In this document: positions 1 to 29,162 of the stretch, piece by piece | Numbering within the stretch: the stretch's first letter is position 1 | Layout of the letters: every line of letters starts with the position of its first letter | DNA from: a virus | Taxonomy: Duplodnaviria; Heunggongvirae; Uroviricota; Caudoviricetes | DNA: 29,162 bases | IMG/VR virus record: IMGVR_UViG_2563366805_000006 | Span: 1 to 29,162 of that record | Direction: 5' to 3' (one strand) | Notes under the pieces: model-generated | The model's database searches: none | What the model saw: the letters and a program-made list of their open reading frames with translations, nothing else | What the model was told of the DNA's origin: nothing | Program-made: the position numbers and the translations under genes

Positions 1-237
1 ATGGAACTGTTCGTCATTTCTTCAAAACTCCCTTTGCGTAAACGCATTAAACTGGTCATCCCGCTTTTTAAAGGTGTTATGACCATCCTCTGTGGTTACA
101 ACTGGTCGCTTAAGTTCAGGCCTGTCGGGAAAGCGCAGGCCGACGGATTAAGCTTTGACGTCTATCAGGACGACGTTACATCGCAAGATGCGCTTATCGT
201 CCTGGTCGATAGCAAACGAACTATGCTGCCTGATTAA
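1..237 (+). CDS. 3' end of an unidentified flanking ORF (open to window start), stop abuts the int stop codon
   Basis: Open frame from window start to TAA at 235-237, immediately followed by the convergent int stop at 238-240. No recognisable motif. It is antisense to a possible continuation of the right-flank gene across a candidate att core, so it could be a real host gene end or a chance ORF. Confidence 0.25.
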   Translation: MELFVISSKLPLRKRIKLVIPLFKGVMTILCGYNWSLKFRPVGKAQADGLSFDVYQDDVTSQDALIVLVDSKRTMLPD

Positions 238-240
238 TTA

Positions 241-1221
241 TCAAACCGTTAAACCTCCCTTTAATGGGTTTAACGCTACTGCGTTTTGCAGGTAATCAGG
301 CGCAAGGTGCGCATAGGCCATCGTCTGCTGAATGCTCGCGTGCCCGAGAATCTGCTGCAGCGCAATAATATTGCCCCCGTTCATCATGAAATGGCTTGCG
401 AAGGTATGGCGCAGGATGTGTGTTGCCTGATTGGGTGGAATATCAGGTTTCACTCTGCGTAAAATCCCGCAAAACTTCTCATAGTCAACCTTGAACAATT
501 TAGCGCTGGCCTCCTCTTTAACTTTCTTCTCCAGTTCCTCGGAAATCGGCACAGTTCGCTTTTTGCCGTTTTTTGTTTTCAAAAAGGTAACCCTGCAGCT
601 TGTTATCTGCGCTGGTTTCAGCGTGGCAACTTCCGTCCATCTTCCGCCAGTGCTCAGGCACAAAAGCGCGACCAGCAAGTCATCACCAACCAAAACGCTT
701 AACAGCTTCTCAATTTCTGACTTATCCAGAAATGTCATTTCCGGGTTGGCCTCCGCCAGCGGCGGCAGTCCATGAATCGGATGTTGCCCGGAATACTCAT
801 CCAACTGGATTAGCTTGGTGAACATGCCCGATAAACGGTACATGTCACGATTTATCGTCGCTGCGCTGATGCCATCGCGTAGACGAACAGAGCGGTAATC
901 CATAAGACTTTTTTTATTCAATCTGCTGACCGGCATATCACCCAATCCGCTGATGGTTTTGCGCAAATGCCCTCGCTCTTTTTCTCCGTGTTCGTGATTC
1001 TGGCCGTGATACTTCCACCATGCCTCTAATAGTTCTGACAGGGTGCGGCGGTCTGTTCGCTGGCCTGCCCATTCTTTCTGGCTGGCGTTGGCGATTGTGT
1101 ACCGCTCAAATGCTACAGCCTCAGCTTTTCTTTCAAACTTCCTGCGGATGCGTTTTCCGTCGCGGCCGCGAGGTCTAATGTCCACTTCATAGCGACCATC
1201 ATCGAGCTTCTTAATTGGCAT
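241..1221 (-). CDS. int: Phage integrase, tyrosine recombinase (P2 Int family)
   Basis: 326 aa from MPIKKLDD, with a GGAGGG RBS 8 nt upstream; the longer track ORF start at 1251 has none. C-terminal catalytic signature HILRHTFASH ... GHASIQQTMAYAHL (HxxR and catalytic Tyr). First gene at the prophage end. Confidence 0.93.
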   Translation of the reverse strand: MPIKKLDDGRYEVDIRPRGRDGKRIRRKFERKAEAVAFERYTIANASQKEWAGQRTDRRTLSELLEAWWKYHGQNHEHGEKERGHLRKTISGLGDMPVSRLNKKSLMDYRSVRLRDGISAATINRDMYRLSGMFTKLIQLDEYSGQHPIHGLPPLAEANPEMTFLDKSEIEKLLSVLVGDDLLVALLCLSTGGRWTEVATLKPAQITSCRVTFLKTKNGKKRTVPISEELEKKVKEEASAKLFKVDYEKFCGILRRVKPDIPPNQATHILRHTFASHFMMNGGNIIALQQILGHASIQQTMAYAHLAPDYLQNAVALNPLKGGLTV

Positions 1222-1290
1222 AAGAAAGCCCTCCGGCGCTGTACTCACCATCTTGGTAACAAATGGTGAAAATGTAATGTTTGTAGAGTG

Positions 1291-1584
1291 TTAACCAGTC
1301 TGTTTCTCGGAGTGGTCTGATTCTGTTGATTCTTGCCCAATGTGTGCGAAAGCCGGTGCTATCTGACCAGCTTGCGGGGCTGTCTCATCGGTCATTATCC
1401 AGAGCGTATATTTTTTGAATAACGGCGTATTCACTATCTGCGTAACGATTTGGATCCCCGGTTCTCGATGTTCACCTTCATAGTTTTTTAGAGTGCTTAT
1501 TGCCAACCCTGTTAGCTCGCAAAACTTTGCTTGAGTAAGCCCTTCCGCCTTTCTAATTGCGCGGAGCTTCTGAGACATTTTCAT
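1291..1584 (-). CDS. C: Immunity repressor C (HTH, XRE-like)
   Basis: 97 aa. N-terminal HTH LTQAKFCELTGLAISTLKNYE and C-terminal GQIAPAFAHIGQ resemble P2 C repressor. Divergent from cox, as in P2. Confidence 0.85.
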   Translation of the reverse strand: MKMSQKLRAIRKAEGLTQAKFCELTGLAISTLKNYEGEHREPGIQIVTQIVNTPLFKKYTLWIMTDETAPQAGQIAPAFAHIGQESTESDHSEKQTG

Positions 1585-1737
1585 TTGACATGATTCCCAA
1601 TTGCAGACTATATTCCCTCAAAAGGTGTGCAGATGAGAACCTTTTAAGGCGCGTAAACCAGTCCCCAAAAGGACAGGGGCGACTTAGAAGGGACTGGATC
1701 TAACAAGGGTAACACGAAAGCAAAAAGGGGCTAACCA
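1585..1737. promoter_or_regulatory. C/cox lysis-lysogeny switch region (candidate Pe and Pc promoters and operators)
   Basis: Candidate rightward promoter TTGACA (1585-1590), 18-nt spacer, TATATT (1609-1614). An 8-bp inverted repeat CCAGTCCC ... GGGACTGG lies at about 1656-1698. Position corresponds to the P2 Pe/Pc switch. Confidence 0.45.
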
Positions 1738-2010
1738 ATGGAAGCCAATGATTATGTGATTCAGTACCCGCTTGACGCGGTGCATACGGTGAAGTTTGCC
1801 GAGTTGCTTGGTAAGCCAGAATCGGCAGTTACCAAGATGGTCAAAGAGAATAAATTGCCAGTTATCGAGCTTCGGGATCCAAGTAAGCCGAATGCTCGCG
1901 CCGGTGAAAAGTGGGTTTTCATCCCGGAATTTAATCGCGCAGTTCGTGAGGCGTTCTACAACCGACCGGTAGAACAGCGTGACGCGTGGCTGCTTTGGAT
2001 GGGGCTTTGA
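1738..2010 (+). CDS. cox: Cox (excisionase and repressor of Pc)
   Basis: 90 aa. Similar to P2 Cox (motifs KLPVIELRDPSKPNARAGEKWVFIP and C-terminal RDAWLLWMGL). First gene of the early operon. Confidence 0.85.
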   Translation: MEANDYVIQYPLDAVHTVKFAELLGKPESAVTKMVKENKLPVIELRDPSKPNARAGEKWVFIPEFNRAVREAFYNRPVEQRDAWLLWMGL

Positions 2011-2012
2011 TT

Positions 2013-2189
2013 ATGAATGAGCCTCGTTGCATTGCTCAGTTATTGCGTAACGAGAGTCCGAGGGCGATGGATTTCACTATTACCCACGGCAGAGGGCGCA
2101 AGGGCATCATCATCCGCACCAAAAAACAGAGCGTTATTAGCGCCGTTTTTGCTTTTCTGAAATCCCGGAGGTTCTGGAAATGCCTGTGA
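2013..2189 (+). CDS. Small hypothetical early protein (P2 orf78 position)
   Basis: 58 aa from the ATG 3 nt after the cox stop (the track ORF starts earlier at 1986). Basic composition, no motif recognised; start uncertain. Confidence 0.35.
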   Translation: MNEPRCIAQLLRNESPRAMDFTITHGRGRKGIIIRTKKQSVISAVFAFLKSRRFWKCL

Positions 2190-2680
2190 TGACACTTGGT
2201 ATCGTGGAGAAACAGCCTGCAGCTCTGCGCGGTCTGATTGGTAAATATCTGGCCGCGCCTCGCTGGCAGGATAGTTGCGATTTTTACAATCAGATGATGG
2301 AACGTGAGCGCCTGACCGTTTGTTTTCATGCTCAGTTAAAGCAGCGTCACGCGACGATGCGTTTTGAAGAAATGAACGATGTAGACCGTGAGCGATTAGT
2401 TTGCGCTATTGATGAGTTGCGTGCTGCATTTTGCAGACGTCGACAGGTTGGCGCGAGCGAGTATGCGTATATTAGTTTTTTGACGGTCAGCCAGCGCCGC
2501 ACTTTGTTTATGCATGCCGGATTAACTGAAAAAGAATTTAATCAGCCTTACTGGCGTATTAATGAAGATTCCTGTTATTGGCGTGATGCTTTATTTCGTG
2601 CCTTGCGGGAGCTTTTTAATTTATTTGAGTATGCACCAACAATATTAACCTCGGTAAAGCCTGAGCAATATCTGCATTAA
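2180..2680 (+). CDS. B: Replication protein B (helicase loader)
   Basis: 166 aa, same length as P2 gpB, with collinear similarity from memory. Start overlaps the upstream ORF. Confidence 0.85.
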   Translation: MPVMTLGIVEKQPAALRGLIGKYLAAPRWQDSCDFYNQMMERERLTVCFHAQLKQRHATMRFEEMNDVDRERLVCAIDELRAAFCRRRQVGASEYAYISFLTVSQRRTLFMHAGLTEKEFNQPYWRINEDSCYWRDALFRALRELFNLFEYAPTILTSVKPEQYLH

Positions 2681-2743
2681 ATAAACAACCGCAGTTTTTT
2701 ACGCACTTAATTGTGCGGGGCTTCTTTTTGTCTGGAGAAAGTC

Positions 2744-2968
2744 ATGCATACAGTAACAGGAAAGCAGCGCAGTAACTTCTCATTAATGCTGCAACAGGCG
2801 CGAGCCGAAGCGCAGGCAGATGCGGCGACGCGCTTTTCCTCTCATCTGGATAGTTTAATCCGTCATATAGCTGGCGCTGAGTTATCGCGTGTGGAGATAG
2901 TCGAGTTACTCAGTCAGGAATCCATCAAGTTTCATAATATCGGCCTTTCTCGTGGGGAGTCTATTTAA
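2744..2968 (+). CDS. Hypothetical early protein (P2 orf80 position)
   Basis: 74 aa from MHTVTG, with GGAGAAA RBS upstream. Its stop overlaps the next start (TAATG). Lies in a low-GC block. Confidence 0.5.
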
Positions 2969-3264
2969 TGTCTCTGATGCAATCCGTATTACTTAATAAC
3001 TGGCTAAAGATTGCGGTTATGAAAAACGGTGAATTATCGCTTGCTGACATTAAGCGCGATAAAGAAACCGGAGCGATGACGGAATCAACAATCGCTATTT
3101 ATTCGAGTGAATTAAACCTCCTGACGGATGTGGTCAATTTGCTTGTGAAACGCGCCGTTTTTCATAAGCAAATCACCACCGTAGATGAATTATCAAAATT
3201 AACTATCGAGCTAACCGGTTACTGCGCCGGTGAGTTTAAAAAACTGAACAGAGAGAGGAGCTAA
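2968..3264 (+). CDS. Hypothetical early protein (P2 orf81 position)
   Basis: 98 aa, AT-rich codon usage, translationally coupled to the upstream ORF. Confidence 0.5.
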   Translation: MSLMQSVLLNNWLKIAVMKNGELSLADIKRDKETGAMTESTIAIYSSELNLLTDVVNLLVKRAVFHKQITTVDELSKLTIELTGYCAGEFKKLNRERS

Positions 3265-3268
3265 ATCA

Positions 3269-3493
3269 ATGCCGGATTATATGGATCACATTCAGGAGCG
3301 ACAGACGGAATCACTGACTCGCCAGATTAACGCCGCTCGGGTGAAACCGTGCGGCGCTGCTGCATTGGTTTGCGAAGAATGTGACGCACCAATCCCTGCC
3401 GACCGCCGTGCGGCATATCCGTCGGCGACACGCTGTGTCTACTGTCAGTCAGCGCTTGAGTCAAAAGCTAAACACTTTCGGGGGCAGGCATGA
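3269..3493 (+). CDS. TraR/DksA-family C4 zinc-finger protein (P2 orf82 position)
   Basis: 74 aa with CxxC-(17)-CxxC: CEECDAPIPADRRAAYPSATRCVYCQ. GAGAGGAG RBS upstream. Confidence 0.65.
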   Translation: MPDYMDHIQERQTESLTRQINAARVKPCGAAALVCEECDAPIPADRRAAYPSATRCVYCQSALESKAKHFRGQA

Positions 3494-3765
3494 GCATTCG
3501 TATCGAGATTGGTGAGCGCTATGTCGTCACAAGTGACCGTTTTCAGTTCATTTTGCAGGAGAAAAAGACCGCCGAAACAGGGAAGAATGCCGGTAAAGAG
3601 TGGCTGGATGTTGTCGGCTATTACCCCAAATTAAACCAGCTCGTTTCCGGTCTGATTCATCACGATATTTTGAGCGGCAGCGCTGTCTCTTTTGAAGCGT
3701 TGAGCACTCAGGTTGAACTGCTAGGTAAGCAGTGTTTACGGGCTTTTGACACAAATGGCCGTTGA
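3490..3765 (+). CDS. Hypothetical early protein (P2 orf83 position)
   Basis: 91 aa, ATGA overlap with the upstream ORF; its end overlaps the A start. Confidence 0.5.
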   Translation: MSIRIEIGERYVVTSDRFQFILQEKKTAETGKNAGKEWLDVVGYYPKLNQLVSGLIHHDILSGSAVSFEALSTQVELLGKQCLRAFDTNGR

Positions 3766-6046
3766 TATTCGGGGGCGTTCTGCCCCTACACCGCCACCAC
3801 CATTTGCAAAAGGCACCGGCAAAGAGTTTGCCGGTGTTTACTCATGGAACGCGCCGCGTGAGGCTATTGGGCGCGAGAGACCCCTTACACGTGACGAGCT
3901 GCGTCAGGTGCAAGGCGTTTTATCCAAAATTGACCGCCTGCCTTACTTTTTAAGTTCTCTGTTTGCCTCGCGTTATGAATATATCAGGCGTAACAAAAGC
4001 CCTGTGCATGGGCTGTATTTCCTCAAGTCGACATTTCTGCGCCGGTTGTGGCCGCGCATTGAGCGGGTTAATCAGCGTAACGAAATGAATAGGGAGGCGT
4101 CGCTGCTGTTTCTTGCTGAAAGTGAGAATTACGCGCGCCTGCCGGGGATGAACGATAAAGAGCTGAAAAAATTTGCGTCTCGTATCGCCTCGCAGCTTTT
4201 CATCATGTACGAGGAGTTAAGCGACGCATGGGCTGAGGCGCACGGTGGCAAAGAGTCGCTTTTTACTGATGAGGCTCAGGCTCACCTGTACGGTCATGTT
4301 GCTGGCGCAGCTCGGGCTTTTAATGTTGCCCCGCTTTTCTGGAAGAAATACCGCAAAGGCCAGATGACAATCCGACAGGCATTTTCCGCCGTAGCTCGCC
4401 TGATTAACGATGAATGGTGGACTAACCAGCTCAAGGCGCAGCGCATGCGCTGGCATGAAGCGCTGCTGATTGCTGCAGGCGAGGTGAATAAAGACCGCTC
4501 GCCGTATGCCAGTAAAAATGCCGTCCGTGATGTACATGCACGCCGTCTGGCAAATCTTGAATACCTGAAATCCTGCGAGCTGGAAAACAAAGTTACCGGC
4601 GAACGTATCGACCTTATCAGCAAAGTGATGGGAAGTATTTCCAATCCTGAAATTCGCCGCATGGAGCTGATGAACACCATCGCGGGGATTGAGCGTTATG
4701 CCGCTGCTGAGGGTGATGTCGGTATGTTTATCACGCTGACTGCACCGTCGAAGTATCACCCGACACGTCAGGTCGGAAAGGGTAAAGATAAGACTGTACA
4801 GCTCAATCATGGCTGGAATGGTGAGGCTTACACCCCGAAGGATGCACAGCGTTACCTTTGCCGTATCTGGAGCCTGATGCGTACCGCTTTCAAAGATAAT
4901 GATTTGCAGGTCTACGGTATGCGTGTTGTCGAACCGCACCACGACGGGACGCCGCACTGGCACATGATGTTGTTTTGCAAGCGCCAGCAGCGCAAAGAAA
5001 TCACCGAAATTATGAGTCGTTATGCTCTCAAAGAGGATGGCGACGAGCGCGGTGCAGCTCGCAACCGCTTTCAGGCTAAACACCTGAACAAAGGCGGTGC
5101 GGCCGGGTACATCGCGAAATACATCGCCAAAAATATCGACGGTTACGCACTTGATGGCGAGCTCGATAAAGATACCGGCAAGCCGCTCAAAGATACCGCC
5201 GCCGCTGTTACTGCATGGGCGTCAACGTGGCGAATACCTCAGTTTAAGCCGATTGGCCTGCCGACGATGGGGGCTTACCGTGAGCTGCGCAAGCTGCCTA
5301 GCGGGGTAAGTATTGCTGATGAGTTTGACGAGCGTGTCGAAGCAACACGCGCCGCGGCTGATGGCGGTGATTTCGACCTGTATATCACCGCTCAGGGCGG
5401 CGCAAATGTCCCGCGCGACGGCCAGACCGTCAGGGTCGCCCGTAGCGTCAGTGATGAGGTTAATGACTACGAGGAAGATATCGAGAGGGTGGTCGGTATT
5501 TACGCGCCTCACCTCGGCGCGCGTCACGTTCACATTACCCGGTCATCAGAATGGCGCATCGTTCCAAAGGTTTTGGCCGTTGAGCCTTTGACCTTAAAAA
5601 GCGGCATCGCCGCGCCTCGGAGTCCTGTCAATAACTGTGGAAAGCTCACCGGCGGTGACGTTCCGGTTATGACCACTACACCGTCTGAGCATGCCGCAGC
5701 GGTGTTAAATCTTGTTGATGACGGGGCTATCGCATGGGATGACCCCGAAGTCGTGACGGCGCTCAAGGGCGCACTAAAACACGACGCGCGGCAGCAAAAT
5801 CGCCAGCAAAGAAGCGGAGAGCCATTAAAACCGCATGACGTTGCCCCATCAGGCAGGCTGACTAAATCCGAACGCGCGCAAATACCGCGTATCCGCTTTG
5901 ACCTTGCGCAGCATGGCATCACCCCGAAGCGCTGGGAGCTTGAGGCGCTGGCGCGTGGTGCGACCGTGACATACGACGGGAAGAGATTCACATATCCGGT
6001 CGCTGATGAGTGGCCGGGGTTTACTGGTATATCTGAATGGGGGTAA
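3755..6046 (+). CDS. A: Replication initiation protein A (HUH rolling-circle endonuclease)
   Basis: 763 aa from MAVDIRG (P2 gpA starts MAV...). HUH motif PHWHMMLF and paired active-site tyrosines YIAKYIAK visible. Near-collinear with P2 gpA. Confidence 0.95.
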   Translation: MAVDIRGRSAPTPPPPFAKGTGKEFAGVYSWNAPREAIGRERPLTRDELRQVQGVLSKIDRLPYFLSSLFASRYEYIRRNKSPVHGLYFLKSTFLRRLWPRIERVNQRNEMNREASLLFLAESENYARLPGMNDKELKKFASRIASQLFIMYEELSDAWAEAHGGKESLFTDEAQAHLYGHVAGAARAFNVAPLFWKKYRKGQMTIRQAFSAVARLINDEWWTNQLKAQRMRWHEALLIAAGEVNKDRSPYASKNAVRDVHARRLANLEYLKSCELENKVTGERIDLISKVMGSISNPEIRRMELMNTIAGIERYAAAEGDVGMFITLTAPSKYHPTRQVGKGKDKTVQLNHGWNGEAYTPKDAQRYLCRIWSLMRTAFKDNDLQVYGMRVVEPHHDGTPHWHMMLFCKRQQRKEITEIMSRYALKEDGDERGAARNRFQAKHLNKGGAAGYIAKYIAKNIDGYALDGELDKDTGKPLKDTAAAVTAWASTWRIPQFKPIGLPTMGAYRELRKLPSGVSIADEFDERVEATRAAADGGDFDLYITAQGGANVPRDGQTVRVARSVSDEVNDYEEDIERVVGIYAPHLGARHVHITRSSEWRIVPKVLAVEPLTLKSGIAAPRSPVNNCGKLTGGDVPVMTTTPSEHAAAVLNLVDDGAIAWDDPEVVTALKGALKHDARQQNRQQRSGEPLKPHDVAPSGRLTKSERAQIPRIRFDLAQHGITPKRWELEALARGATVTYDGKRFTYPVADEWPGFTGISEWG

Positions 6047-6048
6047 TT

Positions 6049-6237
6049 GTGAGAAAAATCTGTGTGATTGTTGGGTGGATTGCTGGGCTGTGGCTTTTCT
6101 TTCTGCTTCTTGGTTGGGCAGGTGAACAAGACCGCAAAGACTGTGAGGAGCGGATAGCAACAGAGCTGAAAACCACGGCTGTTTTTATAAACAATAAGTG
6201 CATGGTGAAGGGGTATGGTCGCTTTGACGGGAGGTGA
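6049..6237 (+). CDS. Small single-pass membrane protein (hypothetical), in the P2 accessory hotspot position
   Basis: About 62 aa from a GTG start (or ATG at 6037 overlapping the A stop). N-terminal hydrophobic helix ICVIVGWIAGLWLFFLLLGWAG followed by a charged tail EQDRKDCEER. No homolog recognised. Confidence 0.4.
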   Translation: MRKICVIVGWIAGLWLFFLLLGWAGEQDRKDCEERIATELKTTAVFINNKCMVKGYGRFDGR

Positions 6238-6345
6238 CCTATCTGACCCGAGCAAACGCCGCCGGTACTGAAACTTGCTTTCAGTGCTGGCGGGGTTGAA
6301 CAACGAGCCCCGCGAGGCGTTAGCCTGCCCCGTAGAGACCGCCCA

Positions 6346-6390
6346 CAACCGGCACTAATAAAGCCGGTTTTATTGTGCCTTTTTCTCGCG
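6346..6390 (+). terminator. Candidate rho-independent terminator after the early/replication operon
   Basis: Imperfect hairpin CACTAATAAA-GCCGG-TTTTATTGTG followed by CCTTTTTC. Confidence 0.4.
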
Positions 6391-6534
6391 ATTTCCCCGT
6401 TTTTTAGCCGTGCATGCAACAGGTGCATGGTTTTGCATGCGTCGTGGTTGCCAGTTCTGGCCGTGCGCCGTCAGTGCTGGCGCGGATCCAGAGTGGTCAT
6501 GCAACTGCATTAAAACCGACCCATAAAGCGGGCA

Positions 6535-6553
6535 GGCGTGGCGGGGAAAGCAT
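6535..6553. other. cos: cos site (19-nt cohesive-end sequence, 186-type)
   Basis: GGCGTGGCGGGGAAAGCAT matches the 186 cohesive end from memory (P2: GGCGAGGCGGGGAAAGCAC). Lies between A and Q, as in P2-family genomes. Confidence 0.6.
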
Positions 6554-6693
6554 TGCGCGCCAGCGGTGGTGCGTAATAATAAAAATTATCGTCTGAGCGC
6601 GTCGTGATGGCGCTGTCGTGGTTGCTGTCGGCTCGTTGGTGGTCTGGCGTGGTCGTGCGCGCGTGGCGCGTCTGAGGCGTGATGGTTTCGGGG

Positions 6694-6720
6694 TATGAAA
6701 AAGCCGCCATGCTGGCGGCT
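6694..6720 (-). terminator. Rho-independent terminator of the leftward P/Q packaging operon
   Basis: On the minus strand, hairpin AGCCGCCA-GCA-TGGCGGCT followed by TTTTTC, 10 nt downstream of the Q stop. Confidence 0.55.
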
Positions 6721-6729
6721 TGAGGGGGA

Positions 6730-7752
6730 TTATTCCGGGTTGTCGAGGGTGTACTCTTTGAACCTGATGACCTCCATGCCGAGCCAGTCGTTTACTTCCC
6801 TGAATCTGTCCTGTAGAGGCGACAGCTCGTTACGCACAAATACCTTTGCCACCTTCTCAACGTCACCAAGTGAGCCGATATTCTCGGGCTTACCACCCAT
6901 AAGCTGGAACGGCACGCGGTGCGCGTCCATCAGGTCGGCGGCGCTGGCTTTCTTAATGTTGAAAAAGTCATCCTTTGTGGCGACCTCGCTCAGGGGCACG
7001 ATTTTGATGCCGTCCGGTTTTCCGCCGGGAGCGTAGAAAAACAGGTTCTTAAAGTTGCCGAGCCCTTTCGAGTTTCGCATCGCCTCGCGCAGCGATTCGA
7101 CGTCGGTCGCGCTCTGCGCCGGGTCGGTCACATACATGATGTAACCCGCATGCGCGCCGTTCTGGTAATACTTGCGGCGGAACAGCGTCGCGGATTCATT
7201 CAGCCAGGCAGAATTAAGCGCGCTGAGATATTCGGGCAGGCCGTAAATCTCCTGATTAATATCGGGCTCCAGCAGGTGAAACACGGTATCAGGCGCGAAC
7301 TCATGCGGCAGCGTGAAGTTTTCCACAAACCAGAATATAGAATCGTCGACCCCGCGCCGGGTGTATTTGGCCGGTGAGGCCAGCAGCTTGATTAACTGGC
7401 CAGTGACGCTGTGGCGCTGCTCAAGAAAGGCGTTGCCGAATACCAGATAGTCGAGCGCAAAGCGGCTGAAATCCTGACGGGACAGCAACGGGTGCGGAAT
7501 GTAGGTGCTCGCGAGCACGTTGCGCTTAACGTAAATCGGTGAACTGTGATGTACAGCAGAGCGCAGGCTCTTTGCCAGCCCGGAGAAGCTGACCGGCGGC
7601 TCGTACCACTTGCCGTTACTGATGCACTCGACGTAATCCAGAATGTCGCGCTTATCGAGTACCGGCACCGGCTCGCCGAAGGTGAACGCCTCCATTTTTT
7701 GTGGGGCGCTGGCGGTCGTGGTGACTGTTTTGCGTGGCTTGCGCTTGCTCAT
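6730..7752 (-). CDS. Q: Portal protein Q
   Basis: 340 aa, collinear with P2 gpQ. Adjacent to cos and leftward, as in P2. Confidence 0.95.
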   Translation of the reverse strand: MSKRKPRKTVTTTASAPQKMEAFTFGEPVPVLDKRDILDYVECISNGKWYEPPVSFSGLAKSLRSAVHHSSPIYVKRNVLASTYIPHPLLSRQDFSRFALDYLVFGNAFLEQRHSVTGQLIKLLASPAKYTRRGVDDSIFWFVENFTLPHEFAPDTVFHLLEPDINQEIYGLPEYLSALNSAWLNESATLFRRKYYQNGAHAGYIMYVTDPAQSATDVESLREAMRNSKGLGNFKNLFFYAPGGKPDGIKIVPLSEVATKDDFFNIKKASAADLMDAHRVPFQLMGGKPENIGSLGDVEKVAKVFVRNELSPLQDRFREVNDWLGMEVIRFKEYTLDNPE

Positions 7753-8495
7753 GCTGCCACCTCACCCGCTGCAACAGCGAAAGACCAGTCGCAGCCAAAC
7801 AGTAGACGATAATCATCGTCGCTGTATTCACGTTTAATTTCCTCAGGCGCAAAGAGATTGCACCCGCGCTGACATGCTGCATCCAGAGTGACCGACTGAC
7901 GCCAGACACCATCAGTGCAAAATACGCTGTCGCCGGTATTGATTCGCGGTGACGGTCGGCGCTTGCGAGTTGTGCCGTTCCATACCCTGAATGCTGCGTA
8001 GCTGTCTGATGGTGTGGTGAACATCGTCAGGCTGTGGCGTTTATGGCAGGCGATAGCCGCTGCGACTTTTGCCGCTCTTAGCGGGTTATTGAACCATCCG
8101 AACTCATCAAGGTAGACGTTACCAGCCAGCGCGGCGCAATGGGATTCCTCGCCGACAAAGCTGATAACCGCCCCGCCGTCGAGCTGCAGGCTGTGGCCGT
8201 TACTCGTCAGGCGGACGCCGACGCGCGCCGAAAGGTTGTTCATGTACATCAGCGCCACGCGCGCATGCTCAACGGTGTGAGCAAACCAGACCTGATTATC
8301 GCCCGTTGTCAGCGCATCGAGCAGCGCCTCGCGACTAAAGAGCTGCGTTGCGCCAATCTGGCGCGATTTGGTGATGATGCGGTCGATATTGAGTTTCCCG
8401 ACACGCAACCATGTTGCCTGATAGTCAAAGCTGTCATTGTGCAGAATATCGGCCATTGCCTGAATCTGGCTTTGTGAGAAAACGTTATTTTTCAT
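7749..8495 (-). CDS. Terminase large-subunit ATPase-core paralogue lacking the N-terminal region and the nuclease domain (extra gene between Q and P)
   Basis: 248 aa. Aligns to residues about 124-372 of the adjacent gpP. Deviant Walker A KSRQIGAT, Walker B YLDE (P: YVDE) and coupling motif TMFTTPS (P: TYFSTPS) are retained. Start overlaps the P stop (TAATG) and stop overlaps the Q start (ATGA). Confidence 0.8.
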   Translation of the reverse strand: MKNNVFSQSQIQAMADILHNDSFDYQATWLRVGKLNIDRIITKSRQIGATQLFSREALLDALTTGDNQVWFAHTVEHARVALMYMNNLSARVGVRLTSNGHSLQLDGGAVISFVGEESHCAALAGNVYLDEFGWFNNPLRAAKVAAAIACHKRHSLTMFTTPSDSYAAFRVWNGTTRKRRPSPRINTGDSVFCTDGVWRQSVTLDAACQRGCNLFAPEEIKREYSDDDYRLLFGCDWSFAVAAGEVAA

Positions 8496-10264
8496 TAATT
8501 AAACTCCAGAATGGATTTAGGCTGCATGCCGCTACCGGCGGAAAGTGGTTCGTTTAACAGGGCGTGCATGGTCGCCCATGCGATATCGGCGTGACTGGCT
8601 TCCTCGGTGCGGCTGGCCTCGTAGGTAGCGCTGCGCCCGCTACTGGTCATGGTTTTGCGGATGGACATAAACGACTGCGTGACGTCGGTCGCCCCGGCGT
8701 CGTACTCCAGACAGCCACGGCGAATGGTGTCTTTTGCCTTGAGCACCATCGCGGTTTTCATCTCAGGCGTGTAACGGATGCCGCGTGCCGCCGGGTAGAA
8801 TGAGCGCACCAACTGGAACACGCCGAGACCGAGGCCGGTTGCGTCAATGCCGATGTATTCGACGTTGTATTTCTCGGTCAGTTTGCGGATGCCCTCGGCC
8901 TGCGCGGCAAAGTCCATGCCTTTCCACTGGTGGCGCTCCAGCATGCGGAACTTGCCACCCGAGACCACCGGCGGCGCGAGCACGACGCACCCGGCGCTGT
9001 CGCCGGTGTGTGACGGGTCGTAGCCAATCCAGACAGGACGCGAGCCGAACGGATGGTCGGCGAACGGGGCGAAGTCCTCCCATTCTTCCATCACGTCGAC
9101 CATGCAGCGCTGCAGCTCCTCGAACGGGAATACCGACGCTTTATCGTCGACAAACTCGCACATAAACAGGTTATTAAAGTCCTCATCACTGTTTTCGCGT
9201 TTGAGCTGGTCGAGGTCGAACAGGGTGCAGCCACCGGCAAGGGCATCCTCAATGGTGACAATCTGCCGCCACTGGCCATCGTCGCAGAGCTGGCCACCGG
9301 CGAGCGCGCTGTGACTGATGTCGATTTCGATGCGGTCGGCAATCCGGCTCCGCCCCTTGTTGAACAGCTCGCCAGACCAGAAGGGGTAAGCGCCGTGCGC
9401 CAGCGTGGAAGGTGTCGAAAAGTAGGTTGAGCGCAGGTGCTTCTGCGAGGCCATGCCCGACGCGACTTTGCGCAGCTTCTGAAAATTCGGGATCCAGAAT
9501 ATTTCATCGACATACAGGTCGCCGTTATGGCTCTGCGCGGTGTTGGAATTGGTACCGAGAAAAATCAGCTTTGCGCCGTTGTTGCCGATGACAATCGGGT
9601 CGCCGGTCAGGTCGACGTCGACCAGCCGCGCAAACTGGATGATGTACTCGCGGAACACGTAAGCCTGAGTTTTACTGGCCGACAGAAATATCTGGTTGTG
9701 GCCGGTCTTGAGTGCGCGCAGCAGCGCCTCGCGGGAGAAATAGAACGTCGCGCCAATCTGGCGGGATTTGAGAATGTCGCGAATACGGTGCGCCAGCCCT
9801 GCGCGGTACCACTGCAACTGGTACTCGAAAGACTGGTCGAAAAATAGTTCCTCCAGTTTCCCGATAGCCTCGTCGCTGAAAAAGTTCTTTTTCGGCTTCT
9901 TACGCTCACCCTTGTTACGGTTGGCGACATTGGGGTTAAGGTCGACCTCGTTGCCGGTTTGGCTGTAGCGGTTAACGCGCGCCAGTCGCTCAATCTGTCG
10001 CCCGAGCAGGTCAATCTCTTTGAAGTCGCCGCCTGACTTTTGCGGCTTGGCGATGAGCTGAATCAGCCTGGCCTCAAGGCTGCTTTCGACGCGGGAAATC
10101 GGTGCGATGCCGTCCCAGCCGTCGCGCTGCTTCCAGCTCTGCACGGTCGGGCGCTTAACCTGCAGCATTTCGGCAATCTGTGGCACGGAAAAACCCTGCC
10201 AGTAAAGCAGCGATGCCTGCCGTCGCGGGTCATGCAACAAGGTTGTATCGGTGGAAATGGTCAT
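8495..10264 (-). CDS. P: Terminase large subunit P (ATPase plus nuclease)
   Basis: 589 aa (P2 gpP 590). ATPase motifs KSRQIGAT / LYVDE / TYFSTPS, then a C-terminal RNaseH-like nuclease region (VWIGYDPSHTGDSAG ... GIDATGLG ... HADIAWATMHAL). Confidence 0.95.
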   Translation of the reverse strand: MTISTDTTLLHDPRRQASLLYWQGFSVPQIAEMLQVKRPTVQSWKQRDGWDGIAPISRVESSLEARLIQLIAKPQKSGGDFKEIDLLGRQIERLARVNRYSQTGNEVDLNPNVANRNKGERKKPKKNFFSDEAIGKLEELFFDQSFEYQLQWYRAGLAHRIRDILKSRQIGATFYFSREALLRALKTGHNQIFLSASKTQAYVFREYIIQFARLVDVDLTGDPIVIGNNGAKLIFLGTNSNTAQSHNGDLYVDEIFWIPNFQKLRKVASGMASQKHLRSTYFSTPSTLAHGAYPFWSGELFNKGRSRIADRIEIDISHSALAGGQLCDDGQWRQIVTIEDALAGGCTLFDLDQLKRENSDEDFNNLFMCEFVDDKASVFPFEELQRCMVDVMEEWEDFAPFADHPFGSRPVWIGYDPSHTGDSAGCVVLAPPVVSGGKFRMLERHQWKGMDFAAQAEGIRKLTEKYNVEYIGIDATGLGLGVFQLVRSFYPAARGIRYTPEMKTAMVLKAKDTIRRGCLEYDAGATDVTQSFMSIRKTMTSSGRSATYEASRTEEASHADIAWATMHALLNEPLSAGSGMQPKSILEFN

Positions 10265-10429
10265 TGATGCCTCGCCGTAGTGGATTCAGGGCAAGGCTAC
10301 TTAATGGCCGTCAGTGATTCGCTAAGGTGCTGTTGTGTGGGCGGTTGTCCAGTCGTCATTGGTGGTCTGGTGTGTCCTGAGTCTGGAAACTGGCGGTGAC
10401 CAGTAACTCCAACCTCAGGACTCCTGACA
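10265..10429. promoter_or_regulatory. Divergent late promoter region (P leftward, O rightward; expected Ogr-dependent)
   Basis: Intergenic region between divergent late operons, as in P2. Inverted repeats TCCTGAG (10375-10381) and CTCAGGA (10413-10419). No perfect TGT-N12-ACA Ogr box found. Confidence 0.4.
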
Positions 10430-11284
10430 ATGGCAAAAAAAGTCTCAAAGTTCTTTCGCATCGGCGTCGAGGGTGATACCTGCGACGGGCGCATTATCAG
10501 CGCCAGCGATATTCAGGAAATGGCCGAAACCTACGACCCGCGCGTCTACGGTTGCCGTATCAACCTTGAACACCTGCGCGGCCTGCTGCCCGATGGCGTA
10601 TTCAAGCGTTATGGCGATGTGGTCGAACTGAAAGCCGAGAAGATTGACGACGATTCTGCGCTTAACGGCAAATGGGCGTTGTTCGCTAAAATCACCCCGA
10701 CCGATGACCTTATCGCGATGAATAAAGCCGCGCAGAAGGTCTACACCTCAATGGAAATTCAGCCGAATTTTGCCAATACCGGCAAATGCTACCTCGTCGG
10801 CCTTGCGGTCACCGATGACCCGGCGAGCCTCGGCACTGAATACCTCGAATTCTGCCGCAACGCGAAGCACAACCCTTTGCAGCGCTTTAAGGCCAACCCT
10901 GAAAACGTCTTTTCCGCTGCCACGCTGGCCGAGCTGGAATTTGAAGACGTTCCCGACACGGTGCTCAACAGCCTGGCCGATAAGGTGAAAGCCATTTTCA
11001 GCCGTAAGCAGGTCAGCGACGATGCGCGCCTGAATGATGTGCATGAAGCGGTGACCACCGTCAGCGAGCATGTGCAGACAAATCTGACCGCGCAGGATAA
11101 ACGCCTTTCCGATATGGAAACCGCGTTTGCCACTTTCAAACAGGAACTGACCGGCAAGGTTGAAGAAACCAGCCAGGCATTTTCCGCCCTGAAAACCACC
11201 CTCGACAAAACCGAAAGTTTCAGCCAGCCGCGACGCACAAAAGCCAGCGGCGGTGGCGGCGATGAGCTGCTGACCGACTGCTGA
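10430..11284 (+). CDS. O: Capsid scaffolding protein O
   Basis: 284 aa (P2 gpO 284). First gene of the rightward head operon. Confidence 0.9.
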   Translation: MAKKVSKFFRIGVEGDTCDGRIISASDIQEMAETYDPRVYGCRINLEHLRGLLPDGVFKRYGDVVELKAEKIDDDSALNGKWALFAKITPTDDLIAMNKAAQKVYTSMEIQPNFANTGKCYLVGLAVTDDPASLGTEYLEFCRNAKHNPLQRFKANPENVFSAATLAELEFEDVPDTVLNSLADKVKAIFSRKQVSDDARLNDVHEAVTTVSEHVQTNLTAQDKRLSDMETAFATFKQELTGKVEETSQAFSALKTTLDKTESFSQPRRTKASGGGGDELLTDC

Positions 11285-11359
11285 TAAAGCGCAGACCGAA
11301 ACAGGGCGGCAACCCCGCCCGATGCTGTGACTAACCGATTAATTCAAACAGGAAATACT

Positions 11360-12427
11360 ATGCGTCAGGAAACCCGTTTTAAGTTCAATGCCTATCTGAC
11401 CCAGCTCGCCAAACTGAACGGCATCAGCGTTGATGACGTCAGCAAAAAATTCACCGTCGAGCCGTCCGTCACGCAAACGCTGATGAACACCGTGCAAGCG
11501 TCATCCGCATTTTTGCAGATGATTAACATTCTGCCGGTCGCAGAAATGAAGGGCGAGAAAATCGGCGTCGGTGTGACCGGCACCATCGCCAGCACGACCG
11601 ACACCTCGGGCGACAAAGAGCGCCAGACCGCCGATTTCACTGCGCTTGAGTCCAACAAGTACGAGTGCAATCAGATTAACTTTGACTTCCACCTGACCTA
11701 TAAACGCCTCGACCTGTGGGCGCGTTTTCAGGACTTCCAGCGCCGCATCCGCGACGCCATTGTCCAGCGTCAGGCGCTGGATTTCATTATGGCCGGGTTC
11801 AACGGTACCACCCGCGCTGATACCTCAGACCGCAGCAAAAACCCGATGCTGCAGGATGTGGCCGTCGGCTGGCTGCAGAAGTACCGCAACGAAGCCCCGG
11901 CGCGCGTGATGAGCAAAATCACCGCTGAGGACGGTACCGTTATTTCTGACGTGATTCGCGTTGGCAAAAACGGCGACTATGAGAACCTCGACGCGCTGGT
12001 GATGGACGGTACCAACACCCTGATTGACGAGATTTATCAGGATGACCCGAAACTCGTTGCCATCGTTGGCCGTAAGCTGCTGGCCGACAAATATTTCCCG
12101 CTGGTCAACAAACAGCAGGAAAATACCGAGTCGCTGGCGGCGGATATCATCATCAGCCAGAAGCGCATCGGCAACCTGCCAGCCGTTCGCGTGCCGTACT
12201 TCCCTGCGAATGCGGTATTCGTGACCACGCTGGAAAACCTCTCTATCTACTTCATGGATGAGAGTCACCGCCGCAGCATTGATGAGAACCCGAAAAAAGA
12301 CCGCGTGGAAAACTACGAGTCGATGAACATCGACTATGTGGTCGAGGCGTATGCCGCCGGGTGCCTGCTGGAAAATATCACCCTGGGCGATTTCACCGCG
12401 CCAGCAGCACCGGAAAGCGGAGCCTAA
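11360..12427 (+). CDS. N: Major capsid protein N
   Basis: 355 aa from MRQETRFKFNAYL (identical start to P2 gpN). AGGAAATA RBS. Track ORF start at 11327 rejected. Confidence 0.95.
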   Translation: MRQETRFKFNAYLTQLAKLNGISVDDVSKKFTVEPSVTQTLMNTVQASSAFLQMINILPVAEMKGEKIGVGVTGTIASTTDTSGDKERQTADFTALESNKYECNQINFDFHLTYKRLDLWARFQDFQRRIRDAIVQRQALDFIMAGFNGTTRADTSDRSKNPMLQDVAVGWLQKYRNEAPARVMSKITAEDGTVISDVIRVGKNGDYENLDALVMDGTNTLIDEIYQDDPKLVAIVGRKLLADKYFPLVNKQQENTESLAADIIISQKRIGNLPAVRVPYFPANAVFVTTLENLSIYFMDESHRRSIDENPKKDRVENYESMNIDYVVEAYAAGCLLENITLGDFTAPAAPESGA

Positions 12428-12430
12428 ACC

Positions 12431-13180
12431 ATGACGAGCCCCGCACAGCGTCACATGATGCGGGTCTCGGCCTCTCAAGCCGCGCAGCGGGAGCAAGCCC
12501 CGCTGCGCCATGCAACCGCCTATGAGCAGATGCTGGTAAAGCTGGCCGAAGACCGCCGCACGTTAAAAAACATCCGTTCAAATGAGCGTAAAGCCGAGAA
12601 AAAGCGCGAGCTGCTGCCGTTCTATGCGCCGTGGGTCGCCGGTGTGCTGGCTGATGGCCGTGGTGCGCAGGATGACATTGTCATGACCGTCATGCTGTGG
12701 CGTCTCGATGCCGGTGATATAGCTGGCGCGCTGGAAATTGCACCCTACGCACTGAAATACGGCCTCACCTCTGACCATCGCCGCACGACACCTTACATGC
12801 TGGTTGAGGAGGTGGCACTTGCCGCACAGCGCCTGCGCGATGCCGGTGAGCCTGTCGACCTCGCATTACTGCTGACCACCCTCAGCCTGACCGACGGCGC
12901 TGACGTTCCCGATATGGTGCGCGCCCGTCTGCATAAGGTGACTGGCCTGACCCTGCGTGATGCCGGTCAGAACGCCGACGCGCTGGCGCAGTTTCAGCGC
13001 GCGATGCAGCTCGACCGCAATGCCGGTGTGCGCAAAGAGATTGAGCGACTGGAGCGCGCATTGAAGCCAAAGCCAGAGGCAGCACCCCGTAAAACGACTA
13101 AACCGCGCACGCGCAAACCTGCCACCAAACCGGCGGCAAAGCGCGGGCGTCCACCAAAGGCGGTAAAAACCGCCGGTTAA
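12431..13180 (+). CDS. M: Terminase small subunit M
   Basis: 249 aa (P2 gpM 247). Lys/Arg/Pro-rich C-terminal tail. Position after N. Confidence 0.9.
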   Translation: MTSPAQRHMMRVSASQAAQREQAPLRHATAYEQMLVKLAEDRRTLKNIRSNERKAEKKRELLPFYAPWVAGVLADGRGAQDDIVMTVMLWRLDAGDIAGALEIAPYALKYGLTSDHRRTTPYMLVEEVALAAQRLRDAGEPVDLALLLTTLSLTDGADVPDMVRARLHKVTGLTLRDAGQNADALAQFQRAMQLDRNAGVRKEIERLERALKPKPEAAPRKTTKPRTRKPATKPAAKRGRPPKAVKTAG

Positions 13181-13273
13181 CTGAACGCTCCCCGAGCCGG
13201 GCGGCACGCCGGTCAAAGCGGGTTTTGACCCTGACGGCGACCGGCGTCCACCGCCCAACCTAATGAGGTTGTC

Positions 13274-13783
13274 ATGACGACAGTAATACTGAATCAGCCC
13301 GACGAACCGCAGGACGTACCGGGCGTGGTGATTCCCGCACCGGAGACGGGCGACGCAGTGATTAAAAACACGTTCTTTTTCCCTGACGTGGATCCGAAGC
13401 GGGTGCGCGAGTTGATGCGCCTTGAGCAGACGGTTTCCGATGCGCGCCTGCGCAACGCCATCAAGACCGGCATGGCGGAAACCAATGCGGAGCTTTACGA
13501 CTACCGGCTGCGCCAGATTGCCGCAGGGTTTAAGCAACTGGCCGACGTGCCTGACGCCGAGGAAATCGACGGCGAGAATGTGCGCATTTTCCACTACCTC
13601 AGCGCCGTGACGGCGATGGCGACCGCCACCCTGTATGAGCGTTATCGCGGGGTTGAGGCCACCGGCAAGGGTGACAAAAAAGCCGACAGCGTCGAAACCA
13701 CCATTGATGACCTGTGGCGGGATATGCGCTGGTCGGTCTCGCGCCTGCAGGATAAGCCGCGCTGCATCGTGGGTCAGCTCTGA
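13274..13783 (+). CDS. L: Head completion/stabilisation protein L
   Basis: 169 aa (P2 gpL 169), collinear. Confidence 0.9.
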   Translation: MTTVILNQPDEPQDVPGVVIPAPETGDAVIKNTFFFPDVDPKRVRELMRLEQTVSDARLRNAIKTGMAETNAELYDYRLRQIAAGFKQLADVPDAEEIDGENVRIFHYLSAVTAMATATLYERYRGVEATGKGDKKADSVETTIDDLWRDMRWSVSRLQDKPRCIVGQL

Positions 13784-13986
13784 TGAAAGTCTACGCGATG
13801 CAGGGCGACACCCTCGACGCGCTTTGCGCCCGGTATTACGGGCGCACTGAGAACGTGGTCGAGACGGTGCTGCAGGCTAATCCCGGTCTGTCTGAGCTGG
13901 GCGTCATTCTGCCGCATGGCACGGCGATTGACCTGCCCGACGTTGAAACCTCACCTACGGCGGAGACCCTGAACCTATGGGACTGA
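13783..13986 (+). CDS. X: Tail protein X (LysM-like)
   Basis: 67 aa. MKVYAMQGDTLDALCARYYGRTE ... closely resembles P2 gpX. ATGA overlap with L. Confidence 0.85.
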   Translation: MKVYAMQGDTLDALCARYYGRTENVVETVLQANPGLSELGVILPHGTAIDLPDVETSPTAETLNLWD

Positions 13987-14198
13987 GTATGGAAAAAATC
14001 ACCACGTTTATCGCCTACTGGCTAGCCGTGGGTCTGGCGTATTTCGGGGCAATGTCACCCGAAAAACTGGCGCTGTATGTGGGTAGTCTGTGCGCCATTT
14101 TTACGGCGGCGGTGAATTTCTGGTACCGGCGCAAAACCTTTCGTTACCTGACCGAAATGGGAATCGACAAAGGGGTGACCCGTGAGCTCAATCGTTAA
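13977..14198 (+). CDS. Holin (two TM helices; possibly pinholin type)
   Basis: 73 aa with two hydrophobic segments (FIAYWLAVGLAYFGA; LALYVGSLCAIFTAAVNFW) and a basic C-terminus. Not similar to P2 Y. Alternative start at 13989. Confidence 0.6.
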   Translation: MGLSMEKITTFIAYWLAVGLAYFGAMSPEKLALYVGSLCAIFTAAVNFWYRRKTFRYLTEMGIDKGVTRELNR

Positions 14199-14694
14199 AC
14201 GTTGCAGTGTGGCCGCAGTGCTGGCGCTGGCGGCACTGATGCCTGATTTTCGTCTGCTGAATACCTCGCCTGATGGTCTGGCGCTGATTGCCGACCTTGA
14301 AGGGTGTCGCCTGACACCATACCAGTGCAGCGCGGGCGTGTGGACGTCAGGCATCGGCCACACTGCCGGGGTGGTACCGAAACGCGATATCACCGAGCGC
14401 CAAGCGGCGGCAAATCTGGTCGCCGACGTGCTGAACACCGAGCGCCGTCTCGCGGTTTGCGTGCCGGTCACTATGCCGCAGCCGGTTTACGACGCGCTGG
14501 TCAGTTTCTCTTTTAACGTAGGCACCGGCGCGGCCTGCCGCTCTACGCTGGTTTCTTACATCAAGCGTCATCAGTGGTGGCAGGCATGCGACCAGCTTAC
14601 CCGCTGGGTGTATGTCAATGGCACTAAAAACAAAGGGCTGGAAAACCGCCGCGCGCGGGAACTGGCGTATTGCATGAAAGGAGTAACCCAATGA
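14182..14694 (+). CDS. SAR endolysin (T4-lysozyme fold with N-terminal signal-anchor-release domain)
   Basis: 170 aa from a GTG start with AAGGGG RBS. N-terminal hydrophobic Cys-containing segment CSVAAVLALAALM, then catalytic E-8aa-C-5aa-T (LEGCRLTPYQCSAGVWTSGIGHT). C-terminal CDQLTRWVY resembles phage 21 R / P1 Lyz. Not the P2 K type. Confidence 0.85.
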   Translation: MSSIVKRCSVAAVLALAALMPDFRLLNTSPDGLALIADLEGCRLTPYQCSAGVWTSGIGHTAGVVPKRDITERQAAANLVADVLNTERRLAVCVPVTMPQPVYDALVSFSFNVGTGAACRSTLVSYIKRHQWWQACDQLTRWVYVNGTKNKGLENRRARELAYCMKGVTQ

Positions 14695-15122
14695 AAAAAT
14701 ATTTACGTTCCCTGATGTTCGATGCCCTGCTGGCACTGGTGCTGCTTTGGGGGCTGGCATCGCCGCAAAGCGCCGCCGTCAACTTTGTTGCCGCGTGGGC
14801 GCTGTTTGGCAGTTTCATCTGCATTACGGCGAGCGTCGCCGGTGTGGTCGCTTATGAGCACTGGCTGCGAAATACGGGCAAAAATATTCCCGTCAATCCA
14901 GACCTGATGAAAGTATTTCGCGCCGTCTTTTGCCGTAAGCCCTCTCAGGGGCGTCGGGCATGGTCTCTCATTATTTTCTCTGTTACCACGGGATGTTTAC
15001 TTGGGGCTGGCTGGATCCTAACGGCGCTGCTCTACCTGCTTTGTGTTCTGACCTTTAAGGCCGTTCGCGAGACTTACCGCCAGCGCATTGAGGGGGCTGG
15101 CCTGTGTCCAGATTCATTGTGA
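14691..15122 (+). CDS. lysA: LysA-like membrane protein (lysis timing accessory)
   Basis: 143 aa from ATG with AAGGAG RBS, ATGA overlap with the endolysin stop. About four hydrophobic helices. Confidence 0.55.
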   Translation: MKKYLRSLMFDALLALVLLWGLASPQSAAVNFVAAWALFGSFICITASVAGVVAYEHWLRNTGKNIPVNPDLMKVFRAVFCRKPSQGRRAWSLIIFSVTTGCLLGAGWILTALLYLLCVLTFKAVRETYRQRIEGAGLCPDSL

Positions 15123-15532
15123 TGTTTCTGGCCTCTGCGCTGGTACTGGCTGTGCTCGGTCTGCTGTGGTTGCGCCATGAGAACGGCAATTTATCCCGCT
15201 CCTTTGAGACGGCGAACCATGTCGCGAGCGAACAAAAGACGACGATTGGCATGCTGAAAAATCAGCTCAGCGTTGCCGGTCAGCTCGCCCGACGTAATGA
15301 ATCCGCGCAGGTGGCACTGCGCGAACAGCTCGCAAAGGCAAGCGCAGAAGCCAGCCGCCGTGAGCAGACGATAACGAGGTTACTTAATGAAAATGAAGCC
15401 TTTCGCCGCTGGTATAACGCTGCTCTGCCTGACGTTGTGCGTCGGCTGCACACCCGCACCGCCTGCGCCAGCGCCGGTGATTGTGGTCAGCGGATGCCCG
15501 AGGGTGAGCCTTTGCCCGATGCCGGGAAGTGA
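15104..15532 (+). CDS. lysB: LysB-like i-spanin (Rz-type)
   Basis: 142 aa from GTG with AGGGGG RBS (alternative ATG at 15122). N-terminal TM helix FIVMFLASALVLAVLGLLWL then a coiled-coil-like region. Confidence 0.6.
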   Translation: MSRFIVMFLASALVLAVLGLLWLRHENGNLSRSFETANHVASEQKTTIGMLKNQLSVAGQLARRNESAQVALREQLAKASAEASRREQTITRLLNENEAFRRWYNAALPDVVRRLHTRTACASAGDCGQRMPEGEPLPDAGK

Positions 15533-15677
15533 CCCGAAAACCAATGGCGACCTGAGCGCGGATATCCGCCGCCTTGAGGGCGCGCTTACCGCCTGCGCGC
15601 TGCAGGTTAAAACCGTCAAACACTGTCAGGATGAACTCGATGCAGAAGCACAAAAGCCTGCGCAAAGCGCTGATTAA
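15387..15677 (+). CDS. lysC: LysC-like o-spanin (Rz1-type lipoprotein), overlapped in the +1 frame of lysB
   Basis: 96 aa. Signal peptide with Cys cluster LLCLTLCVGC then proline-rich TPAPPAPAPV. Starts inside lysB and extends past it into the R start. Exact lipobox uncertain. Confidence 0.45.
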   Translation: MKMKPFAAGITLLCLTLCVGCTPAPPAPAPVIVVSGCPRVSLCPMPGSDPKTNGDLSADIRRLEGALTACALQVKTVKHCQDELDAEAQKPAQSAD

Positions 15678-16107
15678 TGCCGTGCCGCAGCTCCGAAACA
15701 ACCCCGATATGCTGCGCCTGTTTGCCGACAACGGCCATACCGATTCCCGACTGGCGAGCTCGCTGTCGTTTGAAAAGGTGTACGTGCTTAACGTGGTGGT
15801 GACCGACTTCACCGGCGACCTCGATTTGATATTCGTGCCGGTGCAGGCGTGGCTGCGTGAACATCAGCCGGACATTATGACCACCGACGACGGGCGGGAA
15901 AAAGGATTCACCTGGATTATTGATATCAATAACGACGATTCGCTCGATATCAGTATCAGCCTGAAGCTCACCGAGCGCACGCTCGTCAAAGAGGTCGACG
16001 GCGCGCTGCATGTCAGCTATGCCCCTGAGCCACCGCTGCCTGAGCCGGTGACGCGCCCGGTCGAGCTGTACGTTAACGGCGAACTGGTGAGTAAGTGGGA
16101 TGAGTGA
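15640..16107 (+). CDS. R: Tail completion protein R
   Basis: 155 aa from MQKHKSLRKALINAV, aligning with the P2 gpR N-terminus (same length). C-terminus YVNGELVSKWDE identical in style to P2. Confidence 0.9.
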   Translation: MQKHKSLRKALINAVPQLRNNPDMLRLFADNGHTDSRLASSLSFEKVYVLNVVVTDFTGDLDLIFVPVQAWLREHQPDIMTTDDGREKGFTWIIDINNDDSLDISISLKLTERTLVKEVDGALHVSYAPEPPLPEPVTRPVELYVNGELVSKWDE

Positions 16108-16549
16108 GTTAACCGCGCTGCAGGAACGCCTTGCCGGTCTGATTGCCAGCCTGTCACCGGCGGCGCGTCGGCAAATGGCGGCTGAGATTGCGAAAAAGCT
16201 GCGTACCAGTCAGCAACAGCGTATCAAGCGCCAGCAGGCACCCGACGGCACCCCGTATGCGGCACGAAAGCGCCAGCCGGTGCGGAGCAAGAAAGGTCGG
16301 ATTAAACGTGAAATGTTCGCCAAACTGCGCACCAACCGCTTTATGAAAGCCAAAGGCAGCGACAGTGCGGCGGTGGTGGAGTTTACCGGCAAGGTGCAGC
16401 GCATGGCGCGGGTGCATCAGTACGGGCTCAAAGACCGGCCAAACCGCAACGGCCGGGATGTGCAGTACGATGCCCGCCCGTTGCTCGGTTTCACCCGCGA
16501 CGATGAGCAGATGATTGAAGACGTCATTATCAGGCACCTTGGCAAATAA
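16100..16549 (+). CDS. S: Tail completion protein S
   Basis: 149 aa (P2 gpS 150). Overlaps the R stop. Confidence 0.9.
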   Translation: MSELTALQERLAGLIASLSPAARRQMAAEIAKKLRTSQQQRIKRQQAPDGTPYAARKRQPVRSKKGRIKREMFAKLRTNRFMKAKGSDSAAVVEFTGKVQRMARVHQYGLKDRPNRNGRDVQYDARPLLGFTRDDEQMIEDVIIRHLGK

Positions 16550-16617
16550 ATATTGTGTGAACCACCACCGGAGGCGCGCGAATTGGCGCGGTTCCAGACC
16601 AGAGGCATCCTTGCACT

Positions 16618-17259
16618 ATGAATACGTTATCCACGATACAGGAGCTCGCGCGTGCGATTCGCAACCTCATCCGCTCAGGTGTGGTGACTGAGGTTGATAC
16701 CGTGCAGGGGCTGTGCCGCGTACAAAGCGGCGGGATCCAGACTACATGGCTGAACTGGCTGACCACCCGCGCCGGTCGTTCGCGGACGTGGTGGGCTCCC
16801 TCGGTCGGTGAGCAGGTACTGCTGCTGGCGATTGGTGGCGAGCTTGATACCGCTTTCGTGCTGCCGGGGATTTTCTCAGACGATAACCCCGCCCCGTCTG
16901 CCTCGGCGGATGCGTGGCATGTGGTGTTCCCTGATGGCGCGGTTATGGAGTATGAGCCGGAAACCGGTGCGCTGACGGTCAGTGGCATTAAGACTGCTGA
17001 TGTGACGGCATCGGAGTCCATCACCGCCACTGTGCCGGTGGTGCTTGTGAAAGCAGAAACCCGCATCACCCTCGACAGCCCGGAGGTGGTCTGCACCAAC
17101 AAACTGACGACGGCGACGCTTGAGGTGCAGAAAGGCGGCACCATGCGGGGAAACATCGAACATACTGGCGGCACGTTGAAATCAAACGGTGTGCAGGTTG
17201 ATGACCACGGTCACGGTGGCGTGCAACGGGGCGGGAGCTGGACGGAGGGCACTAAATGA
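16618..17259 (+). CDS. V: Baseplate spike/hub protein V
   Basis: 213 aa (P2 gpV 211), collinear. Confidence 0.9.
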   Translation: MNTLSTIQELARAIRNLIRSGVVTEVDTVQGLCRVQSGGIQTTWLNWLTTRAGRSRTWWAPSVGEQVLLLAIGGELDTAFVLPGIFSDDNPAPSASADAWHVVFPDGAVMEYEPETGALTVSGIKTADVTASESITATVPVVLVKAETRITLDSPEVVCTNKLTTATLEVQKGGTMRGNIEHTGGTLKSNGVQVDDHGHGGVQRGGSWTEGTK

Positions 17260-17603
17260 CGGCGCGTTATATGGGGATGAACCGCAATACCGGCCTCGCT
17301 ATCCGTGACAGTGAGCATATCAGCCAGAGCATGCGCGACATTCTGCTGACGCCGGTCGGCTCGCGGGTGATGCGTCGTGAATATGGCTCGCTTCTGTCGG
17401 CGCTGATTGATATGCCGCAAAACCCGGCGCTCAGGCTGCAAATTATGGTGGCGTGCTATTCGGCTATCCAGAAGTGGGAGCCGCGCATCAGGCTTACCGC
17501 CATCAACTTTGAGACCGGCGACGCTGGCGAAATGTATGTCGATATTACCGGGATGCGTACCGATACCGGTGCGTCAGTTTCAACCACTGTTTCACTGAGT
17601 TAA
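17256..17603 (+). CDS. W: Baseplate wedge protein W (gp25-like)
   Basis: 115 aa, identical length to P2 gpW. ATGA overlap with V. Confidence 0.9.
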   Translation: MTARYMGMNRNTGLAIRDSEHISQSMRDILLTPVGSRVMRREYGSLLSALIDMPQNPALRLQIMVACYSAIQKWEPRIRLTAINFETGDAGEMYVDITGMRTDTGASVSTTVSLS

Positions 17604-17609
17604 ATCACT

Positions 17610-18518
17610 ATGGCAACCGTTGACCTGAGTCAGTTACCCGTTCCCGATGTGGTTGAGGAACTGGACTATGAAAACATCCTTGCGGAACGCATTGCGACGC
17701 TGATTTCGCTCTATCCCGAAGACCAGCAGGAGGCCATTGCCCGGACACTGGCGCTTGAGTCAGAGCCGATTGTTAAGCTGCTGCAGGAAAACGCCTACCG
17801 TGAAGTTATCTGGCGTCAGCGGGTGAACGAAGCCGCGCAGGCGGTGACGCTGGCCTACTCCGCCGGTAACGACCTCGACGTCGTGGCCGGGAACAACAAT
17901 ACCGAACGCCTGACCATCACCCCGGCGGATGACACCACCATCCCGCCGACACCTGCCGTTATGGAATCTGATACTGACCTGCGACTGCGCACGCAACAGG
18001 CGTTTGAGGGATTGAGCGTGGCGGGTCCGGTCGGCGCATATGAGTATCACGGTCGCAGCGCCGACGGGCGGGTCGCCGACGTTTCGGTCGCAAGTCCGTC
18101 GCCAGCCTGCGTGACGATTACCGTGCTATCCCGCGAGGGTGACGGCACTGCCAGCCCTGAACTACTGGCGATTGTTGATAAAGCTCTGAACGCCGAAGAT
18201 GTGCGCCCGGTGGCTGACAGGGTGACCGTCCAGTCAGCCGAGATTGTGCCGTACCAGATTGACGCGACGCTCTACTTTTACCCCGGTCCCGAATCTGAAC
18301 CCATCAGGCAGGCATCAGAGCAGAAGCTGCAGAGCTACATCAGCGCGCAGCACCGCCTCGGGCGTGATATCCGTCTGTCAGCCATTTATGCGGCGCTGCA
18401 TGTTGAGGGGGTGCAGCGTGTCGAGCTGGCATCACCGCAGGCCGACATAGTGCTGAGTAAGTCGCAGGCGTCGAACTGTACCAAGTACCAGATAACTATC
18501 GGGGGCTCGGATGAGTGA
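17610..18518 (+). CDS. J: Baseplate protein J
   Basis: 302 aa, identical length to P2 gpJ. Confidence 0.9.
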   Translation: MATVDLSQLPVPDVVEELDYENILAERIATLISLYPEDQQEAIARTLALESEPIVKLLQENAYREVIWRQRVNEAAQAVTLAYSAGNDLDVVAGNNNTERLTITPADDTTIPPTPAVMESDTDLRLRTQQAFEGLSVAGPVGAYEYHGRSADGRVADVSVASPSPACVTITVLSREGDGTASPELLAIVDKALNAEDVRPVADRVTVQSAEIVPYQIDATLYFYPGPESEPIRQASEQKLQSYISAQHRLGRDIRLSAIYAALHVEGVQRVELASPQADIVLSKSQASNCTKYQITIGGSDE

Positions 18519-19119
18519 CCGGCTGTTACCCGTTGGCTCGTCGCCGCTGGAAGTTGCCGCCGCTGCCGCGCTCTCTGAGATTCAGCGCGTGCCGGTACCG
18601 CTGCGCACCCTGTGGAACTGGCGCACCTGCCCGGTAAACCTGCTGCCTTATCTGGCGTGGGCGCTGTCGGTCGACAGGTGGGATGAGAAGTGGCCGGAGG
18701 CGACAAAGCGCAGCGTCTGCGCGTCCTCGTTTTTCGTCCATCAGCACAAAGGCACCATCAGCGCATTGCGTCGGGTGGTTGAGCCGCTCGGCTTTCTGAT
18801 TGAAGTGCGCGAGTGGTGGCAGCTCGACGAGGAGCCAGGCACATTCCGCCTTGTTGTCGGCGTGCTCGACAGCGGCATCACTGATGAAATGTATCAGGAG
18901 CTTGAGCGTCTGATTAATGACGCCAAACCGGCAAGCCGTCACCTGACGGGGCTGGCTATCAGCCTGAGTGCGACCGGCGAGCTGTATGTCGGTGCGGGAT
19001 GCTACCACGGCGACGCGCTGACCGTTTACCCCTACACCCCCGAGGAAATTATCGTCGGCGGTGAATATCACCCGGCCTCGGCCATCCATTTGATTGATAA
19101 CCTGAGAGTGAACGCATGA
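18511..19119 (+). CDS. I: Baseplate/tail-fibre attachment protein I
   Basis: 202 aa, overlaps the J end. P2 gpI position. Confidence 0.85.
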   Translation: MSDRLLPVGSSPLEVAAAAALSEIQRVPVPLRTLWNWRTCPVNLLPYLAWALSVDRWDEKWPEATKRSVCASSFFVHQHKGTISALRRVVEPLGFLIEVREWWQLDEEPGTFRLVVGVLDSGITDEMYQELERLINDAKPASRHLTGLAISLSATGELYVGAGCYHGDALTVYPYTPEEIIVGGEYHPASAIHLIDNLRVNA

Positions 19120-20120
19120 CCGCAAAATATTTTGCCATTCTGACCAATCAGGGCGCGGCGCGGCTGGCGAACGCGGCGGCACTCGGCACCAAACTCAACC
19201 TGACGCAGATGGCCGTCGGTGATGCGAATGGTACATTGCCGACCCCTGACCCGGCGCAGACGAAGCTCATTAACCAGAAGCGCATCGCGCCGCTGAACCT
19301 GCTGAGCGTTGACCCGGCCAATACCAGCCAGATTATCGCGGAACAAATTATTCCCGAGAATGAAGGTGGTTTCTGGATCCGCGAGATTGGTCTCTATGAC
19401 GACGACGGTATTCTGATTGCCGTGGCGAACTGCCCGGAGACCTACAAGCCGCAACTGCAGGAGGGAAGCGGCCGCACGCAGACCATTCGCATGATTCTGA
19501 TTGTGTCGAGCACGTCGGCTATTACCCTGAAAATCGACCCGTCGGTCGTGCTGGCAACGCGTCAGTATGTCGACGACAAGGTTATCGAGGTGAAAGCCTA
19601 TGCCGATAGTCTGCTGGCCGCACACCTCGCCGCTGCAGACCCGCACACTCAGTACCTCAAGACAGCGGAAATTGATAAATATATTCCGGTCGGCTTTCCG
19701 CTGCCATGGCCGCAGGCAACACCGCCAGACGGCTGGCTGAAATGCAATGGCGCGGCCTTTGACAAAGCGAAATATCCAAAGCTGGCCGTCGCCTATCCAT
19801 CCGGTAGCCTGCCCGATTTGCGCGGGGAGTTTCTGCGCGGGTGGGATGACGGTAGAGGGGTGGATGCCGGGCGCGCATTGTTGAGTACGCAAGGTTTCGC
19901 TATGCAAAACATTAAAGGGTCACTGGTGGACAATCGATTCAATCAGAATCAGGCAGCGTCGGGGCCGTTTACTTTGGCCACCGGTGGGCCTGCTGATGGA
20001 TCGTCTACAGGTGTTGGTTTCGCATCGAGAATTGATTTTGATGCTTCACGAGTTGTTAATACAGCACAGGAAACTCGCCCAAGAAACATTGCATTTAACT
20101 ACATAGTGAGGGCGGCATAA
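19116..20120 (+). CDS. H: Tail fibre protein H (short variant)
   Basis: 334 aa. N-terminal MTAKYFAILTNQGAARLANA ... is the conserved P2 gpH baseplate-attachment region, but the protein is about half the length of P2 gpH. The last ~200 nt are visibly lower GC. Confidence 0.85.
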   Translation: MTAKYFAILTNQGAARLANAAALGTKLNLTQMAVGDANGTLPTPDPAQTKLINQKRIAPLNLLSVDPANTSQIIAEQIIPENEGGFWIREIGLYDDDGILIAVANCPETYKPQLQEGSGRTQTIRMILIVSSTSAITLKIDPSVVLATRQYVDDKVIEVKAYADSLLAAHLAAADPHTQYLKTAEIDKYIPVGFPLPWPQATPPDGWLKCNGAAFDKAKYPKLAVAYPSGSLPDLRGEFLRGWDDGRGVDAGRALLSTQGFAMQNIKGSLVDNRFNQNQAASGPFTLATGGPADGSSTGVGFASRIDFDASRVVNTAQETRPRNIAFNYIVRAA

Positions 20121-20716
20121 TGGCGAAAGCAACACTGAACAAAAATGGAATTGCGACGAAAGCCGGTGATATGACCGTCTATAACTACGATGGTGAAACG
20201 CGCGAGTATCTGTCGACTTCTGTCGAATATCTTGCTGTGGGGGTGGGTATTCCGGCCAATTCCTGCACCGATGAGCCGGTCGATGAAAAGGCGGGGTATG
20301 CCATTTGCCGCACGGTCAGTTTTGACGGGTGGGATTATGTTATCGACCACCGGGGCGAGACTGTGTATGACACGGAAACCGGCCAGCCTGTCGAGATAAC
20401 CGGGCTCGGTGATTACCCTGATAATGTGACCACCATCGAACCACTGACGCCTTATGACCGCTGGAACGGTAGCGAATGGGTTACGGATGCGGATGCACAG
20501 AAAAGCGGTCAGATGCTGGAAGCGGAGCAGCAAAAATCCGCATTTCTGGCCGAAGCGCAAAGCACTATCAGCCTGTGGCAGACCGAGCTGCAGCTCGGCA
20601 TCATCAGTGACGATGACAAGGCCAGCCTGATTGCGTGGATGAAATACATTCAGGCGCTGAACGCGGTCGACACCTCAACGGCACCGGATATCGAGTGGCC
20701 GGTTAAACCAGAATAA
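20120..20716 (+). CDS. G: Tail fibre assembly chaperone G
   Basis: 198 aa. ATGG overlap with the H stop. Conserved Tfa C-terminal region LIAWMKYIQALNAVDTS. Confidence 0.8.
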   Translation: MAKATLNKNGIATKAGDMTVYNYDGETREYLSTSVEYLAVGVGIPANSCTDEPVDEKAGYAICRTVSFDGWDYVIDHRGETVYDTETGQPVEITGLGDYPDNVTTIEPLTPYDRWNGSEWVTDADAQKSGQMLEAEQQKSAFLAEAQSTISLWQTELQLGIISDDDKASLIAWMKYIQALNAVDTSTAPDIEWPVKPE

Positions 20717-20721
20717 CGCAA

Positions 20722-20746
20722 GGCGGGCTGATGCCCGTCTTTTTTA
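20722..20746 (+). terminator. Rho-independent terminator after G
   Basis: Hairpin CGGGC-TGAT-GCCCG followed by TCTTTTTTAT, 6 nt after the G stop. Confidence 0.5.
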
Positions 20747-20847
20747 TGATTTGTTTATGTGTCATCCGCTACCCATCGCCGACAAATAGCTCCTCACCAG
20801 ACCAGCCAGGACAATAACACTCGCCCACTAACCACGGAGTTAACCGG

Positions 20848-22035
20848 ATGAGTGATTTTCACCACGGCGTGCAGGTGCTTGAGATTAACGACGGCACCCG
20901 CGTCATTTCCACTGTCGCAACCGCAATCGTCGGCATGGTCTGCACGGCCAGCGATGCAGATGCCGAAACATTCCCCCTCAATGAGCCGGTACTGATTACC
21001 AATGTGCAGAGCGCCATTGCGAAAGCCGGTAAAAAAGGCACGCTGGCTGCATCCCTGCAGGCTATCGCCGACCAGTCAAAACCCGTCACCGTTGTCGTGC
21101 GCGTTGCCGAAGGTGTCGACGATGACCCGGATGCAGCTCAGGCGCAGACCATTTCTAACATCATCGGCGGCACGGATGAGAACGGTAAATACACCGGTAT
21201 CAAGGCGCTGTTGACTGCCGAAGCAGTCACCGGCGTTAAGCCGCGCATTCTCGGCGTGCCGGGTCTCGATACGCAGGAAGTTGCAACCGCACTCGCATCG
21301 GTCTGTATCAGCCTGCGCGCCTTTGGCTATGTCAGCGCATGGGGCTGTAAGACCATTTCCGAGGCGATGGCCTATCGCGAGAATTTCAGTCAGCGCGAGC
21401 TGATGGTCATCTGGCCTGACTTCCTCGCATGGGACACCACAACTAACGCCACCGCAACAGCCTACGCCACCGCTCGCGCGCTCGGCCTGCGCGCCTACAT
21501 CGACCAGACTGTCGGCTGGCATAAAACCCTGTCTAACGTCGGCGTGCAGGGTGTCACCGGCATCAGTGCCTCAGTGTTTTGGGATTTGCAGGCATCCGGC
21601 ACTGACGCTGACCTGCTCAACGAGGCCGGGGTCACGACGCTGGTGCGCAAGGATGGTTTCCGCTTCTGGGGTAACCGCACCTGCTCTGATGACCCGCTTT
21701 TCCTGTTCGAGAACTACACCCGCACCGCGCAGGTGCTGGCCGACACGATGGCCGAGGCTCACATGTGGGCGGTCGATAAGCCCATCACCGCATCGCTCAT
21801 CCGCGACATTGTCGACGGCATTAACGCCAAATTCCGCGAGCTGAAATCAAACGGCTACATCGTGGACGGTGAATGCTGGTTCGACGAGGAATCGAACGAT
21901 AAGGAAACCCTCAAGGCCGGGAAACTGTATATCGACTACGACTATACACCGGTTCCACCACTGGAAAGCCTGACCCTGCGCCAGCGTATCACCGATAAAT
22001 ATCTGGTAAATCTGGCCGAATCGGTCAACAGCTAA
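20848..22035 (+). CDS. FI: Tail sheath protein FI
   Basis: 395 aa (P2 FI 396), collinear. Confidence 0.95.
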   Translation: MSDFHHGVQVLEINDGTRVISTVATAIVGMVCTASDADAETFPLNEPVLITNVQSAIAKAGKKGTLAASLQAIADQSKPVTVVVRVAEGVDDDPDAAQAQTISNIIGGTDENGKYTGIKALLTAEAVTGVKPRILGVPGLDTQEVATALASVCISLRAFGYVSAWGCKTISEAMAYRENFSQRELMVIWPDFLAWDTTTNATATAYATARALGLRAYIDQTVGWHKTLSNVGVQGVTGISASVFWDLQASGTDADLLNEAGVTTLVRKDGFRFWGNRTCSDDPLFLFENYTRTAQVLADTMAEAHMWAVDKPITASLIRDIVDGINAKFRELKSNGYIVDGECWFDEESNDKETLKAGKLYIDYDYTPVPPLESLTLRQRITDKYLVNLAESVNS

Positions 22036-22050
22036 GGAGCCTGAAACAAC

Positions 22051-22569
22051 ATGGCACTACCCCGCAAACTTAAATATCTGAACATGTTCAATGACGGCCT
22101 TAGCTACATGGGCGTTGTTGAATCCGTGACGCTGCCGAAGCTGACCCGCAAGCTCGAAAACTATCGCGGCGGCGGTATGAATGGTGCGGCGGCGATTGAC
22201 CTCGGTCTCGACGATGATGCGCTCACCGTCGAGTGGTCTGTCGGTGGCCTGCCTGATGTGGCTCTGTGGGCGCAGTACGCCGCGCCTGGTGCTGACGCTG
22301 TGCCGCTGCGTTTTGCTGGTTCTTACCAGCGCGACGACACCGGCGAAATCATCGCGGTCGAGGTGGTCATGCGTGGCCGTCATAAAGAAATCGACGGCGG
22401 CGAAAATAAGCAGGGTGAAAACACCTCGACCAAACTGTCGACCGTTTGCACCTATTACCGCCTGACGATTGATGGTAGCGACGTCATCGAAATCGACACC
22501 GTCAACATGGTCGAGAAGGTGAACGGCGTCGACCGTCTGGAACAGCACCGCCGCGCAATCGGGCTGTAA
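22051..22569 (+). CDS. FII: Tail tube protein FII
   Basis: 172 aa, identical length to P2 FII. Confidence 0.95.
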   Translation: MALPRKLKYLNMFNDGLSYMGVVESVTLPKLTRKLENYRGGGMNGAAAIDLGLDDDALTVEWSVGGLPDVALWAQYAAPGADAVPLRFAGSYQRDDTGEIIAVEVVMRGRHKEIDGGENKQGENTSTKLSTVCTYYRLTIDGSDVIEIDTVNMVEKVNGVDRLEQHRRAIGL

Positions 22570-22631
22570 TTACCTGACCGGTCAGAATGGCTGGCCGGTT
22601 ATTAATCCCCTTTCAGAGCAGAGAAAAAATC

Positions 22632-22967
22632 ATGGCTAAAGCACCACGTAAAACCGCTGAATTTGTTGATACGGATGGCAATGAAATTGACACCGTAAAC
22701 CCGAACATCGTGACCCTCGACAAGCCGATTAAGCGCGCCGGTCAGACGATTGATAAAGTCACCCTGATTGAGCCGAACGCCGGTACCCTGCGCGGCGTCA
22801 GTCTGGCGGCGGTGGCGCAGTCCGAGGTCGATGCGCTGATTAAAGTGCTGCCCCGCATGACCTATCCCGCGCTCACCACGCAGGAGCTAACCGCGATGAA
22901 CCTGCCCGATATGCTGTCGCTGGCCGCTAAGGTGATTGGTTTTTTGTCACCGGCTTCGGCGGAGTAG
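22632..22967 (+). CDS. E: Tail assembly chaperone E
   Basis: 111 aa from MAKAPRKT. The upstream ATG at 22587 lies inside a hairpin and has no RBS. Confidence 0.7.
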   Translation: MAKAPRKTAEFVDTDGNEIDTVNPNIVTLDKPIKRAGQTIDKVTLIEPNAGTLRGVSLAAVAQSEVDALIKVLPRMTYPALTTQELTAMNLPDMLSLAAKVIGFLSPASAE

Positions 22968-23119
22968 ATTTCCCGCCCGACCTGTCGACCGATGACCTGA
23001 TGGCGGATATCGCGGTGATATTCCACTGGCCGCCATCAGAGCTCTATTCCCTGAGCCTGACCGAGCTCATCACATGGCGCGAAAAGGCGCTACAGCGTAG
23101 CGGAAACCACAATGAGTAA
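22632..23119 (+). CDS. E': E+E' frameshift fusion (programmed -1 frameshift near the end of E)
   Basis: Slippery heptamer T_TTT_TTG at 22940-22946 in the E zero frame. The -1 frame is open from there to TAA at 23117-23119, overlapping the T start. Confidence 0.6.
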
Positions 23120-25553
23120 TAACCTGAGGCTTGAGGTATTGCTGAAAGCGGTCGACCAGGCGACCCGACCGCTTAAATCCATCCAGACCGCGAGTAAAAG
23201 CCTGTCGGGCGATATTCGCAACACACAAAAAGGGCTGCGTGACCTGAACGGTCAGGCATCAAAAATCGACGGCTTTCGTAAGGCAAGCGCACAACTGGCC
23301 GTGACCAGTCAGGCACTTGATAAGGCGAAACGAGAAGCCGGTGAGCTGGCCGTGCAATTTAAAAATACCACCAGTCCGACCCGGGCGCAGGCGCAGGCAC
23401 TCGAAGCGGCAAAGCGTGCCGCCTCTGAACTGCAGACGAAATACAACAGCCTGAGAACGTCGGTACAGCGCCAGCGCTCCGAACTGATGCAGGCAGGTAT
23501 TAACACCCGCACCCTGTCTGCCGATGAGCGTCGGCTCAAAACCTCCATCAGCGAAACGACGGCGCAGCTTAATCGACAGCGCGAGGCACTGGCGCGCGTC
23601 AGTGCGCAGCAGGCGAAATTAAGCCGGGTTAAAGCCCGATACCAGTCAGGCAAAGAGCTTGCCGGTAACGCTGCAGCGGCTGGTGCTGCTGGAGTCGGCG
23701 TGGCAACCGCCGGAGTTGTTGCCGGTGTCGGAATGCTCAGACCCGGTTACGACTTCTCGTTAAAAAACTCTGAGCTGCAGGCGGTGCTTGGTCTTGAAAA
23801 GAAATCACCGGAAATGGACGCGCTGAGAAAACAGGCACGTCAGCTCGGGGATAATACAGCGGCCTCGTCTGACGATGCGGCTGCGGCACAGGTCATTGTA
23901 GCTAAATCTGGCGCTGATAAAGATGGGATTCTGGCGCAAACCCCCGCCATTCTGAATATGTCGCTGGCGAATAAAAAAACCATGGAGGAAAACGCCACCT
24001 TACTTATCGGGACAAAATCGGCGTTTGGGCTTGCCGACGATAAGGCGTCGCATATCGCTGACGTTATATCGATGGCGATAAATAAATCTCAGGCCAGCTT
24101 TGAGGGTTTAAGCGACTCGCTGACCTATGTCGGTCCGGTCGCGAAAGATGCAGGGGTTAGCCTGGAAGAAACCGCCGCGATGCTGGGTGCGTTACATGAT
24201 GGAAAAATCACAGGCTCAATGGCGGGTACTGGTGGTCGTGCGGTGTTAAGTCGTCTACAGGCACCCATAGGAAAAGCCTATGATGCCATTAAAGAACTTG
24301 GCGTTAAGACGATGGATAAAAAGGGCAATACGCGGCCAATATTTACCATCCTGAAAGAAATACAGGCCAGCTTTAAGCGCAACAACCTCGGTACAGGTCA
24401 AAAAGCCGAATACATGAAAACGATATTCGGTGAGGAGGCAAGCTCTGCTGCCAGCATATTAATGGCAGCGGCGGCCAGTGGGAAACTGGATAACCTGACC
24501 AGGATAATTAAGGATTCTGACGGAAAAACCGAAGAGCTGGTTAAGGTTATGCAGGATAACCTCGGCGGCGACTTCAAAGAGTTTCAGTCTGCCTATGAGG
24601 CGGTCGGTACTGACCTCTATGACCAGCAGGAGGAATCATTACGTAAGCTCACCCAGACGGCCACGCGGTATGTGTTAAAACTCGATAACTGGATAAAAGA
24701 TAATAAAGAACTGGCGCAGACTATCGGCATCATTGCCGGTGGTGCGCTGGCTCTGATTGGCATCATCGGCGGCATTGGTCTCGTTGCGTGGCCGGTTGTC
24801 ATGGGGATTAACGCCATTATTGCCGCCGCTGGAGTGATGGGAACAGTCTTTACTGTCGCCGGTACTGCCATTGTGTCCGCACTCGGTGCGATTACCTGGC
24901 CGATTGTGGCCGTGGGTGCTGCGATTGTGGCCGGTGCGTTACTTATCCGTAAATACTGGGAGCCCATCAGCGCATTTTTCTCGGGGGTGATTGAGGGCAT
25001 CATGAGCGCCTTTGCACCGGTCGGGGAAATGTTCGCTCCACTGGCGCCCATTTTTGACGGACTCGGTGAGAAACTGCGCGGCGTCTGGCAATGGTTTAAA
25101 GACTTGATTGCGCCGGTCAAGGCCACGCAGGAGACGCTTGATAGCTGCAAAAATGTCGGTGTCATATTTGGTCAGGCACTGGCCGATGCGCTGATGTTAC
25201 CTCTGAATATTTTCAATAAGCTGCGTGGTGGTCTCGATGTAATTCTCGAAAAGCTCGGCCTTGTTAAAAAGGAATCGAGCAGTATTGATACGGAAACGGC
25301 AAAAACGCCGCCGGTTGGTCAGGGTGGAGGGTATATTCCGACAACCAGCTCGCTTGGTGGGTATCAGGCTTATCAGCCTGTCACGGCTCCCACCGGTCGT
25401 ACCTACATTGACCAGAGCAGCCCAACCTATCAAATCAACCTGCCGGGTGGCGGCGCGCCGGGTGGTCAATTGGGTAACCAGTTGCAGGATGCGTTAGAAA
25501 AATATGAACGCGACAAGCGAGCCAAAGCCCGCGCTAGCATGATGCATGATTAA
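23112..25553 (+). CDS. T: Tail tape-measure protein T
   Basis: 813 aa (P2 gpT about 815). Coiled-coil N-terminus, Gly/Ala-rich hydrophobic central segments. Confidence 0.9.
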   Translation: MSNNLRLEVLLKAVDQATRPLKSIQTASKSLSGDIRNTQKGLRDLNGQASKIDGFRKASAQLAVTSQALDKAKREAGELAVQFKNTTSPTRAQAQALEAAKRAASELQTKYNSLRTSVQRQRSELMQAGINTRTLSADERRLKTSISETTAQLNRQREALARVSAQQAKLSRVKARYQSGKELAGNAAAAGAAGVGVATAGVVAGVGMLRPGYDFSLKNSELQAVLGLEKKSPEMDALRKQARQLGDNTAASSDDAAAAQVIVAKSGADKDGILAQTPAILNMSLANKKTMEENATLLIGTKSAFGLADDKASHIADVISMAINKSQASFEGLSDSLTYVGPVAKDAGVSLEETAAMLGALHDGKITGSMAGTGGRAVLSRLQAPIGKAYDAIKELGVKTMDKKGNTRPIFTILKEIQASFKRNNLGTGQKAEYMKTIFGEEASSAASILMAAAASGKLDNLTRIIKDSDGKTEELVKVMQDNLGGDFKEFQSAYEAVGTDLYDQQEESLRKLTQTATRYVLKLDNWIKDNKELAQTIGIIAGGALALIGIIGGIGLVAWPVVMGINAIIAAAGVMGTVFTVAGTAIVSALGAITWPIVAVGAAIVAGALLIRKYWEPISAFFSGVIEGIMSAFAPVGEMFAPLAPIFDGLGEKLRGVWQWFKDLIAPVKATQETLDSCKNVGVIFGQALADALMLPLNIFNKLRGGLDVILEKLGLVKKESSSIDTETAKTPPVGQGGGYIPTTSSLGGYQAYQPVTAPTGRTYIDQSSPTYQINLPGGGAPGGQLGNQLQDALEKYERDKRAKARASMMHD

Positions 25554-25561
25554 GGAGGCTG

Positions 25562-26050
25562 ATGATGATGCTTGCTCTTGGAATGTTTGTGTTTGAACGT
25601 CGCACCCTGCCTTATCAGTCGATGCAGCACTCGAAGGATTACCGCTGGGCGTCTAATGACAGAGTAGGTAAACCGCCTGCGTATCAGTTTCTCGGTAAGG
25701 GGGAAAACGCGATCCAGCTTGCCGGTACGCTTTACCCTGCTATTACCGGCGGTCGTATATCCCTGCTTGCCGTTGAGCTGATGGCCGACGAGGGCAGAGC
25801 ATGGCCGCTTATTGAGGGAACCGGCAATATCTTCGGAATGTATATCGTTGATAAGGTATCGACCACGCATACCGAGTTTTTCAGCGACGGCGCGGCCAGA
25901 AAGATTGATTTCACCCTTTCGCTGAAACGGGTCGATGAATCACTGACGGCAATGTTTGGCGACCTGAATAAGCAGGCCAGCGAGCTACTCGGCTCGGCCG
26001 GTAATCTGACTGATAAGCTGCAGGGTGTGCTCGGAGGGCTGACCGCATGA
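25562..26050 (+). CDS. U: Tail protein U
   Basis: 162 aa. MMMLALGMFVFERRTLPYQSMQ closely matches the P2 gpU N-terminus. Confidence 0.9.
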   Translation: MMMLALGMFVFERRTLPYQSMQHSKDYRWASNDRVGKPPAYQFLGKGENAIQLAGTLYPAITGGRISLLAVELMADEGRAWPLIEGTGNIFGMYIVDKVSTTHTEFFSDGAARKIDFTLSLKRVDESLTAMFGDLNKQASELLGSAGNLTDKLQGVLGGLTA

Positions 26051-27216
26051 TTACGGGCATGACCATTGACGCCGGTGCTAGCCTTGCACCGGCATTTATG
26101 CTGACGATGAACAGCCAGGACATTACCAGCAATTTTAGTGACCGGCTGATTTCTCTCACCATGACCGACAACCGGGGTTTTGAGGCTGACCAGCTCGACA
26201 TTGAGCTCGACGACACCGACGGCAAAGTCGAGTTACCCCTGCGCGGGGCGGTGCTGACGCTGTGGCTTGGCTGGCAGGGTTCGGCGCTTCTGAATAAGGG
26301 CGATTTTACGGTCGATGAGATTGAGCACCGGGGCGCGCCTGATACCCTGACCATCCGGGCGCGTAGTGCAGACTTTCGCGGAACGCTCAATTCACGGCGT
26401 GAAGAATCATGGCACGACACCACCATCGGTGAGCTGGTCAGTACCATTGCAAAGCGCAATAAACTGACGGTCAGCGTCGCGGATTCACTAAAAAAAATCC
26501 CGGTACCGCATATCGACCAGTCGCAGGAGTCCGACGCCGTATTTCTGACCCGACTGGCTGACCGCAACGGGGCAACGGTGTCAGTGAAGGCGGGGAAACT
26601 GTTGTTTCTGAAAGCCGGTAGTGCGATGACGGCCAGTGGCAAACCCGTCCCGCAAATGACGCTGACCCGCAGCGATGGCGACCGTCATCAGTTTGCCATT
26701 GCTGACCGTGGGGCTTACACCGGCGTAACGGCAAAATGGCTGCACACCAAAGACCCGAAGCCGCAAAAGCAGAAAGTAACGCTGAAACGCAAGCCAAAAG
26801 AGAAGCACCTCCGCGCACTGGAGCACCCTAAAGCAAAGCCTGTCAGCAAAAAGGCAAAGGCCAAAAAAGAGCCGGAAGCGCGCGAGGGTGAGTATATGGC
26901 CGGTGAGGCCGATAACGTGCTGGCGCTGACGACGGTCTACGCTTCTAAGGCGCAGGCAATGCGCGCCGCTCAGGCTAAGTGGGATAAGCTGCAGCGAGGC
27001 GTTGCGGAGTTTTCAATTACGCTGGCGCTTGGTAGGGCTGATTTATTCCCTGAGACCCCGGTGCGCGTATCGGGATTTAAGCGCGTCATAGACGAGCAGG
27101 CATGGTTAATCAGTAAGGTGACTCATAGCCTGAATAATAGTGGCTTCACGACAGGCTTAGAGCTTGAGGTTAAGCTCTCTGACGTAGAGTATAAAGCGGA
27201 AGATGATGATGGGTGA
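26047..27216 (+). CDS. D: Tail protein D
   Basis: 389 aa (P2 gpD 387). ATGA overlap with U. Last tail gene before ogr. Confidence 0.9.
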   Translation: MITGMTIDAGASLAPAFMLTMNSQDITSNFSDRLISLTMTDNRGFEADQLDIELDDTDGKVELPLRGAVLTLWLGWQGSALLNKGDFTVDEIEHRGAPDTLTIRARSADFRGTLNSRREESWHDTTIGELVSTIAKRNKLTVSVADSLKKIPVPHIDQSQESDAVFLTRLADRNGATVSVKAGKLLFLKAGSAMTASGKPVPQMTLTRSDGDRHQFAIADRGAYTGVTAKWLHTKDPKPQKQKVTLKRKPKEKHLRALEHPKAKPVSKKAKAKKEPEAREGEYMAGEADNVLALTTVYASKAQAMRAAQAKWDKLQRGVAEFSITLALGRADLFPETPVRVSGFKRVIDEQAWLISKVTHSLNNSGFTTGLELEVKLSDVEYKAEDDDG

Positions 27217-27293
27217 TTTTAATTTATCTATTTGTTATATAAAGATTTATTGAGTAAAATTAACGCATCAGCCAAACCGTTGAGGTGCTTAAT

Positions 27294-27512
27294 ATGTTTC
27301 ATTGCCCGTTATGCCAGCATGCCGCCCACGCACGCACAAGCCGTTACATGACAGATACGACAAAGGAGCGTTATCACCAGTGTCAGAACGTGAATTGTAG
27401 TGCCACGTTTATGACATTTGAGTCGGTGCAGCGTTACATTGTTAAGCCGGGTGAGGTTAATGCCGTCAGGCCGCATCCGTTACCATCAGGTCAACAAACT
27501 ATGTGGATGTAA
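27294..27512 (+). CDS. ogr: Late-gene transcription activator Ogr (zinc finger)
   Basis: 72 aa, MFHCPLCQHAAHARTSRY ... CQNVNCSATF, near-identical to P2 Ogr from memory. GAGGTG RBS. The track start at 27285 is a GTG without support. Confidence 0.95.
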   Translation: MFHCPLCQHAAHARTSRYMTDTTKERYHQCQNVNCSATFMTFESVQRYIVKPGEVNAVRPHPLPSGQQTMWM

Positions 27513-27525
27513 CCACCAACAAAAA

Positions 27526-27550
27526 GCCCCGCGATTGCGGGGTTTTCGCT
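27526..27550. terminator. Hairpin terminator shared by convergent ogr and the right-flank gene
   Basis: GCCCCGC-GATT-GCGGGG followed by TTTTCGCTTT, with an A-tract on the other side. Confidence 0.6.
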
Positions 27551-27563
27551 TTAAAGGGGGTGG

Positions 27564-27971
27564 CTATTTTCCTGTGTAGGTATGGGTTTTCGATAGCAGC
27601 ATGGTATGTGCAGCTTTGTCTGCCAGTGGCGCAATTTCATTACATGTTGCTAATGGGTCTTCAAATGTATAACCAAAAGATTTGTATTCGTTAATCACAC
27701 TGATTTCTTTTGTATTTTTAAGGTAAGACGCCGGTGCATCATGCGTCCATATCGGTGTGCATACACCTGACATAATTAATTGGCTATAGGCTTCTGACGT
27801 GATTTCTTTGCCGGGAAGCACCACCGTTAGTGAGTTTTCTCGGGTTGTGATTTCCATTGGTTGCCAAGGTTTTAACTGCTTTTGGAGTGTTTTTGTGTCG
27901 TTGGCATTGGCGTATGTGCTGACTGAGAGCAGGATAGTCGCTACTGCAATTGTCGGTTTGAGGTTGAGCAT
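27564..27971 (-). CDS. Small secreted protein of unknown function (signal peptide), low GC
   Basis: About 135 aa from MLNLKPTIAVATILLSVSTYANA (Sec signal peptide, AXA cleavage site). The track ORF extends to 28067. Region is markedly AT-richer than the prophage. Its 3' end spans the candidate att core. Confidence 0.5.
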   Translation of the reverse strand: MLNLKPTIAVATILLSVSTYANANDTKTLQKQLKPWQPMEITTRENSLTVVLPGKEITSEAYSQLIMSGVCTPIWTHDAPASYLKNTKEISVINEYKSFGYTFEDPLATCNEIAPLADKAAHTMLLSKTHTYTGK

Positions 27972-28151
27972 AGAGAACATCCTTATTAAACATTGGGTTA
28001 AAAACTGTTTATAACCTCTGCAGAATGAAAAAACAAAGCCCCTGACGGGCAGGGGCATTTTAGTCAATGTGGACGCTATGTGGACAGCGTATGATATAAA
28101 TCCATTTATATCATTATGTTAGGCGGTGTTTTCTGACACCATCCCTGTCTT

Positions 28152-28178
28152 CCCCCACATGATGTGGGGGTTTTTTTT
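28152..28178 (+). terminator. Strong rho-independent terminator upstream of fieF
   Basis: CCCCCAC-ATGA-TGTGGGGG followed by TTTTTTTTAT. Confidence 0.6.
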
Positions 28179-28259
28179 ATCCTCAATTTGCCTGCTGCTT
28201 AATGCATTGCAGATGATTTGCTTCCGTTATACTAGCGTCAGTTGATAGCGGGAGTATTT

Positions 28260-29162
28260 ATGAATCAATCTTATGGACGGCTGGTCAGTCGGGCGGCGAT
28301 TGCTGCGACGGCGATGGCTTCGTTGCTATTGCTGATTAAAATTTTTGCATGGTGGTATACCGGGTCGGTGAGTATTCTCGCCGCGCTGGTGGATTCGCTG
28401 GTGGATATCGGCGCGTCGTTGACGAATTTACTGGTGGTGCGATATTCCCTGCAACCTGCCGACGATAATCACTCGTTTGGTCACGGTAAAGCAGAGTCCC
28501 TCGCGGCGCTGGCGCAAAGTATGTTTATCTCCGGTTCGGCACTATTCCTGTTTTTGACGGGTATTCAACATCTGATATCTCCAACACCGATGACAGATCC
28601 AGGCGTCGGGGTTATCGTGACAATTGTGGCGCTAATTTGTACGATTATCCTTGTCTCGTTTCAGCGTTGGGTGGTGCGCCGGACGCAAAGCCAGGCGGTG
28701 CGGGCTGATATGCTACATTACCAGTCTGATGTTATGATGAACGGCGCAATTCTGCTGGCGCTGGGGTTGTCCTGGTACGGCTGGCATCGCGCCGATGCTC
28801 TGTTTGCATTGGGAATCGGCATCTATATTTTATATAGCGCGTTACGCATGGGATATGAGGCGGTACAGTCATTACTGGATCGCGCATTGCCTGATGAGGA
28901 ACGGCAAGAAATTATTGATATCGTGACTTCCTGGCCGGGTGTTAGCGGCGCTCACGATCTTCGCACGCGGCAGTCAGGGCCGACCCGCTTTATTCAGATT
29001 CATTTGGAAATGGAAGACTCTCTGCCTTTGGTTCAGGCACATATGGTGGCGGATCAGGTAGAGCAGGCTATTTTACGGCGTTTTCCGGGATCGGATGTAA
29101 TTATCCATCAGGACCCCTGTTCCGTCGTACCCAGGGAGGGTAAACGGTCTATGCTTTCATAA
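28260..29162 (+). CDS. fieF: Cation-diffusion-facilitator Fe/Zn efflux transporter FieF (YiiP)
   Basis: 300 aa from [35 protein letters not shown], recalled as matching Escherichia-type FieF along its length. Host chromosomal gene. Confidence 0.9.

Follow-up and report, generated by a model that had tools for sequence, protein, structure and literature searches.

The window analysed here, a 29,162-nucleotide stretch of a tailed-phage record (Caudoviricetes; IMG/VR IMGVR_UViG_2563366805_000006), carries a replication gene of the P2/186 type, gpA, followed by a small open reading frame that we call ORF62 (Table 1; protein sequence MRKICVIVGWIAGLWLFFLLLGWAGEQDRKDCEERIATELKTTAVFINNKCMVKGYGRFDGR). 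ORF62 lies between gpA and gpQ and adjoins cos. The gpA-gpQ locus of P2-like phages is a documented hotspot for anti-phage systems (PMC9122126), and its variable segment corresponds in the window to positions 6047 to ~6256. A megablast match to phage 186 begins at 6253, and the hairpin just inside this match has the same sequence as the one that follows orf97 in 186. The stretch 6235-6385 is predicted to fold at -54.5 kcal/mol (z -3.2). It includes sequence homologous to that annotated in 186 as 't95b; p95 transcript terminator', and the predicted intrinsic terminator at this site is the end of the early transcript, judging from the sequence. The cos sequence is identical at 17 of 19 bases to the annotated P2 cosR, GGCGAGGCGGGGAAAGCAC, in the same upstream context. 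ORF62 is the sole gene between gpA and the terminator and cos, in agreement with an earlier description of it as the only cargo-like gene at the hotspot.

Table 1. Features of the ORF62 locus (positions in the window)
Feature	Position	Strand	Remarks
Replication gene A (gpA, rolling-circle nicking endonuclease)	3746..6046	+	PF05840 Phage_GPA 3.6e-116; phrog_91
Shine-Dalgarno-like GGGGG	6039..6043	+	5 nt 5' of GTG 6049; within last gpA codons
ORF62 coding sequence	6049..6237	+	62 aa from GTG 6049; alternative ATG 6037 gives 66 aa
Predicted transmembrane / signal-anchor segment, codons 4-25	6058..6123	+	Hydropathy; dN/dS 0.39; AF2 helix
Conserved C-terminal domain, codons 26-62	6124..6234	+	Predicted juxtamembrane helix and beta-hairpin; dN/dS 0.07
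Invariant Cys32 codon TGT	6142-6144	+	Alignment of 29 members
Invariant Cys51 codon TGC	6199-6201	+	Alignment of 29 members
15-bp hairpin	6259..6293	+	Begins block common to phage 186; right edge of variable segment
Predicted intrinsic terminator, AACCGGC...GCCGGTT and T-rich tract	6347..6384	+	Counterpart of 186 t95b
cos cohesive-end sequence GGCGTGGCGGGGAAAGCAT	6535..6553	+	One exact match in window
Portal gene Q	6730..7752	-	phrog_68 1.6e-170; PF04860; other anchor of gpA-gpQ hotspot

The frame of ORF62 is open from an ATG at 6037 that overlaps the gpA stop codon (TAA, 6044-6046), contains a GTG 2 nt past that stop, and ends with TGA at 6235-6237; the small ORF of 62 to 66 aa overlapping the end of gene A that the original prediction described is therefore present. 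Comparison with homologues supports the GTG start better than the ATG. Intact homologues are 52 to 73 aa long, mostly 56 to 62, most begin with M-K or M-R, and in Escherichia coli CAVP776 the ATG is replaced by ACG while the GTG is retained. A Shine-Dalgarno sequence is present in all homologues, being of the GGAGG or GAGG type at the same spacing in the other phages. Because that of ORF62 sits inside the last gpA codons, its translation may be coupled to that of gpA.

The length of ORF62 is not significant by itself, because ORFs of 30 aa or longer are numerous: 55 overlap positions 3000-9000. Selection was analysed in 21 homologous coding sequences. Codons 25-62 have a mean pS of 0.67, a mean pN of 0.10 and a median dN/dS of 0.07, compared with a dN/dS of 0.39 for codons 2-24. 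In the former region nearly all third codon positions vary (37/38), as against 13/38 of the first and 13/38 of the second positions, and the ORF62 frame is the sole one that lacks stops across all 21 homologues. These comparisons identify ORF62 as a genuine, strongly conserved gene. That similar-sized ORFs are common in the window, and that PGAP gave no annotation for the homologue in CAVP776, would be expected of a chance ORF, but purifying selection, frame-specific conservation, the Shine-Dalgarno sites and the occurrence of homologues across unrelated phages already refute that reading, whose probability we regard as negligible. Two antisense ORFs (5530..6348 and 6021..6428) were rejected as alternative genes: neither matches Pfam, and their frames are broken in most homologues.

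ORF62 matches phrog_14089, a family of unknown function (hmmscan 1.4e-19, 70.7 bits), over profile positions 4-59 of 59 and residues 11-66 of the 66-aa form. It has the architecture of that family, an N-terminal hydrophobic helix and a C-x(18-19)-C domain ending in K-G-[YW]-G. Homologues are found directly after gpA in P2-like elements, between the replication genes and NinB in lambdoid elements and, in temperate phages of the PolA type, between the genes for DNA polymerase and helicase. [quoted passage not shown] Dozens of further Kuravirus records carry a homologue, and of the 73 phage records that match, 66 belong to Escherichia phages. The Kuravirus copies differ from ORF62 in being only ~35-43% identical to it and in residing in virulent podoviruses, and they have no described function. 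A neighbouring partner gene family common to all contexts was looked for and not found. Full-text literature searches for the motif CMVKGYG or for phiEco32 gp46 returned nothing relevant.

The gene is missing from P2 and 186 and is rare in E. coli P2-like prophages. In one E. coli P2-like lineage it persists as a decaying pseudogene, with W10stop and with C32S, T42I, R58C and D60E at otherwise invariant sites. This distribution upholds the earlier view that ORF62 occupies an accessory position and is not part of the backbone. Since it is a pseudogene in one lineage and absent from P2 and 186, the gene is, on comparative grounds, dispensable. ORF62 is an uncharacterised accessory gene common to unrelated temperate and virulent enterobacterial phages.

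Similarity searches link ORF62 to no protein of known function. Scans of five family members against Pfam, NCBIfam and PADLOC (the last at E up to 1) yielded nothing meaningful, and a PDB profile search gave chance matches only (E above 0.8). In PHROGs, phrog_14089 was the single match at E up to 1, with no annotated exclusion or defence family among the results. PHROGs and PADLOC also indicate no sequence similarity to T4 Imm or Sp, P22 SieA or SieB, HK97 gp15, Cor/Llp or P1 Sim. A relationship to P2 Orf91 (DUF3850), which the original prediction had raised, is not borne out: the hhalign probability is 0.2%, and ORF62 is also without a Pfam match. Homology to 186 Orf97 was rejected on similar grounds (hhalign probability 2.5%).

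No charged residue occurs in the 22-residue stretch from 4 to 25, which has a best 19-residue Kyte-Doolittle mean of 2.52 and a summed biological-scale free energy of ~ -3 kcal/mol. Hydropathy thus supports both the single strongly hydrophobic helix and the small single-pass membrane protein that had been proposed. The sequence of this segment is weakly conserved except for W10. A charged C-terminal region is present as well, but the alignments indicate that, far from being a loose tail, it is a conserved functional domain. Across 29 diverse members, down to ~30% identity, C32 and C51 are the sole invariant columns, and G55 is nearly invariant; a natural variant, P0008, has Tyr at the position of C51. 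An AF2 model built from 23 sequences (mean pLDDT 77.7) predicts a helix over residues 2-40 and strands at 44-47 and 50-53. The membrane segment is likewise helical in a first model of ORF62 (mean pLDDT 70.1); a Foldseek search of BFVD with this model recovered nothing beyond the ORF62 family itself, for example the homologue in Shigella phage SGF2. A lipoprotein was also considered and rejected, there being no lipobox and Cys5 not being conserved.

The N-tail of family members has a median of two Lys/Arg within 2-6 residues, and acidic residues come directly after the membrane segment (G-E-S/Q-D). The 15 residues past the segment contain three Lys/Arg, compared with two in the N-tail, so a plain positive-inside count leaves the orientation unsettled. 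Structural disulfides in these bacteria form in the periplasm through the DsbA/DsbB pathway, and the invariance of C32 and C51 fits a disulfide-stapled helix-hairpin on the periplasmic side. We infer that ORF62 has an N-in, C-out topology with a C32-C51 disulfide. In the reverse orientation (N-out, C-in), a cytoplasmic Cys-pair domain might instead tether, for example, the replication machinery to the membrane. Such an arrangement could account for the gene always adjoining replication modules (gpA, a DnaB-type helicase or DNA polymerase) and for the slight excess of Lys/Arg in the C-terminal flank. The replication modules are mutually unrelated, however, and a common phage partner is therefore unlikely; moreover, the last position in an early operon generally serves as a site for accessory genes, as the nin region does in lambdoid phages. 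The domain has a net charge of about zero with an acidic membrane-adjacent flank, and an invariant Cys pair without further ligands is more readily explained by a disulfide than by a metal site in the cytoplasm. We consider the reversed topology very unlikely.

With the C-terminal domain placed in the periplasm, the hydrophobic segment could be a membrane anchor or a cleavable Sec signal peptide. Cleavage would release a free peptide of ~38 residues (GEQDRKDC...) and would constitute a variant of the anchored arrangement that we favour. Most members have a basic n-region (M-R-K or M-K-x-x-x-R), and an alignment read by eye shows Ala at -1 together with a small residue at -3, ahead of G/D/S-E, in ~24 of 28 close relatives, giving putative cleavage motifs such as G-W-A, A-W-A, V-W-A, S-L-A and C-F-A. 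Typical signal-peptide h-regions span 7-15 residues. In ORF62, by comparison, the uncharged run up to the putative site is 22 residues long (family median 19) with no polar c-region, and the motif is missing in many distant members (e.g., F-I-A|R, G-W-R-L-E-E and E-M-I-G-D). Cleavage thus appears unlikely, and an uncleaved anchor is the preferred interpretation.

A toxin-like role, also suggested in the original prediction, agrees less well with the pattern of conservation. The Hok/Gef peptides (PF01848) have the same gross layout as ORF62, with ~50-60 aa in all (~50 aa in Hok/Gef), an N-terminal transmembrane helix, and a conserved Cys in the periplasmic C-terminal part; there is also a local resemblance between R-K-D-C-E-V/E-R and R-K-D-L-C-E-V-R. 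Nonetheless, PF01848 fails to match any of five family members at E up to 10, whereas it recovers Hok, Gef and RelF at 1e-21 to 1e-24, and the hhalign probability is 6.7% over 15 columns. ORF62 also differs from Hok/Gef in its second invariant Cys and longer domain and in the absence of mok/sok-type regulation: it follows gpA directly with its Shine-Dalgarno sequence inside that gene, and no RNA family, Sok-type or otherwise, was detected when 5800-6800 was scanned against Rfam (E up to 1). Sequence conservation is weak in the transmembrane segment and strong in the periplasm-side domain. A pore-former would be expected to show the reverse, which argues against a membrane-damaging peptide, and the gene never occurs in a lysis cassette. 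For a Hok/Gef-like or holin-like toxic peptide the probability is accordingly very small.

ORF62 is co-oriented with gpA, and only 2 nt separate its start codon from the gpA stop. A simple consensus scan of 5400-6800 detected no sigma-70-like promoter, although a promoter within gpA that is weak or not of the sigma-70 type could escape such a scan. ORF62 is thus probably the next and last gene of the gpA transcription unit. Placed at the end of the early (replication) operon, it would be expressed in lytic development and not in the lysogen. P2 orf91, tin and old and 186 tum and orf97 occupy the same slot between gpA and cos, and in 186 the slot has the same right-hand boundary hairpin. ORF62 differs from these genes in its unrelated sequence, in its presumed co-transcription with gpA, and in its occurrence outside hotspots in other phages.

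The original prediction described ORF62 as cargo-like. As such, it might be expressed from the prophage and protect the lysogen by exclusion or another defence, as do P2 tin and old. The hotspot location, the accessory and dispensable nature of the gene, and the annotation of 186 orf97 in the same slot ('expression from plasmid blocks 186 infection') are all in line with such cargo. By contrast, P2 old and tin lie on the other strand and have mapped transcript starts of their own, whereas ORF62 is contiguous with gpA on the same strand and has no promoter of its own that the consensus scan could find. PADLOC gave no match, and most homologues are outside hotspots; they lie within early or replication operons, and the phages concerned are unrelated and include the strictly virulent Kuravirus, which has no lysogen to protect. 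We regard lysogen-protecting cargo as improbable. Because the gene is common to unrelated temperate and virulent phages, ORF62 probably acts in the lytic cycle and is probably not prophage defence cargo of the typical kind.

These observations can be combined in a model to which we give somewhat better than even chances, in which ORF62 is a small bitopic membrane protein with a periplasmic disulfide domain, expressed in the lytic cycle and binding a conserved component of the host envelope. Translation as the last cistron of the early operon, right after gpA, would supply the product in lytic development. The short basic N-terminus (M-R-K) would be cytoplasmic, and residues 4-25 would span the inner membrane as an anchor that is probably uncleaved. 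The 37-residue C-terminal domain would lie in the periplasm, with a juxtamembrane helix onto which a beta-hairpin is folded back and held by the C32-C51 disulfide. Because this domain is almost unchanged in otherwise unlike phages and has no conserved partner gene, its most likely target would be a host envelope component conserved in Enterobacterales and contacted on the periplasmic side of the inner membrane. The phage would most likely benefit by having the envelope of the infected cell protected or taken over; for example, genome entry or cell-wall attack by superinfecting phages might be blocked, as by T4 Imm and Sp.

T4 Sp and Imm are small, dispensable inner-membrane exclusion proteins that are made early in the lytic cycle and act at the interface of membrane and periplasm, and Sp consists of an N-terminal anchor and a periplasmic domain. 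They resemble ORF62, as we propose it to be, in being small, dispensable inner-membrane proteins of the lytic cycle, but ORF62 has no detectable sequence similarity to them, is much smaller, and carries a Cys pair. An exclusion-type role is a viable but speculative hypothesis, resting on this analogy, and we give it less than even odds. If ORF62 does mediate superinfection exclusion, as the original prediction suggested, it is more likely to do so during lytic growth.

The periplasmic domain might instead secure lytic growth by inhibiting a membrane-embedded defence or a stress sensor, either through an action on PhoQ like that of MgrB or SafA, or by blocking a membrane effector of abortive infection. 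MgrB and SafA of E. coli each have one transmembrane helix in N-in, C-out orientation, a short periplasmic region and functionally important cysteines. ORF62, with the topology we favour, shares with these small regulators the single helix and the periplasmic cysteines, but it is phage-borne and has no sequence similarity to MgrB or to any other Pfam family. Its location in early or middle lytic operons of temperate and virulent phages is typical of anti-defence and takeover genes, and the early genes of phiEco32 have been described as likely host takeover genes (PMC8948821). The proposal of a counter-defence or host-signalling modulator is purely analogical and seems rather improbable.

More broadly, and tentatively, ORF62 and phiEco32 gp46 might represent a previously unrecognised class of lytic-phase periplasmic effectors, each a disulfide-stapled helix-hairpin of ~37 residues on a membrane anchor, exchanged among unrelated temperate and virulent enterobacterial phages. 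Their common target would be a single conserved protein of the host envelope, bound so as to keep out competitors, to neutralise a membrane-based defence or to reprogramme the envelope; we consider this possible, although the odds are against it.

Small phage membrane proteins are systematically under-annotated, and the CAVP776 homologue that PGAP passed over is a case in point. The analysis also suggests that not every gene in the P2 gpA-gpQ 'defence hotspot' is defence cargo expressed from the prophage; here, the slot appears to serve as an extension of the early lytic operon. The ORF62 family is unusual in that it spans the divide between temperate and virulent phages, has a tiny periplasm-side domain under very strong constraint, and lacks a partner gene. 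These three traits make it a tractable candidate, a single gene with which to seek a host envelope target, one that would matter to many enterobacterial phages.

The window is a nearly complete P2/186-type prophage, whose features are listed in the table below. Its cos sequence is identical to the annotated P2 cosR at 17 of 19 bases and has the same upstream context. In P2-like phages, the interval between replication gene A (gpA) and cos or the portal gene Q is a known hotspot for accessory and anti-phage genes (PMC9122126), and ORF62, which encodes a small membrane protein of 62 amino acids, is located within it.

Features of the prophage around ORF62 (window coordinates)
Feature	Position	Strand	Remarks
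Integrase	241..1251	-	
Repressor-size ORF	between integrase and early operon		
Replication gene A (gpA)	3746..6046	+ (rightward)	end of rightward early operon; PF05840, 3.6e-116
ORF62	6049..6237	+	directly after gpA
15-bp hairpin	6259..6293		right of variable cargo; counterpart of sequence after orf97 in phage 186
Intrinsic terminator, t95b-type	6347..6384		counterpart of annotated t95b of phage 186
66-aa ORF	6510..6710	-	crosses cos; ends just upstream of Q
cos 19-mer, GGCGTGGCGGGGAAAGCAT	6535..6553		only copy in window
Portal Q	6730..7752	-	beyond cos
248-aa ORF	7749..8495	-	between Q and P; start and stop overlap both
Terminase P	8495..10264	-	capsid and tail genes come next

The hairpin and terminator are shared with phage 186 and abut the variable cargo on its right. 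Because they match the sequence after 186 orf97, the segment that differs from 186 extends from 6047 to about 6256, and ORF62 fills it almost completely, in line with the original prediction of a lone cargo-like gene at the hotspot. The corresponding slot contains tum and orf97 in 186, and orf91 (DUF3850), tin and old in P2, where tin and old are oppositely oriented and each has a mapped transcript start. The hairpin may be where recombination at the hotspot stops, or it may protect the early transcript at its 3' end. A prophage in E. coli 600029 (L003) has a gpA 97% identical and a Q 99% identical to those of the window, yet its equivalent segment (3150..3562 of that locus) carries two other small ORFs, of 58 and 78 amino acids and annotated as hypothetical, which shows that very small genes are swapped as cassettes at the gpA-cos junction. 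The 66-aa ORF across cos, a candidate gene, is a PGAP hypothetical protein in the same strain, is also called in one metagenome contig (L048), and has no Pfam match.

The 248-aa ORF is a stand-alone paralogue of the terminase P ATPase domain, with 38% identity to P residues 125-371 and matches to PF03237 (2e-22) and phrog_3746 (7e-122). It retains a KSRQIGAT Walker-type motif, and has neither the N-terminal HTH nor the C-terminal nuclease domain. Since it is present in some related loci (L003 and L046-L048) and missing from others (L002 and L045), it behaves as a second cargo slot, and its product might act against DNA packaging or against satellites.

An ORF of the size of ORF62 is unremarkable by itself in the window sequence, and its status as a gene follows from comparison of homologues, not from its length. 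ORF62 matches phrog_14089, a PHROGs family of 59 positions and unknown function, at 1.4e-19. Relatives form eight clusters in a search of 5.8 billion proteins, the closest from Salmonella enterica, and 19 representatives in a search of 1.8 billion; they also occur at 35 IMG/VR loci and at three loci in species-representative genomes (Erwinia dacicola, Yersinia alsatica and Lelliottia nimipressuralis). The exact window protein is found in nine contigs with identical arrangement. In 21 homologous coding sequences free of gaps, synonymous change is close to saturation (mean pS 0.67), while codons 25-62 have a pN of 0.10 and a median dN/dS of 0.07, and the N-terminal 23 codons a dN/dS of 0.39. Third positions vary in 37 of the 38 C-terminal codons, as against 13 of 38 at each of the first and second positions. 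Of the six frames, that of ORF62 alone is open in all 21, and every homologue has a correctly spaced Shine-Dalgarno sequence. These patterns of conservation mark ORF62 as a genuine, strongly selected gene. It is a new and previously unannotated member of an existing, uncharacterised phage protein family. Two long antisense ORFs across the region lack family matches, and their frames are not conserved.

The proposed ORF overlapping the gpA stop codon is present: an ATG at 6037 overlaps the TAA at 6044-6046, and in the same frame a GTG at 6049, two nucleotides past the stop, is preceded by GGGGG (6039-6043). The GTG, giving 62 amino acids, is the favoured start, because intact homologues are 52-73 amino acids long (most 56-62), the majority beginning M-K or M-R, and because E. 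coli CAVP776 keeps the GTG but has ACG in place of the ATG. A consensus search detected no sigma-70-like promoter on either strand between 5400 and 6800, and no Rfam family was found between 5800 and 6800. Given the 2-nucleotide gap to gpA, the negative promoter search and the 186-type terminator downstream, ORF62 looks like the final cistron of the early lytic operon, not an independently expressed cassette. As its homologues also lie in lytic operons, it is probably not the prophage-expressed cargo first envisaged.

Residues 4-25 are uncharged and very hydrophobic (Kyte-Doolittle 19-residue mean 2.52; summed biological-scale energy about -3 kcal/mol, using the published scale), consistent with the predicted membrane protein. 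They lie between M-R-K and G-E-Q-D-R-K-D-C-E-E-R, and vary freely among relatives except for Trp at position 10. By contrast, the C-terminal 37 residues are near-fixed in the temperate-phage group (ESDRKDCEERIAKELNTTAVYINGHCMVKGYGRxDGR), and in a 29-member alignment reaching down to about 30% identity only C32 and C51 are invariant, with G55 nearly so. An AlphaFold2 model from 23 sequences (mean pLDDT 77.7; 70.1 in a first run with unchanged topology) has one long helix (2-40) running past the membrane and then a beta-hairpin (44-47 and 50-53), so that C32 falls on the juxtamembrane helix and C51 on the hairpin's second strand. From the basic N-tail, the acidic residues that come directly after the membrane segment, and the invariant Cys pair, which has no other metal ligands, we infer a bitopic protein of N-in, C-out orientation, in which the small domain would face the periplasm and carry a disulfide staple; the Lys/Arg count (two on the N side, three on the C side) is insufficient by itself to fix the orientation. 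Cleavage of the N-terminal segment by signal peptidase is possible, as roughly 24 of 28 close relatives have small residues at -3 and -1 (alignment read by eye), but it is less likely than anchoring, because the hydrophobic stretch has the length of an anchor (median 19 residues) and no polar c-region, and the motif is missing in distant members.

Homologues directly after gpA occur in only about ten P2-like members of the loci compared, and the remainder are unrelated phage types. In lambdoid-type elements they follow a DnaB-type helicase and methyltransferase or lie directly upstream of NinB, in temperate elements with an integrase they lie between a family-A DNA polymerase and a helicase, and in one element a distant gpA is downstream. 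Tblastn detected 73 isolated-phage records, 66 from Escherichia phages, of which dozens are virulent Kuravirus (phiEco32, NJ01, SU10 and several BASEL phages). The phiEco32 homologue, gp46 (MKKIILWALGIALFLYLIDIGGDASREDCEVRLSQEFKSETKWVNGRCYVKDWGRTSR), lies between DNA polymerase gp53 and sigma factor gp36, and the cluster with the polymerase and sigma genes is described as the middle expression class of phiEco32 (PMC8948821). In every context the homologues are co-oriented and tightly packed with replication genes, and no neighbouring gene family recurs from one context to another. One polymerase-type temperate element (L016) encodes the abortive-infection protein BstA (4276..5202, minus strand; phrog_6287, 1e-104) about 275 nucleotides downstream on the opposite strand, with one small ORF between, so the region is an accessory-gene slot there too.

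The accessory status originally proposed, and with it the dispensability of the gene, is borne out by the absence of ORF62 from P2 and 186, its rarity in E. coli, and a lineage in which it is a pseudogene. Just one of 223 flank-matching complete E. coli genomes (CAVP776) has an intact copy. In a handful the match is confined to the left part of the query; these represent a separate lineage, in which all members examined (E. coli FDAARGOS_1286 and Res13-Lact-EA06-22, phage genome OU784746, and IMG/VR contigs L011, L012, L014 and L015) have a decaying copy with a stop at W10 and with C32S, T42I, R58C and D60E, all at sites invariant elsewhere. This single E. coli P2-like lineage comprises L001 (OU784746), L011, L012, L014, L015, L051 and L052; its annotated members (L001, L051 and L052) have a 311-aa hypothetical gene without a Pfam domain just downstream in the hotspot.

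Profile comparison ruled out relationships to P2 Orf91 (hhalign probability 0.2%) and to 186 Orf97 (2.5%). The family's R-K-D-C-E-V-R locally resembles the R-K-D-L-C-E-V-R of Hok, Gef and RelF. However, five family members lack a PF01848 match at E up to 10, where authentic Hok, Gef and RelF score 1e-21 to 1e-24, and hhalign gives only 6.7%, over 15 columns. The membrane, accessory and sole-occupant parts of the original interpretation stand; ORF62 is not a P2 backbone ORF, is not Hok-like and is probably not prophage-expressed cargo. Searches of defence models, NCBIfam and solved structures gave no match, and a fold search against viral models returned only the family itself.

Because constraint falls on the small C-terminal domain and the membrane segment serves only as an anchor, the data argue for action by specific binding, not membrane damage. 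The domain is kept across phages that have no other shared gene or common neighbour, which makes a conserved component of the host its most likely partner, unless it is active alone. Dispensable, early-made phage proteins of the inner membrane or periplasm, such as T4 Imm, T4 Sp and T5 Llp, are best known for excluding superinfecting phages or protecting the envelope. By analogy, we tentatively place an exclusion-type or envelope-protection role first, at low confidence, followed by counter-defence or sensor modulation and then by a toxin-like function. Given its place in early or middle lytic operons, those of virulent phages among them, ORF62 would serve lytic growth rather than the lysogen.

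What the first reader, a model, noticed from the sequence alone, without database searches (positions are those of the whole stretch)
6047..6729. P2 accessory hotspot between A and Q is almost empty
In P2 this interval carries tin and old, and in related prophages it is a known hotspot for exchangeable anti-phage cargo. Here it is about 680 bp and holds only one small membrane ORF, a candidate terminator, and the cos region. This prophage therefore carries no large defence cargo at the canonical site, which makes the unusual gene between Q and P more noteworthy.
Basis: partly seen in the sequence, partly recalled or inferred. Interest (0 to 1): 0.45.

Follow-up and report, generated by a model that had tools for sequence, protein, structure and literature searches.

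The report
Empty cargo site in P2/186-type prophage
The stretch between the replication gene and the portal gene of this E. coli P2-like prophage, where related phages usually carry anti-phage genes, holds only one small membrane-protein gene, two terminators, a conserved hairpin and the DNA-packaging (cos) site; this is a rare but ordinary unloaded state of a known hotspot.

Summary
Window 6047-6729 is exactly the gap between the stop of gpA and the stop of the portal gene. It holds:
- one real 62-aa membrane-protein gene (6049-6237)
- a conserved 73-nt hairpin element (6252-6324)
- the homologue of the phage 186 terminator t95b (6347-6374)
- the 19-nt cohesive end, identical to that of 186 (6535-6553)
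- the portal-operon terminator (6697-6719, minus strand)

No PADLOC defence model matches anything here. Elsewhere in the window only the repressor's helix-turn-helix domain matches. The same library finds PD-Lambda-5 at this site in a 96%-identical Salmonella relative.

At 683 bp the gap is the shortest in two surveys of IMG/VR P2-like contigs (medians 2.4-2.5 kb). It recurs in 1 of 5,426 complete E. coli genomes and in no sequenced phage record.

The site has two cargo slots separated by the hairpin element. Both slots are at their minimum here, at about the frequency expected if the slots vary independently.

The "unusual gene between Q and P" is phage 186 gene W (94% identical). It belongs to the 186-type packaging module and is not cargo. 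W occurs with loaded and unloaded hotspots alike.

Verdict: correct and ordinary, of low interest. The hairpin element is the most interesting by-product.

The parts
3746..6046 (+). gpA replication endonuclease; left border of the hotspot
   Evidence: Pfam Phage_GPA E=3.6e-116 and phrog_91. 83% aa identity to P2 A.
6049..6237 (+). Small gene for a 62-aa protein (the tool lists an ATG start at 6037, giving 66 aa). It has an N-terminal transmembrane helix and a conserved C-terminal domain of about 35 aa with two cysteines. It begins 3 nt after the gpA stop, and no promoter of its own was found.
   Evidence: phrog_14089 E=1.4e-19. 8 clusters of 62-66 aa in Salmonella and E. coli, with a near-invariant C-terminal half and a variable hydrophobic N-terminus. 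19 representatives among 1.84 billion proteins, with both Cys invariant. No match in Pfam, NCBIfam, PADLOC or PDB. No sigma-70-like promoter in 5900-6900.
6252..6324 (+). Conserved 73-nt branched hairpin element that separates the two cargo slots of the hotspot
   Evidence: Folds at -40.8 kcal/mol on the + strand against -27.5 on the - strand. The 163-nt context has z=-3.3 against shuffles. It is a discrete unit with sharp ends on both sides, in 513 of 5,426 E. coli genomes and 66 phage records. One stem pair changes C-G to U-A in 7 of 63 unique copies, and a G-U becomes A-U in 15 of 63. No Rfam match.
6347..6374 (+). Homologue of the phage 186 terminator t95b: stem AACCGGC/GCCGGTT, 9-nt loop, T-rich tail
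   Evidence: Aligns with 186 positions 30436-30463, annotated t95b. The stem, loop and tail were read directly from the sequence.
6404..6534 (.). cos-proximal non-coding DNA on the right-end side, conserved in both P2-type and 186-type phages
   Evidence: Homology to P2-type relatives L001 and L007 resumes at 6404, and to canonical P2 at 6506. It is 88-96% identical to 186-type phages.
6535..6553 (.). 19-nt cohesive end (cos cleavage region)
   Evidence: GGCGTGGCGGGGAAAGCAT is identical to 186 positions 1-19, annotated cos. P2 cosL differs at 2 positions. The 186 record's right end matches up to window 6534.
6554..6696 (.). cos-proximal non-coding DNA on the left-end side
   Evidence: Aligned with the left ends of 186 and P2. 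RefSeq annotates an ORF across cos in a relative, equivalent to window 6510-6710 on the - strand. Its frame is broken by 1-nt indels in 186 and it has no family match.
6697..6719 (-). Intrinsic terminator of the late P-W-Q operon (tW in 186, tQ in P2)
   Evidence: The hairpin GCCGCCATGCTGGCGGC followed by a T-run on the minus strand is conserved in 186 and P2, at the positions annotated tW and tQ.
6730..7752 (-). Portal protein (P2 Q, 186 Orf2); right border of the hotspot
   Evidence: Pfam Phage_portal and phrog_68 E=1.6e-170. 78% aa identity to P2 Q.
7749..8495 (-). Homologue of phage 186 gene W: a stand-alone paralogue of the terminase large subunit's ATPase domain. It is part of the 186-type packaging module, not hotspot cargo.
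   Evidence: 94% identical over 248 aa to 186 W, in the same gene order as the 186 record. Pfam Terminase_6N E=2e-22. 38% identical to residues 125-371 of the neighbouring gpP. Exact 777-bp presence/absence difference against relatives that lack it. A family of 245-254 aa proteins across Enterobacterales, with the P-loop motif TK[SA]RQIGA and the Walker-B glutamate invariant.
8495..10264 (-). Terminase large subunit (P2 P, 186 Orf12)
   Evidence: Terminase_5, Terminase_6N and Terminase_6C domains. 88% aa identity to P2 P.

Best explanation
The interval is the unloaded ground state of the known cos-proximal cargo hotspot of P2-like phages. It keeps only housekeeping parts:
- the last gene of the early operon, a small membrane protein
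- a conserved 73-nt hairpin element
- the t95b-type terminator, which stops rightward transcription before cos
- the cos site with its flanks
- the terminator of the leftward P-W-Q late operon

The hotspot has two cargo slots. Slot 1 runs from the gpA stop to the hairpin element. Slot 2 runs from the element to cos. In 186-type phages slot 1 holds tum and orf97. In many P2-type relatives slot 2 holds defence systems such as PD-Lambda-5. Here slot 1 is at its minimum of about 203 bp (the small gene only) and slot 2 is at its minimum of about 211 bp (terminator plus cos flank).

Shown: the anatomy, the homologies, the absence of any recognisable defence gene, and the rarity of the state.

Inferred: the state arose by homologous exchange between a P2-type early region and a 186-type packaging region. 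The crossover would lie in or next to the shared hairpin element, or between two copies of the element in one genome. Such an exchange yields a recombinant that inherits neither parent's cargo.

The prophage is otherwise complete, at about 28.6 kb, and is presumably viable.
For: Anatomy and homology.

Mosaic structure.
- Window 2037-6323 is 96.4% identical to Salmonella prophages L011 and L014.
- Window 6253-12500 is 94.6-95.6% identical to 186-type prophages L008 and L006.
- The two homology blocks overlap only in the element.

Where cargo sits in relatives.
- In L007 and L011 cargo lies to the right of the element.
- In 186, L002, L003 and L008 it lies to the left.
- L014 and six IMG/VR loci carry two element copies about 405 bp apart, flanking a phrog_11386 gene.

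Surveys. Slot 1 is minimal in 5 of 61 loci, slot 2 in 20 of 61 and both in 2 of 61. Independence predicts 1.64 (Fisher p=1.0). The gap is the minimum in both surveys.

No defence genes: PADLOC, with the positive control.

Not a one-off. The same arrangement is seen at 98.4%, 97.6% and 94.4% identity in two IMG/VR contigs and in E. coli CAVP776.

Complete prophage. Every P2 core gene from int to ogr is present in order. The att core was mapped to the 3' part of cpxQ.
Against: No parental pair was identified. The best left-arm and right-arm relatives are only 95-97% identical, so the crossover point is inferred from module boundaries and not observed.

The surveys sample IMG/VR contigs that may be redundant. 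One survey is conditional on presence of the element. The other covers only the 80 closest portal relatives.

PADLOC (2023) finds only described systems, so an undescribed function of the small gene is not excluded.

About 439 bp of the prophage's left end lies outside the window.

Viability of the phage is assumed, not tested.
Confidence: 0.78

Rival explanations
1. The small membrane-protein gene (6049-6237) is itself the cargo. It would be an undescribed superinfection-exclusion or defence protein acting at the inner membrane or periplasm, for example by blocking DNA entry of competing phages.
For: It lies in the hotspot. It is a real gene under purifying selection, with a transmembrane helix and a conserved two-cysteine C-terminal domain. 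It has no assigned function in any library. Small inner-membrane proteins are a common form of phage exclusion factor (general knowledge).
Against: No PADLOC match. It co-occurs with real cargo (PD-Lambda-5) downstream in L011-L013, so it is not an alternative to cargo. It starts 3 nt after the gpA stop with no promoter of its own. It should therefore be made with the early lytic operon, which the repressor shuts off in a lysogen. Homologues sit inside the early or replication gene strings of unrelated prophages, one type with PolA and SNF2 genes and one lambdoid-like. There too they are translationally coupled to neighbouring genes.
Confidence: 0.12
2. The gap is a deletion scar in a decaying prophage, or an assembly collapse between two copies of the 73-nt element, rather than a natural state of a working phage.
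For: Some relatives carry two direct copies of the element. These could mediate deletion or confuse an assembler.
Against: All P2 core genes are intact and in order. The same arrangement appears in three other, diverged sequences, including a finished chromosome. Both ends of the gap coincide with module boundaries seen in dozens of phages. A deletion between two element copies in a live phage would in any case be the mechanism of the best explanation, not a rival to it.
Confidence: 0.05
3. The non-coding part (6238-6534) hides a non-protein cargo, such as a small RNA, a toxin-antitoxin RNA or a retron-like RNA.
For: The 73-nt element is strongly structured, strand-biased towards the + strand and shows some compensatory change.
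Against: No Rfam match at the gathering threshold or at E<=1, apart from one chance-level hit outside this stretch, at 6695-6760. The whole stretch is homologous to the non-coding right end of phage 186 (88-97% identity) and is present in hundreds of P2-like phages whatever cargo they carry. It therefore behaves as backbone, not cargo.
Confidence: 0.04

Closest known systems
P2 tin-old ('TO') region: the gpA-gpQ cos-proximal defence hotspot of P2-like phages (Odegrip et al. 2006; Rousset et al. 2022, PMC9122126; PMC13586616)
   Same: Same genomic position, between the replication endonuclease gene and the portal gene next to cos. Same flanking core genes and the same cos type.
   Different: P2 carries orf91, tin and old here in 3,460 bp. 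This prophage carries one 62-aa gene in 683 bp and no recognisable defence gene. PMC13586616 reports that none of 1,511 P2-like prophages had both main hotspots without genes. Here the second site, G-FI, is gene-free at 131 bp, and this site holds a single small gene.
Right end of phage 186 (A, p95/LexA, tum, orf97, t95b, cos) with its left end (cos, tW, portal, W, terminase)
   Same: From window 6253 rightward the sequence is 186-type. This covers the 73-nt element, the t95b terminator, an identical 19-nt cos, tW, the portal gene, W and the terminase gene, at 88-95% nucleotide identity.
   Different: The SOS operon (p95, LexA box, tum, orf97) is absent. gpA and the whole early and immunity region are P2-type (C repressor and Cox), not 186-type.
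Prophage of E. coli CAVP776 (NZ_CM176338.1) and IMG/VR contigs IMGVR_UViG_2663763457_000007 (L050/L145), IMGVR_UViG_2886092810_000005 (L143) and locus L114
   Same: Same contiguous order: gpA, small ORF, element, terminator, cos, portal. The gap is 683-684 bp.
   Different: Sequence identity is 94-98%, so these are not the same phage. CAVP776 lacks gene W, and RefSeq annotates no gene at all in its gap.
Integron cassette arrays (ORF plus folded attC site); an analogy only, for the 73-nt element
   Same: In several arrangements a short structured element directly follows the last gene of a cassette-like unit. Examples are orf97 in 186, the phrog_11386 gene in L006 and L014, and the small ORF here. 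Two copies can flank one small gene.
   Different: No dedicated recombinase is known or was found. Large cargo in slot 2 (for example PD-Lambda-5 in L011) is not followed by a second copy of the element. Ordinary homologous recombination on a conserved patch explains the data equally well.

Membership tests
gpA-gpQ cos-proximal hotspot of P2-like phages | Lies between the replication endonuclease gene (gpA) and the portal gene (gpQ), next to cos, in a P2-like genome | tested here: met
   All P2 core genes are in P2 order.
gpA-gpQ cos-proximal hotspot of P2-like phages | Occupied by variable accessory genes, often anti-phage systems | tested here: not met
   Only a 62-aa gene is present. PADLOC was negative, while the same search found PD-Lambda-5 in relative L011. 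The locus is the hotspot, in its unloaded state.
P2/186-type cos site | 19-nt cohesive-end sequence with conserved flanks between the right-end terminator and the portal-operon terminator | tested here: met
   19 of 19 identical to 186 cos and 17 of 19 to P2 cos. Flanks are aligned.
P2/186-type cos site | Cleaved by the phage terminase to give 5' cohesive ends | not testable with these tools
   Needs end-sequencing of virion DNA.
Phage 186 gene W (the gene between Q and P) | 248-aa protein similar to the terminase ATPase domain, encoded between the portal and terminase genes with overlapping start and stop codons | tested here: met
   94% identity over the full length to 186 W, in the same order and with the same overlaps.
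Known anti-phage defence systems (PADLOC-DB 2.0) | Profile match of at least one protein in the interval to a defence-system component | tested here: not met
   no match for any ORF of at least 46 aa tested in 6021-6710.
Intrinsic terminators t95b and tW/tQ | G+C-rich hairpin followed by a T-run, at the positions annotated in 186 and P2 | tested here: met
   Positional homology and hairpin conservation. Actual termination was not tested.
Rfam RNA families (for the 73-nt element) | Covariance-model match at the gathering score | tested here: not met

The most novel reading that the evidence does not exclude
The 73-nt hairpin element (6252-6324) may not be passive backbone. It could be the functional joint of the P2-family hotspot: a structured sequence carried at the 3' end of small cassettes that serves as the preferred crossover point for swapping, stacking or losing cargo. 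It might act as RNA or as single-stranded DNA during rolling-circle replication. The hotspot would then be a two-slot, cassette-like array, and this prophage would show its empty ground state. That state is the 'deletion then re-acquisition' intermediate that PMC13586616 did not observe in 1,511 P2-like prophages.
Probability: 0.15. Interest if true: 0.6.

Novelty: already known. Interest (0 to 1): 0.22.

Why it matters
In itself it matters little. It is a correctly read but negative observation about a well-described hotspot, and every part of it (cos, terminators, 186 gene W, a catalogued small-protein family) is already in public records.

It has two modest uses.

First, it bears on how cargo turns over. 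A recent survey argues that P2 hotspots swap cargo without passing through an empty stage (PMC13586616). This prophage and three diverged relatives show that a nearly empty stage does exist and persists. In the sample taken here it occurs at about the rate expected if the two slots vary independently.

Second, it gives the smallest natural backbone of the hotspot. It shows which sequences remain when all cargo is gone. It also exposes a conserved 73-nt structured element that marks the boundary between the two cargo slots in hundreds of phages of Escherichia, Salmonella, Klebsiella, Yersinia and Erwinia.

Tried and rejected
- Exact search of the small-ORF/element junction in 185,579 species-representative genomes found nothing. 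The arrangement is rare and the junction sequence is not conserved base for base.
- Rfam at the gathering threshold over the whole window, and at E<=1 over 5950-6800, gave only one chance-level hit, Hrs1 at E=0.93.
- Pfam, NCBIfam, PADLOC and a PDB profile search gave nothing for the small protein.
- The AlphaFold2 model of the small protein had mean pLDDT 69, and below 65 in the C-terminal domain. It shows one long helix and a beta-hairpin. I did not run a fold search because matches to so small and uncertain a model would be meaningless.
- I suspected that the prophage separates the CpxQ small RNA from cpxP. This was rejected. The att core is the 3' 47 nt of cpxQ, and in the close relative L027 the attL side regenerates a complete cpxQ with a compensated terminator stem.
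- The minus-strand ORF 6021-6428 has a weak match to phrog_17882, confined to its first 29 aa, which overlie the conserved terminator region. I treated it as an artefact of ORF calling in conserved non-coding DNA.
- The ORF across cos, 6510-6710 on the minus strand, is annotated in RefSeq for a relative. I rejected it as coding, because 1-nt indels in 186 break the frame and it has no family match.
- The papers of Odegrip et al. 2006 and Christie and Calendar 2016 are not held in the library. Statements about the minimal cos region and about the genetics of 186 gene W rest on my own knowledge and on GenBank annotation only.
- att repeats were not found by a direct repeat search, because attL lies outside the window.

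Full report
**What the window is.**
The window holds almost all of a P2-like prophage of E. coli.
- Every P2 core gene is present in P2 order, from int (241-1251, - strand) through C, cox, B, orf80-83, A, Q, P, O, N, M, L, X, the lysis genes, R, S, V, W, J, I, H, G, FI, FII, E, T, U and D to ogr (27285-27512).
- The right junction with the chromosome is at 28135. From there the sequence is E. coli K-12 cpxQ-fieF.
- In the closest relative, E. coli 600029, the left junction lies about 439 bp beyond the window's first base, and attL regenerates cpxQ. The element is therefore about 28.6 kb.
- The early and immunity region is P2-type. From just before cos through the head genes the DNA is 186-type.

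**Checking the observation.**
gpA ends at 6046 and the portal gene ends at 6730 on the minus strand. Reading rightward, the gap holds the following.

1. *A small gene.* The ORF tool lists 6037-6237 (66 aa). Homologues are 62 aa and begin at the position of the GTG at 6049, 3 nt after the gpA stop and downstream of a GGGGG run.
   - It matches phrog_14089 (E=1.4e-19), a family of unknown function.
   - Its eight nearest clusters come from Salmonella and E. coli. Their hydrophobic N-termini vary freely and their C-terminal 37 residues are almost invariant.
   - An exhaustive profile search of 1.84 billion representatives finds only 19 members, of 42-141 aa. In the 16 that I aligned (52-73 aa) the two cysteines are invariant.
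   - It is therefore a real gene for a small membrane-anchored protein. From the positive-inside rule and the cysteine pair I infer that the C-terminal domain faces the periplasm and is disulfide-bonded.
   - The AlphaFold2 model is only moderately confident (mean pLDDT 69): one long helix followed by a beta-hairpin.
2. *A 73-nt branched hairpin,* 6252-6324.
3. *A terminator,* 6347-6374, at the position of the 186 terminator t95b.
4. *The cohesive end.* The 19-nt sequence at 6535-6553 is identical to that of 186 and differs from P2 at two positions.
5. *The late-operon terminator.* The hairpin at 6703-6719 has its T-run on the minus strand (6697-6702). It is the tW/tQ terminator of the late operon.

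The other ORFs in the gap are not credible genes. The one across cos (6510-6710, - strand), which RefSeq annotates in a relative, loses its frame in 186 and has no family match.

**Is the site really without defence cargo?**
- None of the ORFs in or overlapping the gap matches a PADLOC model.
- I scanned 41 ORFs covering the window. Only helix-turn-helix models matched, and all matches lay on the C repressor.
- The search is sensitive enough. Salmonella prophages are 96.4% identical to the window from B through gpA, the small gene and the hairpin element. In them the same library finds PD-Lambda-5 A and B (E down to 5.6e-94) in a 3.45-kb insert just to the right of the element.
- P2's two other accessory sites are also unoccupied here. 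The S-V gap is 68 bp (P2 has orf30 there) and the G-FI gap is 131 bp (P2 has fun/Z).
- The remaining non-core genes lie at the att-proximal ends. They are a phrog_3807 gene for an exported protein after ogr, and one or two small ORFs beyond int. None matches a defence model.

**How unusual is it?**
- In P2 the gap is 3,460 bp. In 186 the stretch from the gpA stop to the right end alone is about 1.8 kb.
- I ran two surveys of IMG/VR viral contigs. In 111 loci retrieved through the hairpin element, 61 gaps could be measured. They range from 684 to 4,499 bp with a median of 2,505.
- In the 80 closest portal relatives, retrieved without regard to the element, 50 gaps could be measured. They range from 683 to 5,228 bp with a median of 2,422.
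- The window sits at the minimum of both surveys, together with two contigs in each.
- Among 5,426 complete E. coli genomes, 1,694 match part of the region. Only one, CAVP776, has the same contiguous arrangement. None of 50,697 phage records has it.
- A recent survey of 1,511 P2-like prophages found none in which both main hotspots lacked genes. Its authors argued that cargo is swapped rather than lost and regained (PMC13586616). This prophage comes as close to empty as any I found.
- The state is not a one-off. Versions 98.4%, 97.6% and 94.4% identical exist elsewhere.

**How the site is built.**
Comparison with relatives shows two cargo slots separated by the 73-nt element.
- *Slot 1* runs from the last codons of gpA to the element.
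  - Here it holds the small gene.
  - In E. coli 600029, which is otherwise 96-97% identical on both sides, it holds two different small genes (phrog_519 and phrog_11386).
  - In 186-type phages it holds tum and orf97, or a DinI-like gene.
- *Slot 2* runs from the element to the cos flank.
  - Here it holds only the 186-type terminator.
  - In P2-type relatives it holds a 311-aa gene or PD-Lambda-5.
- *Slot sizes.* They take discrete values. Slot 1 has a floor of 203 bp and slot 2 a floor of about 211 bp. Of 61 loci, 5 have minimal slot 1, 20 have minimal slot 2 and 2 have both. Independence predicts 1.64. On this sample the unloaded state is what free combination of the two slots would yield.

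**The element.**
- It has sharp ends on both sides.
- It occurs in 513 of 5,426 E. coli genomes and in 66 phage records from Escherichia, Salmonella, Klebsiella, Yersinia and Erwinia.
- It folds much better on the + strand, because of G-U pairs.
- It shows a few compensatory changes.
- It has no Rfam match.
- L014 and six IMG/VR loci carry two copies about 405 bp apart around a phrog_11386 gene.

**Most likely history (inferred).**
The left homology block is P2-type and ends at 6323. The right block is 186-type and begins at 6253. They overlap only in the element.
- A crossover there between a P2-type phage with slot-2 cargo and a 186-type phage with slot-1 cargo would give one product with both cargos and one with neither. 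The window has the structure of the second product.
- The hairpin loop offers a very weak hint. It reads CTTGC here, CTTGT in the left-arm relative and CTCGC in 186. That is only two sites.
- No parental pair was found, so this step is inference.

**The gene between Q and P.**
- It is 94% identical over all 248 residues to the W protein of phage 186. The 186 reference record has the same portal-W-terminase order with the same overlapping stops and starts.
- It is a stand-alone copy of the terminase ATPase domain (Terminase_6N; 38% identical to gpP residues 125-371). It lacks the N-terminal DNA-binding domain and the C-terminal nuclease domain.
- The family is conserved at 245-254 aa across E. 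coli, Enterobacter, Edwardsiella, Hafnia, Pectobacterium and Yersinia. Its P-loop motif and Walker-B glutamate are invariant.
- It is a clean 777-bp presence/absence difference among otherwise collinear phages.
- Its presence is unrelated to hotspot load. W-bearing loci have gaps from 683 to 3,473 bp, and the equally unloaded CAVP776 prophage lacks it.
- It belongs to the 186-type packaging module and is not a substitute for missing cargo. Its mechanism is not given in any source I could read. That W is an essential head gene in 186 is my recollection of the older genetics, not something checked here.

**Where the small gene belongs.**
It is not hotspot cargo in the usual sense.
- It stays in place upstream of real cargo in the Salmonella relatives.
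- No promoter of its own was found.
- Its homologues lie inside translationally coupled strings of early genes in unrelated prophages. One type has PolA, SNF2 and DUF2800 genes, and another is lambdoid-like.
- This points to an early lytic role at the membrane. A defence or exclusion role cannot be excluded, and I give it about 12%.

**Verdict.**
The feature is a rare but unremarkable state of a known locus, and every part of it is already in public records. The one thing worth carrying forward is the conserved 73-nt element, which divides the hotspot into two independently varying slots.

Noticed in passing
window 6252-6324: A conserved 73-nt branched hairpin with sharp module boundaries. It lies to the left of cargo in some P2-like phages and to the right of it in others. 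L014 and six IMG/VR loci carry it on both sides of a small gene, about 405 bp apart. It is found in 513 of 5,426 E. coli genomes and in 66 phage records from five genera. It folds better on the + strand, shows a few compensatory changes and has no Rfam family.
   Followed up: partly
window 7749-8495 (- strand): Homologue of phage 186 gene W (94% identical). It is a stand-alone terminase ATPase domain encoded between the portal and terminase genes, with the P-loop and Walker-B glutamate conserved across a 245-254 aa family in Enterobacterales. It is a clean 777-bp presence/absence difference among collinear phages. No source I could read explains what a second, nuclease-less ATPase domain does in packaging.
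   Followed up: partly
window 27564-28067 (- strand): A gene between the ogr terminator and attR matches phrog_3807 (unknown function). The likely product starts at Met33 (135 aa) with a signal-peptide-like N-terminus (MLNLKPTIAVATILLSVSTYA). A promoter-like site lies at 28084-28057, and an AT-rich inverted repeat lies upstream at about 28091-28116. It is a candidate lysogenic-conversion gene. PADLOC, Pfam and NCBIfam were all negative.
   Followed up: partly
window 28135-28181; locus L027 8516-8562: The prophage integrates into the 3' 47 nt of the small-RNA gene cpxQ (the cpxP 3' UTR). In the close relative, the attL side rebuilds cpxQ with a terminator stem that carries compensating changes (CCCCCTCATGATGAGGGGG against CCCCCACATGCTGTGGGGG). 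Lysogens would therefore make a slightly different CpxQ terminator.
   Followed up: yes
window 16550-16617 and 20717-20847: The two other classical P2 accessory sites are also unoccupied: 68 bp where P2 has orf30 (S-V) and 131 bp where P2 has fun/Z (G-FI). At about 28.6 kb the element is close to a minimal P2-like genome.
   Followed up: yes
window 1-237 (+ strand); locus L027 8682-9017 (- strand): Between int and attL lie a 78-aa ORF, which starts at the window's first base, and, in the relative, a divergent and slightly overlapping 111-aa ORF. Neither matches any PHROG or PADLOC model, and the 78-aa ORF, the only one of the two scanned against Pfam and NCBIfam, matches nothing there either. 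This att-proximal position is listed as a minor defence hotspot in PMC13586616.
   Followed up: partly
loci L011-L013, 4431-7579: Salmonella enterica prophages are 96.4% identical to the window's early region. Exactly where the window has 175 bp of 186-type terminator sequence, they carry three genes: a ParB_N-like gene, an unknown gene and a Dam-type methylase gene. These match PD-Lambda-5 A and B.
   Followed up: yes
window 13977-14694 and 19116-20716: The holin and endolysin are not homologous to P2 Y and K (they match phrog_20 and phrog_7). The tail fibre H is half the length of P2 H (334 aa against 669 aa) and has a different C-terminus. The assembly gene G is also non-P2. These are module swaps in the lysis and host-range genes.
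   Followed up: no
locus L006 183-880: In the closest relative, E. coli 600029, gene B is interrupted by an IS1 element. That copy of the phage is probably defective, whereas B is intact in the window (2180-2680).
   Followed up: no

What the first reader, a model, noticed from the sequence alone, without database searches (positions are those of the whole stretch)
7749..8495. Extra translationally coupled gene between portal Q and terminase P: a nuclease-less paralogue of the terminase ATPase core
In P2 and 186, as I recall, the portal and large-terminase genes are directly adjacent. Here a 248-aa ORF sits between them, sharing one nucleotide with the P stop (TAATG) and overlapping the Q start (ATGA), so it should be co-translated with the packaging proteins. 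Its protein aligns with residues about 124-372 of the neighbouring gpP. It keeps the deviant Walker A (KSRQIGAT in both), Walker B (YLDE vs YVDE) and the coupling motif (TMFTTPS vs TYFSTPS). It lacks the N-terminal ~120 residues and the whole C-terminal nuclease domain. In the Walker A region the DNA is only about 70% identical to P by eye, with many synonymous changes, so this is an old or foreign paralogue under protein-level selection, not a fresh tandem duplication. A stand-alone terminase ATPase core inside the packaging operon could act as a packaging modulator, a dominant-negative decoy against superinfecting or satellite-redirected packaging, or a translocase accessory; none of these is established.
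Basis: partly seen in the sequence, partly recalled or inferred. Interest (0 to 1): 0.85.

Follow-up and report, generated by a model that had tools for sequence, protein, structure and literature searches.

The report
Phage 186 gene W: ATPase-only terminase paralogue
The ORF is real and is a nuclease-less copy of the terminase ATPase domain, but it is the already annotated gene W of phage 186, an optional, fast-evolving packaging-operon gene whose function is still untested.

Summary
A 248-aa ORF (7749-8495, minus strand) lies between terminase P and portal Q. It shares one base with the P stop and four with the Q start. It aligns with gpP residues 125-371 at 38% identity.

The novelty claim fails. 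The window's late region is about 95% identical to phage 186. GenBank U32222 annotates this ORF as "W protein; similar to Orf12", and PSP3 calls it gp2.

What I found:
- The gene is under purifying selection (dN/dS 0.13, against 0.04-0.05 for P and Q). It is intact in all 11 close loci examined.
- It is optional. A plaque-forming Yersinia phage whose P gene is 97% identical lacks it, and only 8 of 5426 complete E. coli genomes carry it.
- The same P-short-Q layout occurs in Yersinia, Pectobacterium, Limnobaculum and Microbulbifer; a similar short protein occurs in Iodobacter, context not examined. Some short copies group with their own neighbouring P, so the origin is recurrent or the copies are homogenised.
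- Full-length terminases keep all six catalytic residues (50/50). Short paralogues do so in only 22/37.

The most likely role is a non-translocating, nucleotide-binding accessory of the packaging machinery. No experiment supports any role. Interest is moderate and the feature is already known.

The parts
7749..8495 (-). Gene W orthologue: 248-aa stand-alone terminase ATPase domain
   Evidence: ORF. Pfam Terminase_6N only. 94% aa identity to 186 W and 90% to PSP3 gp2. AF2 model pLDDT 89.4; best fold match is the T4 gp17 ATPase domain.
8495..10264 (-). Large terminase gpP (186 Orf12 homologue), 589 aa: HTH + ATPase + nuclease
   Evidence: Pfam Terminase_5, Terminase_6N and Terminase_6C. 99% aa identity to 186 Orf12.
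6730..7752 (-). Portal protein (186 Orf2 / P2 Q homologue), 340 aa
   Evidence: Pfam Phage_portal. 98% aa identity to the 186 portal.
8493..8497 (-). TAATG junction: the P stop and the W start share base 8495
   Evidence: Sequence read. The same arrangement occurs in all 11 close loci.
7749..7752 (-). ATGA junction: the W stop overlaps the portal start
   Evidence: Sequence read. Conserved in the close loci.
8504..8507 (-). GGAG Shine-Dalgarno-like element 8 nt upstream of the W start, inside the 3' end of P
   Evidence: Sequence read. Function is inferred.
8346..8369 (-). Codons for the deviant Walker A motif KSRQIGAT (W residues 43-50)
   Evidence: Alignments.
8103..8120 (-). Codons for Walker B and the catalytic Glu, NVYLDE (W residues 126-131)
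   Evidence: PSP3 has DD here and the Yersinia clade has GE.
8007..8018 (-). Codons for the C (coupling) motif TTPS (W residues 160-163)
   Evidence: This motif is degenerate across the short family.
10287..10324 (-). Late promoter p12 (B-activated) that drives the P-W-Q operon; position transferred from the 186 annotation
   Evidence: 186 feature at 3753-3790. The window is 98-99% identical here, with a constant offset of 6534.
6698..6721 (-). Terminator tW at the end of the P-W-Q operon; position transferred from the 186 annotation
   Evidence: 186 feature at 164-187. The hairpin GCCGCCATGCTGGCGGC is conserved.
6535..6553 (+). cos cohesive-end sequence, identical to 186 and PSP3 (context)
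   Evidence: Exact match, with 0 expected by chance.

Best explanation
The ORF is the orthologue of phage 186 gene W (PSP3 gp2). It is the middle gene of the late P-W-Q packaging operon and is translated by coupling to the terminase and portal genes. Its product is a complete, well-folded copy of the gpP ATPase domain. It lacks both the N-terminal HTH region and the C-terminal nuclease domain.

Shown here:
- It is a real, selected protein.
- It is optional for the phage.
- It evolves about 2.5 times faster than the P ATPase core at non-synonymous sites.
- Equivalent short paralogues sit in the same slot in distant P2-like prophages.
- Across these paralogues the fold and most of the nucleotide pocket are kept. 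The catalytic residues, the C (coupling) motif and a motif that is invariant in full-length terminases (SASxxQ, just after Walker A) are frequently lost.

Inferred: W does not work as a DNA-translocating or DNA-cutting terminase subunit. It more likely acts as a nucleotide-binding accessory that binds a packaging partner. The most plausible partner is gpP itself, through ATPase-ATPase contacts. The small terminase is a second candidate. In this way W would tune terminase assembly or activity rather than provide it. The window's own copy still has all six catalytic residues, so it may retain some ATPase activity.

My confidence that it is W and an ATPase-only paralogue is about 0.95. My confidence in the modulator mechanism is about 0.3.
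For: Identity:
- The P-W-Q region is 95% identical in nucleotides to 186 in one collinear piece. The ORF is annotated there as "W protein; similar to Orf12" and in PSP3 as gp2.

Fold:
- Pfam finds Terminase_6N only.
- The AF2 model has pLDDT 89.4 and pTM 0.89. The top matches are the T4 gp17 ATPase domain (E = 9e-9, TM 0.66-0.69), the P74-26 terminase ATPase domain and the D6E large terminase.

Selection:
- dN/dS is 0.133 for W, 0.051 for the P core, 0.037 for the P nuclease domain and 0.044 for Q.
- All 11 close loci have an intact 248-aa ORF with the same overlaps.
- Orthologues at 45-55% identity keep a length of 245-254 aa.

Optional:
- Many Eganvirus phages lack it. These were isolated as lytic phages (abstract).
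- MDG45, which lacks W, has a P gene 97.2% identical to the window's. That is closer than the P genes of W+ 186 (95.8%) or PSP3 (93.9%).
- W is in 8 of 5426 complete E. coli genomes. About 72 records carry a 186-type P and 1539 genomes carry some P2-like P.

Fast evolution:
- Between L004 and L008 the P core is 86% identical and W only 45%.

Same slot elsewhere:
- The P-short-portal layout is found in L004, L007, L008, L010, L011, L013, L072 and L075.

Relaxed catalysis:
- All six core residues are kept in 50/50 full-length proteins but in only 22/37 short representatives (Fisher p = 4e-7).
- The residues that 48/50 full-length terminases have at the two C-motif positions are kept in only 15/37 and 10/37 short representatives.
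- SASxxQ residues are kept in 6-10 of 37.
Against: - There is no experimental or interaction evidence of any kind. I could not predict complexes.
- The 186 record gives this ORF a letter name. From memory (Hocking & Egan 1982, not read here), 186 letter genes were defined by conditional-lethal mutants. That would make W essential in 186, which conflicts with "optional" unless amber mutations act by polarity on the coupled portal gene.
- The window's copy and most of its close relatives keep every catalytic residue, so an enzymatic role in this clade is not excluded.
- Six of the 15 "defective" representatives carry a correlated swap: Walker A Thr to Asp together with Walker B Asp to Gly, Ser, Ala or Pro. 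This may preserve Mg-ATP binding, so the loss of catalysis may be overstated.
Confidence: 0.5

Rival explanations
1. W is an active auxiliary ATPase of the 186-type terminase holoenzyme. It would be a genuine third terminase subunit whose ATP hydrolysis is needed, for example, for cos-complex assembly, cos cutting or the switch to translocation. On this view it is essential in phages that carry it.
For: - The window's W keeps the Q motif, K43, R45, G48, T50, D130, E131 and TTPS.
- The 186 depositors gave it the genetically defined gene name W, whereas the portal and terminase are only Orf2 and Orf12.
- The EtG announcement treats the two proteins as the two terminase subunits.
Against: - Closely related plaque-forming phages lack it.
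- PSP3 and L020 have the catalytic Glu changed to Asp, and the Yersinia clade has the Walker B Asp changed to Gly.
- 15 of 37 family representatives have lost a core residue, against none of 50 terminases.
Confidence: 0.2
2. W is a weapon or shield in conflicts. It could be a dominant-negative ATPase domain that poisons the terminase of co-resident P2-like phages. Alternatively it could be a decoy for host sensors that recognise terminase.
For: - W shows fast protein evolution and presence/absence polymorphism on a short time scale.
- Several distant members carry natural E-to-Q or D-to-N Walker B changes, the classic way to make an ATP-bound but hydrolysis-dead subunit.
- E. coli genomes hold up to three places matching the P gene.
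Against: - W is expressed only from the late operon, together with its own P.
- W shows no greater similarity to foreign P proteins than to its own.
- A terminase ATPase domain alone activates EcAvs2 and Upx rather than blocking them. The analogous T4 protein vs.8 is toxic with EcAvs2.
- W has no match in PADLOC.
Confidence: 0.12
3. W is a functionless leftover of a duplicated terminase gene. It would be kept open only because its reading frame carries the translational coupling from P to the portal.
For: - It is optional and rare.
- Catalytic motifs are relaxed.
- It evolves faster than its neighbours.
Against: - dN/dS of 0.13 shows constraint on the amino-acid sequence, not merely on frame.
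- Length and about 20 fold-core positions are conserved down to 25-35% identity.
- The model is confident and compact.
- Phages without W couple P directly to Q, so no spacer ORF is needed.
Confidence: 0.08

Closest known systems
Phage 186 gene W product (AAC34147.1, U32222 1215..1961) and PSP3 gp2 (AAN08364.1)
   Same: These are orthologues. They are 94% and 90% identical in amino acids and are also 248 aa. They have the same P-W-Q order, the same one-base and four-base overlaps and the same late operon.
   Different: There is nothing structural. 47 of 248 positions vary among ten close orthologues, including E131D in PSP3. The window's early region is not 186-like.
ATPase domain of the P2-family large terminase gpP (186 Orf12)
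   Same: It is homologous over the whole ATPase domain (38% identity). It has the same deviant Walker A, Walker B, Q motif and lid motif DGxWRQxVT.
   Different: - It has no Terminase_5 HTH region and no RNase H-like nuclease domain.
- The SASxxQ motif and G98, both invariant in terminases, are lost.
- Non-synonymous change is faster.
T4 vs.8, a stand-alone protein similar to the T4 terminase ATPase domain (preprint 10.64898/2026.04.30.721860)
   Same: It is a separately encoded, uncharacterised protein that resembles the phage's own terminase ATPase domain and has Walker A and B motifs.
   Different: It belongs to a different phage family and lies at a different genomic position (from memory, not next to gene 17). 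I did not compare its sequence with W. It is an analogy, not a membership.
Nuclease-less packaging ATPases (phi29 gp16) and the isolated T4 gp17 N-terminal domain
   Same: They share the ASCE ATPase fold without a nuclease domain. Foldseek matches were 5hd9 at E = 3e-3 and 2o0h at E = 9e-9.
   Different: phi29 gp16 is the sole motor ATPase of its phage. W coexists with a complete terminase and tends to lose its catalytic and coupling motifs.

Membership tests
Large terminase ATPase domain (Pfam PF03237 Terminase_6N; ASCE P-loop fold) | Profile match above the curated threshold | tested here: met
   80.4 bits against a cut-off of 22, covering residues 40-237. The top PHROG match is phrog_3746, terminase large subunit, E = 7e-122.
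Large terminase ATPase domain (Pfam PF03237 Terminase_6N; ASCE P-loop fold) | Three-dimensional fold of solved terminase ATPase domains | tested here: met
   The AF2 model has pLDDT 89.4. Matches include T4 gp17 (TM 0.66-0.69) and P74-26, D6E and Sf6 terminases.
Large terminase ATPase domain (Pfam PF03237 Terminase_6N; ASCE P-loop fold) | Walker A, Walker B with catalytic Glu, and C motif | tested here: met
   All are present in the window's copy. Across the short family only 22/37 keep all six core residues.
Complete large terminase subunit (TerL / gpP) | C-terminal RNase H-like nuclease domain (Terminase_6C) | tested here: not met
   There is no Terminase_6C hit. The protein ends at the position equivalent to gpP residue 371-386.
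Complete large terminase subunit (TerL / gpP) | gpP-type N-terminal HTH region (Terminase_5) | tested here: not met
   It is absent. W starts at the position equivalent to gpP residue 124.
Phage 186 W / PSP3 gp2 orthologous group | High identity over the full length, and the same length | tested here: met
   94% identity to 186 W and 90% to PSP3 gp2; all are 248 aa.
Phage 186 W / PSP3 gp2 orthologous group | Position between the terminase and portal genes with overlapping stop and start codons | tested here: met
Phage 186 W / PSP3 gp2 orthologous group | Essential head gene defined by conditional-lethal mutants (classical 186 genetics) | not testable with these tools
   Only the gene name in U32222 is available. 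The primary papers are not held.
Anti-phage defence or anti-defence protein families | Match to a known defence-system model | tested here: not met
   There is no PADLOC hit at E <= 0.01.
T4 vs.8-like stand-alone terminase-ATPase-like proteins | Sequence or profile relationship to vs.8 | not tested
   It is known to me only from the description.

The most novel reading that the evidence does not exclude
Short ATPase-only terminase paralogues would be a recurrently evolved class of packaging regulators. Different P2-like lineages have independently produced, or kept homogenising, a copy of the gpP ATPase domain in the same slot with the same domain boundaries. The copy then sheds catalytic and coupling motifs and evolves fast. 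Such a protein could join or titrate the terminase ring, either to tune the phage's own motor or to sabotage a rival's.
Probability: 0.15. Interest if true: 0.7.

Novelty: already known. Interest (0 to 1): 0.38.

Why it matters
The gene has been in the 186 sequence record (U32222) for decades. Automatic annotation labels it as a second "terminase large subunit". I found no function for it in anything I could read.

If it proves to be a regulatory or poisoning subunit of a viral packaging motor, it would be a natural example of a hetero-oligomeric terminase. It would also be a handle on how the motor ring assembles. 186 genetics makes it an easy system to test.

It also matters for annotation. 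Phages with this gene do not have two large terminases.

Finally, host sensors such as Avs2 and Upx recognise the terminase ATPase domain. A second ATPase domain may therefore change how visible a phage is to them.

Tried and rejected
- **Primary papers.** The papers on 186 gene W (Portelli et al. 1998; Hocking & Egan 1982) and a P2 prophage review are not held. Full-text searches found no paper that discusses the gene's function.
- **First tree.** A neighbour-joining tree of database representatives put 34 of 37 short proteins in one clade. Bootstrap support for that exact split was only 7-8%. When the cognate P cores were added, monophyly of all short copies had 0% support. I therefore dropped the single-origin reading.
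- **Structure and family searches.** A profile search of PDB sequences found nothing. NCBIfam has no model for W. PADLOC has no hit.
- **Broad locus scan.** An alignment of the whole short family was too diverse to seed a locus scan, so I used the closer alignment A1 instead.
- **Anti-Avs decoy idea.** I downgraded it because ATPase domains alone activate EcAvs2 and Upx.
- **Possible remnant.** A 36-residue W fragment in Salmonella houtenae lies in a fully decayed prophage, so it says nothing specific about W.
- **Charge.** The isoelectric point does not differ between short paralogues and terminase cores.
- **Deletion scar.** I looked for one at the W+/W- junction and found none. The difference is a clean cassette replacement.

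Full report
**Observation.** The ORF at 7749..8495 on the minus strand encodes 248 aa.
- The terminase stop TAA and the ORF's ATG share base 8495.
- The ORF's TGA overlaps the portal ATG as ATGA at 7749-7752.
- Each start has a Shine-Dalgarno-like element 7-8 nt upstream.
- BLASTP against the adjacent 589-aa terminase gives 38% identity over terminase residues 125-371, E = 3e-44.
- Pfam finds only the terminase ATPase domain (Terminase_6N) in the short protein. The neighbour has the gpP-type HTH, the ATPase and the RNase H-like nuclease domains.
- The two genes are 51% identical in DNA overall and 68% around Walker A, and synonymous sites are near saturation.

**What it is.**
- Window 6700-10300 aligns in one piece, at 95% identity, with the left end of phage 186. 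It aligns at 93% with PSP3.
- In GenBank U32222 the same ORF (1215..1961) is annotated "W protein; similar to Orf12", and Orf12 is the terminase. In PSP3 it is "gp2; similar to 186 W; similar to orf3".
- The proteins are 94% and 90% identical to the window's, all are 248 aa, and all have the same overlaps.
- The cos sequence, the terminator after the portal gene and the B-activated divergent late promoters are conserved at a constant offset of 6534. The gene therefore sits in the late P-W-Q operon.
P2-type phages do lack the gene, since their records show a single match to W, under the terminase gene.

**Is it a working gene?**
- Among ten close orthologues dN/dS is 0.133 for W. It is 0.051 for the homologous part of P, 0.036-0.037 for the other P domains and 0.044 for the portal.
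- All eleven close loci have an intact 248-aa frame.
- Proteins of 245-254 aa at 45-55% identity occur in Hafnia, Pectobacterium and Yersinia, and closer ones (75-87% identity) in Enterobacter and Edwardsiella.
- An AlphaFold2 model is confident (pLDDT 89.4, pTM 0.89). Its best structural matches are the ATPase domains of T4 gp17 and of the P74-26, D6E and Sf6 terminases.

It is therefore a folded, selected protein and not a decaying duplicate.

**It is optional.**
- Many Eganvirus phages match the flanks but lack the roughly 750 bases. In Yersinia phage MDG45 the terminase stop is followed directly by the portal start. These phages were isolated as lytic phages (abstract).
- The MDG45 terminase gene is 97.2% identical to the window's. 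That is closer than 186 (95.8%) or PSP3 (93.9%), so presence and absence change faster than the flanking genes diverge.
- The two forms differ by a clean cassette. Homology stops at the terminase stop codon and resumes about 22-28 codons into the portal gene. From memory of P2 work, that stretch is removed from the mature portal.
- In complete E. coli genomes W is in 8 of 5426. About 72 records have a terminase at least 90% identical, and 1539 genomes have some P2-like terminase.
- Of about 595 IMG/VR matches, nine were W-type.

**The wider family.**
- A full HMMER scan of 1.84 billion representatives found 292 relatives.
- Of the 190 proteins collected from the two database searches, plus the window's own W and P, 51 are short proteins of 222-284 aa aligned end to end with W, and 50 are full-length terminases.
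- Every short one whose context I could read lies between a full terminase and a portal gene. Examples are Limnobaculum (L007), Pectobacterium (L008/9), Microbulbifer (L013), two metagenomic contigs (L010, L011), Yersinia phages of the genus Duonihilunusvirus (L004/5) and two IMG/VR contigs (L072, L075). One contig, L012, was too short to show context.
- The enterobacterial W clade is robust (bootstrap 100%). It is equidistant, at about 37%, from all terminases.
- The short copies in L010 and L013 group with their own neighbouring terminase (bootstrap 96% and 100%), in all three thirds of the protein. Monophyly of all short copies has no support.
- The slot has therefore been filled more than once, or the short copy is repeatedly overwritten from its neighbour. 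The first third of the L013 copy is 86% identical to its own terminase, with 20-codon windows reaching 90% nucleotide identity. That points to at least some gene conversion.

**Clues to mechanism.**
- W evolves much faster than its neighbours. Between the Yersinia and Pectobacterium loci the terminase ATPase core is 86% identical and W is 45%.
- In 50 of 50 full-length terminases the six core residues are all present: the deviant Walker A Lys, the P-loop Arg and Gly, the Walker A Thr/Ser, the Walker B Asp and the catalytic Glu. Only 22 of 37 short representatives keep them all (Fisher p = 4e-7).
- Some of the losses are classic hydrolysis-dead changes (Glu to Gln, Asp to Asn).
- Six representatives carry a correlated pair: Walker A Thr to Asp together with Walker B Asp to a small residue or Pro. 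This may preserve metal binding.
- The C (coupling) motif, a terminase-invariant SASxxQ motif after Walker A, and Gly98 are mostly lost. The Q motif, P-loop Arg and Gly, Gly125, Thr157, Asp195 and Arg199 are kept.
- This pattern fits a protein that keeps the fold and probably nucleotide binding but has given up the machinery that couples hydrolysis to DNA movement.
- I therefore favour a non-translocating accessory that binds a packaging partner. gpP itself is the obvious candidate. This step is inference only.
- The window's own copy retains all catalytic residues, so a residual enzymatic role in this clade is a live rival.

**A tension I could not resolve.**
- In the 186 record, genes defined genetically carry letters, and the rest are numbered Orfs. 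This ORF is "W", while the portal and terminase are only Orf2 and Orf12.
- From memory, 186 letter genes were defined by conditional-lethal mutants, which would make W essential.
- Polarity of amber mutations on the tightly coupled portal gene would reconcile this with the viable phages that lack W. I could not read the primary papers.

**Other roles considered.**
- A decoy for terminase-sensing immunity is unattractive. The ATPase domain alone activates EcAvs2 and Upx. T4 vs.8, a comparable stand-alone terminase-like ATPase, is toxic with EcAvs2. If anything, W may be a liability in such hosts.
- A dominant-negative weapon against rival P2-like phages fits the fast evolution and the patchy distribution, but it has no direct support.
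- There is no match to known defence families.

**Verdict.** The feature is the already annotated gene W of phage 186, so it is not new. What remains open is its function. The comparative results here give concrete, testable leads: the gene is optional, its origin is recurrent or its copies are homogenised, and its catalytic motifs are relaxed. Interest is moderate.

Noticed in passing
window 1-6250 versus 6535-27451: The window is a mosaic in prophage (circularly permuted) order. The late region matches 186 positions 1-20766 at 85-95% identity. The early and replication region does not: only a 164-base patch of the A gene matches, at 71%. No match to 186 28205-30341, which holds the SOS operon (tum, orf97), was reported. 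Salmonella phage FSL SP-004 covers 81% of the first 25 kb of the window, at 87% identity.
   Followed up: partly
window 13955-15139 and 18954-20693: Two segments inside the late region have no reported match (blastn, E <= 1e-10, alignments of at least 150 bases) to the corresponding 186 segments: 7418-8249, the lysis genes, and 12068-14031, the tail fibre genes. These are cassette replacements.
   Followed up: no
window 7672-7752 (first ~27 codons of the portal gene): The portal N-terminus differs between phages with W (MSKRKPRKTVTTTASAPQKME...) and without it (MGKQKSRKAAAQKASKQQQLTASAPPKTT...). Homology resumes at AFTFGEP. The W cassette therefore travels with the 5' end of the portal gene.
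   Followed up: partly
short paralogues P0028, P0031, P0045, P0046, P0087, P0119; also L072 and L075: There is a correlated substitution. The Walker A Thr becomes Asp (KSRQIGAD) wherever the Walker B Asp becomes Gly, Ser, Ala or Pro. This could be a compensatory relocation of the metal-binding carboxylate.
   Followed up: partly
P0117 (284 aa, metagenomic): This short paralogue runs on into the first nuclease motif (WIDYDP...) before it stops. It looks like a less completely trimmed terminase copy.
   Followed up: no
L076 and L077 (IMG/VR contigs): The full-length terminase gene is split into two frames in these P2-like contigs. This is either a frameshift or a sequencing error.
   Followed up: no
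L094 (Salmonella houtenae AGRM01000004.1, 99879-99986): A 36-residue fragment of the W C-terminus, 92% identical, lies next to IS elements and chromosomal genes. It is a remnant of a decayed W-carrying prophage.
   Followed up: partly
Aeromonas phage phiO18P (NC_009542.2, hit H85): This record showed two separate matches to W in tblastn. That may indicate another lineage with a short terminase paralogue.
   Followed up: no
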